Shown here piece by piece: positions 1 through 64,000 of a stretch of 64,000 nucleotides of DNA. The stretch spans positions 7,893 through 71,892 of the forward strand of contig JALWOY010000069.1 in NCBI GenBank assembly GCA_027083355.1, written 5' to 3'. The stretch comes from Phycisphaerales bacterium (GTDB lineage: Bacteria > Planctomycetota > Phycisphaerae > Phycisphaerales > UBA1924). A program made the translations under genes and the position numbers. Each line of letters opens with the position of its first letter. The first letter of the stretch is position 1. Below the pieces are notes generated by a model that saw nothing but the letters and a program-made list of their open reading frames with translations, had not been told where the DNA came from and ran no database searches.

Positions 1-463
1 CGGGCGTGTCGACCAGCGTGACGACGGGGACGCCGTACTTCTCGGCGAGTTTCATTTTCGCCAAGGCCTTGCGGTACCCCTCGGGGTGGGCACACCCGAA
101 GTGGCAGGCGAGTTTTTCCTGTGTGTCCTTGCCCTTCTGGTGCCCGACGATCATGACCTTGTGGCGTCCCAGCCGGGCGAACCCGGTGACGATGGCGGGA
201 TCATCGCCGAAGCGGCGGTCGCCGTGGAGCTCGGCGAAATCGCGGCACATGAGCCGGATGTAGTCGCGTGTTTGCGGTCGATCGGGGTGGCGGGCGACGC
301 GGACGGTGTCCCAGCTATCGAGGTCTTTGTAGAGGGCCGCGAGACGTTCGTCTCTTTCTTTTTTCAGCACCTTGGCCGAGGCGGGGTCGGTCTCCTCGGC
401 GGACCGGATCTGTTCATCCAGTGGTCCGATCTCGCGCTCGAATTCGAGTTGATAAAAGCTCAT
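1..463 (-). CDS. accA: acetyl-CoA carboxylase carboxyltransferase subunit alpha, N-terminal part (gene runs off the left edge)
   Basis: Own translation of the minus strand from ATG (463-461): MSFYQLEFEREIGPLDEQIRS...HPDRPQTRDYIRLMCRDFAELHGDRRFGDDPAIVTGFARLGRHKVMIVGHQKGKDTQEKLACHFGCAHPEGYRKALAKMKLAEKYGVPVVTLVDTP. This is the conserved AccA N-terminal half. It is absent from the ORF track because no stop codon lies inside the window. Confidence 0.85.
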   Translation of the reverse strand, partial: MSFYQLEFEREIGPLDEQIRSAEETDPASAKVLKKERDERLAALYKDLDSWDTVRVARHPDRPQTRDYIRLMCRDFAELHGDRRFGDDPAIVTGFARLGRHKVMIVGHQKGKDTQEKLACHFGCAHPEGYRKALAKMKLAEKYGVPVVTLVDTP

Positions 464-527
464 CGTGGCCCCATTTCCGGTCAGCCGGTGGCGTCCTCCC
501 GGCGATCACAGACGATAGGCTCGGGGT

Positions 528-1391
528 ATGAAAGACGAGCACCCCCCCATCGCGTTCATCGGCGGCGGCAACATGGCATCGGCGATCATCCGCGGGGCGT
601 CGGGGATGCTCGACGAAACCCGTGTCTTCGTCGCAGAGCCTGATGAAAAGAAACGAGCCGCGTTCCGAAACGGTCTGGCGACCGCGGCGGGGGCCGTCGA
701 GGCGGTGATCGATTCCGAGACGAATCCGGGGAATGGGCAGGTGGTGCTTGCGGTCAAGCCGCAGGTGTTTCCTGCGGTTGCGGCCGAGATCGGGCGATTC
801 TTTCGGACGGCTCCCGGGCGAGTCGTGGTGTCGATTCTCGCGGGGACACGGAGCGGGTCGATCCGCTCGGCCCTCGGCCCGGGGGCGCGGGTGGTTCGCG
901 TGATGCCCAACACACCGGCACGGATCGGTCTCGGGATGTCCGCGATCTGTCCCGGCGACGGGGCCCGCCCGGGCGACGAGCAGTTGGCGGAACGGCTGAT
1001 GCGCACAATCGGGGACGTCGTCTCGATCGGTGAAGACCTGATGGACGCGTTCACGGCGTTATCGGGTTCGGGTCCTGCGTATGTGTTCTATCTGGCCGAG
1101 GCGATGGAGAAAGCGGGTGTTGCGATGGGCTTCGAACCCGACCTCGCCCGACGGATCACCGCGAGAGTGCTCGAAGGAGCATCGGGATTGCTCGTGCGAG
1201 AGGGGGGCTCGCCGAAGGAGCAACGCGAGGCGGTCACGAGCAAGGGCGGGACGACGGCGGCGGCCACGGCGGTGCTCGACGACGCGGATGTGCTGGACGC
1301 CTTTGTGCAGGCCATCACGGCGGCAAGGGACCGGGGTCGTGCGCTTTCGGGAGGGGTATGCCCCGGAGCCGGCTCGGAATCTGATGAATAG
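528..1391 (+). CDS. proC: pyrroline-5-carboxylate reductase
   Basis: 287-aa ORF. N-terminal Rossmann motif IAFIGGGNMASAII and C-terminal ...SKGGTTAAA... motif typical of ProC. Confidence 0.85.
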   Translation: MKDEHPPIAFIGGGNMASAIIRGASGMLDETRVFVAEPDEKKRAAFRNGLATAAGAVEAVIDSETNPGNGQVVLAVKPQVFPAVAAEIGRFFRTAPGRVVVSILAGTRSGSIRSALGPGARVVRVMPNTPARIGLGMSAICPGDGARPGDEQLAERLMRTIGDVVSIGEDLMDAFTALSGSGPAYVFYLAEAMEKAGVAMGFEPDLARRITARVLEGASGLLVREGGSPKEQREAVTSKGGTTAAATAVLDDADVLDAFVQAITAARDRGRALSGGVCPGAGSESDE

Positions 1392-1559
1392 ATCTGGATG
1401 GGTCACGCTCCGGCGGGGCTTTGCCTTGTCGAAAGCAGGTTGTGATCTGGATTCCTGAAGAAAAACCTTGGGCGCAAGGGCGGGTGTTGATCCGCTTGAT
1501 TGTGAGAAGACCGCTGACGATCGCGGCATGTTGCTGTGGATGATGGATGAGAAAAGAAA

Positions 1560-2111
1560 GAGACGGGCTGGAAGCCCGTCCCACGAGGTGGAGGAGGGGG
1601 AGGAGAAAGGAGAAAGCCCCTCACCCCGGCCCTCTCCCCGCAAGGCGGGGAGAGGGGGGGAGGTGTCGGCACGCTTGGGTAGACTGGGAATCCGACGCAG
1701 GCTCAGCATCGGCGTCTGGTCGAGACGGGAACACGAGGCAGTGGAGTTTGGTCGAGAAAGCCCTCGCTTCCGCTCGGGCCTCTTTCGGGAGGGAATTGAA
1801 GGAGATGGAGAGACGGGCTGGAAGCCCGTCCCACGAGATGGGGTAGAAAGAAGAGAAAGCCCCTCACCCCGGCCCTCTCCCCGCAAGGCGGGGAGAGGGA
1901 GGACGGAATCGGTGTGCTTTGGGCAAGCAGAGAATCCGACGCTTCGCAGGCTCAGCGTCGGCGTCTGGTTGGTTCAGAAACCCGACCCAGCAAAGCTGGA
2001 TCGGGGCACCGGGCGGATGAGAAATGGAGATGGGAGAGAGACGGGCAAGATGCCCGTCCCACGAGAATGAGGAGATGGAGAAGAGACAGGCTGGAAGCCC
2101 GCCCCACCGAG
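1560..2111. repeat. REP-like composite hairpin repeat array in the proC/mscL convergent intergenic region
   Basis: Unit A, gagacgggctggaagcccgtcccacgag (hairpin GACGGGC/GCCCGTC), occurs at 1560, 1810, 2038 (variant) and 2083 (variant). Unit B, cccctcaccccggccctctccccgcaaggcggggagaggg (hairpin CTCTCCCCGC/GCGGGGAGAG), occurs at about 1617 and 1860. Unit C, gaatccgacgc..gcgtcggcgtctggt, occurs at about 1689 and 1932. The A-B-C composite recurs with a period of about 250 bp. Confidence 0.8.
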
Positions 2112-2124
2112 AGGAAGAGAGTGG

Positions 2125-2152
2125 AAAAAAAGACCCGGGTTTGCGCCCGGGT
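2125..2152 (-). terminator. rho-independent terminator downstream of mscL
   Basis: Plus strand reads aaaaaaagacccgggtttgcgcccgggtct. On the minus strand this is a GC-rich hairpin (GACCCGGG/CCCGGGTC) followed by a T-run. Confidence 0.65.
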
Positions 2153-2188
2153 CTGGTCGATGCACGCAGAATTGTTTCGGGATCCGTA

Positions 2189-2602
2189 TCAGGCTTTTTT
2201 GAGCGAATCGCGGATCTCCCGCAGCAGGAGCACCTCTTCGCTGGGCTTCGGGGGCGGGGCGGCTTCCTTCTCCTTCTCGAATGCCTCGGTGGCCTTGTTC
2301 ATGCCCTTGATGACCAGGAACAGACAGAACGCGACGATGATGAAGCTGATGATGGCGTTGATGAGTTCGCCGTAATAGATCGCGACCTCGGAGACACCGT
2401 TGGCCTCGTTCGCCTGCTGCAGGATGATCTTCAGATCGGAGAAATCGACCTTGCCCATCAGCATGCCGATCGGGGGCATGATGACCTTGTCGACCAAGGT
2501 TTTTACGATCGTGCTGAATGCGGCCCCGATGATGATGCCGACGGCCATGTCGATGACGTTGCCACGCATGGCGAAGTCTCGGAATTCTTTGATCATCCCC
2601 AT
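2189..2602 (-). CDS. mscL: large-conductance mechanosensitive channel
   Basis: MGMIKEFRDFAMRGNVIDMAVGIIIGAAFSTIV... is the canonical MscL N-terminus. Start placed at the ATG at 2602, preceded by aaggaag; the track ORF starts 11 codons further upstream. Confidence 0.9.
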   Translation of the reverse strand: MGMIKEFRDFAMRGNVIDMAVGIIIGAAFSTIVKTLVDKVIMPPIGMLMGKVDFSDLKIILQQANEANGVSEVAIYYGELINAIISFIIVAFCLFLVIKGMNKATEAFEKEKEAAPPPKPSEEVLLLREIRDSLKKA

Positions 2603-2911
2603 TCTTGATCTTCCTTTCTCATGTTGAACGGGCAAACCGACAGCCCATGGTTGGGCCTATGCCCTGCCGGTGCAACGTACCGGGTTCGCTTTGCTCATGC
2701 TGATTGTGCGGTTTTTTGGTACGCCTTCTGTTTGTGCCCACCAGTCTGCAGGACGGATGGGGTTTGCGGCCTTGACGTTTGAGCCGCTCCGAGCGGGGCG
2801 ACATCTTTTTCGGACAGAGATCTCAAATATGGAAATCTGCACCCAGATAGCCGCTATCATTTTTTCGCCGGGTCACGGGGGCCCGGCGCAGGATTCAGAC
2901 CGGGAGGCCGA

Positions 2912-4051
2912 ATGAAAGTCGTCATTCCCAAAGAGAAGGACCCGGCGGAGACCCGCATCGCGGCGACGCCGGAGTCGGTGACCGCGATCAAGAATCTTGG
3001 GCTGGAGGTGGCCGTTGAAGCGGGTCTCGGCGAGCACCTCGGCTGGCCGGACGCCGCTTATGAGAAGGCCGGCGCATCGGTCGTCGGTGGTGATTCGATC
3101 TATGAGGGAGCGGGGCTGATCGCGCGTGTGCGTCCGCCCGAGCCGGACGAGATCGCTCGGTTCCCGCGTGGTTCGATGTACGCGGGGTTCCTCGACCCGT
3201 TCAACCGGGAGGATCTGGTGCGCGGGTTCGCCGAGGCTGGAGTCGCGGCGATGAGCATGGAGATGGTGCCCCGGACGACGCGGGCGCAGAAGCTCGACGC
3301 GCTTTCGAGCCAGCACAACATCGCGGGGTACTACATGGTGGTGCTCGCGGCGGAGCGTCTTGGCAAAGCCTTCCCGATGATGGCGACGCCTTCGGGCGTG
3401 ATCCAGCCGGCGCGTGTGCTGGTGATCGGGGCGGGTGTCGCGGGTCTGCAGGCGATCGCGACGGCGAAGCGTCTCGGTGCGCGGATCGAGGCCTTTGATA
3501 CGCGTCCTGCGGTGAAGGAGCAGGCCGAGTCGCTGGGGGCGAAGTTCATCGACATCGACCTGGGTGAATCCGGCGAGACGGAGGGGGGTTACGCCAAGGA
3601 GCTGACGCCCGAGCAGCAGGCGAAGCAGCGTGAGGGGATGGTCAAGGCGCTCGAGCGGGCGAACGTTGTGATCACGACGGCGGCGTTGTTCGGCCGCCCG
3701 GCCCCGAAGATCATCACGGACGAGATGCTCGAGCGGATGAAGCCGGGCACGCTGATCATTGATTACGCCGTTTCTTCGGGGGGCAACGTCGAGGGCTCGG
3801 TCGCTGACGAGGAGGTGACGCTTCACGGGGTCCGGGTGATCGGTCTTTCGAACTTCCCGGGCCGGGTGGCATTCGACGCGAGCCGGATGTACGCGAACAA
3901 CATCGTCGGCCTGTTGCAGATCCTGCACGACAAGGAATCGAACACGCTGGTGCTGAACACCGACGACGACATCGTGGCGGGTTGCCTGATCACACGGGAC
4001 GGCGAGATCGTCAACACGGTCATCCGGGAGCGGATGGGGCAGAACGCCTGA
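2912..4051 (+). CDS. pntAA: NAD(P) transhydrogenase subunit alpha part 1
   Basis: 379 aa, MKVVIPKEKDPAETRIAATPESV..., with alanine-dehydrogenase/PNT fold and the VLVIGAGVAGLQAIATAKRLGA NAD-binding motif. Followed by pntAB and pntB. Confidence 0.9.
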   Translation: MKVVIPKEKDPAETRIAATPESVTAIKNLGLEVAVEAGLGEHLGWPDAAYEKAGASVVGGDSIYEGAGLIARVRPPEPDEIARFPRGSMYAGFLDPFNREDLVRGFAEAGVAAMSMEMVPRTTRAQKLDALSSQHNIAGYYMVVLAAERLGKAFPMMATPSGVIQPARVLVIGAGVAGLQAIATAKRLGARIEAFDTRPAVKEQAESLGAKFIDIDLGESGETEGGYAKELTPEQQAKQREGMVKALERANVVITTAALFGRPAPKIITDEMLERMKPGTLIIDYAVSSGGNVEGSVADEEVTLHGVRVIGLSNFPGRVAFDASRMYANNIVGLLQILHDKESNTLVLNTDDDIVAGCLITRDGEIVNTVIRERMGQNA

Positions 4052-4096
4052 TCGGTTGCTGCCGGTTCGGGTTCATTTTCACAGGAGAGCTCCACG

Positions 4097-4378
4097 ATGG
4101 ATTTCCTGACATACGCGTTTATCTTCCTGCTTTCGATGTTTCTGGGGATCGAGCTGATCCGGAAAGTGCCGGCGCAGCTGCACACGCCGCTGATGAGCGG
4201 CTCGAACGCGATCTCGGGCATCAGCCTGATCGGGGCGATGATGGCGGTGTCTCTTGCGGGGCACAGCAAGTTCGCGTTGTTCCTGGGCGGTCTCGCGGTG
4301 GCGTTCGCGATGATCAACGTTGTCGGCGGCTATGTGGTCACGGACCGGATGCTCGCCATGTTCAAGCACAAGGGCTGA
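4097..4378 (+). CDS. pntAB: NAD(P) transhydrogenase subunit alpha part 2 (membrane)
   Basis: 93-aa hydrophobic protein with ...LHTPLMSGSNAISGISLIGAM..., characteristic of the PntA membrane segment. Confidence 0.85.
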   Translation: MDFLTYAFIFLLSMFLGIELIRKVPAQLHTPLMSGSNAISGISLIGAMMAVSLAGHSKFALFLGGLAVAFAMINVVGGYVVTDRMLAMFKHKG

Positions 4379-4394
4379 GGAAAGGAGGCCGGAC

Positions 4395-5879
4395 ATGCAG
4401 ACGATTGCCACGATCCTGTTCCTCGCCGCCGGCGTGTGTTTCATCATGGGGCTCAAGCTGCTGGGCAAGCAGGCGACCGCGAGGAAGGGCAACTTCATCT
4501 CCGCGGCGGGGATGACCATGGCCGCGCTCGGGACCCTGTTTTCGATCATCGCGGGGACCGAGGGCGAGTTCGAAGCGGGCACGCTGGTGTGGATCTTCGC
4601 GGGCATGGTCGTCGGAACCGCGATCGGTATCCCCGCGGCGAAACTGGTGAAGATGACGGCGATGCCGGAGATGGTCGCGTTGTTCAACGGCTTCGGCGGC
4701 ATCGCGAGCCTGCTGGTGGGCTGGGCGGAGCTGCAGCGGCACTACGATGCCGCCGGTGCGGTTGCGGCTGCGGTGGAGCAGCTCAACGAGGCCGTGGGCG
4801 CGGCCGGGGCGCACGCGGACGCCGCGTTCGGTGTCGGTGTCAGCTCGGCGATCTCGATTTTCCTGGCGATCTTCATCGGGGGTGTGACCTTCACGGGCAG
4901 CGTCGTCGCGTGGGGCAAGCTTTCCGGGAAGATCCCGTCGCCGCCGATGTTGTATCCGGGGCAGCGTGTCATCAACGGGATCATGCTGCTCGGTCTGATC
5001 GCTTGCGGGGTGTGGATCGCGGTCGATCCGTCGGCGCAGGCCCCGCTGTACATCTCGATCATCCTTTCGTTCATCCTTGGGGTGGCGTTCGTCATCCCGA
5101 TCGGCGGCGGCGACATGCCCGTGGTGATCTCGCTGCTGAACTCGTATTCGGGTCTTGCGGCGTGCGCCGCGGGTTTCGCGGTCAACAACGTGCTGCTGAT
5201 CATCACCGGGGCGCTCGTCGGTGCGTCGGGCATCATCCTGACCCGGATCATGTGCCTGGCGATGAACCGGTCGTTGATGAACGTGCTGTTCTCGGGGTTC
5301 GGCGCGGTCGAATCCGGGGGCGGGGGCAAAGGCTCGGGCGAACAGAAAGAGGCGAAGATCCTCACGCCGGACAAGGCGTACTACATGCTCGAAGCGGCGC
5401 AGAAGGTCATCTTCGTGCCGGGGTACGGCATGGCGGTGGCGCAGGCGCAGCACGCGGTCAAGGAGCTCGCGACGCTGATGGAAGCCAACGGGACGGAGGT
5501 GCTCTTCGTCGTGCACCCGGTCGCGGGCCGGATGCCGGGGCATATGAACGTGCTGCTGGCCGAGGCGGACGTGCCTTATGAGATGCTCGTGGGCCCAGAG
5601 GACATCAACCCGACGATGGAATCCGTGGATGTCGCGATCGTGCTGGGCGCCAACGACGTGGTGAACCCGCTCGCGCTCGAGGAGGGGACGCCGATCTCGG
5701 GGATGCCGATCGTCGAGGTGCAGCGTGCCAAGACGGTGTTCACGATGAAGCGGACACTGGGCTCGGGCTACGCCGGGATCCCCAACCCATTGTTCTACCT
5801 GGACAACAACTACATGGTGCTGGGCGACGCCAAGGCGACGCTGCAGGCGCTGATCGACGAGTACAAGTCGGACTCGTGA
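4395..5879 (+). CDS. pntB: NAD(P) transhydrogenase subunit beta
   Basis: MQTIATILFLAAGVCFIMGLK... with C-terminal dIII motifs (PGYGMAVAQAQH, HPVAGRMPGHMNVLLAEA). Start placed at ATG 4395 after aaaggagg; the track ORF begins upstream inside pntAB. Confidence 0.9.
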   Translation: MQTIATILFLAAGVCFIMGLKLLGKQATARKGNFISAAGMTMAALGTLFSIIAGTEGEFEAGTLVWIFAGMVVGTAIGIPAAKLVKMTAMPEMVALFNGFGGIASLLVGWAELQRHYDAAGAVAAAVEQLNEAVGAAGAHADAAFGVGVSSAISIFLAIFIGGVTFTGSVVAWGKLSGKIPSPPMLYPGQRVINGIMLLGLIACGVWIAVDPSAQAPLYISIILSFILGVAFVIPIGGGDMPVVISLLNSYSGLAACAAGFAVNNVLLIITGALVGASGIILTRIMCLAMNRSLMNVLFSGFGAVESGGGGKGSGEQKEAKILTPDKAYYMLEAAQKVIFVPGYGMAVAQAQHAVKELATLMEANGTEVLFVVHPVAGRMPGHMNVLLAEADVPYEMLVGPEDINPTMESVDVAIVLGANDVVNPLALEEGTPISGMPIVEVQRAKTVFTMKRTLGSGYAGIPNPLFYLDNNYMVLGDAKATLQALIDEYKSDS

Positions 5880-5904
5880 GGTCGAGTCTCGACAGGATCA
5901 CCCC

Positions 5905-5931
5905 GGCCCGGACTCACGTCCGGGCCTTTTT
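5905..5931. terminator. bidirectional intrinsic terminator between pntB and the convergent TPR gene
   Basis: ggcccggac-tcac-gtccgggcc followed by ttttt. Confidence 0.65.
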
Positions 5932-5972
5932 CGTGCCGCGAAAGTTGAGCATCGCGGGTGCCTCGGATCTGT

Positions 5973-7379
5973 TCAGGTGGAGGGCCGACGGGTGGGCCGG
6001 GTGAGCACGCCCCAGAAGAAGCGGGCGGTTGCGACCGCGAATCGCGCCATGACCACCGCGCCGCGGCGGGCGGCGTACAGCACCAGCACCGAACGGAGAC
6101 GGCGGATCGCCGGATCGTCGCGGTCGACGGCCATCGCCTGGCGGATCCAGAACCGGGCGCGCGCGATCTGGCCCTGCCGGATGTGGGCGACGGCGAGGTT
6201 GTGCATCGCGGGGACCGAACGCGGGTCGAGCCGCAATGCTCTGCGTGCTGCGGTCAGCCCGTCGGCGATCGCACCGGACTCGAACCGGGCGACGGCGAGG
6301 TGATGCCAGCCAACGGGGTCGGACTCGGCCCGTTGCGTGTAGCGGTCGAAGACGCGTGCGGCTTCGGCGGGCCGGCCCGCGTCGAGGAGCAGGCAGCCGA
6401 GCTCATGCAGCGCTGTTTCGTCCTGCCCGGCGTCCTCCCGCTTGAACCGCCGCATCTCGGCCTCGATCAGCCTGCGTGCGCGGGCGAGGTCGTCTTCGGT
6501 GCCCCGGCGGATCAGGAGCGAGGCGAGGCGGCGCGCGGATCGGTCGTCACCCGGGTCGAGGCGGACGACCAGCCCGAACTCGACGATGGCATCGCTGATC
6601 GCGTCGGCGCGGACGAACAACTCGCCGAGGGCGGCGTGGGCGTCGGCGTTGTCTGGCTCGAGCTCGAGGGCGCGGTTGTATTTCTCCCTCGCTTCGAGCA
6701 CGCGGTTCATCTCGAGCAGCAGATCGCCGAGGTCGAGCAGGGTGTCGATGTCGCCCGGGTCGCGCCGCAGTTCACGGAGATACAACTGCCGCGCCCGTTC
6801 GTGCCGGCCCGTCTGCACATAGGCCGAGGCGAGCCTCGCCTCGACGCGGGACAGGTCGGGGTTGAGCCGGGCGGCCTCACGCAGACACCAGACGGCCTTG
6901 TCGTGCAGCCCGCGTTCCATGAGCGACTCGGCCATCGCGGCGTAGAGATCGGCGTGCCCGGCGTCGGCCTGCTGGGCGAGATAGAACGTCTCCTCGGCGT
7001 CGTCGTGCCGGCCGAGAGCCGTCAACGCCTCGATCTTGTAGACCAGCGCGTCGACGAGTGTGTTGTCCTGCGCCCATGCCTCGTCGAGACGGCCGATCGC
7101 CCGCTCGTAGCGCCCGGCGCGAACAAGGCACGCGCCTTCGAGATAGACCGCCTGGGTGTTCTCGGGGTCGAGCTCGTGCGCCCTCTTGAACGCCCCGGCT
7201 GCTTCTTCGAACCGGGCGGCGGCGTCGAGCGTCAACCCGAGGTTGAAGTGCCATTCCGCCTGGTAGGGGTTGAACGACAGCGCCGAGCGGAGTTCGCTCT
7301 CGGCATCGTCCCAGCGGCCGAGCTCGAAGAACTCGTGTGCCCGCTCGACGCGTTGCTCGGCTTCCGACCAGTCGTTCAC
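5973..7379 (-). CDS. tetratricopeptide (TPR) repeat protein
   Basis: 468 aa with repeated 34-aa A/L/Y/G/P TPR periodicity, for example WHFNLGLTLDAAARFEEAAGAFKRAHELDPEN. Confidence 0.75.
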   Translation of the reverse strand: MNDWSEAEQRVERAHEFFELGRWDDAESELRSALSFNPYQAEWHFNLGLTLDAAARFEEAAGAFKRAHELDPENTQAVYLEGACLVRAGRYERAIGRLDEAWAQDNTLVDALVYKIEALTALGRHDDAEETFYLAQQADAGHADLYAAMAESLMERGLHDKAVWCLREAARLNPDLSRVEARLASAYVQTGRHERARQLYLRELRRDPGDIDTLLDLGDLLLEMNRVLEAREKYNRALELEPDNADAHAALGELFVRADAISDAIVEFGLVVRLDPGDDRSARRLASLLIRRGTEDDLARARRLIEAEMRRFKREDAGQDETALHELGCLLLDAGRPAEAARVFDRYTQRAESDPVGWHHLAVARFESGAIADGLTAARRALRLDPRSVPAMHNLAVAHIRQGQIARARFWIRQAMAVDRDDPAIRRLRSVLVLYAARRGAVVMARFAVATARFFWGVLTRPTRRPST

Positions 7380-7428
7380 GCCTGTTCCCCGTGGGCCCGC
7401 CGGCCCATCGCTCCTTCAACCTGCCTAA

Positions 7429-8310
7429 TCAGTCAACCCCCCCGGGGCCCTGTTTCTTTCGCGACCAAAGGCCCGCCGATTCTTTTCCTCCGCCGATCGC
7501 CGATGAGAGCCTGCCGAGCAGCGACCTGGCCCCGGCGATCTCCACCGCGGGCTCGCCCGATCGGCCCGGCATGGCGTCGAGTGCCTCGCGGGCGGAAGCG
7601 TACCCGAGGACAGGATCGAGCCCGCAGTCGATCCACTGCCGCCAGCGGGGCGGGACCATCCCGCCCACACGCGAGGCGAAAACGTCACGCTCGTCGGCGT
7701 CGATGCCCGTCAGCAGCGTCCACGCCAGCGAGACGATCGAACGGATCTCGTCCTGGATCGGCTCTTCGGCGGACTCGATCAACCCGGCCCGCCGGCGGAG
7801 GCCGTACAACTCGACGAGCAGCGAACCGCTGGGGTTGACGAGGATCTCGTCCTCGGCAACGGGGCCGTGCTCGACACCGGCGCGGTGCGACGCGGCCGCT
7901 GCTTCGAGCAGTTGCTCGATGGCCCGGTCGGTCTCGATGGCCGAGAGTCGGCCGCCGCGTCGGGCGCGCAGATCGGCGAGCGTGACGATCGATTCCTGAT
8001 TGCCGGGATATGGCGAGGAGGCCCAGATCAGGCCGTCGCGCTCACGACCGGCCTGCTCGATGGCGAGCACGTGCGGGCGTTGCGCCCCGACGCAGAGACG
8101 GAGCGCCTGCCAGATCTTCTCGCGGTCTTCGCTCGGGGATTGGTCGAAGACGTAGACCAGTCGGTCGACACCCCGGCGGTGGTCGTGTCCGAGAAACCGC
8201 CTCGCGAGTGTGTGCCTGTCGAGTTCACGGACGATCCCCGCGCCGCCGATGGTTTGCCCCACGAGCGTCGATCCGCCCTCGCCATTCATCGTCGCATTCA
8301 GTCGCGTCAT
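7429..8310 (-). CDS. protein-kinase-like fold protein, probably a pseudokinase
   Basis: 293 aa with a kinase-like layout (G-rich loop GQTIGGAGIV; HRAGVEHGPVAEDEILV in place of HRDLKPxN; ELYGL in place of DFG). Catalytic Asp/Lys signatures are degenerate. Confidence 0.45.
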   Translation of the reverse strand: MTRLNATMNGEGGSTLVGQTIGGAGIVRELDRHTLARRFLGHDHRRGVDRLVYVFDQSPSEDREKIWQALRLCVGAQRPHVLAIEQAGRERDGLIWASSPYPGNQESIVTLADLRARRGGRLSAIETDRAIEQLLEAAAASHRAGVEHGPVAEDEILVNPSGSLLVELYGLRRRAGLIESAEEPIQDEIRSIVSLAWTLLTGIDADERDVFASRVGGMVPPRWRQWIDCGLDPVLGYASAREALDAMPGRSGEPAVEIAGARSLLGRLSSAIGGGKESAGLWSRKKQGPGGVD

Positions 8311-8666
8311 GCCCCGTCGGTCCCCTCGGCCCGGGCGCGTGCAGCGTCCGGAATCCGGTCGTTCACCCCGTCCGTGTCATCGGTGACATCGGCGAAGTGC
8401 ACAATTTCAGCACAACAGTGTAGGGGTTTGGGAAAGGACGGGCGATGCCCGATCATTCCACGAACTCACAACCGCCTGAGCCGATCAACCGGCTGGTAAT
8501 CCGGACCACGGCAGGGGCAACAACCCGCCGAGGAATCCGGAGATCGGCCGCGCGGAAAAAATTCAAACAAAAACCGCAACTCCGCGGCTCCGCCCCGGTA
8601 GATCCGATGCCGGTGATCCATTTTCCGATTATACTGTCACACCGGACGACAGCAGGAGGTGCAGCA

Positions 8667-9788
8667 ATGAACAATCACTTCTCGCGTGCATTCACACTCA
8701 TCGAGTTGACGATCGTTGTGGCCATCGCCCTCATGGTGGCCGCGGTGGTCATGCCGGCGACGGGCGTCATGCGGACCGAGGCCCGGCTGGCGGGGTCGCG
8801 GGACAACCTGCGGCAGATCGGCAAAGCCGCCGGGCAATATTCGGCGGCTTCCGATGATCTGATCGCGGGCTATTCGTGGCGGGTCGACCCGGGTGATTTC
8901 AGTTCGAACGGTTTCCCGGGGAAAGATTTCGATATCGGTGGCGAGATAGAGACCGCGCACGACACGCTGGAGGCCACCCAGTTCCAGAAGGCCGCGATCG
9001 CCCGGAAAGCCACCGGGCGTATTTCCACATACGGGGTGGAAAAATTGCCGGTTGATGACAATCGCGTGCCGCACCGGCGGTTCTCTCTGCTCCCTTTGAT
9101 CGACTGGCTGGGCGGAACGCTGCCCGACCCGATCATGCTCAGCCCGCTGGATCTGTCGCACCAGGCCTTCCAGCAGAACCCGTACGACCTGCATTCCCTG
9201 CCCGGCGGAGACCCGCAATTCATCGAGGCCGATCAGAGTTGGGCGTTCAGCAAAATCGTCAAATATTGGCCCTACGCGTCGAGCTACCAGACCACGGTTT
9301 ATGCGTTCTCGAGGAGCCGGCCGGATCAGAACGGCGATCTGCCGATCGTGCCCTATTCGGATGGAACACTATCCCAAATCGACGATACCAGTACCTTCAG
9401 GCAGCAGAGCCTGACCGACGTGGCGTACCCCTCGCACAAGGCGTTCCAGTTCGAGGAGTTCGACTATTCCCACGGTCTGGGCAATGAGGGGCTGTACTAC
9501 GCCGACCCCGCCGCGAGCATCAATGTGCTTTTTTTCGACGGGTCGGCCCGGCAAATCGATACGTCCGACGCCAACCCGGGATGGGACCCGAGCGATCCCT
9601 GCGACATGAGCAAGTCGGCCCATTTGCTCTACAGATCCATCGACACCCGGTACTTCCGCGTTTACAGCGACTTCGGCGTCCCGAACGGCGAGACATTCAT
9701 GGCCGGGTATTACAAGTGGACCCGCGGCGGCCTCTTCGGCATCGACGTCGGCGGGGGGGAAGTCAACACGAGCGGGTGGTGTCAGTGA
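8667..9788 (+). CDS. prepilin-type N-terminal cleavage/methylation domain protein (DUF1559-like pseudopilin-like)
   Basis: Start at ATG 8667 after aggagg. MNNHFSRAFTLIELTIVVAIALMV... is a class III signal peptide; C-terminal ...NVLFFDGSARQI resembles the H-X9-DG region. Confidence 0.8.
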   Translation: MNNHFSRAFTLIELTIVVAIALMVAAVVMPATGVMRTEARLAGSRDNLRQIGKAAGQYSAASDDLIAGYSWRVDPGDFSSNGFPGKDFDIGGEIETAHDTLEATQFQKAAIARKATGRISTYGVEKLPVDDNRVPHRRFSLLPLIDWLGGTLPDPIMLSPLDLSHQAFQQNPYDLHSLPGGDPQFIEADQSWAFSKIVKYWPYASSYQTTVYAFSRSRPDQNGDLPIVPYSDGTLSQIDDTSTFRQQSLTDVAYPSHKAFQFEEFDYSHGLGNEGLYYADPAASINVLFFDGSARQIDTSDANPGWDPSDPCDMSKSAHLLYRSIDTRYFRVYSDFGVPNGETFMAGYYKWTRGGLFGIDVGGGEVNTSGWCQ

Positions 9789-11008
9789 TGCGCACAAGCA
9801 GACAGAACAGGAGCATTCCGATGACCATCAACACAAACATTCTCGGCGTCGTCTGCCTCGCCGTGCTCGCGCCCGTCGCGTTCGCCGATATCGAGCCGTG
9901 CGCTCCCGATTATTTCGCGACGATCGCGCCGGCCTCGTTCACGCGTGATGTCGAGATCGCCGGTGATTATCTCTACATCCTCGACGACACCGTCCTCGAA
10001 CAGGCCCAGACGGGGCTGCGGATTCTCGACATCTCGAACCCGGCGGCGCCGGTGTTCGTCGGGGCGTTCACCACGCCCGGGCAGGCGTCGGATATCGCGA
10101 TCGCGGGCGAGCGGGCGTACATCGCCGACGGCGGTATGGGGGGGCTGCTCGTGCTCGATATCTCCGACCCGGCCACGCCCGTGATGCTCGGCTCGCTGGA
10201 CACGCCCGGGGCGTGCCTGGCGGTGGACGTGGTCGGCACGACGGCCGTGGTCGCCGACGGGCATCTCGGCGTGCAGTTCATCGACGCGGCCAGCCCGGGG
10301 AGCATGTCCATCGCCTCCACGCTCGACACCGACGGGCTGGCGACCGACGTGCTCGTCGACGGCGACACCCTGTACGTCGCCGACCGGCACAACGGGCTGC
10401 TCGCCGTGGACATCACCGACCCGCTCAACCCCGCGATCACGGGGCAGGTGGGCACGCAGGGCGCCGCGTTCGGCCTGGCCCGCTCGCCCGTGGACGACTT
10501 CCTGTATGTCGCCGAGGCCGAGGGCGGGGTGATGCTGGCGGATGTCTCGATCCCCGGCTCGCCGGCGTTGATCACGGAATACAACACGCCGGGCACGGCC
10601 CGCGCGGTCGCGGCCTTCGGCACCGATGTCTATGTCGCCGACATGTACGGCGGGTTGCAGGTCCTCGACGCAAGCGATCCGATGTTCGTCGGGATCACCG
10701 ACACGTTCGCGACGGACGGCGCGGCGGCCTCGGTGGCGCTGATCGAGGGCACCGCGGGCGAGATCGCCTTCGTCGCCGACAACCAGGCCGGCGTGCAGAT
10801 TCTGAATCTTCAGCATTGCGATGACTGCCCGGCGGACTTCGCCTTCCCCTTCGGCATACTGGATCTTTTCGACGTCGACGCATTCATTCAGAGTTTCTAC
10901 CACATCGACAACGACGACCGGGCGGCGATGCTGGCCGAGCCGACCGATGTCGCGGATCTGGCGGATATCGTGGTGTTCCTGACGAGTTTCAACGCGGGGT
11001 GCCCGTGA
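9788..11008 (+). CDS. secreted LVIVD-repeat beta-propeller protein with C-terminal GC-type dockerin-like module
   Basis: ATG 9788 overlaps the upstream TGA (TGATG). Signal peptide is followed by about 7 repeats of G(L/V)xxxD(I/V)SxPxxP, which is LVIVD-type. The tail is CPADFAFPFGILDLFDVDAF...DLADIVVFLTSFNAGCP-stop. Confidence 0.75.
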   Translation: MRTSRQNRSIPMTINTNILGVVCLAVLAPVAFADIEPCAPDYFATIAPASFTRDVEIAGDYLYILDDTVLEQAQTGLRILDISNPAAPVFVGAFTTPGQASDIAIAGERAYIADGGMGGLLVLDISDPATPVMLGSLDTPGACLAVDVVGTTAVVADGHLGVQFIDAASPGSMSIASTLDTDGLATDVLVDGDTLYVADRHNGLLAVDITDPLNPAITGQVGTQGAAFGLARSPVDDFLYVAEAEGGVMLADVSIPGSPALITEYNTPGTARAVAAFGTDVYVADMYGGLQVLDASDPMFVGITDTFATDGAAASVALIEGTAGEIAFVADNQAGVQILNLQHCDDCPADFAFPFGILDLFDVDAFIQSFYHIDNDDRAAMLAEPTDVADLADIVVFLTSFNAGCP

Positions 11009-11035
11009 GCGGGAACCGGGCTCGGGTGGCAGCTG

Positions 11036-11515
11036 CTACGCCTTGCGGCTCATCTCCCGCTGGATTTCGCGTTTCATGTCGCGTTCCTTGATTGATCGCC
11101 TTTTGTCGTGCTGGGCCTTGCCGGTGCAGACGCCGAGGAGGATCTTGGCCCATGAGCCTTCGAAGTAGAGTTTCAGGGGGATGAGCGTCACGCCCTTCTG
11201 GTCGACCTGCCGCGCGAGGCGGCGGATCTCGCGTTTGTGCGCCAGCAGCCGGCGGCGTCGGCCCATCGCGTGCTGGGTCTGGCCCGCGGGCGGGTATTCC
11301 CCGATGGTGACGTTGTGCAGCGTGAGCTGCCCGTTCTCGACCGTGATATAGCCCTCTTTGAGCGAGACGTTCCCCTCGCGGACGGACTTGACCTCGGTGC
11401 CGACGAGCTGGATACCGACTTCCAGCGTGTCGTTGATGAAGTAGTCGTGCCGCGCCCGACGGTTCTCGATCGTCGGGGTCGCGGTCTTCTTCTTGTTTTT
11501 GGCGGACTTTGCCAT
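11036..11515 (-). CDS. smpB: SsrA-binding protein
   Basis: MAKSAKNKKK...IENRRARHDYFI...GIQLVGTEVKS...LLAHKREI..L......KGVTLIPLKLYF.....K..LGV..GK..HDKR, a canonical SmpB. Confidence 0.9.
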   Translation of the reverse strand: MAKSAKNKKKTATPTIENRRARHDYFINDTLEVGIQLVGTEVKSVREGNVSLKEGYITVENGQLTLHNVTIGEYPPAGQTQHAMGRRRRLLAHKREIRRLARQVDQKGVTLIPLKLYFEGSWAKILLGVCTGKAQHDKRRSIKERDMKREIQREMSRKA

Positions 11516-11578
11516 GCGCACAGGACGATAGGACGGGGACACCGGAACAGCCGACCGCGGATGCAACTCTCGGCTTCG

Positions 11579-12328
11579 TTATTGCCCCTCGGCCTTCACC
11601 CTGTTTCGCAGCACGCCGATCCCGTCGATCTCCACCTCCACAACATCGCCCGGCTGCAGGAAAACCGGGGGTGTCCTTCCCGCGCCCACGCCCGCGGGCG
11701 TGCCCGTCAGGATCACCGTCCCCGGCACCAGCGTCGTGCCCCGGCTCAGTTCCGCGATCAACGTGCGCACGGGGAAGATCATGTCGGCCGTGGACGCGTC
11801 CTGCATCGTCTCGCCGTTGACCCGGCAGCGGATGCCCAGCGATTGCGGGTCGCCGATCTCGCCCGCGGGCACGAGCCGCGGGCCGAGCGGGCAGAACGTA
11901 TCGAACCCCTTGCCGCGGTTGAACTGCCCCCCGCTGCCGTGCTTCTGCCACCACCGGGCGGAGACGTCGTTGGCGCAGCAGTAGCCCAGCACGGCGTCCA
12001 ACGCCCCGGCCTCGTCGGTTTCTTTGACCGCCTCGCCGAGCACCACCGCCAGCTCGGCCTCGAAATCGACCTGCCCCCGGCTCCGGCCCTCGCCGCCTCC
12101 GCCGGTCGCCTCGTCCGTGCAGCACGCGGGGATGATGATGTCGTCGCCGTCGGTGCAGGCGCTGGCGGGGTTCTTGCAGAACGTCATGGGCCGGTCCGGG
12201 ACATCCGCCCCGCGCTCGGCGGCGTGGGCGGCGTAGTTGCGGCCGATGCCGATGATGTGGCGGATCGGCAGAGCCGTCCCGGTCGGCAACTCGACCGCGA
12301 CGCCGTGGCGGATGTTGATGATCTTCAT
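11579..12328 (-). CDS. fumarylacetoacetate hydrolase (FAH) family protein
   Basis: 249 aa with ...IIGIGRNYAAHA...FEAELAVVLG...GTPAGVG...L.PGDVVEVEI.GIG.L.N, typical of the FAH family. Confidence 0.8.
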   Translation of the reverse strand: MKIINIRHGVAVELPTGTALPIRHIIGIGRNYAAHAAERGADVPDRPMTFCKNPASACTDGDDIIIPACCTDEATGGGGEGRSRGQVDFEAELAVVLGEAVKETDEAGALDAVLGYCCANDVSARWWQKHGSGGQFNRGKGFDTFCPLGPRLVPAGEIGDPQSLGIRCRVNGETMQDASTADMIFPVRTLIAELSRGTTLVPGTVILTGTPAGVGAGRTPPVFLQPGDVVEVEIDGIGVLRNRVKAEGQ

Positions 12329-12487
12329 GTGCGATTATTGGACGTGGCGGTGATCGGAGCCGGTGGCGCGATGAAATATCCCGGCAAGGGGGTTGACCCC
12401 GGCTTGTTCCGGCAGAGGATGGAGCGAGTGGCGGAGACCGGACGCCGAGCCGCCGGTCCGGCGCGCCGCCGAGTGGAGAGGGACCCG

Positions 12488-13447
12488 ATGAATCTCACGA
12501 TACACGCAGCCGTTCTGGTTTCGACGGGGGTCGTGATCACGTCCGTGCCGGCTCACGCCGACGAAATCACGATCGCGCCTTCCCGGGACGTCACCTTCAA
12601 CGAGGACACGTTCGGCGACAGCGGGAACGGCTCGGGCGAATATCTCTTTGCAGGCAGAAACGCCGTCGGCAGCCGCAAGCGGTCGATTCTCTTTTTCGAC
12701 ATCGCCTCGGCGTTGCCTGCGGGCGCGACCGTCGAGAGCGTCACGCTGACGTTGCACTGCAGCCGGACGTCGAGCGGGCTGCGGAGTGTCGGGCTGTACG
12801 CCGCGTTGGCGGACTGGGGCGAGGGCGCGTCGAACCCGCCCAACAACGAAGGCTCGGGCGGTCCGGCGGCCGAGAACGACGCGACTTGGATCTACCGCTT
12901 CTTCGTCCCCGGCGGGCAAGGCCCGACATGGAACACCCCCGGCGGGGATTTCCTCCCCGCCGCCAGCGCGGTCACGAGCGTCGGGAGCGAGGGGCAGTTC
13001 TATTCATGGTCGTCCGCCCAGATGGCCGCGGACGTGCAGGGGTGGCTCGACGACGCGTCGAGCAATTTCGGCTGGTTCGTCGTGGGGACAGAAACCCAGA
13101 CGCGGACGTCGAAGCGGTTCGACAGCCGGACCAACCCGGATCAATCATTCCGGCCTTCGCTGACGATCGTGTATTCCGCAACGGGCCCTTGCCCGGCTGA
13201 TGTCGCCGAGCCGTTCGGGGTGCTCGATCTGGCCGATGTGCAGGCGTTCATCGCGGCGTTTGTCTCGGGCGATCCGCTCGCTGATATCGCCGACCCGTTC
13301 GGGGTGCTCGATCTGGCCGATGTGCAGGCGTTCATCGCGGCGTTTGTCTCGGGCGATCCGCTCGCTGATATCGCCGACCCGGCCGGGGTGCTCGACCTTG
13401 CCGATGTGCAGGCGTTCATCGCCTCGTTCACCGCGGGTTGCCCGTAA
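12488..13447 (+). CDS. secreted protein with DNRLRE-like N-terminal domain and triplicated GC-type dockerin-like tail
   Basis: MNLTIHAAVLVSTGVVITSVPAHA signal peptide. The ...RSILFFDIASALPAGATVESVTLTL....LYAALADWGEG... pattern resembles DNRLRE-type domains. The C-terminus has three FGVLDLADVQAFIAAF units and ends in AGCP-stop. Only the 3' third of the 736-aa track ORF is taken as real. Confidence 0.7.
   Translation: MNLTIHAAVLVSTGVVITSVPAHADEITIAPSRDVTFNEDTFGDSGNGSGEYLFAGRNAVGSRKRSILFFDIASALPAGATVESVTLTLHCSRTSSGLRSVGLYAALADWGEGASNPPNNEGSGGPAAENDATWIYRFFVPGGQGPTWNTPGGDFLPAASAVTSVGSEGQFYSWSSAQMAADVQGWLDDASSNFGWFVVGTETQTRTSKRFDSRTNPDQSFRPSLTIVYSATGPCPADVAEPFGVLDLADVQAFIAAFVSGDPLADIADPFGVLDLADVQAFIAAFVSGDPLADIADPAGVLDLADVQAFIASFTAGCP
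13205..13444 (+). repeat. 84-bp in-frame tandem repeat (2 near-identical copies plus 1 diverged copy)
   Basis: 13205-13288 and 13289-13372 differ at a single nucleotide (gag to gac). A third, diverged copy spans 13373-13444. Confidence 0.9.
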
Positions 13448-13476
13448 AAAGATCGGTTCCGGGGAACCTCGCCGGA

Positions 13477-15444
13477 TCAGCCGGTCGCGTCCTGCTCGGT
13501 CTCGGACTCCGAATCGGCCCCGTTTTTCCGGAGTTGAACGTACCCGAGTCGGCTCGCCATGCTCTTGTAATCCAGCGGCGAATCGCCGTTCTGGGCCTCG
13601 TTGATGAGCCGGCGTGTCTCCTGAGACACAAGCCCGGCCTCGAATCGGCGGTAGTCCTCGATCGTCGGCGGGACCACCGCACGCACCCGTGCCAGCGCCA
13701 CCACCCGTGTCGCGGGCAACGCCACGGCGACTGTCGCTTTCTCCGGGGGCAGGCTGTCCGGCTCGGCACGCGGATCGACATCCTCGGCCACGGCGAAGAC
13801 CGCGTCCCTGAATGCCTTGTCGTCGGCGCGCGGATCCTGGAACGAGGTGAACGTCGCCGGTGTCAGGCCGTCCTTGAGCACGAAGATATTTTCACGGACG
13901 CGGACCGGGCTGTCGCTGTCGTCCTTTCGGAAAAGGTCCGTGACCGCGATCAGCCCGCCCTCGATCGCGATTCGGCGGTATTCGTCGATCTGCCCCGACA
14001 GTTGCTGGAAGGCCTTGAGCGATTTGACGTCGCGGACGAGTTGATCGCGGATATCGTCGACGCCGTCCGGGGGTGATTCGCCCCGGGCGTCGAGTACGGT
14101 GATGTAGTACCTGGCGCCGTCGCCGTCTGTCGCCACGGGGTCCGTGATCGGCAGCCCGATCTGCACGGGGATTGTGGAATCGGTGCCCACCCCGCGGACC
14201 AACACGGGCAGACGCGCCGTCGAGATTCTTTTGTTCCCCGCGCGGAAGCTCGCCCCGCCGATGCCGGGCAGCTGGCGGATCTCCGCGGGCGTGAGCCAGT
14301 GGTCGGTCCTCCGGATGATCGTCGGCATCGGGATCGTGATCCCGTGGCGATCCCTGACCGCGTTGATGAGGTCCTCGGCGATGCGCTCGTACGACGGCGG
14401 GGTCCAATCGTCGGGGACTTTGCGGTAGATACCCTCTTTCTCCAGCCCGCGCTGGGCGGCGAGGATCTCGCCCCGGATCAGCTCGTCCGCCTCGGACATG
14501 ATCTGCGTGACGGTCTCTTGTTTGATCTGGTTTTCGAGTTCGGCGCGGGCCTCGTCGAACGGGGTGCCGTCGCCCTTTTCCTGCCAGCGGCGTCGGACGA
14601 GCACAGGGTCTGGCGTGACCGACTCGGCGATCTTCCTCGGGTCGAGCACGAGCCACTCGAGCTTGATCCGTGCCGGCAGGAGATACCCGAAGCCGTACTC
14701 GTTGGCCTCGGTGTCGCCGGGGCGGGTGTTCTTGTACCGCTCGAGCTGGGCGGCGAGTTCTTCATCGGAAGGCTCGGGGATGTCGGCCAGGAGCAACTCG
14801 GGCCCGAGGACCAGCTGATCGGTCAGGACGCGTGTCGCCATGTCTTCCATCGCGCGAATGGCGCGTTGCTCGCTCAGCCTCGGGGCCGAGTCGTACAGCC
14901 TCCGCAGCCGCATGACGCCCCGGGCCTCGGACATGATCTGGTCGAACGTATCGCTGTTGAGGAAGCGGTTTCCGCGCATCATCGAGAGGCGTCTCTGCTG
15001 CAGACCCTTCGTGGTGGCGTCGATCATCTGGTTGACTTCGTCGGCGGTGAACCGCTGCCCCTGCCGGCGGGCGAGCTCGACCTGCGAGATCACGAGCCCG
15101 TAGGCCAGCTCGGGGATCCAGTCCTCGCCGTCCTGCTGAACCCCCATCACGCCGAGCCTTTTCGCCTCGTGCTTGAGCAGGAGCCAGTGGGCGGTTTTGT
15201 TGTCCGGGTCGATGTGCAGCAGCGTCAGCAGCTCGGGCAGGAACCGTTCGAGCACGTCCAGCTCGACATTCGCCCGCACCTGCTCGCCGAGGGTGATCTT
15301 CTGATCCCCGATCATCGCGACGGCTCGCTTGTTCGGGTCGGGCGTCAGGCTCTTGAGCACCGGCTGGAGCAGGAACACGACCATCAGCAGCGACCCGCCG
15401 ACGGCCAGGAGGATCAACTGGTATTTCCGCAGAAACTTGAGCAT
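13477..15444 (-). CDS. periplasmic chaperone, PpiD/SurA-like
   Basis: MLKFLRKYQLILLAVGGSLLMVVFLL membrane anchor followed by a long soluble domain. This is the N-terminal layout typical of PpiD-like proteins. Start placed at ATG 15444. Confidence 0.5.
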   Translation of the reverse strand: MLKFLRKYQLILLAVGGSLLMVVFLLQPVLKSLTPDPNKRAVAMIGDQKITLGEQVRANVELDVLERFLPELLTLLHIDPDNKTAHWLLLKHEAKRLGVMGVQQDGEDWIPELAYGLVISQVELARRQGQRFTADEVNQMIDATTKGLQQRRLSMMRGNRFLNSDTFDQIMSEARGVMRLRRLYDSAPRLSEQRAIRAMEDMATRVLTDQLVLGPELLLADIPEPSDEELAAQLERYKNTRPGDTEANEYGFGYLLPARIKLEWLVLDPRKIAESVTPDPVLVRRRWQEKGDGTPFDEARAELENQIKQETVTQIMSEADELIRGEILAAQRGLEKEGIYRKVPDDWTPPSYERIAEDLINAVRDRHGITIPMPTIIRRTDHWLTPAEIRQLPGIGGASFRAGNKRISTARLPVLVRGVGTDSTIPVQIGLPITDPVATDGDGARYYITVLDARGESPPDGVDDIRDQLVRDVKSLKAFQQLSGQIDEYRRIAIEGGLIAVTDLFRKDDSDSPVRVRENIFVLKDGLTPATFTSFQDPRADDKAFRDAVFAVAEDVDPRAEPDSLPPEKATVAVALPATRVVALARVRAVVPPTIEDYRRFEAGLVSQETRRLINEAQNGDSPLDYKSMASRLGYVQLRKNGADSESETEQDATG

Positions 15445-15524
15445 GTGGCAAACCCTGTCTGAGTGTCCCGGGGCGAGCACACAGTGTAGATCGCCCGACC
15501 GCCCCCCACCACGGCTCGCCGGAG

Positions 15525-15821
15525 CAAAGAGCCCGGAACATCAGCGACGGGCCGGGGATGCGGGTGCTGCTGTAGACCGCCCGGCCCTCGGCCCCGCGCT
15601 CACGCTTGGGGCTCTTTTGATCTCGCGGAATGGCGGGGTGCCGTGGGAACGCGCCGTTTTTCCACGATCAGCGGTGAGAACCGTGCAACACTCAGGGGTT
15701 CGCGTGAGAACCAACCCGGCGGCACAAAAGAGCCCGGAACATCAGCGACGGGCCGGGGATGCGGGTGCTGTTGTAGACCGCCCCCCGGCCCTCGGCCCCG
15801 CGCTCACGCTTGGGGCTCTTC
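15525..15821. repeat. two copies of an approximately 93-bp element bounded by 9-bp terminal inverted repeats (MITE/REP-like)
   Basis: Copy 1 at 15525-15617 and copy 2 at 15726-15821: aaagagcccggaacatcagcgacgggccggggatgcgggtgctg(c/t)tgtagaccgcc..ggccctcggccccgcgctcacgcttggggctctt. The ends AAAGAGCCC and GGGCTCTTT are reverse complements. Confidence 0.8.
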
Positions 15822-15871
15822 TTTGGAATGACGCGCGGCTGGCTCTGCGACTGATGCCGAGAGACCGGATC

Positions 15872-16903
15872 TCAATCGATTGTTTCGACGAGGTGGGTCC
15901 AGTCATGATCCACCGAGGTGTCGGTCGGCATCGCCGCTCGAATGCCGACGTTGGACATCCCGGCAGGAACTTCGTCCGGGCGCCACCCGAAGATCTGGTC
16001 GTGCACGCTGATGCCGTTTTTCGCCCGGATGAACGCGCCGTGCCCGTCGGAATAGATGAAGTTCGCGCCGGCCGTGCCGTGGTTGTCGACCTCGGCGTAC
16101 CGGCTCTCGGGGTCGTAGCCGACGCGCTTGCGGATGTCGTCGGACTGGTCTTCCCACCACGCCTGGATCACGTCCTTGCTGTCGGTTTCGTCGCCCCAGA
16201 TCGGGATGGGGACGGGGTACTTCCCTTCACCATACTGCAACCCGGCGACATAGAGATAGCTGACGTTGTAGTGGATGACGTCCAGTTCAGAGCCCGGGGC
16301 CTCCGGGGTCTTCATCGTGTTGTTCGCCAACGCCCAGTCGTAGTCGTTCTGATTGCCGTAGTTCGCACCGTAGTACATATCGCTCTTGTCCGAAGGACAG
16401 GTCAATACGCCGTAGCCGTCGGTGTACGAATCGAGAAGGGGAACATCGTTGCCGTCGTGATAGGCTCCGAACGGGGGCACGCCGGGGTTCGCGGCCGCAC
16501 CGAGACCGATGAATCCACGGTCGCCTTCCGGAACCTGGTCGTAACCCCTGAACTCGGCGTCGCCGACCTGGAAGAGGCTGAACAGCCCCGCGACCCCGCC
16601 GTAGATTTCTTGGTCGCGCAGCACGCGCGACAAAGGATCACCGTCCACCGTTCCGGCTATGAAATCGTGCTCGGCACCCCCTCCCCTCTGCATCGGCATG
16701 AGCGGGAACCAGTCCTTGTTGTCGAGGGCGTACGAGCTCATCATCGTGCCTACTTGCCGCTCATTTGCGAGGCACGCGGTCCGTTGAGCAGACTCCCGCG
16801 CCTTGCCCAGCGCCGGGAGCAGGATCCCGATCAGCAACGCGATGATCGCGATCACCACGAGGAGTTCGATCAAGGTGAATCCCGTCTTCGTGAGTCGTTG
16901 CAT
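15872..16903 (-). CDS. prepilin-type N-terminal cleavage/methylation domain protein (DUF1559 / H-X9-DG type)
   Basis: [39 protein letters not shown]... and C-terminal ...[18 protein letters not shown]. Confidence 0.85.
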
Positions 16904-17065
16904 GTGACACTCCCGGAGCGTGTTTGCCGCGGCCCGCCACGAGTGCCGCGGATTGATTCTGGATGTCGGGGGGGCCGTTTCGCCCTCGACGCCTTCTCGG
17001 ACAATAGCATGTTCATCTCATCGTGACAATTCTTGATTGCATATTGCCCGTGTTTCTCCGATCTG

Positions 17066-17125
17066 TGTTATAACAGTTTCGGGCAGGTGCTCGGGATATC
17101 GGGCTTGAATCTGTTGTATAACAGA
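17066..17125. promoter_or_regulatory. pair of palindromic operator-like sites in an AT-richer divergent intergenic region
   Basis: TGTTATAACA is a perfect 10-bp palindrome at 17066-17075. TCTGTT-gtat-AACAGA lies at 17110-17125. Both share the core TATAACAG. Confidence 0.3.
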
Positions 17126-17535
17126 CCGCCTTGATGGCCCATTCTGGCCGCCGATGTCGATCGAGTGTGCTGCCGGGCACGATAAACCAGATATTTGCCG
17201 TACTCTCTATGAAGATTCGGCACGCGGAGGCTGTTCAGGCACGCCGAACATGCCGTACACTTACCGATCTTGCGTACAAATAGCCGGGAAACACCCCACT
17301 TTCAGGCGTGGCCCCCTTGCGCTGTTCAAACAAATGCCTGTTCCGAACAAGGCTCCAATACCGTCCGGAATTCGGCATTCTTCCAGTTTTGAGTCGCCAC
17401 AGAACGCCCGAGCCGCTAGACTCTCCGTTGCGGGCCACCCTGGTTGGGGGGGCATCAAAACGCATATTCGTTTTGAGAAAGGTGAGCCGTTCACCATTTT
17501 CTGCACAATATCATCTGCATAGGGAGATCACTGCG

Positions 17536-19611
17536 ATGACACGAACCCACACTCTCTGCGCGGCACTTCTTGCCGCCTCCGCCGGCCTCGCGATCGCGCA
17601 GCCCGTGATCGACGGCGTGTACGACGACGCGACCGAGAACCAGTTCTACGGGCCGATCCGGTGGGTCAACACCGTCCCGACGGGGTTCGGCGACAACGTC
17701 GCGGGCATGTTCAACGGGGGCAACTTCGGGGACCCCGAGAACGTGACCACCGGTGTCGAGTTCAGTATCCCCAAGTCCGCGTTGGGCAACGCGACCTCGT
17801 TCCGGCTCGCCGGCTGGGTGACCTCGGGCGACCGCTCGTTCATGTCCAACCAGATCATCGGGTCGCTGCCGATCGACACGACGAACATCGGCGGGGCCCC
17901 TGATTTTTCTGACGAGGTGCGTTTCCCCGGGCATCAGTTCATCGACGTGAGCAGCATCCCCACCGCCACGATCGTCGTCGACGGCTCGGCCGACGCGGGC
18001 TACGGCGCCGCGATCTTCACGCAGATGAACTACACCGGGTTCGGGGACAGCCAGGACGGCACCGACATCGGCGGCGGCGGTTCCGAGATCGACCAGGTCT
18101 TCATCGCCCAGGACGCCAACAACTATTACTTCATGATCGCGGGCAACCTCGAGGCCAACGGCAACGGGCTGGACCTGCACATCGACGTGGACGGCGACGC
18201 GAGCGGCGCGGCCGCCACGGGGACCGGCTCGGGCAGCGGCGCGTTCATCGTCGACAACCCCGGCGTGACGTTCGACAGCGGCGCCGGCTCCGCCGACACC
18301 TTCCGCCCCGACTACATCATCTCGATCGATTCGTTCGATGACGATGCCGACGGTGCGACGCCGAACGTGCCCCGCGCGTGGTACGGCGTGTACAACGGCG
18401 ACAACGCGCAGGTCGATCTGCTCGGGAACCTCGCCGGGTACGGCGCGGCCAACGGCGGCGCCCTGACCGGGGGCGACCCGGGTGTGCCCGCGGTGTCGCT
18501 CGCGGTCGACAACTCGAACGTGGCCGGCGTGATCGGGAGCCCGTCGCAGGCCACCCCCGTCTCGCCGGACGCCGACTGGGCCTACGGCTCGGAACTCGAC
18601 AACCTCCGCGCCAAGATCGTGCAGGACGGGAACAACAACAACCTGTACATCTTCATCGGCGGCAACTTCGAGGTGAACTTCAACAAGCTGAGCCTCTTCA
18701 TTGATTGCCAGCCCGGCGGTCAGAACAGCCTCGGCTTCGACACCAACGGCGATCCCGTTACCAACGTCGATATCTCCTTCGGTGCCCTCCAGAACCAGGC
18801 CGGGGTGACGTTCGAGCCCGACTTCCTCGCGGATTACTGGCTCGACATCAACACGGGTCAGGACGGCGGCTCGGGCAACCTCATCAACTTCACGGACGCG
18901 GCCGTTCTCCGCAGCAACGGCGCGCTCGTGGACCCGATCTCGGAGCTCCTGCTGGACTACGGCGCGTTCTTCGGCGGTGACGTGACCGACGGCCAGGGCA
19001 ACCCCGTGGGTTCCCCGGTCGAGCTGATGGACTTCTCCGGCCCGCGCGTCGACCTGCCCGGCAGCGCCAGCCTGTTCACCAACTATGCCCCGCGCATGAC
19101 CCAGATCGACTTCAGCAACCCGATCCCGGGCCTGATCAAGACCGCGATCGACAACTCCAATGTCGCCGGCGTGACGGACTCGACCGCGACCGATGCGGCC
19201 GCCCGCGCCGTCTCCACCGGCATCGAGATCTGCATCGACCTCGACGAGCTCGGCTGGGACGGTTCGCAGGACATCCTCCTCGCGGGGTGGATCGCCAGCG
19301 GCGGGTTCACGTTCGCCTCGAACCAGGTCCTCGGTGATTCCGCCGGGCCCGACAACCTCGGCAACGTCCCCGACATCGACTTCTCGGCGATCCCCGGCGT
19401 GCAGTACGTCAACCTGAGCGCCGCCGTGCAGGAAGGCTGCAACGCGGCCGACCTCGCCTCGCCGTTCGGGGTCCTCGATCTGGCCGATATCTCGGCCTTC
19501 ATCGCCGGCTTCACCTCGGCCGATCCGGTCGCGGACCTGAACAACGACGGCGTGTTCGATCTCTCGGACATCTCCGCGTTCGTCGCCGCGTTCACGGCCG
19601 GCTGCCCGTAA
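17536..19611 (+). CDS. large secreted protein with internally repeated domains and C-terminal GC-type dockerin-like module
   Basis: Start at ATG 17536 after agggag. MTRTHTLCAALLAASAGLAIAQP signal peptide. Domains recur (DNSNVAGV... appears twice; ...LAGW(V/I)(T/A)SG..F.SNQ..G appears twice). Tail is CNAADLASPFGVLDLADISAFIAGF...DLNNDGVFDLSDISAFVAAFTAGCP-stop. Confidence 0.75.
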   Translation: MTRTHTLCAALLAASAGLAIAQPVIDGVYDDATENQFYGPIRWVNTVPTGFGDNVAGMFNGGNFGDPENVTTGVEFSIPKSALGNATSFRLAGWVTSGDRSFMSNQIIGSLPIDTTNIGGAPDFSDEVRFPGHQFIDVSSIPTATIVVDGSADAGYGAAIFTQMNYTGFGDSQDGTDIGGGGSEIDQVFIAQDANNYYFMIAGNLEANGNGLDLHIDVDGDASGAAATGTGSGSGAFIVDNPGVTFDSGAGSADTFRPDYIISIDSFDDDADGATPNVPRAWYGVYNGDNAQVDLLGNLAGYGAANGGALTGGDPGVPAVSLAVDNSNVAGVIGSPSQATPVSPDADWAYGSELDNLRAKIVQDGNNNNLYIFIGGNFEVNFNKLSLFIDCQPGGQNSLGFDTNGDPVTNVDISFGALQNQAGVTFEPDFLADYWLDINTGQDGGSGNLINFTDAAVLRSNGALVDPISELLLDYGAFFGGDVTDGQGNPVGSPVELMDFSGPRVDLPGSASLFTNYAPRMTQIDFSNPIPGLIKTAIDNSNVAGVTDSTATDAAARAVSTGIEICIDLDELGWDGSQDILLAGWIASGGFTFASNQVLGDSAGPDNLGNVPDIDFSAIPGVQYVNLSAAVQEGCNAADLASPFGVLDLADISAFIAGFTSADPVADLNNDGVFDLSDISAFVAAFTAGCP

Positions 19612-19638
19612 TCGGGCCGGCTCGATCCTGTTCACTCC

Positions 19639-19664
19639 AGCCCCGCCCCGGCGGGGCTTTTTTA
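19639..19664. terminator. intrinsic terminator between convergent genes
   Basis: agccccgcc..ggcggggct hairpin followed by tttttt. Confidence 0.7.
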
Positions 19665-19669
19665 CGCGA

Positions 19670-20365
19670 TTACTCCGTCGGCACGGAGGCCGTCACGCCG
19701 CGGTCGAAATCGGCGAAGCCGGGCTCGGCGTCACCCGTGGCGATGCGGTGTGACATGTTGAAGAACTCTTCGGCGCGGGTCATGTCGTTCCTCGCTTCGG
19801 AGATCACGCCGATGTTCCAGTAGGCTTCCGAGGGTTCGAGGACGGCCGAGTACGCCTCGTACGATTCGCGGTACAGCCCCTGCATCCCGAGGCTCAGGGC
19901 GAGGTTCCCGCGGTAACGGGCCTCGCCCGGGTCGGCCTCGACCGCGGCGCGGAACATCTCGCTCGCCTCGGCGAACCGCTTCGCCCGCAGATAGAGCACG
20001 CCGACGTTGTTCGCGATCACCGGATCATTCGGGGCGATCTTGTGTGCCTTTTCCATGGTGTCGGTCGCGGCGTTGTATCTCTTGGCGCGGATCTGGAGGT
20101 CGGCCAACTCGATGTAGCCGGGCAGATAGCCGGGGTTCTGCTCGATGGTCTTGAGCAGGACATACTCGGCCTGATCGGCGCGCCCGTTCTCGCTGAGGAG
20201 ACGGGCCATCATCTGGAGGGTCCGGGGGGTCGGGGGCCTGTCGGCCCCGGCGGCAAAGTTGTCGTGTTGAGCGGCTCCGGTTTGGCAGCCGACAAGACCG
20301 GCCTGCATGATCGAGGCCACGAAGGCAAGCCCGGCGACGCGGATCAGCTTTGTGCGGTTCAGCAT
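19670..20365 (-). CDS. tadD: TPR-repeat lipoprotein, TadD-like
   Basis: Lipobox ...QAGLVGC followed by TPR repeats. It is the last gene of the tad operon. Confidence 0.6.
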   Translation of the reverse strand: MLNRTKLIRVAGLAFVASIMQAGLVGCQTGAAQHDNFAAGADRPPTPRTLQMMARLLSENGRADQAEYVLLKTIEQNPGYLPGYIELADLQIRAKRYNAATDTMEKAHKIAPNDPVIANNVGVLYLRAKRFAEASEMFRAAVEADPGEARYRGNLALSLGMQGLYRESYEAYSAVLEPSEAYWNIGVISEARNDMTRAEEFFNMSHRIATGDAEPGFADFDRGVTASVPTE

Positions 20366-20396
20366 GGTGTGCTCCTGTGATGAGTGCGGTTGGTGT

Positions 20397-20894
20397 TTAC
20401 TTCTGCGAATTCGAACTGTGGAAGTTGTACGGATCGGGGTCGCTCGGTCGGCTGAAATCCTCCCCGGCGCGGGTGGACCGCACCGTCTCGCCGTCCCACA
20501 CGCCGTCGTCGATCGTTACCAGCGAGGGTTCGACACCGCCGCCCGCGAGCGCGACGCGGACCGCTTCGACCCGTTGTTCGTACAGCTCCTGCGGGGTCCG
20601 GCCGTGGGGCATGATGAGCACGCCGCCCTCGTTTTCGGCGAAGTACCCCGCGAGCACGGCCAGATCGCGTCGGCCCCGTTCGGTGAGTTTCGCGGTGCCG
20701 TCGACGAAGTGGTGCGGATAGATCGTGTGCTGCGTGACGATGCCGTTGGTCACCTGGTCGTCGAAATAGGTGCGCATCAACCACGCGTTGGTCGCGGCGC
20801 GGTCGTTGTTCGTCCATTCGCCCGTCTGCTGTCGGGGCGACTGGCACCCCGCGAGCACGACGGCGGATGTCAGGAGCAGGAGCGTTCGTTTCAT
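20397..20894 (-). CDS. lipoprotein of the tad operon (occupies the CpaD/RcpB-type position)
   Basis: MKRTLLLLTSAVVLAGC lipobox. Lies between tadC and tadD. No motif recognised with confidence. Confidence 0.5.
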   Translation of the reverse strand: MKRTLLLLTSAVVLAGCQSPRQQTGEWTNNDRAATNAWLMRTYFDDQVTNGIVTQHTIYPHHFVDGTAKLTERGRRDLAVLAGYFAENEGGVLIMPHGRTPQELYEQRVEAVRVALAGGGVEPSLVTIDDGVWDGETVRSTRAGEDFSRPSDPDPYNFHSSNSQK

Positions 20895-20909
20895 CGCGGG
20901 GCCTCCTCG

Positions 20910-21824
20910 TCAGTTCGAGAGCAGTTCGACCATCTTCAACGCCGCCGGGCCGGCCGACACGATCAGCACGACGGGGAAGATAAAAATCACCATGGGCAGC
21001 AGCAGCTTGATCGCCATCTTCTCGGCGGATTCCTCGGCGCGCTGGCTACGCATCTCGCGCATCGTCTCGGCGAATGTCCGCAGCGCGTCGGCGACCGAGG
21101 TGCCGAACCGGTCGGCCTGGCTGATGATCGACGACAGGCTGGCGAGGTCCTCGGCGCCGGAGCGTTCGGCCATGTTTTTGAGCGCCTCGGGGCGCCGCGC
21201 CCCGAGCAGCATCTCCAGATTCACAAGCGCCATCTCGTCGGCGAGGGCCGGGCTGGCTTCGCGCATCTCCTCGGTGGTCGCGTTCCACGCCTGATCAACC
21301 CCCATGCCCGCCGAGACGCAGACTTCGAGCAGGTCGATCGCGTTGGGCAGCGCGTCGCGGATCTCGCCCGTGCGTTTTTTCACCTTCTGAGACAGCACGA
21401 AGTTCGGGATCATCGTTCCGCCCGCGGCGCCGGCGACGACGATCAGCACGCCCATCGCCGTGCTGACCTCGAACTGCGTCACGGCGATGATCGACGCGGC
21501 CACGCCCACGATCAACGCGGTGATCTTGATCCCGAAGAACAGCTCGGCGACGCCACGCTGGTTGTACCCGGCCCGGGAGAGTGTCTGCCGGAGTTTCGGC
21601 GAAGGCCCTCCGAGCACGGACAGCCCCCCGATGCGCCCGAGCAGCTCGGCGAGCGGGTTCGGCTGCTCCTGTGGCGTCGAGAGCACCGCGCCGTCCGTGC
21701 GGATCTGCTTGAGCCTCGCGTCGAGCGTGCGGCGGCCGCGCCGGTTCGTCGCGATGATCATCGCGCCGGAGAGGGCGACGATCGCGAACACGGCCATGGG
21801 GATGAGCATCTCGGGTGGCAGCAT
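20910..21824 (-). CDS. tadC: Flp pilus assembly inner-membrane platform protein TadC (T2SS F family)
   Basis: 304 aa with N-terminal TM, GspF-like cytoplasmic domain and C-terminal TMs (...MAIKLLLPMVIFIFPVVLIV...). Lies downstream of tadB. Confidence 0.8.
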   Translation of the reverse strand: MLPPEMLIPMAVFAIVALSGAMIIATNRRGRRTLDARLKQIRTDGAVLSTPQEQPNPLAELLGRIGGLSVLGGPSPKLRQTLSRAGYNQRGVAELFFGIKITALIVGVAASIIAVTQFEVSTAMGVLIVVAGAAGGTMIPNFVLSQKVKKRTGEIRDALPNAIDLLEVCVSAGMGVDQAWNATTEEMREASPALADEMALVNLEMLLGARRPEALKNMAERSGAEDLASLSSIISQADRFGTSVADALRTFAETMREMRSQRAEESAEKMAIKLLLPMVIFIFPVVLIVSAGPAALKMVELLSN

Positions 21825-21845
21825 GATGATCCGTCCGTCCCTCCG

Positions 21846-22838
21846 TCAGTACTTGATGACCGCCATTTTGCCCATGGCCCACGAGCCGACGAACATGCTC
21901 GCGGCGCAGATCGCCAGCATGGTCTGGCCCATGTCGGTCTGGTACATGGGCTTGACGTATTCCGGGTTGATCACGTTGAGCAGCACGAACACGACCACGG
22001 GCAGCCCGAGGAGCATCTGCTTGCTCATCTGCGTCTGGGCGATCAGCACGCGGACGCGGCGGCCGAGCCGGAGGCGTTCGCGGATCACCTCGGCCAGCCG
22101 ATTCGTGGTCTCGGAGAGGTTGCCGCCGGCCTTGATCTGCACGGCGACCGAGGCGGCGAAGAGCTTGAGGTCCTGGCTCGTGTGCTTCTCGGCGACGTTG
22201 CGCAGGGCTTCTTCGAGGCTGACGCCCATCTCCTGCTGCTGCACGATGTCGGTCAGCACGCTCTTGACCGGCTCCTTCGATTCCTCGGCCGCGAGCGAGA
22301 GGCCCGCGATGACGGTGTGCCCGGCGCGGAGGGAGCGTGCGCACAGGTCGAGCGCCTCGACGAACTGGTCGTCGAATTTCGCCTCCTGCTTGTTGGCCTT
22401 CATCTTCACGCCGGTCCACATCAGATAGACCACGCCCGCGCCCGCCAGCAGCGAGCCCGGCGTGTGCCGCGTGAAGACCCACACGATGACGAAGGTGCCG
22501 ATCGCGGCGGCGGCGGCGATCATCAGCAGCGTCGGCACGGGTGTCTCGATCCCGGCGGCCTTGCACTTGGCCGCGATCGCCGCCAGCGGGGTCGACGCCC
22601 GCTTGCCCAACCCGGGCAGGACCGCCTCGAACTCGTGGCCGTCGTGGAAGAGCCGGACGACGCGTCCGCCCTCCTCGGCCTCGACCCCCGTCGCGTGCAG
22701 CCCGACCCGGCGTTTGACCAGCTCGGCGCGTTTGGACCGGCTCTGGAGCCAGAGCAGCCCGCCGATCGCCGTCACGCACATCACGAGCATGAACACGGCG
22801 CCGATGGCCAGCAGATCGACCGGGGTCAGCCCGCCCAT
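21846..22838 (-). CDS. tadB: Flp pilus assembly inner-membrane platform protein TadB
   Basis: Start at ATG 22838, sharing an ATGA-type overlap with the tadA stop. MGGLTPVDLLAIGAVFMLV... with GspF-like fold. The 52 upstream codons in the track ORF are rejected. Confidence 0.8.
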   Translation of the reverse strand: MGGLTPVDLLAIGAVFMLVMCVTAIGGLLWLQSRSKRAELVKRRVGLHATGVEAEEGGRVVRLFHDGHEFEAVLPGLGKRASTPLAAIAAKCKAAGIETPVPTLLMIAAAAAIGTFVIVWVFTRHTPGSLLAGAGVVYLMWTGVKMKANKQEAKFDDQFVEALDLCARSLRAGHTVIAGLSLAAEESKEPVKSVLTDIVQQQEMGVSLEEALRNVAEKHTSQDLKLFAASVAVQIKAGGNLSETTNRLAEVIRERLRLGRRVRVLIAQTQMSKQMLLGLPVVVFVLLNVINPEYVKPMYQTDMGQTMLAICAASMFVGSWAMGKMAVIKY

Positions 22839-24211
22839 CACGCGGCCCCCTTCTTCGGCTTGACCATGCGGATCTGCGCCGTGGCGCTGGTCCTGGGCTT
22901 GCCGGCTTCGAGCTTGCCCTTGTGGAACAGCTCGTCGGGCAGCTCGTGGCCCTCGGCGCGCAGATGCTCGAGCACCTTCGGCCGCACGCCGCACGATTCG
23001 TGGTAGCCCTCGGCGTTGCCGTCGCTGTCGATGCCGGTCTGGACGAACCGGAAGATGTCCTGGAGCAGCACGACGTCGGACTCCATGCCGGTGATCTCGC
23101 TGATCGCGGTGACTTTGCGTCGCCCGCCCGTGAGCCGGTCGGCGTGCACAAGCAGCTGGACCGCCGACGAGATCTGCTGTCGGATCGTGCTGATCGGGAA
23201 ATCCAGCCCGGCCATCGAGACCATGCTTTCGAGTCGGCGGATGGTGTCGCGGGTGCCATTGGAGTGCAGGGTGGTCATGGAACCGTCGTGCCCGGTGTTC
23301 ATCGCCTGGAGCATGTCGAGCGCCTCGCCGCCGCGCAGCTCGCCGATGACGACGCGGTCGGGGCGCATCCGCAGGGCGTTTTTCACGAGGTCGCGCTGCG
23401 TGATCAGCCCCTTGCCCTCGACGTTGGCTGGCCGGGTTTCGAGGCGGACGACGTGCTCCCGCTGGAGCCGCAGCTCGGCGGCGTCCTCGATCGTCAGCAC
23501 CCGCTCACCCTCGGGGATGCACCGGCTGAGGCAGTTGAGCAGCGTCGTCTTGCCCGAGCCCGTGCCGCCGGAGATGATGATGTTCAGCCGGCCCGCGACG
23601 GCCGCCCGGAGGAACTTCATCATCTCGGGGGTCATCGCCCCGACCTCCATGAGCTTCTCGAGCGTGAAGGGGATGTTGCCGAACCGGCGGATGGAGACGC
23701 TGTGCCCGTCGAGCGCCAGCGGGGAGATGATGGCGTTGACGCGCGAACCGTCGGCGAGCCTCGCGTCGAGCATCGGCGTGCTCTCGTCGACGCGCCGCCC
23801 CACGCCCGAGGCGATCCGCTGGATCACCGTCAGCAGGTGCTCGTTGTCGCGGAATGTCACATCCGAGAGAATCAGCCGGCCCTTTTTCTCGACGTAGATC
23901 TGGTGCGGGCCGTTGATGAGGATGTCGCTGATGTCCGGGTCGCGCAGGATGTCTTCCAAAGGCCCCAGCCCGAAAATGTCGTCCATGACCTGCGTGACGA
24001 GGCGTTCCTTCTCTGTCGCCGAGAGCGGCTTGCCCTCCCCCTTCAGCAACGCCTCCACCTTGCCGGCACACTCCTTGCGAAGCTGCTCCTGCGGCAGCTC
24101 ACGCGCCTGGTTCAGGTCGATCGATTCGAGCAGCCGGCGGTGGATCCGTGATCGGAGATCGCCGCCCCCGGCGCCCGGTTCACCGTTGGATGTATTGGGC
24201 GTCTGGCTCAT
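22838..24211 (-). CDS. tadA: Flp pilus assembly ATPase CpaF/TadA
   Basis: Walker A GGTGSGKTTLLN, Asp box, Walker B and His box (...TGHDGSMTTLHSN...). Confidence 0.92.
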   Translation of the reverse strand: MSQTPNTSNGEPGAGGGDLRSRIHRRLLESIDLNQARELPQEQLRKECAGKVEALLKGEGKPLSATEKERLVTQVMDDIFGLGPLEDILRDPDISDILINGPHQIYVEKKGRLILSDVTFRDNEHLLTVIQRIASGVGRRVDESTPMLDARLADGSRVNAIISPLALDGHSVSIRRFGNIPFTLEKLMEVGAMTPEMMKFLRAAVAGRLNIIISGGTGSGKTTLLNCLSRCIPEGERVLTIEDAAELRLQREHVVRLETRPANVEGKGLITQRDLVKNALRMRPDRVVIGELRGGEALDMLQAMNTGHDGSMTTLHSNGTRDTIRRLESMVSMAGLDFPISTIRQQISSAVQLLVHADRLTGGRRKVTAISEITGMESDVVLLQDIFRFVQTGIDSDGNAEGYHESCGVRPKVLEHLRAEGHELPDELFHKGKLEAGKPRTSATAQIRMVKPKKGAA

Positions 24212-24214
24212 ACG

Positions 24215-25402
24215 TCACGCGGCCCTTCGACGGGCCTTCCTCCCTTTGTTCCGCTTCGATCCCGGTTGCTCCTCGCCGCGGATACGGCGCGCCAGCAGCA
24301 CGATCTGCTTTCGCAGCTTCGATTTCGGGCAGGAATCGAGCAAAGGCTCGCCCGCGTTGAGCGACCGCATCGCCGCGCCCGGGTCGTCCGGCAACGGCAC
24401 GATCTCGCCGGCGAACTCCAGCGTTTCGGCCGCCTCCTTCAGCGTGATCGGTTTGCCCGCGCCCCGGCACCGGTTCGCGACGACGTGCACCGGGGTCTCG
24501 ATGCCCAGCGACGAGACCGCCCGCAGCAGCACCCGCGCGTTGTGCAGGTCCTTGACCGTCAGCTGCATCACGATGATCACCCCGGTCGAATTCGCGGCCA
24601 GCGCCCCCATCGCCTCGAAAGGCAGAGCCGGCGCATCGATCACCGTCGCCGGGAAACCCGACCGGAGCACCCCCAGCACGTCGGCGATCTCGTCGAGGTA
24701 GAGCGGCGACGGCTCCGTGAAGTTGATCGCGGACGGGCTGAGCAGCACCCCGACACGATCCCCGCGGGAAACCGCCGTCGAGCGGACAAGCTCGATATCC
24801 AGCGGGCCCTCGCGCGCCAGGATATCCGCCAGCCCATAATCGCCCTTGATGCCGAGGTGGGTCCCCACGCCGCCGAAGCGGGTGTCGAAATCGACCACGA
24901 GCGCCCGCTGCGAGGCCAGTTCCCCCAGCTCGGCCGCCAGGTTCACCGCGAGCGTCGTCGCCCCGCACCCGCCACCCGCCGAGAGCACCGTAAGCACGGC
25001 CCCGCACGACGCGGAAGACGCCCCGCCGATCTGGTCGACCAGCTCGCGGCAGATGGGCACAACGTCCGGGCCGATCCAATCCCTCGGCAGGAAGTGCCTC
25101 GCCCCGGCCTGCATCGATTCGAGCAGCAGTTGCTTGTCGAACGCCGGCGCCACCACGACGAACCGGCAACGCGGGTGCGCATCGACCAGCTGCCCGACAT
25201 ACTCGAGCATCACGCTCGGCTCGGGCTCGATATCGATGATCACCAGCCCCGAGGCGTCCTGATCGAGCCGCTTTTCGAGATCGCGCATCGTCTCCAACTG
25301 CTCGATCGGGAGCAGCCGCGGATCGTCGCCGAACGCGCCGCTCAGCGCATCGACCACCCCGGGGTCGGTCGTCACCAGGATTGTGCCCGACGTTGTGCTC
25401 AT
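24215..25402 (-). CDS. tadZ: TadZ/CpaE-like localisation factor (receiver-like N-terminal domain plus MinD/ParA-like domain)
   Basis: 395 aa. The deviant P-loop SAGGGCGATTLAVNLA lacks the Walker lysine, as is typical for TadZ. Lies between cpaC and tadA. Confidence 0.75.
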   Translation of the reverse strand: MSTTSGTILVTTDPGVVDALSGAFGDDPRLLPIEQLETMRDLEKRLDQDASGLVIIDIEPEPSVMLEYVGQLVDAHPRCRFVVVAPAFDKQLLLESMQAGARHFLPRDWIGPDVVPICRELVDQIGGASSASCGAVLTVLSAGGGCGATTLAVNLAAELGELASQRALVVDFDTRFGGVGTHLGIKGDYGLADILAREGPLDIELVRSTAVSRGDRVGVLLSPSAINFTEPSPLYLDEIADVLGVLRSGFPATVIDAPALPFEAMGALAANSTGVIIVMQLTVKDLHNARVLLRAVSSLGIETPVHVVANRCRGAGKPITLKEAAETLEFAGEIVPLPDDPGAAMRSLNAGEPLLDSCPKSKLRKQIVLLARRIRGEEQPGSKRNKGRKARRRAA

Positions 25403-25453
25403 CGCCTCCGGATTCCGGTCTGGGTCCCGTGGAAACTCCCGGCCCGATCACCG

Positions 25454-26959
25454 CTACTCCTCGTCCCCCCCGCTGCTGTCCTGCTCGTCCCGCAACACCG
25501 GCTCACGGTTCTGATCGTGCGTCGCCCACGCGCCCGGGCCCTTGAGGCGGTCCAGCCCCATGTCCGCCGCCCACACCGCCGGGGTGCCCGGCTTCTCCGC
25601 CTTGCCGTGGATGCGTCCCTCGGCGTACAGCTCCCAGGCGTTTGGTTCCTTGTGCGTGTCGCCGGGCATGGGCAGATCGGACATCGCGTCCATCGGCTCG
25701 ACCATCTCCACCGTCACCAGCACCAGCAGCTCGGTCTCGCCACGCTCATACCGCACCGAACGGAACAGCGACCCGAGGATCGGCACCCGCCCCAGCCCCG
25801 GCACGCTCTGGCTCCGCGCCGCCGTGTTCCGGTCGAGCAACCCCGCCATCGCGAACGTCTGCCCCGACCGCATCCGCAGCGTCGTCGCCGCCCGCCGCGT
25901 CAGCAGCGACGGGATGCGGAACCCCTGGATCTCGACGGCCCCGACATCGCTCAGGTCGCTCACCTCGGGCGCCACCTGCAGGCGGATCTCCCCGTTGCCG
26001 AGCACTGTGGGCAGGAAGTTCAGCCGCACGCCGAACTCTTTCCACTCGATCGTGATCTGCGTCGCCCCGCCCACGCCCGCGGACGCGACGGGGATGGGGA
26101 ACTCGCCGCCGGCGAGGAACGAGGCCTTCTCGCCGGACATCGCCACGAGCGTCGGCTCTGCGAGTGTCCGCAGATACTGGTTGTCCTCGAGCGCCTCGAC
26201 GAACATCTCGAAGTCGATGCCCGGGAAGCCCGCGAACAGCGTCACCGCGTCGCCCACGGACGCAGCCCGGAGAAAGTTGAAGTTCAGATTGTCCCGCGCC
26301 GGCTGCCCGGCGGGGATGCCGATGTCGATCGAGTTCGGGTTGCCCCCCACCGTCGAGCCGCCGAAGAAACTGTCGCCCGAGTGCACACTGTTGATCCCCA
26401 GCGAGCGGATCGCGATCCGGTTCGCCTCGGCGACGCGCACCTTCAGCATCACCTGCTGCAACCCCGCCACGCGGGTCATGTCCACGTACTTGATCTCGGA
26501 CGCGTCCAGGAACCGGTGCAGCATCTCGGCGTGCTCGGCCTGACGCAGCGTGCCCGAGACGATCAGCACATCCTGCGATTGCTGCAGCTCGAGCGCCGAT
26601 CCCGGCAGCACTTCCTCCAGCGTCCGCCGCAGCGCCTCGTAGTCGACATGCACGGAGACCCGCGCCTCCCAACGCCGCCCGTCGGCGTCCCACATCGTCA
26701 CGTCCGTCGCCCCCACCGCCTTGCCGATGATCATCACCCGGTCCGGGTTGACCACCTTCACGTCCGCGATCTCGTTGTCGGCGACGGCGACCTCGGTGAT
26801 CTTCCATCCCGGCTCGATCACCTTCGATCGGCCGACGGGGATCTCGACCCGCAGCGCCTCGCCCTCCGTGAACACCACGGGTTCGCTCCCGTACGCGGGC
26901 AACGCCGCGCCCAGAAGCAACACCACGAGCAGGATCGGGTTGAATCGGTGCATCATCAT
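25454..26959 (-). CDS. cpaC: Flp pilus secretin CpaC/RcpA
   Basis: Signal peptide, then an N-terminal pilus-formation/BON-like region (...ADVKVVNPDRVMIIGKAVGATDVTMW...). C-terminal secretin motif ...VPGLGRVPILGSLFRS......TELLVLVT. Confidence 0.9.
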   Translation of the reverse strand: MMMHRFNPILLVVLLLGAALPAYGSEPVVFTEGEALRVEIPVGRSKVIEPGWKITEVAVADNEIADVKVVNPDRVMIIGKAVGATDVTMWDADGRRWEARVSVHVDYEALRRTLEEVLPGSALELQQSQDVLIVSGTLRQAEHAEMLHRFLDASEIKYVDMTRVAGLQQVMLKVRVAEANRIAIRSLGINSVHSGDSFFGGSTVGGNPNSIDIGIPAGQPARDNLNFNFLRAASVGDAVTLFAGFPGIDFEMFVEALEDNQYLRTLAEPTLVAMSGEKASFLAGGEFPIPVASAGVGGATQITIEWKEFGVRLNFLPTVLGNGEIRLQVAPEVSDLSDVGAVEIQGFRIPSLLTRRAATTLRMRSGQTFAMAGLLDRNTAARSQSVPGLGRVPILGSLFRSVRYERGETELLVLVTVEMVEPMDAMSDLPMPGDTHKEPNAWELYAEGRIHGKAEKPGTPAVWAADMGLDRLKGPGAWATHDQNREPVLRDEQDSSGGDEE

Positions 26960-26986
26960 CCGTGGCTCCTGTGCGAGAACCAGCGC

Positions 26987-27910
26987 TCATTCATCGATAT
27001 CGTCCGGCGGCGGCACGTCCGCGTACCGCTCCTCCTCCGGCCGGTCGATCGGTGATCCCCCACGACCCCCGAATGTCTTGACTTCCGTTTCATCGCCCCG
27101 GATCACGACGACCCGCCACGGGGCTTCCGTATCCGGTGTAACCCCGGGAGGTCCGGAGTCGGCCTGCGCCTCCTGCGTCGCCTCGGGGTCCGTCGTGGTC
27201 GATCCGTCGAGCGGGTTGCGCAGCGTGAGCGCCAGTTCACCGAGGTCGCGAGCCGCCTGCAACTCACGGGCCTGCTGCGGATCGACCATCAGCGTGACCA
27301 TCAACTTGCGGTTCGTCTGCCTCGTCGAACGGGCGGGCTTGTCCTCGTCCTCATCCGATTCGACAGTAAAAACAGTTTTGTCCTCAACCGCGAGCACGCT
27401 GACGTTCTGAAGAAGGGTCTTCGAGACAGGCCCGCCGTCGCGTCGTCCCGGGATATACCGGTACGCCACGATCACGTCCACGCTGCACCCCGGATACAGC
27501 AGCCCCCGCATGGCCGACGATGAGGGCAGCTCGATGCTCACCGCCCGCAGCCCCTCGGGCAGCGAACTGGCCAGTTTCGCCCCGTCGCCCTCGTCGAGCA
27601 GCGAAGCGCCGGTGATCGGCTGCCCCTCCACCAGACCTGTCTTGAGCACACGCCCGAGAACCTGCACCGGATCGCCGAACGCGCCCTCCGGTTTCTCGCC
27701 CCGGTCGACCATCTTGACTTCGATCAGATCGTTCTCGATGCGGGTCATCGCGGGAAGGTCGCTCCTGGCGACGAGCACCTCGACCTGTGCCGGGGCCGAG
27801 GCTTTCCCGCTCTTTGATCCTGTTTTGAGCGCCGCCATCAGCACGGCCGCGCACAGCGACGCGATCAGCCCCAGTCCGAGAACACCGATCATGGGCCATT
27901 TGCCGCTCAT
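26987..27910 (-). CDS. cpaB: Flp pilus assembly protein CpaB/RcpC
   Basis: Start at ATG 27910 after ggaggtcc. TM anchor, SAF-like segment VEVLVARSDLPAMTRIENDLIEV and RcpC beta-domain. Confidence 0.8.
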   Translation of the reverse strand: MSGKWPMIGVLGLGLIASLCAAVLMAALKTGSKSGKASAPAQVEVLVARSDLPAMTRIENDLIEVKMVDRGEKPEGAFGDPVQVLGRVLKTGLVEGQPITGASLLDEGDGAKLASSLPEGLRAVSIELPSSSAMRGLLYPGCSVDVIVAYRYIPGRRDGGPVSKTLLQNVSVLAVEDKTVFTVESDEDEDKPARSTRQTNRKLMVTLMVDPQQARELQAARDLGELALTLRNPLDGSTTTDPEATQEAQADSGPPGVTPDTEAPWRVVVIRGDETEVKTFGGRGGSPIDRPEEERYADVPPPDDIDE

Positions 27911-28257
27911 CGCGGGACCTCCTTGCGCCGCCCCGGTTTGTGCGCACCCGGGGCGGACACTGGACCGATCGGCCCCGCGGGCGTCGGCCTTGACCGCTTC
28001 ACACAAACGCGCAGATCTACGCACAACCAGCCGTCGCGACCGGACTTTTCAACCCGCCCCGATGATCCGGAACCGGGGGGGCGTCCGATCAAACATGATC
28101 CCGCCTGCAACGGTTCCGGTAACACCGGAACGCCGGGAACCCGCACAAACCTGTTCAACCTCGATCTTTTTCTTGATCCGGGTTGCCGGATCACGCCGCC
28201 GGATCGGATCGTTTCATTGATGAGCACCCCGATATCGATCCGCCGAAAGGAACCCCG

Positions 28258-28629
28258 ATGCTCGGCCTGATCCACCAGATGCCCGCCGAGGCATATATCC
28301 CCTGGAGTTTCCTTTTCGCCGCGACCATGCTCGCGTCCGGTGTCGACGTGTTCGCCCGTCGGACATTCAATCCGGTCGTGCTCTGTGTCTGGTTCTTCGG
28401 CGTGACATTCTCGGGCCTCGTCGGCGGGTGGGGCGCCCCCGAGTTCGCCGCCGCGATGGTCATCCTCGTGACACCGCACCTGCTGATCTGCTCGTTCTCG
28501 GCACGGGGCCGGCAGCCGGAGACCGAGGAAACCGACAACGAACGTGTGCATGACGCCCTGCCGATCTCGATGGTGCCGCACATGGACCACGACGCCGACG
28601 CGGACAAGAGCTACCGCCGCGTGGCGTAA
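28258..28629 (+). CDS. small polytopic membrane protein, function unknown (first gene of the flp-side operon)
   Basis: High GC3 coding pattern. Three hydrophobic segments are followed by an acidic/His-rich tail. No family recognised. Confidence 0.4.
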   Translation: MLGLIHQMPAEAYIPWSFLFAATMLASGVDVFARRTFNPVVLCVWFFGVTFSGLVGGWGAPEFAAAMVILVTPHLLICSFSARGRQPETEETDNERVHDALPISMVPHMDHDADADKSYRRVA

Positions 28630-28963
28630 ACCGAACCGAGCACAATCAATCGCCCGGATGTACCCGTTGCATCAGGCGTGTGTCACGGGCATCCTGGCCG
28701 AGAGCACGTGACCTGCACTTTCGCACGGCCAAAATGGCCGTGCCACACGCGGCATAACCCGCTCATCATGTGTGTTCTTCTCCCGTTTCTGCCACCGTCG
28801 CGTCCGGTCTGGCGCGACCCGCCGCGGCCGTGATCAGAAATTTTCTCACGGCGCCTTGCATCCCTCGATTCTGTTTTGCACCTTCGTCGAGGCGGGAAAC
28901 GCACCGCCACCGCCGGGTCATACGCGATGCCCGGGGGCACGACGGAACAACAGGAGGTACCCC

Positions 28964-29146
28964 ATGAAGCAGCTCAGCACCATCACCAAGCGGTTCATCA
29001 AGGAGGACGACGGGCTCGAGACCATCGAGTACGCCGTGATGACCGCCCTTATCGTCGCCGGCCTCGTCGCCGCCCTCGGTGCGCTCTCCGGCGCCATCAC
29101 CGGCCGCTTCGGTGATGTCCAGGGCACGGTCGACAACATCAACTGA
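28964..29146 (+). CDS. flp: Flp family type IVb pilin
   Basis: 60 aa after caggagg. MKQLSTITKRFIKEDDG|LETIEYAVMTALIVAGLV carries the Flp G/xxxxEY processing motif. Confidence 0.9.
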   Translation: MKQLSTITKRFIKEDDGLETIEYAVMTALIVAGLVAALGALSGAITGRFGDVQGTVDNIN

Positions 29147-29212
29147 GCCTCTGCACGTCGCGGGCGGGCCGGGCGCCGCCGGTTCCCCGCCCGCCTCCGA
29201 CGCTGTTCAACG

Positions 29213-29246
29213 CAGACACGCCCCCGACGGGGCGTGTCTGTATTTC
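29213..29246 (+). terminator. strong hairpin (attenuator or terminator) just after flp
   Basis: cagacacgcccc-cgac-ggggcgtgtctg is a 12-bp perfect stem, followed by tatttcc. Confidence 0.55.
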
Positions 29247-29259
29247 CACGGAGCGACGC

Positions 29260-29838
29260 ATGTTCGACGGTTCGCCCATCCCGGATCCCACGCAGCACCT
29301 CGGCCCCTGGCTCGTCGTGCTCACCGCCTGCGCCGCAGCGTGTATGACCGACCTGCGTGACCGCCGGATCCCCAACGCGATGACGCTCGCGCTGTGGGTC
29401 GCCGGGTTGATCTTTTCCGCAATCATCGGCGGTGCGGGCGGTCTCGGCGGCGCGTTGGGCGCATCGGTCCTGCTTGCCCTGCCCTACATCGTCCTGTTCC
29501 TCTTCGCGGGGGGCGGCGCGGGCGACGCCAAACTCATGGCGGGCGTCGGTGCCTGGCTTGGTATGACGCAGGGGATGTACGCGTTGATGATGGTCGCGCT
29601 TGTCGGCGGGCTCGCCGGCATCGTGGTCGGACTCGTCAGGGGACAGTCGCGACGCACATTCGGGCACCTCGCCTTCGCCACCACGGGCCTGATCGGGCTC
29701 GCCCACGGCAGGCTCAGGCCCTCCGAGTGCGCCGCGTTCATGCCCCCCGTCAGCGGGGCGCACCGCATCCCCTACGGCGTGGCCATTTTCCTCGGGGTCG
29801 CGTCGGCATTCGTTGGAGCGCTGTTATGGCACGGATGA
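29260..29838 (+). CDS. cpaA: prepilin peptidase CpaA/TadV (A24 family)
   Basis: Two catalytic Asp contexts, ...CMTDLRDRRIPN... and ...GGGAGDAKLMAG..., in a polytopic membrane protein. Confidence 0.85.
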   Translation: MFDGSPIPDPTQHLGPWLVVLTACAAACMTDLRDRRIPNAMTLALWVAGLIFSAIIGGAGGLGGALGASVLLALPYIVLFLFAGGGAGDAKLMAGVGAWLGMTQGMYALMMVALVGGLAGIVVGLVRGQSRRTFGHLAFATTGLIGLAHGRLRPSECAAFMPPVSGAHRIPYGVAIFLGVASAFVGALLWHG

Positions 29839-30221
29839 AACACAAATCCCGGCGGGGGATCTCGATCGTCGAATCCGCCTTCATGATCCCCATCCTCATG
29901 TCGCTCATCTTCGGCGCCATCGAGGCCGGCATGATGCTGCACATGCGGCAGAACATGCTCGCCGCGGCCCGAGAGGGCGCCCGCACCCTCGCCGTCCAGG
30001 GCGGCACACCCGCCGACGCCGAACAGGCCGCGCTCGCCCTGCTCCCCGGCGGCGATCTCGACTTCGATGTCATCGCCACGCAGCCCGGGCCCGACGACCC
30101 CAACCGCGACGTGGTCGTCGAGGTCAGCGTTCCCTTCGCCCAAGCCTCGCTCGGTGATATGTTCGGGCTCTACGGCGACGACCGGATGAGCGTCAGCGTC
30201 ACGATGCGGAGCGAACAGTGA
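29826..30221 (+). CDS. tadE: TadE-like pseudopilin
   Basis: MARMKHKSRRGISIVESAFMIPILMSLIFGAIEAG is a TadE-type N-terminus. Overlaps the cpaA 3' end. Confidence 0.8.
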   Translation: MARMKHKSRRGISIVESAFMIPILMSLIFGAIEAGMMLHMRQNMLAAAREGARTLAVQGGTPADAEQAALALLPGGDLDFDVIATQPGPDDPNRDVVVEVSVPFAQASLGDMFGLYGDDRMSVSVTMRSEQ

Positions 30222-30250
30222 GAACCCCCGACAGAGGAAGGAGTGACATC

Positions 30251-31711
30251 ATGCGCACATCGCGTCACACCACGAGCGGGGGCAAGGCAAAGTCGCCCGG
30301 CCGACTCGTCGTCCACCGCCGGGGCACCGTCACCATCTGGGGGCTTTTGTCCATCGGCATGCTCCTGACACTCGCCGCGCTTATCGTGGACGGGGCGACG
30401 CTGTACGGCTCGCAAGCCGACCTCCAGGCCGCCGCCGATTCCGCGGCCCTCGCCGGCGCCAGCGCCCTCGTGATCAGCCCGGACGAGGCCCGCGCCCGGG
30501 CGATCGAATACGCGTCCAAGAACTTCGCCCACGGCGAATCGGTGCAGGTGCTCCCCGAAGACATCGTCCTCGGGGACTGGGATTCGGAGACAAAGACGTT
30601 CACCCCGCTCAGCGCCGGAGATGAGACTTACGCCGACGCCGTCCGCGTCACCGCGAGCCTCGCCGAGGACCACGGCAACCCCGTGACGATGGCGTTCGCG
30701 CAGGTCTTCGGGACCTCCCAGGCCGACGTCCGCGCCTCCGCGACGGCGATCTATCGCCCCCGCGACATCGTTCTCGTGATCGATCTGTCAGGCTCGATGA
30801 GCTTCGACAGCCAGATCAGGTCCGTCCCCACGTTCGGACGTGAATACATCGAGAACAACCTCCACCAGATCTGGACCCAGCTCGGCGCCCACACCTACGG
30901 CAACATGGGCTTCGAACCGGTCTATATCTCCAGCAACAGCCGCCAGTCCGTCCTTCATCAACTCGGACTCGACAACGTGCCATACCCGTACCCCTCCGGC
31001 TCATGGGACAACTACATTCATTACGTCCAGACCAGCGGCGTGCTCTACCGCCAGGGATACCACAAGAAGTACGGCGGCCTTACCTTTGTGAACTACATTC
31101 TCTCGATACGCAAACGGGCGACTCAGACGCCCGATCTGTGGATGACAAGTGAGTACCCGCTCCAGGCCGTCAAGGACTCGGTCGATATCTTCCTCGACTT
31201 CCTCCGCGATGTCGCCACCGAGGACCGTGTCGGGCTGAGCGTCTACACCTCGACGGACGGCGGCGCCCTGCTCGAAAGCGGCCTCACCGACGACCTCGAA
31301 CTCATCCGCAGCCTCACCCACCACCGGCAGGCCGGGCACTACCAGGCCATGACCAATATCGGCGCCGGGCTCGAGGTCGGCCGGGCCGAACTCGACGCCC
31401 ACGGCCGCGACGGTACGCTCAAGACGATGATTCTGCTCACCGACGGCCGCGCCAACAGACCCTATAACACCTCCTACGCGCGTCAGTACGTCATCGACGA
31501 GGCCTACGCCGCCGCCGACGCGGGCTACCCCATCGCGGCGATCAGCCTCGGTGCGGGCGCCGACGTGAACCTGATGCAGCAGGTCGCCGACATCTCGGGC
31601 GGTGTGAGCTTCCATGTCCCCGGCGGTCAGTCCGTTGAGCAGTACGAGGCCGAGCTGCGGCATGTCTTCGAGACGATCGCCGCCAGGCGTCCGCTGCGGC
31701 TGGTGCACTGA
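30251..31711 (+). CDS. tadG: TadG-like protein with von Willebrand factor A domain
   Basis: ...RRGTVTIWGLLSIGMLLTLAALIVDGATLYGSQADLQAAADSAALAGA is a TadG-type N-terminus. VWA MIDAS motif DIVLVIDLSGSMS, and later LLTDGRAN. ATG 30251 follows ggaaggag; an alternative GTG start lies at 30218. Confidence 0.8.
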   Translation: MRTSRHTTSGGKAKSPGRLVVHRRGTVTIWGLLSIGMLLTLAALIVDGATLYGSQADLQAAADSAALAGASALVISPDEARARAIEYASKNFAHGESVQVLPEDIVLGDWDSETKTFTPLSAGDETYADAVRVTASLAEDHGNPVTMAFAQVFGTSQADVRASATAIYRPRDIVLVIDLSGSMSFDSQIRSVPTFGREYIENNLHQIWTQLGAHTYGNMGFEPVYISSNSRQSVLHQLGLDNVPYPYPSGSWDNYIHYVQTSGVLYRQGYHKKYGGLTFVNYILSIRKRATQTPDLWMTSEYPLQAVKDSVDIFLDFLRDVATEDRVGLSVYTSTDGGALLESGLTDDLELIRSLTHHRQAGHYQAMTNIGAGLEVGRAELDAHGRDGTLKTMILLTDGRANRPYNTSYARQYVIDEAYAAADAGYPIAAISLGAGADVNLMQQVADISGGVSFHVPGGQSVEQYEAELRHVFETIAARRPLRLVH

Positions 31712-31740
31712 ACCGAAGTTATTACAACTCCCGCCGAGCG

Positions 31741-31770
31741 AACCGGGTCGAAAAGCCCGGTTTTTCTTTC
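31741..31770. terminator. intrinsic terminator between tadG and the convergent scoB
   Basis: aaccggg-tcgaaaag-cccggtt followed by tttctttc. Confidence 0.55.
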
Positions 31771-31774
31771 GAGA

Positions 31775-32437
<663 letters not shown>

Positions 32438-32569
32438 GGCACAGTGTACGCCGACACCCGCCGCGACACCGGGCCAACCGGCCCACCCTGCAAGCGAACA
32501 GGGGCAACCGGCAAACCCGGCCGCCCCGCTCAAGCCTCCCGGGGCTTCCTCCCGGCCCGGGGAAACGGA

Positions 32570-32980
32570 TCAATATTCGATCATCCGCTCCATGCCCTTC
32601 GCCTGCTCGACCCAGCCGGCGACTTCTTTCTCGCTCGGCACGCTGCGGACCAGCTTCTTCGCCTCGTTCACCTCGGCCAGCTTGGCCGCCAGGTTCGCCG
32701 CGTTGCGCTGGGCGAGCTCGGGCACCGTGTCCACGCCCGCCGCTTCGAGCAGGTCGGCGTACTCCGACCCGACGCCCTTGATCCGGTACAGGTCCGCGTG
32801 GTTGATCCACTCCATCAGCAGCTTCGGCGAGATACCCGTCTTCTCGGCAAGTTCCTTGCGCTGCGCCGGGGTACGTCCCGCCGCCAGAAGCCCGTCGGTG
32901 TCCTTCACCCCGGCCTCCCGCAGCATGACCCCGTATTGCTCGCCGATACCCTCGATGTCTTCAATCGGATAGTTGGCCAT
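32570..32980 (-). CDS. DUF4332 domain protein
   Basis: MANYPIEDIEGIGEQYGVMLREAGVKDTDGLL....L...TGIS.KLL..W...ADL.RIKGVG.EYADLLEAAGVDTV.ELA, a tandem helix-hairpin-helix-like DUF4332 pattern. Confidence 0.7.
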   Translation of the reverse strand: MANYPIEDIEGIGEQYGVMLREAGVKDTDGLLAAGRTPAQRKELAEKTGISPKLLMEWINHADLYRIKGVGSEYADLLEAAGVDTVPELAQRNAANLAAKLAEVNEAKKLVRSVPSEKEVAGWVEQAKGMERMIEY

Positions 32981-33165
32981 TCCACGACTCCTCTCTGGCA
33001 CAAAGCAACGGAGCCCCGGACGACAACTCACGGCCGATTATCGCGACAATCGAAAAACCTCGAACAATGCAGGAACCCGAACCACAGACACACAACACGC
33101 CGGGGCGTGAACCAACGGACACCAAACCGGGGCATGGAGTTGCAAACGCAGCCGATCGCCGCGTC

Positions 33166-33642
33166 TCAATCGTCGTCGTCATCCTCGGGGATCTGGAACC
33201 GATCGTGGCCGGCGTCACGCAACTCCGACAAAGGACCGGCGATCACCTCCCACGCCGCCTCGCGGTCACCGTCGAGCATGTGCATCTCCAGCTTCGCCAA
33301 TTGGACGAGCACCTTGCACTGCGTCCGGCGATACTCGGCGATCTCGGCCTCGCGCTGCTCGCCCTCGAGCGAATCCAGCCGACCCGGCACCATGTCTTTC
33401 GCGTCGACGACCAGCCGCTGGAGCATCGAGACATGCAGAATCGCGATCTCCGGCGGGGTGTTCGGGTTGCGGACAGCCCTGGCGGTCGCCTTCAGCTCGT
33501 GCTTGATCAGACTCATCCGGTCTTCCAGAACGGGGTTCGGCCGCATCCCCGCGTCATCATCAGACACGGCCAAGCCGACGGGCGCCCGGGAGGCCAGACC
33601 GATCGCGAGCGAGGCGATTGCAACGGGAATCGTCATGTTCAT
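33166..33642 (-). CDS. cytochrome b562 family protein (secreted four-helix bundle)
   Basis: Signal peptide. LEDRMSLIKHELKAT aligns with E. coli CybC LEDNMETLNDNLKVI, including the Met ligand position. C-terminal ...GDREAAWEVIAGPLSELRDAGHDRF aligns with ...[24 protein letters not shown], including the His ligand position. Confidence 0.6.
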   Translation of the reverse strand: MNMTIPVAIASLAIGLASRAPVGLAVSDDDAGMRPNPVLEDRMSLIKHELKATARAVRNPNTPPEIAILHVSMLQRLVVDAKDMVPGRLDSLEGEQREAEIAEYRRTQCKVLVQLAKLEMHMLDGDREAAWEVIAGPLSELRDAGHDRFQIPEDDDDD

Positions 33643-33754
33643 ATCAATCCCTTTTCGAAAGCCCGAGGGTGATTCAAGTGACCCGCCGACACCCGCCCCC
33701 GTCCGGTGTCGCGCAGACATGATACGCTGAAATCACCGGAAGGAGGCGCGTTCT

Positions 33755-34114
33755 ATGGTTGACCCCACCAATCTCGTTTTCATCGCCGCCAAACGCTGGG
33801 TGACCGCAGTCGACGGCCGCACCGGCGAAACAGTCTGGCGAACCGAGGTCCCGGGCAACTCGTGGTTCAGCTCGAGCTACATGACACTCGCGGTCGACCC
33901 GACCGGCGTGTACGCCAGCCGGACGGGCACCGTCTCGTGCCTCGACCCGGTCGACGGGAAGGTGCTCTGGACGATCAAGGTCCCCGGCGCGAAGAACAAC
34001 CTCCCGATCATCGCCACGATGATGGGTGGAGCAGACAACGCCGCATCGATGATCGCAGCGGTACAGGCCCAACAAGCAGCCGCGGCGGCCGCTGCGGCGG
34101 CATCGTCGGGATGA
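33755..34114 (+). CDS. small PQQ-like (BamB-type) beta-propeller-repeat protein with Ala/Gln-rich tail
   Basis: ...VTAVDGRTGETVWR... and ...VSCLDPVDGKVLWT... are PQQ-like repeat signatures. Only 119 aa long. Confidence 0.5.
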   Translation: MVDPTNLVFIAAKRWVTAVDGRTGETVWRTEVPGNSWFSSSYMTLAVDPTGVYASRTGTVSCLDPVDGKVLWTIKVPGAKNNLPIIATMMGGADNAASMIAAVQAQQAAAAAAAAASSG

Positions 34115-34396
34115 TCAGGCTTCGTCAACTCGACGCCCGCGGCGGACCAACACGAACCCGACACCCAGCGTCAGCGCCCCCACCGCCCCGTAGCCCGCGG
34201 CCCACAGCATCCGAGACCCCCGCCGCGCCTCCGAAACAGCCGGCTCCGAGAGCGGGTCATCGGAAACCTGCGTATAGATCGCACCGAACTCCAGCACGGC
34301 GTTCACCGCGCCCGAAACCGCGACCACGCCTCCGATGATGATCAGGATCCATCCGATGGGGCGTCTCATCTTCTTGTCTCCAAACATCTTCCGCAT
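34115..34396 (-). CDS. small two-TM membrane protein
   Basis: MRKMFGDKKMRRPIGWILIIIGGVVAVSGAV...AAGYGAVGALTLGVGFVLV. The upstream part of the track ORF lies in a REP element and is rejected. Confidence 0.45.
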   Translation of the reverse strand: MRKMFGDKKMRRPIGWILIIIGGVVAVSGAVNAVLEFGAIYTQVSDDPLSEPAVSEARRGSRMLWAAGYGAVGALTLGVGFVLVRRGRRVDEA

Positions 34397-34474
34397 TACG
34401 CGTGAACGGAGGGTCTCATACGGACTGAAAAAGATTCTCGTGCATTCTGGCGCAAGACCCGGGTATTCTCGACT

Positions 34475-34640
34475 CCCTCTCCCCGCGTGCGGGGATAGGG
34501 CCGGGGTGAGGGGCATCATGTCTCCGCTCGTTCATTCGCACGCGCCGATCAACGTCGAATGAAGGAGGGGGAAGAAGTTGTAGCCCCTCACCCGCCGACG
34601 CTTCGCGTCGTCGACCTCTCCCCGGCGACCGGGGAGAGAT
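34475..34640. repeat. REP-like hairpin elements of the same family as 1560-2111
   Basis: ccctctccccgcgtgcggggatagggccggggtgaggggc (inverted orientation) and cccctcacccgccgacgcttcgcgtcgtcgacctctccccggcgaccggggagag. Confidence 0.75.
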
Positions 34641-34980
34641 GAGGCAGGCAACCCTCGCGCACACCATGAAACCCGAACGCGAAACATACGTCGATCAAGA
34701 AAAGACTCGCCCTTGCGCCCGTGTCTGGTCAATACGCGCGAGTTTCTCTTGGAAATCGTCTCAAACGAGCCGCGGACGCAAGCCCGCGGAATCTCTGGAC
34801 ATCCGCTCCACGGGCTCGCGCCCGTGGCTCGTCAACACATTCTTCCGGTGCTCATGCGACACAATCGCCCGCGGGGAATGCGCCACCCGCCCGATCGACT
34901 CGGCGTGACACGCCCGAACGCGTTCAGCGAGTATCGCCCCGCGATCAGTCATCACCTTGTCGCGTGTCATCGCTTCATCG

Positions 34981-36291
<1,311 letters not shown>

Positions 36292-36293
36292 GT

Positions 36294-39221
36294 TCAATCC
36301 TTCTCTTCCATCGGCTTCGGGCCGATGGCCTCGGTGATGATCTGTTCCTGCTCCGCCTTGTGGATCCGCTTGGACCCCACCGCCGGGCTCGCCGATTCGG
36401 GCCGACCGATATAACGCGGCCGGCCCTCCCCCAGCAGCGTCATCAGCCGGTCGCTCACGAAAAGGTACGTCCCCATGTTCCGCGGCTCCTCCTGCACATA
36501 CACCCGCTCGACCCCCGACGGATACCGCGACAGGATCTCACGCAGCATCTCGGCGTGGAACGGGTACAACTGCTCGATCCGGACGAGCGCGATATCCTCC
36601 CGGCCGAGCGCACGCCGGCGTGCATCCAGCTCGTGATAGATCTTCCCGCAGCACAGCGTCAACTGGCGTACCTTCGACCGATCCCCGCCCTCCGACTCGA
36701 ACATCGGGTCGTCGAGCATCTCCAGGAAATGACCGCGGGTCAGCTCCTCGATCCGACTCGTCGGCACACGAAGCATGCTCTTGGGTGTCGCCACGATCAG
36801 CGGCTTGCGGAACGGCCGCTTCATCTGCCGCCGGAACATGTGGAACGTCTGCGCCGCCGTCGTCGGATACACCACCTGCATGTTCTCGTTGCCGCACAGC
36901 TTCAGGAAACGCTCGATCCGGCATGAGCTGTGCTCGGGCCCGGCCCCTTCATACCCGTGCGGCAGAAGCATCACCAGACCCGACCAGCGGTCCCACTTCG
37001 CCTCCGCCGTCGCCACGAACTGATCGATGATCGCCTGCGCCCCGTTGGCGAAATCACCGAACTGGGCTTCCCAGATCACCATCATGTTCGGGTCGGCGAG
37101 CGAATACCCGTAATCGAAACCGAGCACAGACGCCTCGCTCAGCGGGCTGTCGTACACGCAGAACCTCGACTGCCGGGGCTTGCCGTTGGACCCGATCGAC
37201 CCCGGCGGCCTGTCCGTCCCCAACTCGCCCATCTCGCGGATGTGATTCAACGGCGTGTAAGGCTCGCCCGTCTCGGCGTCCCGCAAAACCGCGTGACGGT
37301 GGCTGAACGTCCCGCGCCGACAGTCCTGACCGCTCAGCCGGAGCGCGTACCCCTCGATCAAAAGTGTCCCGTACGCGATCGACTCCGCGTCGGCGTAACT
37401 GATGTCGCCCGTCTCCGGGAGCGCCGCCCGCGCCGCCAGCAGAGGACGCAGCTTCCGGTTCACATTGAACCCGTCCGGCGTCCGCCCGAGCGACGCGCAC
37501 ACCTCGCGGATCTCCTCCATCGGAACGGCCGTCTCACCCGGATCGAACGAGAACTTGTGCGTCAGCCCCGCCCAACGCGAACTCCCGGCGTCGATCGTCG
37601 GGTCGTGCGGGCTCGACTTGACCTCCTGCTGGGCGTGCTCGAGCGCCTCGTCCATCCGAACCCGGATCGCCTCGACGTCGGTGTCGTTGATCACGCCCTC
37701 GGCCAGCAACTGCTCCTTGTACCCCGCAAGGATGCTCTTCTTGCCCTTGATCAGCTTCGCCAAAATCGGCTGCGTGAAACTCGTCTCGTCCTGCTCGTTG
37801 TGCCCGTACCGCCGGTAGCACTGCAGATCGATGAAGATGTCTTTCTGGAACTTCTGGCGGAACTCCATCGCCAGCTCCGCCACCGCCACCACCGCCTCGG
37901 GGTCCTCCCCGTTCACATGCAGCACCGGCGCGTCGATCATCTTCGCGACGTCCGTGCAATACAGGCTCGTCCGAGCATCCTCCGGCACCGTCGTGAACCC
38001 GATCTGGTTGTTCACCACGACGTGCACCGTGCCCCCTGTCGTGTAACCCTCCAGACCGCTGTAGTTCAGGATCTCCGCGACGATCCCCTGCCCCGCGATC
38101 GCGGAGTCGCCGTGCAAGACCACGGGGATCACCCGCTTGCGCTCGGAATCCGCACGCAGCCGCTGCTTCGCCCGGCACCGGCCCTCCACCACCGCGCCCA
38201 CGCATTCGAGGTGGCTCGGGTTGCTCGCCATCGCCAGGCGCAGCGTCCGACCGTTGCGATACCGCCTCGTGCTCGAATAGCCCCTGTGATACTTCACGTC
38301 CCCGCCGCTGTCGTCGAAGTCCTCCAGCCAGGTCTCCTCGAACTCGGTGAACATCTGCTGATACGTCTTGCCCATGATGTTGTTGAGCACGTTCAGCCGG
38401 CCCCGGTGGGCCATCCCGATCACCACCTCCTCGACACCGAGATCGCTCGCCTTCTCCAGAAGCCGATCCAGCAGCGGGATCAACGACTCGGACCCCTCGA
38501 GGCTGAACCGCTTCTCACCCGGATAACGCTTGCCCAAAAACCGCTCGAACATCTCCGCGCGGATCAACTGCTCGAGCAGGTGCGCCTTCTCCGGCTTCGA
38601 CAGCTCGATCCGCCCCCCGCTGCGCTCGAAACGCTCGAAGAGCCACGCCCGCGCCGCCGTGTCGTTGACATGCATGAACTCGACGCCGATCGAACCGCAG
38701 TACGTCCGCTCCAGCCGCTCGACGATCTCGCCGACCGTCAGCATCCCGTCGTACCCGATCGCGCTGGCGTCGACCGGGCGGTCGAGATCCTCGCAGCAGA
38801 TCGCGTGGTACTCCAGCGTCAGGTCCTCGGGCCGGGGACGCTCGCGGCCGAACGGGTCGATCCGCGCCGCAAGGTGCCCGTGCATCCGGTAGGACGTGAT
38901 GAAGTCGTCCACCACCGCCTGAAAGTACGACGCCCGACCCGCGGGGCGTCCCTCGAAAGGCGTCACCCGGATCGGGCCGTCAACCGGCGAATACGCGTGA
39001 CCGTTTTTCGACCCACCGGCGGGGGTGCCCGCCGAAGCACCGGCATCGCCCGCCTGCCCGAAGAGCTTCAGCTCACCGGCCTGCGCCAGGTCGAACCCCG
39101 CGAAGAACATCTGCTCGGCAGAGGTCAACGCCGACGGATCGGTCTGATACAGCCGGTACCGCTCCTCAAGGTACTCCGGGCTCCAGCTGTTCACGGAACG
39201 AGGAATCGCGTCTGTATTCAT
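36294..39221 (-). CDS. sucA: 2-oxoglutarate dehydrogenase E1 component
   Basis: About 975 aa with ...KRFSLEG.ESLIP.L..........[11 protein letters not shown]...GDVKYH.G and ...[20 protein letters not shown]. Start placed at ATG 39221. Confidence 0.92.
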
Positions 39222-39370
39222 TTCATCTGCCGCGGGTTGGGCCCCGCACAACGGGTCGGCCCCGACCGACCCGAACGCGCAGCGCGTGGCGGAATCTTCC
39301 GATAGTACCCGTTACTATCGGCCGCTTTGACCCCCTCCTGACCATTCACCCAGGATTTCCCCGCGAAACA

Positions 39371-40294
39371 TCACCCGAAACGCCCGGTGACGTACTGCTC
39401 CGTCTCCAGCAGCCTCGGGCATTGGAAGATCGTCTCCGTCGGGCCGTACTCCACCAGATGCCCGAGGTACATGAACGCCGTGAACCGGCTCACCCGCGCC
39501 GCCTGCTGCATGTTGTGCGTCACGATCAGGACCGAATAACGCGTCGAGATCTGCGCGATCAACTCCTCCACACGCTGCGTCGCGATCGGGTCGAGCGCCG
39601 AGCACGGCTCATCCAATAACAACACCTCGGGGTCCGAAACAATCGCTCGCGCGATGCACAGCCGCTGCTGCTGCCCACCGGAAAGCCCCAGCGCCGGCGC
39701 GCGCAGCCGGTCCTTCACCTCGTCCCACAACGCCGCCCCGCGCAGCGCCCGCTCGCACGCGTCCTGCAGGACCGCTTTCTTGCGCACGCCGTCGATCCGC
39801 AGCGGGTACACCACGTTCTCGAAGATCGACATCGGGAACGGGTTGGGCTTCTGGAACACCATCCCCAGACGTTTGCGAAGATCGATCACGTCCATCCGGG
39901 GCGAGTAGATCGACTCCCCGTTGAGGCGCATCTCCCCCTCGATCCGAACCCCGTCGATCAGATCGTTCAGCCGGTTCACGCTCCGCAACAGCGTGCTCTT
40001 GCCGCACCCGGACGGCCCGATCAACGCCGTCACGGTGCCCTTCGGGATCGGCATCGAGATGTCAAAGAGGGCACGCGTCTGCCCGTACCAGAGCGAGAAG
40101 CGGTCGATGTCGAGCACGGCCGGCGCCCGCCGAACCTCGTCGTGCACCGCCGCCTCGGTCGGCTCCCCACGACGGATCGCGTCGAGGACCGAAGCCGTCC
40201 CGTCCGGCGTGGCCCGCGGCTGCCCGGCCGACTTTGGCTCGATCATCCCCGTCACCCCGATCCCGCCTCTCTCGCCCAGCAGTGAAGCGTTCAT
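39371..40294 (-). CDS. pstB: phosphate ABC transporter ATP-binding protein
   Basis: ...[20 protein letters not shown]... [17 protein letters not shown] 40294 overlaps the pstA stop (ATGA). Confidence 0.92.
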
Positions 40295-42609
40295 ACGACC
40301 GCGCCCCCCCGGCTCCCCGGAAGCCGGGCCCGGATCGCCATCGCGATCAGATTCAGCCCCAGCACCATCGTCACCAGCACGAGCGTCGTTGTCCACACCA
40401 TCGGCCTCGCCGCCTCGGCGTCGGGGCTCTGGAACCCAAGGTTATAGATATGAAACCCCAGGTGCATGAACGTCCGGTCGCCGTGCAAAAAAGGCCACTC
40501 GGCCGTCACCGGAGATTCCGGCGCCAGGTTCACCGCCCCCACCAGCATCAGGGGGGCCACCTCGCCCGCCCCCCGCGCCATCGCCAGGATTGCCCCCGTC
40601 AGCACGCCCGGCAGCGACGCCGGTAGCACGATCCGCCGGATCGTCTGCCATCGGCTCGCCCCGCACCCGAGGCTGCCCTCCCGCATCGACCCCGGCACCG
40701 CCGCGATCGCTTCTTCCGTCGCCACGATCACCACCGGGAGCGTGAGCAACGCGAGCGTCAACGCGGCCCACAAGATGCCGCGCCCCCCGAATGTGGGTTG
40801 CTCGGGGAGTTTCTCGGCGAAGAACCCGTGGAAATAGGGGGTTTTCCAGATGAGATACACCCCGAGACCGACCGCCCCGAGCCACAGGCTCGCCGTGATA
40901 AGGCGGATCATCTTTCCCCATCCACGCTCCGACCCACCCGTTCCTGTGGTGGCCGGCTGCGAGGCAAAGATCCCGAGCACGCCCGCCAGAATCACGAGCA
41001 GACACAACCCGGCGAGCAACGCCCACCACGGCGCCGGCGTCAACGCCGCGACCCCGGGGCCCCCGTCGATATACGCCCCGAGCGTGTAGCAGAAGAACCC
41101 GAGCCCGAACATCCCGTAGACGATGCTCGGCACGCCCGCGAGGTTGTTGATCGCGATGCGGATCGCGCTGGTCACGACCCCCTGGCGCGCATATTCGCGG
41201 AGATAGATCGCCGCGACCACGCCGAGCGGCACCACGCTCACCGTCAGCAGCAGCGTCAGCACCACCGTGCCGACGATCACGGGGAAGATGCCCCCGTCGC
41301 CGGGGCTCTCGCCGGGGGGGCGGGTCAGGAAATCGGCCCACCGGCGCAGGTACAGCCCGAGCCGACCCGTGAACCCGAGCGTATTGACGCGCACGATCCG
41401 GTGCGCCTGCGACAAACGCATCGGCTCGTCGGGCTGTGTCTGGGCCACGGGCGCGAACCGATCCAACCCGGGGTCGACGATCTCGATGCGCACGGTGTCG
41501 TCCTCGGCCTCCAGCCGCCTGATCTCGGCGAGGACGTTGTCGCGTTCCTGTTCCAAACGGGCCCGCTCATCGGCGATCGAATCGAGGCGGTCCGCCAACT
41601 GCTGTGCGCTCAAGCCCGGTCGCGGCCGCTCCAGCACGCCGTAAAGCCCGGCCCCGCACATGAGCACGATCAGGACAAGCAGCACCGCTCTCGCGCCCGG
41701 GCCGGCCCGCCGCGCGACAATGAACACCCCGGCCGCGGACAGGAAGCACACCGCGATGCTCCAACCCCAGAGCGGGCCTTTGGGCCTGCCCTGCGCGGTC
41801 CGATGGATACGCCGCTCGGCCCACTTCAGGTTGTTGAGCCTGTCCTGGATCGCGGGGATTCGGACCTGATGCAGTCTGTTGATCTTCCGGAGACGTTCGC
41901 GTGACCCATCCCACAACGCCGCGACTTTGGCGAGCGTCGCCTCCGGCCCCTCGGCGAGGTAAACGTCACGCTGAATCCGTCGGGTGTCCGCGTTCTCCTC
42001 CACAACCCGCTGGACGGCCCGGCCCGAGCCGAGCGGGGTCTCGGCTTGCATCTGTTCCACGAACGGAACCGAGATCGGTTCGGTGCGTTCCTCTTTCAGC
42101 ACCACGGCGCGGGGCACGCCGATAAAGACACCCCACGCGTCGCGCTCGACGACGACCGCATCATCCGGGCGCTCTCGCGAGACGATCTCGTATCCGGGCA
42201 CCCACCGGAACGGGTCACGCCCGAGGTCGCGGTTGCCGAGGCGGAATCGGAATCGCTCGGCCCGGCCCTCGATCGGCCGGATCGCCCCCTGCTCGACGAG
42301 TTCATCGATGCGTTGTTTGTGCGCCTGATCGGGGGTGAACATCTCGGACCCCATCGGCATGGCGAGAAAGACCTCGCCGGTGCGCGTTGTGACGCGTTCG
42401 ACGGGTCTCGGCCAGAGCGTGGCCAGTCCCGACACCGCGATGAGCACGAGGATCAGCAGCACGCCCCCGAGACAGACGACGAGCGACGCCCCCATGAGCC
42501 AGACGGGCGGCTCGCCGAACGCCGCCGGGGGCGTGGCCGCGCGGTCGTGCGTGCCGGCCGTCTGCCGCGGCGACGGTTGATCGGGTTGAGTCGGGGCTTG
42601 ATGGTTCAC
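40291..42609 (-). CDS. pstA: phosphate ABC transporter permease PstA, unusually long form
   Basis: The C-terminal ~290 aa match PstA (...YLREYA....[21 protein letters not shown]...; ...[21 protein letters not shown]). The proposed GTG start at 42609 overlaps the pstC stop (GTGA); an alternative ATG lies at 42495. The upstream part of the 1059-aa track ORF is rejected. Confidence 0.8.
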
Positions 42610-45146
42610 AGGGCCGCGTTCCGTTTCCGGAAGTGCTGGCGGACGACTTCCGCGGTTGTGTTGATGACGAGGGTCATGGCGAAGAGGACCAGCCCGCAGA
42701 GAAAGAGCACGCGGTAGTGCGTGCCGCCTGCGGGCGCCTCGGGCAGTTCGACGGCGATGTTTGCGGCGAGGGTCCGGAACCCGGAGAAGATGTTCATCGA
42801 CATCTCGGGCGTGTTCCCGGTCGCCATGAGGACGATCATGGTTTCGCCGACGGCGCGCCCCAGCCCGATCATGACCGCGCTGAAGACCCCGCTGCCGGCG
42901 ACGGGGAGGACAACGCGCAGCGCCGTCTGCCACGGCGTGGCGCCGACACCCAGCGAAGCCGACCGGAGCCGATTCGGCACGGCGTGGATCGCGTCCTCGC
43001 TGATGGTGTAGATGATGGGGACGACCGCGACGCCCATGATCAGCCCGACGACGAGCGTGTTGCGCTGGCTGTACGGACCGAAGATCGAATGCCGGGGATC
43101 GAACCCCGCCGAGTCGAGCGCAGAGGCCAGCCCGTAGGCGAGGCCGAGCGAAACGGCGAGATTGCCAAGCAGCCGGCCCAGTTCGATCAGGTATGCCCAA
43201 CGGGCGGGTGCGTCCCGCGAGAGCCGACGCCACACCGGGCCGAGCACGACCGTGTCGATGATCAGCAGGATCGCGATCACGGGCAGAAGCAGCACCACGA
43301 ACCACCCGGGGGCCGCGGGGCCGGTGCCCTCGTTGAGCCAGGCGATGATCGACCCGCCCCCGGCCTGCCCGAACAGATTGTGTTCGAGCAGGGTCCCGGC
43401 TGGGATCGAGACGGCCGCCCCGAGCAGGACCGCCGCGGCGATCAGCGCAAGCCGTCCCGCGCGTCCCCATTCGGTGCGTGACCCGCCCCGCGCCGCTCTC
43501 CAGGCGTGCGCCGCGAACACGATGGTCAGCGGGCCGACGAGCGCGAACGCCATCAGCCGGGGGAGCTGATCGCGCACATAGGGCGCGACGACCATGGCCG
43601 CGATGAACCCGAGCACGACCGACGGGAGCGAGGCCAGCAGCTCGATCGTGGGTTTGACGTACCGCCGCACGTCGCGGTGCAGGAACTCGCTCGAATAGAT
43701 CGCCGCGAGCACCGCGAGCGGGATCGCCACGATCATCGCGACAACGGTCGCTTTCATTGTGCCGAAGATCAGCGGGATGAGGCTGAACTTGGGCTCGGCC
43801 TGTGTCGATCCGGTCGATTGGTACACATACGCCGGCTCGTCGTACCCCTCGTAGAGCACCTTGCCGAACAGCGTGCGCATCGAGACCTCGGCGTATCCCG
43901 GTACGACCGAGGTCACCGCGGCGAGGCCCGCATCATCGATCACGAACACGGCACGCGAATCGGGCGAAGCGGCCGCGAGCGCGACGGGGCGGGCGTGCCC
44001 GGCGTCGACCGGGGGGATATGCACGATGATCTTGTCGCTCAGGATGTTGTACATCACCGCCGAGCCGTCTTCGAAACCGACCATCATGGTGCGGTCGCGG
44101 TCGCCGGGTCTGATCGACGTGACGGGGGCTTCCCCCAAGGTCCGCCGGCGGATGAACCTCGGGCGGCCGGCGCGGACCACCCAGCCCGAGACCCCGCCAC
44201 GCCCGTCGCCCAACAACAGGGTCTCGGACCCGAGAAGCATCGCCGCGACCGTGATCGGCTCGCCCGTCTCGACGAGCCGGACGTCGGAGGATTCTGATAA
44301 ACGGTCCCGCACGCCCAGCGTGCCGTCACGCCAGACCGCGGCGGCCCAGTTGCCCGATCCCGACGCGAACACCCACCCCGGCGGCTCCGGCTTGTCGATC
44401 GGCGTGGGGTCGTCGAGCGAGAGCCGATAGCGGACGGTTCCCACGCCGAGCGCCCGCCGCCCGGTGAGCACGCCGGTGATGATCCCGTCTTCAGTCGCCG
44501 CGGCGACGTACCGCTTGAGGCGGGTCTTGCCGCGTGTGTCGACGGCGGCGGCACCTTCGATGGGCTTGAACCGGCCGATCCGTTCGGCGGTGAGGGTCCA
44601 GCGTTTGCAGCCGGTGTCGTCGCATTGCAGGTATTGCGAGGGGTCTTCACTGCGGGCGAGGCCTGTTTCCGTTGCGGAGTTCGGCGTCGCCGGTTTCCAG
44701 CCGAGCACGGCGCGGACGATCTCGAAACTGCCATCGTCGCGGGTGAGTGTGAGCCATCCCTCGCCGGACTCGACCCGGACCGAGGCCGGTGCTCCCCCGC
44801 CCTTCAGCGCCGGGGTCCGGGCGAGCACCTCGCCGCCGTCGATGGCGTGAACGCGGAAGAAACCGTCGCGTTCGAGCGTGACGAATCGGTCGAACGCGGG
44901 ATCGACCGCGAGCCAGAGGGGGGCGGGGGTTTCGGGTTTGAAGCGTGCCCGTTCACCCAGAACACGCCCGCCCAAAAACAGCGGGTAGGCGCTCCAGACA
45001 AGGAACGCGAGCAGGCCGAGCATCGTCAGCAACACCGCCAGGCCGCCGGAACGGATCAACATCGCGGCGGCGCGGTCTTCGATGCGCACCCAAGGCGACG
45101 TGCGGCGTCCCGCCGAAGCATCGTGCCCGGGGGTTGGTGTGGTCAT
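42606..45146 (-). CDS. pstC: phosphate ABC transporter permease PstC, unusually long form with a large periplasmic insert
   Basis: The C-terminal ~330 aa match PstC (...IPLIFGTMKATVVAMIVAIPLAVLAAIYSSEF...; ...ASLGVGATPWQTALRVVLP). An insert of about 400 aa follows TM1. Confidence 0.85.
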   Translation of the reverse strand: MTTPTPGHDASAGRRTSPWVRIEDRAAAMLIRSGGLAVLLTMLGLLAFLVWSAYPLFLGGRVLGERARFKPETPAPLWLAVDPAFDRFVTLERDGFFRVHAIDGGEVLARTPALKGGGAPASVRVESGEGWLTLTRDDGSFEIVRAVLGWKPATPNSATETGLARSEDPSQYLQCDDTGCKRWTLTAERIGRFKPIEGAAAVDTRGKTRLKRYVAAATEDGIITGVLTGRRALGVGTVRYRLSLDDPTPIDKPEPPGWVFASGSGNWAAAVWRDGTLGVRDRLSESSDVRLVETGEPITVAAMLLGSETLLLGDGRGGVSGWVVRAGRPRFIRRRTLGEAPVTSIRPGDRDRTMMVGFEDGSAVMYNILSDKIIVHIPPVDAGHARPVALAAASPDSRAVFVIDDAGLAAVTSVVPGYAEVSMRTLFGKVLYEGYDEPAYVYQSTGSTQAEPKFSLIPLIFGTMKATVVAMIVAIPLAVLAAIYSSEFLHRDVRRYVKPTIELLASLPSVVLGFIAAMVVAPYVRDQLPRLMAFALVGPLTIVFAAHAWRAARGGSRTEWGRAGRLALIAAAVLLGAAVSIPAGTLLEHNLFGQAGGGSIIAWLNEGTGPAAPGWFVVLLLPVIAILLIIDTVVLGPVWRRLSRDAPARWAYLIELGRLLGNLAVSLGLAYGLASALDSAGFDPRHSIFGPYSQRNTLVVGLIMGVAVVPIIYTISEDAIHAVPNRLRSASLGVGATPWQTALRVVLPVAGSGVFSAVMIGLGRAVGETMIVLMATGNTPEMSMNIFSGFRTLAANIAVELPEAPAGGTHYRVLFLCGLVLFAMTLVINTTAEVVRQHFRKRNAAL

Positions 45147-45206
45147 CTCCGCGTCCGCCCCGTCATGTTGACTCCTCGGACAGGCCCGTGCTGTCGGCCG
45201 CGTGCC

Positions 45207-46184
45207 TCAGAACCCCGGCTCGATACCGACGCGTTCGAGTTCCTTCCTCGCGATGTCCGCGGAGATCGGGAACGCGCCGTCCTTGACCACGGCCTCCTGC
45301 CCTTCGCGCGAGAAGATGAACCGGATGAACTCCCTTCGGAGCGGATCGAGCGGCTTCTGCTTGTCGTAGTTCAGATAGAGATAGAGAAAACGGGCGACGG
45401 GGTAATCGCCGGTATAAGCCGCCTCCATCGTCGGCGGGGCCGGGGTCTCGCCCTCTTCGTAACTCAGCGGGACTTCACGCACATCCGGGGTCTGGTAGCC
45501 GATGCCCGAATAGCCGATGGCGGTAACATCACGGGAGACGGCGTTGACCACGCCCGCCGACCCGGGGCTTTCCTGAACGGTGGGCTTGTAGTCGTGCCCA
45601 CCGCAGGCGACCTTCTTGAAATACTTGTACGTCCCCGACGCGGAGTTGCGCCCGGTGAGCGTGATCGGGCGGTCGCGCCACGCGGGGTCGGTCAAGCCGA
45701 CGTCGCCCCATGTCATCTTTTCGGGGCCGGCGACGGAGAAGATCTGCTCGACCTGCGCGAGTGTGAGCGACTCGATCGGGTTGTCCTTGTTGACATAGAC
45801 GGCGATGCAGTCGATCGCCACTCGCAGCCCGGTGGGCTTGTGGCCGAACTGATCGACGAATCGGTCGATCTCTTCTTCCTCCATCTGGCGGGACATCGGG
45901 CCGAACTGCGATTGCCTTTTCAGCAGCGCGGGCGGGGCGGTGGACGACCCCTTGCCCTCGACCTGCACCCGTACCGAGGGGTGCACGGCGCGGAACCGGC
46001 TCGCCCAGAGCTGCATGAGATTCACCATCGTGTCGGACCCGACGCTGCGGAGGTTGCCCCCGACGGTCTCCCGCGGTTCGTACTTCGGCAACGCCGGGTC
46101 GACCTCCACGCCGACGGCGTTCACAACCGAGGCGGCCGTCAACAGGCCCGCCGCGAGAACCGCGATTCGTGCGCAAATGTTCAT
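45207..46184 (-). CDS. pstS: phosphate ABC transporter substrate-binding protein (PstS family)
   Basis: Signal peptide, then ...GSDTMVNLMQLWA..F...HP.V.V.V.GKGSSTAP.ALL... and ...SGTY.YF.... Confidence 0.88.
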   Translation of the reverse strand: MNICARIAVLAAGLLTAASVVNAVGVEVDPALPKYEPRETVGGNLRSVGSDTMVNLMQLWASRFRAVHPSVRVQVEGKGSSTAPPALLKRQSQFGPMSRQMEEEEIDRFVDQFGHKPTGLRVAIDCIAVYVNKDNPIESLTLAQVEQIFSVAGPEKMTWGDVGLTDPAWRDRPITLTGRNSASGTYKYFKKVACGGHDYKPTVQESPGSAGVVNAVSRDVTAIGYSGIGYQTPDVREVPLSYEEGETPAPPTMEAAYTGDYPVARFLYLYLNYDKQKPLDPLRREFIRFIFSREGQEAVVKDGAFPISADIARKELERVGIEPGF

Positions 46185-46258
46185 CGTTCCGCCCTTCCGG
46201 CTTCGGATATCTCGGGTGCGATCGGCGTTCGCCGGTGCTCGGGCGGATCGTAACGATG

Positions 46259-46786
46259 TCAGCGTCCCGCGCCAACGCGGATCGTCGCCGTACCGGTGCT
46301 GAATACCCGTTCATTTGACGCATCCACGGTGAAGATTGCGCGAAGACTGGCCGGGCGGGACGGCATCCGCTCCCGGCGCGGGTCCATGCGGAGCATGAAG
46401 CGGTAGTTCGCCCCGGCCTCGGATTCACCGAGCGCCTCGGCGGTCTCGCCGGGGGGGAAGATCCAGTGCCCGAGCCGCTCGCCGTCGAGGCCGTCGAGGA
46501 AGAACTCGAATGAACCTTTCGCCTTGATCGGCAGGGCGTACCGCCGGGTGTCGCCGAACAGGTAGACCACCACGGGGATGGTGTCGGGGTAGTTGTTCCC
46601 GTCGGTGTCGGACGCCACCCCGGCCGACAGCATCATCTGCACCGGTTTGATCCCCGCGGGTTGCGCGGGTCGGCGTACGGCGTGGGTCTCACGCGCCGGG
46701 GCGACGGCCCTTGTTTCTGTGACGCACCCCGAAGCCGAGACCAACACCCCCAACACGGCCGGAAGAATTAGCACACGAGTGTTCAA
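46259..46786 (-). CDS. small lipoprotein translationally coupled to the giant secretin (candidate pilotin/accessory factor)
   Basis: TTG start at 46786 overlaps the secretin TGA (cc-TTGA-ac). (M)NTRVLILPAVLGVLVSASGC is a lipobox. The mature part has beta-rich character. Confidence 0.6.
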   Translation of the reverse strand: MNTRVLILPAVLGVLVSASGCVTETRAVAPARETHAVRRPAQPAGIKPVQMMLSAGVASDTDGNNYPDTIPVVVYLFGDTRRYALPIKAKGSFEFFLDGLDGERLGHWIFPPGETAEALGESEAGANYRFMLRMDPRRERMPSRPASLRAIFTVDASNERVFSTGTATIRVGAGR

Positions 46787-49700
46787 GGTTCACCCCCGTC
46801 GGGTTCACGGGTGTCGCCCATCGGTTCCGGCTCCAGCATCGGCGGGGTGTCGCCCCCGTCGGGGACCGGCCCGCCCGGAAGGAATCGCTTGCCCTGTTCG
46901 ATCGAGTCCTGCACGCGGGTGGAATCGTCGAGTGAGTCGAGGGCGTTGTCAAGAATGCGCCCCTGGAGCTGCGACGACGCCGGCTCGTCGCCCGGGATGA
47001 CCACGGGGCGGAGCACCACGAGCAGCTCGGTCTTGACGTTGTTCCGCGTGCTGGACTTGAACAACTCGCCCACGAGCGGGATATCGCCCAGCAGCGGGAT
47101 TTTCCACACGCGCTGCTCGCCCGTGGTTTGGATCAGCCCGCCGATGACCACGGTCTGTCCGTCGCGCACCGTCACGGTGGTGTCCACGCGGCGCTGCGTG
47201 ATGATCGGGCTCTCGAAGTTCGCGTCGATCTGCGTCGTCCGGGCGCTCACCGACGAGATCTCCGGGGCGATGTCCATGCGCACGAACCCGTCCGGCGAGA
47301 TCGAGGGCGTCACGTTCAGGATGATGCCGACGTCCTGCCGCTCCGTCACCGCCGAGACGCGGTCCTGGAACTGGTTGCTCCCGGTGACGATGCTCACGTT
47401 CTCGCCCACCTGGATCATCGCCTGCTCGTTGTTGTTGACCGTCACCTGCGGGCGGCTCAGCACCTCCAGCTTGCCCTGCACCTCGAGGGCCCGGATGAGC
47501 AGGTTGAAATCGGTGCTCGACACCGAGAAGTTGGGCACGCCCAGCGCCGTCGCCGCCCCGGCGCCCGCGGCGAGCTTGTTGAACACGTACCCGTCGCCGC
47601 CGATCCTGCTCGTGGAGACATCCAGCCCGACGTTGAAATCCAGCCCCCACTCGGAGGTGTCGTCGAGCGTCACCTCCGCCAGCAGGACCTGGATCATCAC
47701 CTGCGGCGGCGAGGCGTCCAGCTCGGCGATGATCCGCTTGACCGTCTCGATATACCGGGGCGACGCCGACACGAGCACCTTGTTCGATTTCTCGTCGCCG
47801 ACGACCGTGACCTCCTGCTCGAGCTGCCTCGCCAGCGAGCCGGTCAGGTTCGGGCCCAGCACGCTGCGGCGCAGCTCGGCCTCGCCGCGGAAGTAATCCA
47901 TCAGCACCGTCTGGATCTCGGACGCCTGCGCGTTCTTCAGCGAATACACCAGCTGCTCACGCTCGTTGGCGTCGATGCTGTCGAGACCCTCGACCACCTC
48001 ACGCACCTGTTCCAGATACTCCTTCGTCCCCGAGACCAGCAGCGTGTTCGTCCGGCGGTCGATCGTGATCGCGAGCGCCTGCCGCATGTCGGGCACCGGT
48101 GTGAACATCCCCGTCTCGCCGAACCCCGTCTCGCCGCCCGGCTGGTTCTGCTGATCGTCTCGGTTTTCCTCCTGCCTCGGCACGAGCACCAGCCGGTCGC
48201 CCTGCTGCTGGAGGTTGAACAGATCCCGCAGCAGCAACGCCATCTGCTGGGCGTCGGCGTTCTTGAGCCGGTACTGCGCGATCTCGCGGTCGCCCGAGGT
48301 CTCCTCGTCGAGATCGCGGATGATGTCCTCGATCAGCGTCATGATCGCCTCCGGGGCCGACACCATCACCGAGTTCGTGCGCAGATCCGGGGTCATCCGC
48401 ACCTGCTCACGCACGGCCGCGTCGATCGTCGCCTCGGTGGCGCCCTCCTCGAACTCGCCCTCGAGCTTCTTGCGGTAGAACCGCATCTTGACGGCCTGGG
48501 CGCCGCCCCGGCCGCCGGCGATCGGGCGACCCGCGAGCACCCGCTCAACGAGCCGGACCATCTCGACCGCGTTGGCCGCCCGCAGCTGGATGCGTTTGAC
48601 CTCCTGAACCGTCTCGGCCTCGGGCTGGTCGAGTTGTTCGACGAGGTCGCGGATCGCGGCGATGTCGTCGTCCGTCCCGCTGACCAGCAGCGCGTTCTGC
48701 CGCTCGTTGGCGATCACGCTGACCGACTGCCGCCCCCGCTTCTCGTTCTCACGCCGGACGTACAGCTCGTTGATCGACTTGGCCAAATCGGCCGCCCCGC
48801 CGGGCGACTCGACCGGGATCAACTCGACGCGCTCGGCCTCGGCGAACCCCTCCCCGCCGGCGGTCATCGCGTCGATCAGCTCGTGCACCAGTTGCAGGTT
48901 CTCGTCGCTCGCGGCCACGATCAGCAGGTCGTCCGACGGCACCGCCTCGATGCTGAACGCGTCGAGCGGGTTGTCCACCCCGCCCCGGCTGCGCTGGGCG
49001 CGGATCCGCTCGGTCATCAGCCGTCGGATCTTCGGCGCCAGGTCCGCCACGTCCGCGCCCGGCACGGGCACGACATGCAGCCCGACGGCGAAACGCGCCT
49101 CGTCGCGGTCGAGCGTCTCGATCAGTTTCTCGAGCACCGCGAAGCTCCGCGGGCTGGTCGAGACGATCAACGCGTTCGTGCGCGCATCGACGGACATGAT
49201 CAGCCGGTCCTCGGGGCGGGCCGTGGTCTGTTTGGCACGCTCGTCGAAGATGTCGCGCACGACCCCCGCGACCCGGTCGGCCGAGGCGTGTTCGAGCGGG
49301 ATCACCCGCACCGAGTTGTCCGCCGCCGCTTTCTCGACATCCAGCTGCTTGACCAGTGTGCGCACGACCTCGATGTTCGTCGGCGTGCCGACGACGACCA
49401 ACGCGTTGAGTTCCTCCTCCGGGGTGATGACGAGCCCGGACATCGGCGCGAACAGATCGCTCGGCACGGTCTTGACGCCGGCGGGCTCCCCGTCGTCCTC
49501 GATGACGAGCCGGAGCCGGCCGATCTGCTTGCGAAGCCCGATCGCGTCGGGCGTGGCGCCCAGCCCGCGAACGAGCACCTCGTCGAGCTTCTTCGACAGC
49601 GTGACCGCGTCGGCGTATTGCAGCGGGACGATCTCCGCCTCGATCCAGCCGCGGTCGGCCGTGTCGCTGTCCATGTTCTGCACCAGCACCTCGACGAGCG

Positions 49701-52700
49701 CGATGGCCTCCTCGCGCCCGGCGACGATCAGCGAGTTCGTACGCTCATCGACCGACACCGCGACGTCGCCGCGGAGGGCCTTGCCCGTCTCGGTGGACGG
49801 GCTGCCCTGCCGGCGCGTGCCGGGCAACCGGCTGAGGGCCTCGCCCTTGCGGAAGAGTTCCTCGATGATGCGCTGCACGCGTGACGCCGACGCGTTCTCG
49901 AGCGGGAAGATCCGCACGACCACGGCGTCGCCCAGCGGCAGCTTGTCGAACAGCGGCACGATCGCCTGCATCGCCTCCACGTTTTCCGGCGTCGACGCGA
50001 TCAGCACCGAGTTCGTCTGGGTGTCGGCGGTGAGCTTGATGGGCACGGACAGGTCGAGCGAGACGCCCTTGTTGTCGAACACGCCCTCGACCAGCGAGAG
50101 CCGACGCACCTGCTCGGCCAGCGCCGCCGCCGGTTCGGTCTTGCCGTCCGCGGGCATCGGGCGCAGCAGCCCGTCGAGCAGCGGCACGAGCCGGGAGGCA
50201 TCGGCGAGCTTCAGCGGGACGATCGCCAGCGACTGCGCCGCCTCGATCTCGACCGAATCGAGCCTTTCGATGAGCGCCCCCACCGTCTTGAGATCCATCG
50301 GCCCGGCGACCACCGCGACGGCCCGCCGGGTCTTCATCGGGACGACCCGGATCGGCTCGCCGACGATGCCGGGCCGGTCCGCCGGCTGCGGGCCGGTCAG
50401 CCCCAGCCTCGTGAGCAGGCCCGCCATCGACTCGGGCGAGGTGTGCTTGAGTTCGAACACGCCCACGCTCTGCCCGACGCCGGGGGTCGGGAGTTCTTCT
50501 TCGCTCTTTTCGCCGGTGTCCTGTTGATCGGCCTCGTCCGATCCGTCGAGATCACGGGCCAGGGCCTCGATCTGCTTGTGCAGTTCCTCGCTCGCGGCGA
50601 CAACCAGGGCGTTGGAATCGCGGTCGACCTCGATCGTCAGCGTCTCGCCGCGTTTCTGGGCCATGGGGGAGAAAATGTTGACCAGCATCGAACGCAGCCG
50701 GGCCGCGGGGAGGCGGTGCAACCGAACGATGCGCGGGGTGGCCCCCGCCCCTTCACCCGCCGCCATCAGCGACTCGGCCAGTTCGCGGATCTGATCGAAC
50801 GATGCTTCCTCGGCCCGGACGATCAGCACGCCCGCGTCGTCGTCGCCCACGATCACCGTCCGGCTCGTCGACCCGCGGCGGGTGGTGCTGAGGAAGACGG
50901 ACCGCACCCGGTCCGCGAGCACGCTCGGGCGGATCGTCCCCGTGACGGGGATCAGCCTCGCCTCGGCCAGCCGCTGGAACTCGGGGACATCGATCTGCTG
51001 AACGATCTTCTCGATCCGCTCGATCTCCTTGCGGCTGGCGAAGACGATCAGGGTGTTTGTCGCGGGCTCGGCCGACACGCTGGGGGTTTCCTCGGCGCTG
51101 ACGAGCACCGCGGGGGCCTCGTTTTCTTCCCGCTGCCGGCCCGAGCGCCGGCTTGTCCGGGTGCGCTCGTTCTTGAGGCGCTCCCGCTGGATCTCCTGTT
51201 CGAGCGGGGCGCGGAAGCCCTCGTTGAGCGCCCGGGCCACACTCTCCGCGTCGGCGTGCTTGAGCGCGATCAGCACGAGCTGGCGGGACGTGTCGTACGC
51301 CGGCGTGTCGAGCCTTTCGAGCAGGGCGCGGATGTCTTCGAACACCGACTCGTCACCGGTGATCAGCAGCGTGTTGGCCGTCTGGTCGGCGATGATCGTC
51401 ACGTTGCGTTCGTTCTCGCCGCGGGCCTCGGGGGCGCCGGACCCGTAGAACACGCCGAGGGCTTTGCGGACCGCATCGGCCCGGGCGTATTCGAGCTTGA
51501 CGAACTCGGTCCGCCTCGTCGTGGGCTGCGGGGTGTCCAGCTGCGAGATCATCTCTTCGATGAAGCCCATCTCGTCGGGCGAGGCCGTCACGCTCAGCAC
51601 GTTGCTGTTGAGGGAATAGTCGATGCTGGGCCTCGCCACGCCCGCCGCACGCGGTCGGTTGGACAGCATGTTCCGCAGGATGATCGCCGTGTCGATCGCC
51701 TCGGCGTGGACCAGTTCGAACCGCTTGAACTCGATCGGCGACTGCACCGCGGCCGTGTCCAGCTCCTTGACCTGATCCATCACGAGTTGCACGGCGTCGT
51801 CGGACCCGGTCAGCAGCAGCGCGTTGCTCCGCGCGACGGGCGTGATCTTGACCTTTACGCCCTGCGGGAGCGCCGCGAGCAGGCTCTGCGCGACGTCCGC
51901 CGCCCTCGCCGATTCGAGCGGGACGGTGACGATGCTCGACGACGCCTCGTCGGCCACCTGGTCCAGCTCCGTCAGCAGCGTCTCGATCTGCTCGAACGCG
52001 CGGTCCGGGGCCGACACGATCAACGCCCCCCGGCTGGGCTGTGGCGTGACGACGACGCGTTCCTCAGCCGGGCCGCGGGACGGGAACATCGCCCGCAACG
52101 TCGTCGCCACCTCGCGCACGTCGCTGTTAGACAGTGTGTAGACCTCGATCCGGCGGTCCTTGCTCGTCTCGGGCTGGTCGATCTGGGCGACCAGGTCCCG
52201 CAGCACGGGCATCTCATCCGGCGGGGCGCTGACGATCAGCAGGTTCCCCTCACGCGAGCCGATGATCGCCACCGAATCGGGCCGCTTCTGCTCGGCCCGC
52301 GCCTTGCCGCGGAAGAACCGCGTCAGGCTGTTGGCCGCACGTGACGCCTCGGCGTACTTCAGCCGGATCGATTCGATCACCTGCCCCTCGGCCCCGCCGG
52401 CGTTGTCGATCGTGGCGATGTATTCGGCCGCCTGCTCGACATTCGCCTGCTCGCCGATCAGCAGCACGAGCCGGCGGTCGCGGTCGACCTCCACCTGCAC
52501 CTGCTTCGGGTCGCGTCCCTGCCACCAGCGCCAGCCGGGCGTGGCCGTGATCGACTCGATCAGCCGCTCGATCGCGCTCAGATCGCCCTTCTCGACCATG
52601 ACGGCCTTGACGACCATCTTCGTGTTGTCGGCCGAGGGCTGGTCGAGTTCCTTGATGACCTGCTCGACCGTGTCGAGGATCTCGCCCTCGCCGAAGACGA

Positions 52701-55700
52701 GCACGGAGTTCGTCCGGCGGTTCGTCTCGACGAGCATCCGAGCTTGCATCGCGTTGTTCTGGTTCCGGCCCCACATCCGCTCGAACTGGAGCTCATCGGC
52801 GATGCTCTTGACCGTGTCCGCGATATCATCCACGCTCGCGTGTTCGAGCGGGATGATCCTGAACGATGTCGAACGGTCGGGCGAAGGCGCGTCGAACTGA
52901 TCGACGAGGCTCTTGATCTGCTCGTAGTCCTCGTCGCTGGCCGCGATCACGATCGTCCCGCTTCGGCGGTCGCCGAAGATCGCCGCGTCGCCGGAACGAT
53001 TCGCCCCCCGCCGGCCCGCGACGCGCGCCCTCTGCTGGAAAAACCGCTGCAGACCCGTCGCCACCTCGCCCGCGTCGGCCCGCTGCAGCTTGATCGAACG
53101 CACCGGGTACGAGCCCGTCTCCGACACGTCGATCTTCGCGACGAGCTCGCGGACCTCGGCGATCGTCTCGGCGTCCGCCTTGACGACGAACGTGTTGGTC
53201 GAGTCCTCCGCAGAGATCTGCACCTTGTCCTTCTTCGCGGGGTCCCGCCCCACCACCACCTGCTCGACGATCCGCCGCATCGCGCTGGGCAACGCGTGCT
53301 CCAGCGGGATGACCGCCATCTCCAGGTTCGGCTCCTCCATCGACACGTCGCTCGACGCGATCAACTCCGCGATCTCGGCGTGCTGCGCACTCGTCGCCGT
53401 CACCAGCACGCTACCCGTGCGCACGTCGGGCACCAGCCGCACACGCGGCACCGAGTTCGCCCCCGGCCCCTGCCGCTTGGCGTCCATGATCTGCTGCACC
53501 GTCGAGGCCAGCGTCCTCGCGTCGGCGTTGTGCAGCGCGTACCGCCGGACCTCCATCCGGTCCGTCACGGGGTTCTGATCCAGCAGCCCGATGAACCGGT
53601 CGATAATGTCGATCGCCCCGCTCGGCGCCGACACGATCAGCGACCGCCCCGCCGGGTCGCTCGTCACCGTCACCCGCTCGGGGTCGAACGTGCCCTCGAG
53701 CGCATTGCCGTCGGCGTCCTCCACCGTCAGCATCAGCTCTCGAACCCGTCGGGCCTGCCGACCCCGCGGCCGGGCGCTGAGCAGGTCGCGCACCGACCGC
53801 ACCGCGCCCCGGGCGTCGATGTTCGTCAGCGGGTAGACCTTGATCGTGAGTTGAGCCGAGCGGTCCAGCCTCGCCACGCCTTTGATGAGCGACGACACCG
53901 TCTCGAAGTCCGTGTCGTTCGCCCACACGATCACCGCGCCGGCCTGCGCGTCCGGGCTGACCGCGACCCGGCCCGTGAACCCGCCCGGGTTCGTGTCGCT
54001 CGCCCGGCCCACCTGCCGCACCGTCTGCGTGATCAGGTTCGCCACCGTTCGCGGATCGGCCGACTCGGGCAGCTTGACCACCCGCACCGCCGTCGGCTCG
54101 GCCGGTGCCTGCCGCTGGATCTCCGCCGCCAGTTCCGCCAGCCTCGCCGTCATCCGCTCGGACCCGACCACGATCAGCGTGTTCGTCTCGGGGTCCACCG
54201 CGATCGTCACCGTCGGGGTATCACCGTCCCGAGTACCACGTTCGCGGGTATCACGGTTCTCCGAACCGTGTTCTGCATCCGCATTCTGGGTACCACGGTT
54301 CTCCGAACCGTGCTTCAGATTCTCGGCTCGGAGAGCCGAGGTACCCGGATCCTCCACAGCGGCGAACACCATCTCCGCCGACATCCGCTCGATGAGCCGA
54401 TACAGCCCGCCCCTCGCGGGTTGATCGAGCAGACCCCCACCCACGGGCGCCCGGCTCGACCCCTTCTCGCCCTCCTTCTCGTCCTTGAGCAGCTCGTCGG
54501 CGCTGATGACCTCAACCTTCACGCCCCCCTGCTGTTCGAGCAGACGCCGGAGCGTCCGCGCCACGTCCTGTGCCCCCATCCGCGAGCGGTCGACGCGGAT
54601 CGTGCGCATCTGACGCGACGTCGTGAGCGTGGCCGAATCCAGCTGCGACGCGAGCCGTTCGATGAGCGACATCTGCGGCGCGGTCGCGCTGACGATCAGC
54701 GAGTTGGACCCCTTGTCCACCCGCAGCGTCGGGGGCGTGCCGCCCTCGGTGTCGTCGGCGAGCACGGCCTGGAGGTTGATCGCCATCTCGCCCGCGTCGG
54801 CGCTGCTCAGGGGGATGACCTTGACGATCCGCCCGCCGCCCGGGCCGTCGGGGTCGAGGTCCAGCCCCGCGACGACCTGCTCGGCCAGTTCGAGCACGGG
54901 GGCCGGGGCGCTGACGACGATCGCGTTGAGCCGACGCTCGGCCGCGACCTTGACCGGCGGCTTGTCGTCGGCGATGCCGCTGCGGGCCTTCTGCAGCCGG
55001 AGCTGCCAGCTGGCCCACCAGTTCTGCTGGGCGAGCTCGTCCTGATCGGACAGCACCCGCTCGACGATGGGCGCGATCGACTCGGCCCTTGCGTGCTTGA
55101 GGAAGATCGTGCGCACGCCGATGGTCGCCGGCTCGGCGCTGACGGTGTCCATCGATTCGATCAGCCCCGCCGCCTTTTCGAGCCGCTCCGACGTCGCCGC
55201 CACGAGCACGGTGTTGCTGTTGGACTCGGCGGACACCCTCGGCTCGGGCTCGCCCGCGGGCAGCCCCGCTTTCAGCGTCTCACGCAGCGCTTTGGCCGCC
55301 GATTCCGCGTCGCCCTTTGTCAGCCGGAAGACGCGCACCTCGACGGCCGACTCGCCCCGCGGCTGGTCGAGCGTCGCGATCAGGTCGGACGCCATCGGCA
55401 TCAACGGGCCCGGCACGCTCACCAGCAGCCGGTTCGTCCCCGCGTCCGCCTGGATCGTCGGCCGGGCGATGTTCAACCCCGCACGCTCGGCGCGCTGCAG
55501 ATCCTCCGGCCAGCGGCTCCGGTCGCTGAGCATCTGCTGCACCGTCGACGCCACGGCCCGGGCCTCGGCGTGCGCCAGCGGGAAGCTCCGCATCTCGACC
55601 AGCGGCATCGACACCGAGCGGTCGTCGAACTCGGCCAGCAGTTTCACTGCCTTGTTCGCCTGCTCGGCCGGCCCGATCACGAGGATCGCCCCCGACGCCG

Positions 55701-58700
55701 GCTCGACCTCGATCTCCAGCGGACGCCGCTCGATCGGCATCGTCTCGCGCACGATCTTCATCACGGTCTTGGCCAGCACCGCCGGGTCCGCCTTGGCCGG
55801 GGTGAACGTCAGCACCGTCCGGTCCGTCTGCTGCGCCGGCTCGTCGAGCCGCTCGATCACGCTCTTTGCCAACTGGATCGACTCGGCCGGACCGCTGACG
55901 ATCAGCGAGTTCGTCCGCCGCTCGGCCTCGACGCGGATCTTCGGCGGTTCGACGTACCGCCCCCGGCTGTACCGGAGCCTCGCCGCGAGGATCCGCGGGT
56001 CGGTCTGCTGCTGGTCGATCAGCAGACGCTCGACCGTGCGCACGATCTCGCCCGCGTCGGCGTGCGCCAGCGGGAACGTCTCGACCGCGGGCTTCTCCGG
56101 GTCGAACGGCTGCTTGTCCAGCGGGTCGATCAATTCTTCGACCTTCTTCAGATCCGCCGGCGCCCCCGTCAGCAGCAGCGCGTTGGACCCCACCGCCGCC
56201 AGCACCGCCACCGGCCCGCCCGCGGGCAGGTCCATCTTCGGCACCGCGCCGCTCAGCGTCCGGGCCACGTCGTTCGCGTCGGCGAACGTCAGCGGGACGA
56301 TCTTCACCACGGTGCGGCCCACCGTCGCGGCCTCGGTGTCGAGCGCCTCGATCAGCTGCCGCGCCACGGCCTGGATCTTCTCCGGGGCCGAGATGATCAG
56401 CGTGTTGCTCGCCGGGTCCGCCGCGACTTCGAGCAGCTCGTCGACGAGGCGCTCGGGGGCCTCGCCGGTCTCGCGCAGCCGGGCGGTGAGAAGCCGCTCG
56501 AGGAGCGATTGCAGCCGATCCGCCTTGGCGAACTTGAGCGGGTACATCTTGAGCGTGGTGTCGGGCCGGTCGACGTCGCCGTCCACCTCGCCCAGCACGC
56601 GTTCGACCTGGGGGAAGATCGTCTCGGGGCCCGACACGATGAGCGACCGGCTGGCCGGCTCGACGCTCACCGTCACCGGCGTGTGCCCCGTCGCGCCCAG
56701 CGCCCCGCTGGAGCCCAGCTGCCGCAGCGTGTTGGCCACCGAGTTCAGGTCGGCCCGCTCGACGCGGTACGTCCGCAGCTCGACGCCCTCGTCCACGTTC
56801 AGCTTGTCGAGCGACTCGACGATCTGCTCGAACCCCGCCAGCCGCTGGGCCGGGGCGTCCACGATCAGCGAGTTCGTCACCGGGTCCGCCCGGACGGACA
56901 CTTCCTTGCGCCCGCGCAGGTGCGGCAGGGGCCGGCCCCGCCGGTCGTACGGCATCGGGGGCTCGGGGTACATCGCGTCGATCGTCTTGGCCAGTTCCTC
57001 GGCCCGCGCCACCTTGAGCGGGAAGATGCGGATCTCACGCCCCTCGCGGTCGTAGGCCTGCGCCTCGTTCAACTCGCTGACGATCTGCTCGATCTCGGGC
57101 AGCACGTCCGGGTGGGCGCTGACGATCAGCGAGTTCGTCGACGGGTCCGCCTGGATATCCACCGGCTTGAGCTGCCGGTCCTCGGGCTTGCGCTGCTGGT
57201 AGTTCCGCTGGAGGATCTGCGCGATGTTCGTCGCGTCGGTCGAACGCAGACGGATGATCCGCAGCGGCGGGCGGTCGGCGCTCTGCTGGTTGTCCAGCGA
57301 GCGGATGAGCGATTCGATGATCCGGAACTGCGCCGGCTGCGCCGCCACCATGATCGAGTTGTTCGACTCGATCGCCTCGAACACGGGCTGCGGGCCGCCG
57401 TCGGCGCGCAGCGCCTCGCTCGTCTTGACCATCTCACGCAGGAAACCGACGACCTCCGCCGCCTTCGCCAGCCGCAGCTCGATCATCCGCACCTCGCGGG
57501 CAGGCCCGATCTGCCGCTGCAGCTCGTTGATGATCTTCATGAACCGGTCCATCGCCTCGCGGTCGGCCACCACCTCCAGCGAACTGGTCGACTCGTCCAC
57601 CGTCACGTCCACAGGGCCGGCCCCGGGGATCTGCGCGATCTGCGCTTTGTAGATCGCCAGCGCCCGGTCGCGCACGTCCGCCGGGTCCGCGTTGGCGATC
57701 GGGACGATCCGCAGCCCGCGCTCCACCGGCACCGCCGTCAGGTCTTTCAGGATCTGCTCGACCTTCTCGAACGTCACCTCGTCGCCCGCGACGATCAGCG
57801 TGTTGGACCGCGGCTCGACCTCGATGACGACATCGACCTTCTGCTTGCCGGGCTGGGCCGGGCCCGAGAGCGTGCCGCGGCGTGCCAGCCCCGTGAGCAT
57901 GCTCGCGACCGCACGCAGGTCGGCCCGTTCGATCCGGTATGTGCGCAGCTGCGCCACCGGCGGCACCTCGACGCGGTCGAGCGTCTCGGCGAGCGCTTCG
58001 AGCGACTCGCGCCGGTCCGCCGGCGCGTCGATGATCAGCGAGTTGCTCGACGCGTCGGCGGAGACCGTGACCTCTTTCTGCTTCTGGAGCCACGGCATGG
58101 GCCGGCCCCGCCGGTCCCGCGGCATCGGGGGCTGCGGATACAGCTTGTCCATCGCGGCGGCCACGTCCGTCGCCCGCGCCACCTTGAGCGGGAACAGGAA
58201 CGTCTCGCGGGCCGGGCCCTCGGTGCGTTCCTTGTTGAGATCATCGACGAACGACTTGATCTCGTCGAACAGGTCCGGGTGGGCGCTGACGATCAGCGTC
58301 CCCGTCGCCGCGTCGGCGCGCACCTGCACGGGCCGCGCCGTCCGGTCCGCCAGCGGGCGGCTGTTGTACTGCTGTGTCAGCATCGACGCCACCGCGTTGA
58401 CGTCGGCCGTGCGCACCTGCAGCAACTTCAGCGGCGGCAGCTCGCCCCGCTCGACCGTGTCCAGACGGCGCACGAAATCCGCGATCATCCGCTGCTGCGC
58501 GTCCTCGCCCGTCACGAGCAGCGAGTTCGTCCGCTCGATCACGCTGATCTTCGGGTCCGGCACCTTCCGCGACGGGTCCACCGGATCGGCCGAGTCGAGC
58601 AGCTCCTGCAGCGGTTCGAGGATCGACTTCGCCTCGACATTGTGCACGTCGATGATCCTCGTCGTGCGCGCCGGGGGCGTCAGCTGCTGCGCCTGGCGCA

Positions 58701-60726
58701 GCGATTCATCCAGCAGCCGGAGCGCCTCGGGCGTCCCCCGCGCGATCACGTTGCCGCTCAGCTCGTCGTATTCCGTCTCGACCGGCTCGGCCGCGGGGTC
58801 CTTCGCGTCCAGCGTCTGGGCGCGTTCAGCCGCCAGCGACAACGCCCGGTCCAGCAGGCCCTTGGGGTCGTGCCCTCGGATCGGGATCACCCGCAGCTGC
58901 CGCCCGGTGGGCTTGTCGACGTCCAGCTGCGCGATCAGCTGATCGATCACGGCGAACTGCTCGGGCTCGGCCCGGACGACCAGCGTGTCCAGCTCGTCGA
59001 GCGCCTCGAACGTCGGCGCGACATAGGCCGACCCGTCCTCCGGCTCGAGCATCGGCTTGGCGAGCCGGGGCAGACGCGAGGCCAGTTCGCTCGGGCGCAG
59101 CACCTTCGGCTCATAGGTGTGCTTGATCGTGCGCACGGCGACGGCGCCCGCCGCCTCGCGGATGCGCCCCTCCAGCCGGGCGATCGCCGCACGCGAGCCG
59201 ATGAGCGTCGCCGTCCGGGTCTGCTCGTCGAGCACCGCCCGCACGGGGTCGTCGGCGGCGGCGTCGGCCAGGTTGTCCAGCTCGACGGCCTTGTCGAGGA
59301 TCGCCTTCGCCCCGGCCGCACCGGGGATCTTCACCTGCCGCACCTCGCGCTTGACCTCGGGCTTGAGATCGATGCCCTCGACCAGCTGCTCGAACGCGTC
59401 GACATCCGCCGGCGGGCCCGACACCAGCAGCCCCTTGCCCGACGGCGTGGGGGTGTACCGCAGCATCTGGTTCTGACGCGGGCTCAGCATCCGCCCCGCG
59501 ATCGACACCACCGACGACGGCGCCGCGTACTTGAGCGGGATCACCCGGGCCGTCGTGGTCGGCTCGATCGGCTCGTCGCCCGCCTGCCCCGGGTCCAGCT
59601 CGCCCAGCAACGCCGTCGCCTGGAGCAGCAGGGCACGGTCGGCCACGATGACCAGCTTGCCCACCGCGTCCAGCGGCAGGATCGTCGGCTTGCGCGTGTC
59701 GGGCACGCCCCGGAAGAGCGCTTCGAGTTGCGTCTTGGCCTGCGACGGGGTGACCGTGCGCAGGGCGAAGGTCGAGAGCCGGGTCTCGCCCGCCTCGATC
59801 CCGCCCTCGGGCGCGTCGAGCAGGGCGATGAGTTCCTCGACGGTCTGGATGCGCGCCGCCGACCCGACGGCGATGATCGCGTTGAGCCGCTCGTCGGCCT
59901 GCAGGTTCAGGCCGGCGACGTCGATCTGCTCGACCTGGCGGATCTTGCCGTCCTTCTCGATGATCTGCTTGAGGATCCGCTGGCCCACCAGCCCCTTGAG
60001 CGCCTCGACCGCCTGCGCCGCCTTGGCGTGACGCAGCGTGAAAATCCTGTACTGCGAATCGACCGGCTTGACCGCGTCGATGTGCTCGACGATCTCGCGG
60101 ATCCGTTGGCACTGCGCCGCCGTCTCCACCACGATCAGCATGTTCTGCGCTTCGACCGGCGTCACCAGCCCCGGCGCCTTGACCAGCGGCTTGATCTTCT
60201 CGGCCACGTTCGTCACGTTCGAGTTGCTCAGCGGGATCGTGATCGTCAGGTACTGCGACGGGTCGACATCCTTGAAATCCGTCCCGTCGAACACCGGGCC
60301 CGGCTTGCGGGCGGCTTCCTCCAGTGTGCGCAGATACAGGAAGTTCTTCTCACGCACCACGATCCGCTGGTGCATCGCCAGGTTCAGGTTGAGGATCTCG
60401 AGCGCGTCCTTGAGCGAGTAGTCCGCCGCCGAGATGAACGTCATCGCCCCCGCCGGCACCGACGCCTCGCGGATCACGGGCAGCCCCGTCTCGCGCGCGA
60501 AGAAATCGAGCACCTGCGCGAACGGGGCGCCGCTGAAGTTGAACCGCAGCCGGACCGAGTCCGGGTCGGTCGCGCCCCGTTCGGCAGCCGGCTTGTCGAC
60601 GTGCGTCTCGGCCTGACCGCCCGGGTTGTCCGGCGTCGGGGGCACGGCATCCTGAGCCGAGCAGGGCAGACCGGCGACGGCCAGAATCGCGGCGGCGAGC
60701 AGAACAGTCGATTGGCGATCCATCAC
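46783..60726 (-). CDS. giant secretin: signal peptide, N0-like domain, about 50 tandem secretin-N-type modules, C-terminal secretin barrel domain
   Basis: 4,647-aa uninterrupted ORF. N-terminus MMDRQSTVLLAAAILAVAGLPCSAQD. N0-like segment ...FNFSGAPFAQVLDFFARETGLPVI.... A module of about 84 aa on average recurs by eye roughly 50 times (h-x-h-x-L-x-x-A-x-A..h...L..h......h..D..TNSLIV.A.......h..LI..LD). The C-terminus ...LIRALEVQGKLEVLSRPQVTVNNNEQA.I.VG..V......VGIILNVTP.IS.DG.V.M.I..E.S.........PII..R...T.V.V.DGQTVVIGGLI........KIPLLGDIPLVG.LF.S......KTELLVVLRP is the canonical secretin domain. Confidence 0.85.
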   Translation of the reverse strand: MMDRQSTVLLAAAILAVAGLPCSAQDAVPPTPDNPGGQAETHVDKPAAERGATDPDSVRLRFNFSGAPFAQVLDFFARETGLPVIREASVPAGAMTFISAADYSLKDALEILNLNLAMHQRIVVREKNFLYLRTLEEAARKPGPVFDGTDFKDVDPSQYLTITIPLSNSNVTNVAEKIKPLVKAPGLVTPVEAQNMLIVVETAAQCQRIREIVEHIDAVKPVDSQYRIFTLRHAKAAQAVEALKGLVGQRILKQIIEKDGKIRQVEQIDVAGLNLQADERLNAIIAVGSAARIQTVEELIALLDAPEGGIEAGETRLSTFALRTVTPSQAKTQLEALFRGVPDTRKPTILPLDAVGKLVIVADRALLLQATALLGELDPGQAGDEPIEPTTTARVIPLKYAAPSSVVSIAGRMLSPRQNQMLRYTPTPSGKGLLVSGPPADVDAFEQLVEGIDLKPEVKREVRQVKIPGAAGAKAILDKAVELDNLADAAADDPVRAVLDEQTRTATLIGSRAAIARLEGRIREAAGAVAVRTIKHTYEPKVLRPSELASRLPRLAKPMLEPEDGSAYVAPTFEALDELDTLVVRAEPEQFAVIDQLIAQLDVDKPTGRQLRVIPIRGHDPKGLLDRALSLAAERAQTLDAKDPAAEPVETEYDELSGNVIARGTPEALRLLDESLRQAQQLTPPARTTRIIDVHNVEAKSILEPLQELLDSADPVDPSRKVPDPKISVIERTNSLLVTGEDAQQRMIADFVRRLDTVERGELPPLKLLQVRTADVNAVASMLTQQYNSRPLADRTARPVQVRADAATGTLIVSAHPDLFDEIKSFVDDLNKERTEGPARETFLFPLKVARATDVAAAMDKLYPQPPMPRDRRGRPMPWLQKQKEVTVSADASSNSLIIDAPADRRESLEALAETLDRVEVPPVAQLRTYRIERADLRAVASMLTGLARRGTLSGPAQPGKQKVDVVIEVEPRSNTLIVAGDEVTFEKVEQILKDLTAVPVERGLRIVPIANADPADVRDRALAIYKAQIAQIPGAGPVDVTVDESTSSLEVVADREAMDRFMKIINELQRQIGPAREVRMIELRLAKAAEVVGFLREMVKTSEALRADGGPQPVFEAIESNNSIMVAAQPAQFRIIESLIRSLDNQQSADRPPLRIIRLRSTDATNIAQILQRNYQQRKPEDRQLKPVDIQADPSTNSLIVSAHPDVLPEIEQIVSELNEAQAYDREGREIRIFPLKVARAEELAKTIDAMYPEPPMPYDRRGRPLPHLRGRKEVSVRADPVTNSLIVDAPAQRLAGFEQIVESLDKLNVDEGVELRTYRVERADLNSVANTLRQLGSSGALGATGHTPVTVSVEPASRSLIVSGPETIFPQVERVLGEVDGDVDRPDTTLKMYPLKFAKADRLQSLLERLLTARLRETGEAPERLVDELLEVAADPASNTLIISAPEKIQAVARQLIEALDTEAATVGRTVVKIVPLTFADANDVARTLSGAVPKMDLPAGGPVAVLAAVGSNALLLTGAPADLKKVEELIDPLDKQPFDPEKPAVETFPLAHADAGEIVRTVERLLIDQQQTDPRILAARLRYSRGRYVEPPKIRVEAERRTNSLIVSGPAESIQLAKSVIERLDEPAQQTDRTVLTFTPAKADPAVLAKTVMKIVRETMPIERRPLEIEVEPASGAILVIGPAEQANKAVKLLAEFDDRSVSMPLVEMRSFPLAHAEARAVASTVQQMLSDRSRWPEDLQRAERAGLNIARPTIQADAGTNRLLVSVPGPLMPMASDLIATLDQPRGESAVEVRVFRLTKGDAESAAKALRETLKAGLPAGEPEPRVSAESNSNTVLVAATSERLEKAAGLIESMDTVSAEPATIGVRTIFLKHARAESIAPIVERVLSDQDELAQQNWWASWQLRLQKARSGIADDKPPVKVAAERRLNAIVVSAPAPVLELAEQVVAGLDLDPDGPGGGRIVKVIPLSSADAGEMAINLQAVLADDTEGGTPPTLRVDKGSNSLIVSATAPQMSLIERLASQLDSATLTTSRQMRTIRVDRSRMGAQDVARTLRRLLEQQGGVKVEVISADELLKDEKEGEKGSSRAPVGGGLLDQPARGGLYRLIERMSAEMVFAAVEDPGTSALRAENLKHGSENRGTQNADAEHGSENRDTRERGTRDGDTPTVTIAVDPETNTLIVVGSERMTARLAELAAEIQRQAPAEPTAVRVVKLPESADPRTVANLITQTVRQVGRASDTNPGGFTGRVAVSPDAQAGAVIVWANDTDFETVSSLIKGVARLDRSAQLTIKVYPLTNIDARGAVRSVRDLLSARPRGRQARRVRELMLTVEDADGNALEGTFDPERVTVTSDPAGRSLIVSAPSGAIDIIDRFIGLLDQNPVTDRMEVRRYALHNADARTLASTVQQIMDAKRQGPGANSVPRVRLVPDVRTGSVLVTATSAQHAEIAELIASSDVSMEEPNLEMAVIPLEHALPSAMRRIVEQVVVGRDPAKKDKVQISAEDSTNTFVVKADAETIAEVRELVAKIDVSETGSYPVRSIKLQRADAGEVATGLQRFFQQRARVAGRRGANRSGDAAIFGDRRSGTIVIAASDEDYEQIKSLVDQFDAPSPDRSTSFRIIPLEHASVDDIADTVKSIADELQFERMWGRNQNNAMQARMLVETNRRTNSVLVFGEGEILDTVEQVIKELDQPSADNTKMVVKAVMVEKGDLSAIERLIESITATPGWRWWQGRDPKQVQVEVDRDRRLVLLIGEQANVEQAAEYIATIDNAGGAEGQVIESIRLKYAEASRAANSLTRFFRGKARAEQKRPDSVAIIGSREGNLLIVSAPPDEMPVLRDLVAQIDQPETSKDRRIEVYTLSNSDVREVATTLRAMFPSRGPAEERVVVTPQPSRGALIVSAPDRAFEQIETLLTELDQVADEASSSIVTVPLESARAADVAQSLLAALPQGVKVKITPVARSNALLLTGSDDAVQLVMDQVKELDTAAVQSPIEFKRFELVHAEAIDTAIILRNMLSNRPRAAGVARPSIDYSLNSNVLSVTASPDEMGFIEEMISQLDTPQPTTRRTEFVKLEYARADAVRKALGVFYGSGAPEARGENERNVTIIADQTANTLLITGDESVFEDIRALLERLDTPAYDTSRQLVLIALKHADAESVARALNEGFRAPLEQEIQRERLKNERTRTSRRSGRQREENEAPAVLVSAEETPSVSAEPATNTLIVFASRKEIERIEKIVQQIDVPEFQRLAEARLIPVTGTIRPSVLADRVRSVFLSTTRRGSTSRTVIVGDDDAGVLIVRAEEASFDQIRELAESLMAAGEGAGATPRIVRLHRLPAARLRSMLVNIFSPMAQKRGETLTIEVDRDSNALVVAASEELHKQIEALARDLDGSDEADQQDTGEKSEEELPTPGVGQSVGVFELKHTSPESMAGLLTRLGLTGPQPADRPGIVGEPIRVVPMKTRRAVAVVAGPMDLKTVGALIERLDSVEIEAAQSLAIVPLKLADASRLVPLLDGLLRPMPADGKTEPAAALAEQVRRLSLVEGVFDNKGVSLDLSVPIKLTADTQTNSVLIASTPENVEAMQAIVPLFDKLPLGDAVVVRIFPLENASASRVQRIIEELFRKGEALSRLPGTRRQGSPSTETGKALRGDVAVSVDERTNSLIVAGREEAIALVEVLVQNMDSDTADRGWIEAEIVPLQYADAVTLSKKLDEVLVRGLGATPDAIGLRKQIGRLRLVIEDDGEPAGVKTVPSDLFAPMSGLVITPEEELNALVVVGTPTNIEVVRTLVKQLDVEKAAADNSVRVIPLEHASADRVAGVVRDIFDERAKQTTARPEDRLIMSVDARTNALIVSTSPRSFAVLEKLIETLDRDEARFAVGLHVVPVPGADVADLAPKIRRLMTERIRAQRSRGGVDNPLDAFSIEAVPSDDLLIVAASDENLQLVHELIDAMTAGGEGFAEAERVELIPVESPGGAADLAKSINELYVRRENEKRGRQSVSVIANERQNALLVSGTDDDIAAIRDLVEQLDQPEAETVQEVKRIQLRAANAVEMVRLVERVLAGRPIAGGRGGAQAVKMRFYRKKLEGEFEEGATEATIDAAVREQVRMTPDLRTNSVMVSAPEAIMTLIEDIIRDLDEETSGDREIAQYRLKNADAQQMALLLRDLFNLQQQGDRLVLVPRQEENRDDQQNQPGGETGFGETGMFTPVPDMRQALAITIDRRTNTLLVSGTKEYLEQVREVVEGLDSIDANEREQLVYSLKNAQASEIQTVLMDYFRGEAELRRSVLGPNLTGSLARQLEQEVTVVGDEKSNKVLVSASPRYIETVKRIIAELDASPPQVMIQVLLAEVTLDDTSEWGLDFNVGLDVSTSRIGGDGYVFNKLAAGAGAATALGVPNFSVSSTDFNLLIRALEVQGKLEVLSRPQVTVNNNEQAMIQVGENVSIVTGSNQFQDRVSAVTERQDVGIILNVTPSISPDGFVRMDIAPEISSVSARTTQIDANFESPIITQRRVDTTVTVRDGQTVVIGGLIQTTGEQRVWKIPLLGDIPLVGELFKSSTRNNVKTELLVVLRPVVIPGDEPASSQLQGRILDNALDSLDDSTRVQDSIEQGKRFLPGGPVPDGGDTPPMLEPEPMGDTREPDGGEP

Positions 60727-60756
60727 AAACTCCTTACCCCCTCCGGGGGAAGATCC

Positions 60757-64000: not shown

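What the first reader, a model, noticed from the sequence alone, without database searches (positions are those of the whole stretch)
10826..11005. Shared C-terminal Cys...Gly-Cys-Pro dockerin-like module on three unrelated secreted proteins
Seen directly: three secreted proteins have unrelated N-terminal domains, namely an LVIVD propeller (9788-11008), a DNRLRE-like domain (12488-13447) and a 690-aa multi-domain protein (17536-19611). All three end with the same module at nt 10826-11005, 13190-13444 and 19438-19608. The module starts at a Cys (CPAD / CNAAD) and contains 2-3 copies of an EF-hand/dockerin-like repeat, (D/E)PFG(V/I)LDL(A/F)D(V/I)xAF(I/V)xxF. It terminates exactly with (F/N)(T/N)AGCP-stop. 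Established knowledge: dockerin repeats are Ca-binding cohesin-docking units, and I recall a GC-type dockerin domain annotation in public protein-family collections for planctomycete-like genomes. Inference: this is a surface-anchoring or sorting tag, and the flanking Cys pair suggests a disulfide clamp. The receptor (a cohesin-like partner, an envelope glycan or a secretion apparatus) is not identifiable here. Whether these are cargo of one of the two secretin systems in the window is an open question.
Basis: partly seen in the sequence, partly recalled or inferred. Interest (0 to 1): 0.65.

Follow-up and report, generated by a model that had tools for sequence, protein, structure and literature searches.

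The report
Shared GC-type dockerin-like protein tail
Three unrelated secreted proteins of a marine planctomycete end in the same small two-helix tail, which belongs to a catalogued but experimentally unstudied family (NCBIfam NF041540) that probably tethers many surface proteins to a receptor nobody has identified.

Summary
Three signal-peptide proteins with unrelated passenger domains share only a C-terminal module that starts at a Cys and ends in AGCP-stop (pairwise tail E = 6e-10 to 6e-19).

The module is NCBIfam NF041540, "GC-type dockerin domain-anchored protein". P2 scores 61 bits and P3 38.8 bits against a cutoff of 29. P1 scores 20.1 bits and belongs to a conserved, divergent subtype at the edge of the model.

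The family is large: 8,968 clusters at 50% identity, and at least 13–67 genes per genome in five marine Phycisphaerales MAGs, on at least 80 unrelated passengers.

The AlphaFold2 model is confident (pLDDT 93.6) and shows two loop-helix "F-hand" units. The best geometric match is a real dockerin (TM 0.49), but it is not significant.

The window's tails do not hit Pfam Dockerin_1. Most loops are a 13-residue "A-x-P-F-G" variant that lacks two canonical Ca2+ ligands.

The two Cys are coupled (odds ratio 31, p = 4e-5; fixed 55–56-residue span). They probably form a covalent version of the known dockerin N–C clasp.

No cohesin-like partner was found. I conclude this is a known kind of module, with a plausible anchoring role and an unknown receptor. 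Interest is modest.

The parts
9788..11008 (+). P1 gene: signal peptide (aa 1-33), LVIVD beta-propeller passenger, and a GC-type dockerin-like tail. Its ATG overlaps the stop codon of the upstream prepilin-like gene (8445-9788).
   Evidence: orthologues L009, L006 and L001
10826..11005 (+). P1 module (C347-P406). Repeat 1 (aa 349-370) has a PFG-type loop. The linker is longer than usual. Repeat 2 (aa 382-401) is divergent, with no Gly in the loop. The module ends FNAGCP.
   Evidence: NF041540 20.1 bits, below the cutoff of 29. The same subtype is conserved in 3 orthologues (24.3-30.4 bits) and in P0001 (31.7 bits). Tail identity is 61-63% against 46-62% for the passenger.
12488..13447 (+). P2 gene: signal peptide (aa 1-24), DNRLRE/CBM96-like passenger, and a three-repeat GC-type tail.
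13190..13444 (+). P2 module (C235-P319). It has three PFG-type loop-helix repeats. An 84-nt tandem array (13196-13422, 2.7 copies, 95% identity) created the extra repeat.
   Evidence: NF041540 61 bits; TRF. Orthologues have 2 repeats. Only 1 of 202 family ORFs examined has 3 repeats.
17536..19611 (+). P3 gene: signal peptide (aa 1-21), a conserved all-beta passenger of about 610 aa with unknown fold family, and a GC-type tail. It belongs to an orthologue family widespread in Phycisphaerales.
19438..19608 (+). P3 module (C635-P691). Repeat 1 has a PFG-type loop (DLASPFGVLDLAD). Repeat 2 has a canonical EF-hand-type 12-residue loop (DLNNDGVFDLSD). The module ends FTAGCP.
   Evidence: NF041540 38.8 bits. 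AF2 pLDDT 93.6 with helices at model residues 20-31 and 47-59. Orthologues have a PFG loop at repeat 2.

Best explanation
The three tails are copies of the GC-type dockerin-like module (NCBIfam NF041540).

Shown:
- The module is 57-58 residues long and sits at the extreme C-terminus of Sec-exported proteins.
- It is built of two loop-helix (F-hand-like) repeats.
- It is bracketed by a near-invariant Cys 3-4 residues before the first loop and by a final Gly-Cys-Pro.

Inferred:
- After export to the oxidising periplasm, the two Cys form a disulfide that ties the N- and C-ends of the module together. This would be a covalent version of the non-covalent "intramolecular clasp" that stabilises classical dockerins.
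- The clasp may compensate for loops that have mostly lost two of the canonical Ca2+ ligands.

Inferred, with lower confidence:
- The folded module is a common docking handle. It would tether dozens of different secreted enzymes, propellers and binding proteins per cell, non-covalently, to one shared receptor on the cell envelope (a "planctosome"-like surface display).
- The receptor is not encoded recognisably in this window.
For: Identity: NF041540 hits on all three tails, two above cutoff. NCBI already names P3 homologues "GC-type dockerin domain-anchored protein".

Fold: the AF2 model has pLDDT 93.6, with two helices that start at loop positions 10-11 as in EF/F-hands. The best geometric PDB match is dockerin 6kg9 (TM 0.49/0.46, rmsd 3.0 A, 55 columns) and the other top hits are EF-hand proteins.

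Link to dockerins: family member P0217 passes NF041540 (86.5 bits), Pfam Dockerin_1 (26.4 vs 22.9) and EF-hand_1. hhalign against verified CelS/CelD dockerins is in register (P = 0.014). Canonical D-x-N-x-D-G and PFG loops interconvert between orthologues of P3.

Disulfide clasp: both Cys are present in 185 ORFs, one only in 11, neither in 5 (odds ratio 31, p = 3.9e-5). The Cys-Cys span is 55-56 residues in 306 of 371 tails. Internal and tandem copies each keep a Cys pair. A dockerin N-C clasp that includes a C-terminal Pro is documented (PMC3821032).

Shared handle: there are 8,968 representative clusters and at least 13-67 module genes per genome. 178 module genes carry 80 unrelated passenger clusters, including peptidases, glycosidase-like domains, CBMs and FG-GAP. 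About two-thirds of full-length members start with a signal-peptide-like sequence. The tail is conserved as well as or better than the passenger among orthologues. Near-invariant residues are shared across all paralogues, which suggests one common partner.

Precedent: a cohesin/dockerin "planctosome" has been hypothesised in planctomycetes (PMC6461901).
Against: - No cohesin was found. Pfam Cohesin is absent from every window protein scanned, and a clostridial cohesin HMM finds nothing in 16,856 ORFs of the window plus 72 loci.
- No neighbour family recurs next to module genes.
- The window's tails do not reach Pfam Dockerin_1 at E <= 1.
- The PDB sequence search and Foldseek give no significant match.
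- 241 of 392 tails have PFG loops in both repeats, without ligands at loop positions 3 and 5, so Ca2+-dependent docking is unproven.
- The module ends exactly at the stop codon in 166 of 202 ORFs. That strictness is more typical of sorting signals than of dockerins.
- There is no experimental work or publication on this family.
- The Cys-Cys distance could not be measured, because model coordinates are not exposed.
Confidence: 0.6

Rival explanations
1. The tail is an export or sorting signal, not an anchor. A secretion machine would recognise the folded, disulfide-locked C-terminal module in the periplasm and pass the cargo across the outer membrane. The machine could be a T2SS- or type-IV-pilus-like system such as the one with the giant secretin at 46783-60756, or it could involve the neighbouring pseudopilin-like proteins. 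This would be analogous in logic to the T9SS C-terminal domain.
For: The module is strictly C-terminal: it ends at the stop codon in 166 of 202 ORFs, and exactly one residue follows the last Cys in 345 of 371 tails. It forms a large lineage-restricted paralogous tag family on unrelated passengers, the distribution typical of sorting signals. T2SS-type systems export folded, disulfide-bonded proteins (established knowledge). The window has two secretins, a prepilin peptidase and pseudopilin-like genes. A prepilin-like gene is syntenic with the P1 and P3 orthologues in several genomes.
Against: Internal and tandem copies exist (P0187 x5, P0217 x4, P0125, P0164, P0117), which a terminal signal would not need. 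The module has no TM helix, no basic tail and no conserved cleavage motif. It is helical, unlike the beta-sandwich T9SS CTD. Prepilin-like genes are not enriched near module genes overall (13 of 918). No linear or modular T2SS signal is known (established knowledge).
Confidence: 0.2
2. The module has no dedicated protein receptor. It could be a self-contained stabilising or oligomerising unit through which module-bearing proteins pair with one another. It could instead bind a non-protein envelope component such as a glycan, peptidoglycan or a divalent-cation-bridged polymer.
For: No cohesin-like partner is detectable. The two repeats are nearly identical, so the module is internally symmetric, which could favour self-association. 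Several acidic loop residues are invariant (D5, D14, D17, D33, D42, D45) and could bridge cations to anionic polymers.
Against: The extreme conservation of the same surface across 80 or more passenger families is most simply explained by one specific partner. Nothing here tests self-association or glycan binding directly.
Confidence: 0.15
3. The resemblance is a chance or compositional artefact of an Ala/Asp/Leu-rich, high-GC genome.
For: The genome is about 66% GC and the tails are rich in Ala, Asp, Leu and Phe.
Against: Pairwise E-values down to 6e-19 use composition-adjusted scoring. There is a curated HMM match, and 2,534 representative proteins match at E <= 1e-10. The module is conserved across orthologues and the AF2 fold is confident.
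Confidence: 0.01

Closest known systems
NCBIfam NF041540 "GC-type dockerin domain-anchored protein" (dockerin_GC)
   Same: This is the same module: C-terminal, starting at a Cys, with two loop-helix repeats and a terminal Gly-Cys(-Pro). P2 (61 bits) and P3 (38.8 bits) pass the curated cutoff. NCBI already gives this name to P3 homologues.
   Different: P1's tail scores 20.1 bits, below the cutoff of 29. It represents a conserved subtype with a longer linker and a Gly-less second loop. P2 has a rare third repeat. The family exists only as a database model: no publication was found and its function is untested.
Classical type I dockerin (Pfam PF00404 Dockerin_1; e.g. C. thermocellum CelS 2MTE/1DAQ, C. 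acetobutylicum 6KG9)
   Same: Both are about 60-70 residues long, usually C-terminal, on secreted proteins with varied catalytic or binding passengers. Both have duplicated loop-helix F-hand segments with a D at loop positions 1, 9 and 12. Both join their N- and C-termini by a clasp that often involves a terminal Pro (PMC3821032). The best geometric PDB match is a dockerin.
   Different: The window tails do not match PF00404, and the profile-profile comparison gives only P = 0.014. Most loops are 13 residues (A-x-P-F-G) and lack the ligands at positions 3 and 5. The clasp is a Cys-Cys pair. The module ends exactly at the C-terminus. No cohesin was found. The organism is a planctomycete and the passengers are not cellulolytic.
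"Planctosome" hypothesis (cohesin/dockerin proteins in freshwater Nemodlikiaceae; Andrei et al. 2019, PMC6461901)
   Same: Both concern planctomycete secreted proteins, including peptidases, that carry dockerin-type modules and are proposed to assemble on the cell surface.
   Different: That proposal rests on canonical cohesin and dockerin Pfam domains in a few proteins. Here there are dozens of proteins per genome, a Cys-clasped non-canonical module, and no detectable cohesin.
C-terminal sorting tags on large paralogous families (T9SS CTD, PEP-CTERM/exosortase, LPXTG/sortase)
   Same: The genomic logic is the same: one lineage-restricted C-terminal tag on many unrelated secreted proteins. P1 also gives a weak partial match to the "choice-of-anchor B" model (TIGR04312: 29.7 bits against a cutoff of 100, 68 residues). 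From my own knowledge of NCBIfam naming, "choice-of-anchor" passengers carry different C-terminal anchors in different lineages.
   Different: The module has no TM helix or basic tail, no sortase-type motif, and a helical fold instead of a beta-sandwich. Internal tandem copies exist.

Membership tests
NCBIfam NF041540 GC-type dockerin domain | HMM score at or above the curated cutoff (29 bits) | tested here: met
   P2 scores 61.0 and P3 38.8, so both are met. P1 scores 20.1, so it is not met on its own. P1's closest relative P0001 scores 31.7 and its orthologues score 24.3, 27.2 and 30.4, so P1 is a borderline subtype.
NCBIfam NF041540 GC-type dockerin domain | Module at the extreme C-terminus, ending in Gly-Cys plus about one residue | tested here: met
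   All three tails end AGCP-stop. Family-wide, 158 of 202 ORFs end GCP, and one residue follows the last Cys in 345 of 371 tails.
NCBIfam NF041540 GC-type dockerin domain | Paired N-terminal Cys at a fixed distance before the first loop | tested here: met
   The Cys are C347, C235 and C635. The N-terminal Cys lies 10-11 residues before the V-L-D-L anchor, and the Cys-Cys span is 55-56 residues in 306 of 371 tails.
Classical type I dockerin (Pfam PF00404) | Match to the Dockerin_1 HMM at the gathering threshold (22.9 bits) | tested here: not met
   None of the three proteins or isolated tails gives a hit at E <= 1. Only distant family members with canonical loops reach it (P0217, 26.4 bits).
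Classical type I dockerin (Pfam PF00404) | Two canonical 12-residue Ca2+-binding loops (D-x-[DN]-x-[DN]-G-x-h-x-x-x-D) | tested here: not met
   Only P3's repeat 2 (DLNNDGVFDLSD) is canonical. P3's repeat 1, all three P2 repeats and both P1 repeats are not. Family-wide, 241 of 392 tails are PFG/PFG.
Classical type I dockerin (Pfam PF00404) | Two-helix F-hand fold similar to solved dockerins | tested here: inconclusive
   The AF2 model has two loop-helix units at pLDDT 93.6. Foldseek's best geometric match is dockerin 6kg9 at TM 0.49, but with E = 4.8.
Classical type I dockerin (Pfam PF00404) | A cognate cohesin partner encoded in the genome | tested here: inconclusive
   No Cohesin Pfam hit in the window proteins scanned. 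A narrow clostridial cohesin HMM finds nothing in the window plus 72 loci. P3's passenger shows cohesins only among non-significant beta-sandwich hits. Whole genomes were not searchable.
Classical type I dockerin (Pfam PF00404) | Ca2+-dependent folding and binding | not testable with these tools
   This needs CD, ITC or NMR with and without Ca2+/EDTA.
TM-type C-terminal sorting signals (PEP-CTERM, LPXTG and similar) | Signature motif, then a hydrophobic TM helix, then a basic tail at the C-terminus | tested here: not met
   The tails end ...F-x-A-G-C-P with no TM segment. Only two unusual family members add a separate TM+RRK extension after the module.
T9SS C-terminal domain | A beta-sandwich CTD of about 80-100 residues | tested here: not met
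   The module is 57-58 residues and helical. There are no NCBIfam or Pfam T9SS CTD hits.

The most novel reading that the evidence does not exclude
The GC-type module is not a cohesin-binding dockerin. It would be the handle of an undescribed, Phycisphaerales-specific surface-display or export system: a disulfide-locked, largely Ca2+-independent F-hand pair. Its partner would be a non-cohesin receptor, or the secretion machinery itself, for example the pseudopilin-like proteins or the secretin with about 40 N domains. The system would organise 25-70 or more different exoproteins per cell.
Probability: 0.2. Interest if true: 0.65.

Novelty: new member of a known kind. Interest (0 to 1): 0.33.

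Why it matters
Marine Phycisphaerales put this one tail on at least about 1% of their genes, covering peptidases, glycosidase-like enzymes, carbohydrate-binding modules and propellers. Whatever recognises the tail therefore organises much of how these abundant ocean bacteria present enzymes to their surroundings.

The family has a database name but no experiments. This analysis gives concrete handles for a first experimental study:
- a 58-residue consensus;
- a testable disulfide clasp;
- two loop types that interchange between orthologues, which argues that canonical Ca2+ sites are dispensable;
- a complete reference chromosome (CP060234.1) in which to search for the receptor.

For annotation, it also shows that the P1 subtype falls just under the NF041540 cutoff and will be missed by automatic pipelines.

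Tried and rejected
- Pfam Dockerin_1 and EF-hand models on the window's proteins and isolated tails: no hits at E <= 1.
- Profile search of PDB sequences with the family alignment: only a non-significant dockerin hit (2y3n_B, E = 1.4).
- Foldseek of the tail model against the PDB: nothing significant.
- Literature search for "GC-type dockerin": 0 papers. Searches combining dockerin, disulfide and Planctomycetota found nothing specific.
- The first homologous-protein run returned only fragments of 112 aa or less, so it said nothing about passengers. The exhaustive representative search solved this.
I reran it with the 3-sequence alignment.
- Neighbour-enrichment clustering over 72 loci to find a receptor: only generic ABC ATPases and synteny-derived prepilin-like genes recur.
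- P3's passenger as a possible cohesin-bearing adaptor: AF2 plus Foldseek gives no significant match.
- Clostridial cohesin HMM against all ORFs of the window plus loci: nothing.
- The look-up of encoding contigs neighbourhoods: uninformative.
- Chance or compositional artefact: rejected.

Full report
**1. Observation**

The window (about 66% GC) encodes the three ORFs exactly as described.
- P1 is 9788-11008, 406 aa.
- P2 is 12488-13447, 319 aa.
- P3 is 17536-19611, 691 aa.

Each begins with a Sec-type signal peptide (…AFA|D, …AHA|D, …AIA|Q) and ends …AGCP-stop.

Full-length BLASTP shows that the tails are the only shared region, at 6e-10, 2e-12 and 6e-19.

The passengers are unrelated:
- P1 has five LVIVD repeats (1.5e-40), plus a partial match to "choice-of-anchor B".
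- P2 has a DNRLRE domain (2.3e-17) and a weak CBM96 match.
- P3 has no Pfam or NCBIfam hit apart from the tail.

A six-frame scan finds no further copy in the 64 kb.

**2. Identity**

NCBIfam holds a curated model, NF041540 "GC-type dockerin domain-anchored protein", with a cutoff of 29 bits. P2 scores 61.0, P3 38.8 and P1 20.1.

P1 is not a decayed copy. Its unusual second repeat (a long linker, then LAEPxD[VI]AD[LM]ADI) is conserved in orthologues from three other genomes. Its tail is conserved at 61-63%, at least as well as the propeller at 46-62%. This subtype scores 24-32 bits, so it straddles the cutoff.

P2's orthologues have two repeats. The window's third repeat is a recent 84-nt tandem duplication at 95% identity. 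Only 1 of 202 family ORFs examined has three repeats.

P3 belongs to an orthologue family of about 670-700 aa that keeps at least 50% identity across many Phycisphaerales. NCBI already names some members "GC-type dockerin domain-anchored protein". No paper uses that phrase.

**3. Family anatomy**

An exhaustive HMM search finds 8,968 representative clusters (50% identity) at E <= 1e-3 and 2,534 at E <= 1e-10. The module is almost always at the extreme C-terminus.

A scan of species-representative genomes confirmed 192 stretches. The 72 loci kept come from five marine Phycisphaerales/Planctomycetota MAGs, including the complete chromosome CP060234.1. The window is syntenic with several of these loci at about 70-80% nucleotide identity.

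In those loci I count 204 unique module ORFs, up to 8 per 20 kb. That gives lower bounds of 67, 61, 35, 25 and 13 module genes per genome.

The module ends exactly at the stop codon in 166 of 202 ORFs, and 158 end in GCP.

The consensus of the dominant 58-residue class is:

C-N-x-A-D-L-A-E-P-F-G-V-L-D-L-A-D-[IV]-x-A-F-[VI]-x-A-F-x3-D-P-x-A-D-L-A-x-P-F-G-V-F-D-L-A-D-[IV]-x-A-F-V-x-x-F-x-A-G-C-P

The passengers are very diverse. 178 module genes fall into 80 similarity clusters, 42 of them singletons. Pfam finds FG-GAP, PPC, subtilase, matrixin, GH-like, amylase-C, CBM6/96, BNR, FGE-sulfatase and other domains. About two-thirds of full-length representatives start with a signal-peptide-like sequence.

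**4. Is it a dockerin?**

At the level of architecture, yes.
- AlphaFold2 predicts two loop-helix units with pLDDT 93.6.
- Each helix begins at loop position 10-11, as in EF/F-hands.
- The best geometric PDB match is the C. acetobutylicum dockerin 6KG9 (TM 0.49/0.46, rmsd 3.0 A over 55 columns). The other top hits are calmodulin-type EF-hands. No hit is significant.

At the level of family membership, no.
- None of the window's tails reaches Pfam Dockerin_1 at E <= 1.
- A family profile finds dockerin 2Y3N_B only at E = 1.4.
- hhalign against verified CelS/CelD dockerins gives P = 0.014 (HHsuite probability 3%), although both loops align in register.

A bridge does exist. P0217 has four tandem Cys-flanked modules with canonical loops. 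It passes NF041540 (86.5 bits), Dockerin_1 (26.4 against 22.9) and EF-hand_1.

The main difference from classical dockerins is the loop. In 241 of 392 tails, both loops are a 13-residue D-L-A-x-P-F-G-V-L-D-L-A-D variant. It keeps the Asp at positions 1, 9 and 12 but lacks the ligands at positions 3 and 5. Another 78 tails have a PFG loop followed by a canonical loop, and 11 are canonical in both.

The window's P3 has a canonical second loop (DLNNDG), whereas its three orthologues have A-x-P-F-G at the same place. The two loop types are therefore interchangeable over short evolutionary distances. This suggests that canonical Ca2+ coordination is dispensable.

**5. The Cys pair**

- Both Cys are present in 185 ORFs, only one in 11, and neither in 5. 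Independence would predict about 0.5 with neither (odds ratio 31, Fisher p = 3.9e-5).
- The geometry is fixed. The N-terminal Cys lies 10-11 residues before the V-L-D-L anchor. The Cys-Cys span is 55-56 residues in 306 of 371 tails. Exactly one residue follows the last Cys in 345 of 371.
- Internal or tandem copies (P0187 x5, P0217 x4, P0125, P0164, P0117) each retain their own Cys pair. This argues for an intramodule disulfide and against a role for the terminal Cys in C-terminal processing.
- Slutzki et al. 2013 (PMC3821032) showed that classical dockerins have an N-to-C "intramolecular clasp". It forms between residues just before the first loop and C-terminal residues, often a Pro, and it is needed for stability and cohesin binding.
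- The Cys…Gly-Cys-Pro arrangement sits at exactly those positions. I therefore infer a covalent clasp.

**6. Function**

No partner was found.
- Pfam shows no cohesin in any window protein scanned.
- A narrow clostridial cohesin HMM finds nothing in 16,856 ORFs of the window plus loci.
- No non-module family recurs beside module genes, apart from generic ABC ATPases and prepilin-like genes. The prepilin-like genes are syntenic with the P1 and P3 orthologues, but only 13 of 918 neighbourhood genes are prepilin-like, so they are not enriched overall.
- P3's passenger is a confident all-beta structure (pLDDT 83.4) without a significant PDB match. Cohesins appear only at E of about 1.5-2, among generic beta-sandwiches.

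My best-supported reading is a shared, disulfide-clasped docking handle that tethers many exoproteins to one unidentified envelope receptor. This is conceptually like the "planctosome" hypothesised for freshwater planctomycetes (PMC6461901).

The main rival is an export or sorting signal for a T2SS- or pilus-like machine. In its favour are the strict C-terminal placement and the secretion genes in the window: a Tad cluster with a CpaC-type secretin, a prepilin peptidase, pseudopilin-like genes and a giant secretin. Against it are the internal tandem copies and the lack of any TM segment or cleavage motif.

**7. Verdict**

The module is a known, curated but experimentally uncharacterised family. 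The three proteins are new members. One (P1) belongs to a borderline subtype, and one (P2) carries a rare third repeat.

Overall interest is modest. What remains of interest is the unidentified receptor and the apparent loss of canonical Ca2+ sites.

Noticed in passing
window 46783-60756 (-): A 4,657-aa ORF is a secretin with about 40 tandem Secretin_N (PF03958) domains (1,353 bits) followed by one C-terminal Secretin pore domain (residues 4423-4587, 2.7e-48). The N domains are not DNA-level tandem repeats, so the array is old. The genes just upstream in its operon (60757-63353) look weakly GspC- and PilM-like. A quick literature search found nothing on secretins this long.
   Followed up: partly
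window 20910-31711: A Tad/Flp-type pilus cluster: two T2SSF (TadB/C), a CpaF-like ATPase, TadZ, a CpaC-type secretin (25454-26986), RcpC/CpaB, a prepilin peptidase A24 (29116-29838) and a TadG-like VWA protein (30158-31711). It lies directly downstream of P3, after a TPR protein and a lipoprotein.
   Followed up: partly
window 8445-9788 (+) and 15872-16903 (-): Two large (343-447 aa) proteins carry a prepilin-type N-terminal cleavage/methylation motif (GFTLIEL…). One has its stop codon overlapping P1's ATG. The other is divergent from P3. Both pairings are conserved by synteny in 3-4 other Phycisphaerales genomes. I could not determine whether this reflects a functional link with the GC-type proteins.
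   Followed up: partly
L056 6537-7610 (+) and L053 12301-13521 (+): Two family members have the GC-type module followed by a Cys/Tyr/Gly-rich extension of about 60 aa, then a TM helix and an RRK(HT/QA) end (…ALTAGIAVAGAALMLGFGSFRRKHT). So a dockerin-like module sits upstream of what looks like a membrane-anchor or sorting signal. NCBIfam recognises only the dockerin_GC part.
   Followed up: partly
P0187 (USN99725.1, on CP060234.1), P0217, P0125, P0164, P0117: Some proteins have 2-5 internal or tandem Cys-flanked GC-type modules. One recurrent arrangement is a canonical module, then a PGG…GGDP linker, then a second degenerate Cys-rich module. P0217 is N/K/T-rich and may come from a different, low-GC lineage.
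   Followed up: partly
window 13477-15480 (-) and 7429-8376 (-): Two conserved ORFs lie between or beside the GC-type genes and have no significant Pfam or NCBIfam family. One is 667 aa with an N-terminal TM helix. The other is about 315 aa.
   Followed up: no
window 17536-19437 (P3 passenger): The passenger of about 610 aa is highly conserved across Phycisphaerales (358 homologues at E <= 1e-10) and shows internal sequence echoes (e.g. …FRLAGWVTSGDRSFMSNQIIG… and …ILLAGWIASGGFTFASNQVLG…). It is confidently predicted as all-beta but has no Pfam family and no significant PDB fold match. It is a conserved surface protein of unknown function.
   Followed up: partly

Follow-up and report, generated by a model that had tools for sequence, protein, structure and literature searches.

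A giant secretin gene in a type II secretion operon

The window (the whole stretch of DNA analysed, 64,000 nucleotides long and free of N letters) carries on its minus strand the final genes of a gsp operon, in which the last core gene, gspD, encodes a secretin of 4,647 amino acids. The features of this region, by window position, are as follows:

63299..64000, minus strand: gspK, 3' part only (the source contig gives it as 532 aa), with gspJ, gspI, gspH, gspG and gspF outside the window, past its end
61776..63302, minus strand: GspL-position protein of 508 aa, combining a PilM-like actin fold with a TM helix and a periplasmic domain
60757..61776, minus strand: 339-aa bitopic protein with an N-terminal TM helix, a coiled coil, a Pro-rich linker and a C-terminal beta domain
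46783..60726, minus strand: gspD, the giant secretin ORF, a single uninterrupted frame of 4,647 codons from GTG
60652..60726, minus strand: Sec signal peptide, aa 1-25, read directly
60304..60549, minus strand: N0 domain, aa ~60-141 (phmmer, AlphaFold with Foldseek)
47713..60255, minus strand: array of 50 secretin-N (beta-alpha-beta-beta-alpha) modules, aa 158-4338 (HMMs, AlphaFold models)
57970-58212 and 56800-57042: modules 10 and 15, whose helix 1 and strand 2 are separated by the loop YP(Q/E)PPMP(R/Y)DRRGRP(M/L)P
54259..54525, minus strand: low-complexity insert of ~90 aa (aa 2068-2156), which splits module 25
46987..47673, minus strand: secretin (double beta-barrel) domain, aa ~4352-4580 (Pfam, phmmer, AlphaFold with Foldseek)
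46786..46986, minus strand: C-terminal tail, aa 4581-4647, modelled as two helices, then an acidic, Pro-rich end that is disordered
46259..46786, minus strand: 175-aa lipoprotein with the lipobox SASG/C, its start overlapping the gspD stop codon

An ATG at 60723, one codon after the GTG, gives the 4,646-aa protein called in the source record. The mature product has a computed mass of 502 kDa and a computed pI of 5.0, and the GC3 of the ORF (0.93) is like that of the adjoining genes. On the plus strand, at 52744-60780 and elsewhere, the secretin gene is faced by very long antisense ORFs of up to 2,678 aa; these are an expected by-product of GC-rich third codon positions, not genes. Comparison of the window with its ENA source contig (ERZ23491061 scaffold_235; 78,870 bp) yielded one mismatch in 12,225 shared bases, at window position 56042, where the codon is Val1562 in the window and Ala in the ENA contig.

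Both ends of the protein resemble secretins of type II secretion systems (T2SS). The signal peptide is visible directly in the translation (MMDRQSTVLLAAAILAVAGLPCSA/QD), with cleavage probably after CSA. It is followed by a domain corresponding to N0, the GspC/HR-binding domain of T2SS secretins in known systems. Residues 61-248 match N0-N1 of XcpQ (phmmer against the PDB; E 1.6e-4), and an AlphaFold model of residues 31-600 (pLDDT 78.8) contains an N0-like domain and then six modules, including ones that score weakly by HMM. The best Foldseek matches to this model are the XcpQ N0-N1-N2 crystal structures (4EC5, 4E9J, 5NGI; E 3e-12), with PulD, ETEC GspD N0-N2 and the GspC-GspD complex 3OSS also recovered. 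At the opposite end, residues 4219-4582 match GspD of E. coli, Klebsiella and Pseudomonas (phmmer against the PDB; E 1e-41 to 1e-38). A model of the last 700 residues, built on a 34-sequence alignment (pLDDT 73.7), shows four beta-alpha-beta-beta-alpha modules and then the barrel; its best Foldseek matches are the T2SS secretins 5ZDH, 6I1X, 6I1Y, 5WQ8 and 6HCG (E 1e-30 to 1e-26), the barrels of GspD, InvG, PilQ and pIV all being matched. The tail that the model places beyond the barrel may be an analogue of the S domain.

Profile searches of the whole protein lead to the same family. Pfam returns 40 individually significant Secretin_N stretches (1353 bits), then a single Secretin domain (PF00263; aa 4413-4577; 164 bits), together with weak matches to KH, the module fold being KH-like; neither an AMIN nor a T2SS-T3SS_pil_N domain was found by Pfam, and no added domain or known binding motif by Pfam or NCBIfam. 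The best NCBIfam model is TIGR02517 (GspD), at 1219.6 bits against a cutoff of 351, a total that is inflated by the repeats; its best stretch places aa 4148-4582 on profile positions 161-595 of 600. The PilQ model TIGR02515 scores far lower. By all sequence and fold criteria except the four-domain architecture, the protein is a member of the secretin/GspD family: the canonical N0-N1-N2-N3 arrangement of ~650 aa is absent, and N0 plus 50 modules stands in its place. In common with GspD, PulD and XcpQ (5WQ7, 5WQ8, 6HCG, 5WLN; 4E9J, 3EZJ), which are its best sequence and fold matches at both ends, it has a signal peptide, N0, N modules and a double barrel, and its gene follows gspC/L-type genes in a gsp operon. 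It differs from GspD in carrying 50 N-type modules rather than 3; no S domain and no known pilotin family was recognized, an unrelated conserved lipoprotein gene following instead.

In the source contig (locus L083), the operon reads gspF-G-H-I-J-K-L-C-D. By NCBIfam, the first gene fits GspF best, GspG is matched above its cutoff, and GspH, I, J and K are weak best matches in operon order; by Pfam, one of the three further pseudopilin genes is T2SSJ, the other two being weak GspH and GspI matches. Genes for T2SSF, T2SSG, three pseudopilins, T2SSK, the PilM-like protein, the 339-aa protein and the secretin are common to L083 and the related loci L084 and L086. The gene order of L083 recurs in L086 and in L084/L085, where the secretin is called at 4,589 aa, and GspE lies nearby in L084. 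PilT and polysaccharide-export genes are absent from the operon, which holds GspG/J/K-type genes and shows none of the T4aP features AMIN, pilMNOPQ context and PilT. This gene set and order mark the gspD product as the GspD secretin of a T2SS.

Two neighbours are conserved alongside the secretin. The 339-aa protein, encoded directly upstream of the secretin in relatives as well, has no Pfam match and no PDB sequence match; its residues 202-333 match GspC_delta weakly (NCBIfam; E 3e-4, well under the model cutoff). GspC-type inner-membrane proteins bind N0 in known systems. The 175-aa lipoprotein follows the secretin directly in at least 21 related loci; it matches no Pfam or NCBIfam family and no known pilotin family, and is a candidate pilotin or accessory protein. 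Farther downstream lie pstSCAB and sucAB, which are unrelated. The pstC- and pstA-like ORFs in this stretch (42606-45146 and 40291-43470, minus strand) span 846 and up to 1,059 aa, compared with 319 and 406 aa in locus L001, and overlap by ~860 nt, with the permease domain at the C-terminal end only; either they have real N-terminal extensions or their true starts lie further in.

Structure, intactness and conservation of the module array

The array was delimited with a module HMM built iteratively from the giant protein itself. By this HMM there are 50 modules from aa 160 to aa 4338, their starts lying 83.7 aa apart on average (median 79 aa). [quoted passage not shown] The original prediction, made from the letters and translated reading frames alone, had described one uninterrupted 13.9-kb minus-strand ORF with a cleavable signal peptide, a GspD-N0-like start, about 50 modules averaging about 84 aa with the fold of secretin N1/N2/N3 domains, and a C-terminal secretin barrel. 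Each of these elements is borne out by the reading frame, profile searches and the two monomer models.

The modules are strongly diverged from one another, with an average identity between paralogs of 22%; modules 10 and 15 are the most alike (57%). One old duplication of a three-module block relates modules 9-11 to modules 14-16, and long and short modules alternate in modules 13-24; no periodic super-repeat was found across the modules, identity being independent of module offset. The insert in module 25 is acidic and Gly-rich and contains HGSENR(G/D)T twice; its length varies between orthologs (27-47 gap positions).

Because the source is a metagenome scaffold, and because related assemblies in some cases have N gaps inside the gene and some databases split it, an assembly artefact or decaying pseudogene was considered. 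Tandem Repeats Finder returned nothing relevant in gspD, and a repeat search found DNA repeat families of at most 83% identity and 94 nt; with no long DNA repeats, misassembly by repeat expansion was ruled out. With repeats this short and diverged, and modules 22% identical, an assembler could neither expand nor collapse the array. In the closest relative (GCA_054014275.1; L086) the gene is called at 4,613 aa; over the first 2,982 aa the two proteins share 92% identity, with a dN/dS of 0.19 for the comparison as a whole and of 0.10-0.26 for blocks of 500 aa. Dozens of independent assemblies contain intact ORFs of 3,500-5,500 aa. The artefact or pseudogene reading, which retains a negligible probability, is effectively already refuted, and the earlier reading of one uninterrupted ORF holds.

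Comparison with more distant relatives indicates that the array is constrained module by module. Four full-length relatives from different 50%-identity clusters are collinear with the window protein, end to end, over ~4,600 aa at 47-49% identity, and in the multiple alignment all 50 modules have a positional ortholog, with almost no gaps, so that module number and order are fixed within the clade. Identity between orthologs is 33-73% per module (mean 49%, against the 22% between paralogous modules), and modules 9, 10, 14 and 15 (68-73%) exceed the barrel domain (57%). Constraint on individual modules is not the pattern of a loose spacer of arbitrary length; by these sequence comparisons, the array is old, selected and position-specific.

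The alpha1-beta2 loops differ in length between modules, and most modules have minimal ones. Modules 10 and 15 are the best-conserved parts of the whole protein across orthologs (72-73% identity), and conservation of their loop suggests a putative specific binding site. The whole array might be a scaffold or docking platform for peptidoglycan, cargo or chaperones, binding through its alpha1-beta2 loops, with length a by-product of the number of sites. The variation of these loops, the extreme conservation of some (PPMPxDRRGRPxP in modules 10 and 15) and the KH-like fold are compatible with such a role; however, the minimal loops of most modules, the lack of any known binding motif or extra domain, and the large steps in which module number jumps between lineages while the operon stays unchanged make this explanation highly improbable.

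Distribution of poly-N secretins and their annotation

A C-terminal profile search of species-representative genomes, with 10-kb flanks, yielded 80 loci. Dozens of these contain an ORF of at least 4,000 aa that runs off the 10-kb flank, and the complete examples measure 3,489-4,268 aa with 31-43 modules. The hosts of giant secretins are Phycisphaerales, other Planctomycetota and Verrucomicrobiota/Limisphaerales. The same C-terminal profile recovers secretins of 1,200-1,450 aa with 5-9 modules in Planctomycetia/Pirellulales (loci L053-L081); belonging to the same subfamily and having five to ten times fewer modules than the giant, these are intermediate stages of N-array expansion. A search of 1.84 billion representative proteins with the module profile gave 2,398 matches at E<=1e-30. 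The best 150 of the 2,398 are 2,185-5,532 aa long, with 26-61 matched stretches, and 115 of these 150 representatives are complete from N0 to the secretin domain (2,794-5,532 aa, 26-57 modules). Complete giants of this kind make up at least 115 clusters at 50% identity. Poly-N giant secretins, defined as single polypeptides that combine N0 with 24 or more Secretin_N modules and a secretin domain, as the window protein does, are widespread in Planctomycetota and Verrucomicrobiota; within the family the window protein is typical of the larger members, being one of many, and longer ones exist.

The claim that this is not a described class of secretin stands in part. No description of giant multi-N secretins was found in open-access papers and bioRxiv, and in a 2025 review of the phylum the terms 'secretin' and 'secretion system' are both absent; a giant-gene preprint concerns other proteins (10.1101/2023.11.21.568195), and an essential-gene study of Planctopirus limnophila notes an operon with T2SS-annotated and planctomycete-specific genes (PMC10632474). 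However, the proteins are abundant in public data, where records annotate them automatically as GspD or 'secretin N-terminal domain-containing protein'.

Gene calling has obscured the family. A word-indexed protein database contained no relative longer than ~1,213 aa, but the reading that relatives are short was rejected, since the loci themselves show giant ORFs that had been shortened or replaced by antisense calls. At the syntenic loci L001 (1922-13129) and L002 (1196-13441), public gene calls give the secretin genes 1,042 and 1,146 aa; the sense ORFs comprise 3,735 and 4,081 codons, the rest having been called as antisense genes without Pfam matches. Shortening of giant secretin genes, or substitution of antisense ORFs, in several gene-call sets is a practical problem. 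The only complete-genome match to the family is a 791-aa N-terminal fragment amid short unrelated gene fragments in the closed 5.09-Mb genome record labelled Leptolyngbya sp. 15MV (L088; CP071923.1). It was set aside as unreliable, given that the gene context is jumbled and looks chimeric or badly assembled there; the cyanobacterial label does not fit a secretin family otherwise found in PVC (Planctomycetota/Verrucomicrobiota) genomes.

A probable periplasmic connector and competing explanations

In known secretins the N domains lie in the periplasm, with N0 turned towards the inner-membrane platform through GspC. This topology contradicts the suggestion in the original prediction that the array projects from the cell and makes extracellular projection unlikely. 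The accompanying idea of a periplasm-spanning array gains support from the T2SS operon and from the position of the gene directly after that of the GspC-like protein. The placement of N0 and the barrel at opposite ends, the short linkers of 4-13 residues, the GspC-like neighbour and a module number that is fixed within a lineage and varies strongly between lineages together fit a connector of defined length. The array is most likely such a fixed-length connector of ~150-200 nm, probably made of stacked rings, that would run through the periplasm from the inner-membrane platform to the outer-membrane pore; we favour this reading with a little better than even confidence.

After Sec export, the C-terminal domain of such a connector would multimerize into the usual 12-15-mer outer-membrane pore, a step in which the conserved downstream lipoprotein may assist, and N0 would dock on the GspC-like protein, which is anchored in the inner membrane, at its C-terminal domain. 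Between these ends the 50 modules would span the periplasm; the likeliest arrangement is a stack of homo-oligomeric rings of the kind found in GspD and Thermus PilQ. At ~3-4 nm per ring, the extrapolated length of the conduit would be roughly 150-200 nm, and a distant outer membrane would thereby be coupled to the pseudopilus machine of the cytoplasmic membrane. Module number may serve as a lineage-specific ruler, set at 5-9 in Planctomycetia and 24-57 in Phycisphaerae/Verrucomicrobiota.

The best functional precedent for a rule of 'longer periplasm, more rings' is PilQ of Thermus thermophilus (757 aa, 13-mer, N0-N5), likewise a secretin extended by extra ring domains. Its six stacked beta-alpha-beta-beta-alpha rings form an 'exceptionally long' structure of ~35 nm that crosses an 'extraordinarily wide' periplasm (PMC5745081, PMC4463427). 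This is the record, the most rings found for secretins in open-access papers and bioRxiv, and it overturns the earlier statement that known secretins have 2-4 N domains (PMC5745081). Thermus PilQ belongs to a type IV pilus/DNA-uptake machine and has five N-type rings, whereas the giant belongs to a T2SS and has 50 modules; relatives of PilQ in the PDB match the giant far worse than GspD does (phmmer), and PilQ is not a close sequence relative.

In its fullest form, the ring model would have 50 stacked rings making a tube of ~7.5 MDa (the computed mass of a 15-mer) and 150-200 nm that carries the pseudopilus or its cargo over an enlarged periplasm, with a genetically fixed module number, from 5 to about 57 in PVC lineages, setting or reporting the distance between the membranes. 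This version is tentative and has appreciably less than an even chance of being correct. The N0-N2 rings are poorly ordered in cryo-EM maps of GspD (PMC5745081), so that an ordered stack of fifty cannot be taken for granted. A closed tube of 150-200 nm also raises the problem of how folded periplasmic substrates would enter, and a pseudopilus within it would have to reach the length of a real pilus.

Substrate entry would be solved if only the module or modules nearest the barrel formed a ring and the other ~45-49 of each subunit ran as separate flexible or semi-rigid tethers, beads-on-a-string rods that connect the pore in the outer membrane with the inner-membrane platform, leave lateral openings for substrates and tolerate a variable periplasm width. 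Weak order in the distal N rings of GspD and InvG in cryo-EM maps and the visible flexibility of Thermus PilQ between its rings (PMC5745081) are in keeping with such tethers, as is the 22% identity of paralogous modules, which need not then share one ring interface. The linkers are nonetheless short (4-13 aa), and every module is conserved at its own position, some above the barrel, which suggests specific packing contacts. All secretin N1-N3-type domains seen in situ form rings, to our knowledge. On balance, separate tethers are possible but rather unlikely.

A tube of 150-200 nm would suit a filament more than a piston, and the machine might instead export or assemble a long fibre or non-protein polymer, guided across the periplasm by a 50-ring sleeve in the manner of a pilus sheath or slime nozzle. 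Secretins of the GspD and PilQ types are reported to act as slime nozzles of myxobacteria and cyanobacteria (PMC12475490), planctomycete fibres arise from outer-membrane complexes (PMC12673574), and GspK is unusually large at 532 aa. Set against this are the T2SS gene set, with GspG above its NCBIfam cutoff and GspH/I/J/K-type minor pseudopilins in order, and an operon in which no PilT, AMIN domain or polysaccharide-export gene was found, and no candidate substrate gene was identified; fibre or polymer export is accordingly regarded as improbable, and the periplasmic connector of defined length remains the preferred reading.

Secretins are among the best-studied bacterial outer-membrane machines, and a short vestibule, two to six rings deep, is how their periplasmic part has so far been viewed. 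With 26-57 modules, this conserved family would provide the longest known trans-periplasmic protein conduit or tether, and would challenge the piston model of type II secretion by calling cargo entry and pseudopilus length into question. The enlarged periplasm of Planctomycetota and Verrucomicrobiota is a long-standing puzzle. Module count offers a concrete sequence trait to compare with periplasm width in these phyla, and a ruler tube, if true, would supply a structural key to the unusual cell plan of planctomycetes and verrucomicrobia.

The window also contains a separate Tad/Flp pilus locus (19670-31711), with the following genes:

19670-20365: TPR protein
20397-20894: lipoprotein
20910-21824 and 21846-22994: TadB/C-like T2SSF genes
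22838-24211: CpaF-like ATPase
24215-25402: TadZ
25454-26959: CpaC secretin of ordinary type, 501 aa, with a T2SS-T3SS_pil_N domain
30218-31711, plus strand: TadG-like VWA protein

The Tad secretin CpaC/RcpA (PDB 8ODN) has the same barrel domain as the giant; unlike the giant, the protein encoded at 25454-26959 is of ordinary size, carries T2SS-T3SS_pil_N, has no Secretin_N array and is encoded in a tadZ-cpaF-tadBC locus. An ordinary 501-aa secretin in the same window shows that a wide periplasm need not by itself make all secretins of this cell long. A 343-aa protein that carries a prepilin N-terminal methylation motif is encoded at 15872-16903 on the minus strand, away from the T2SS operon and from the Tad locus.
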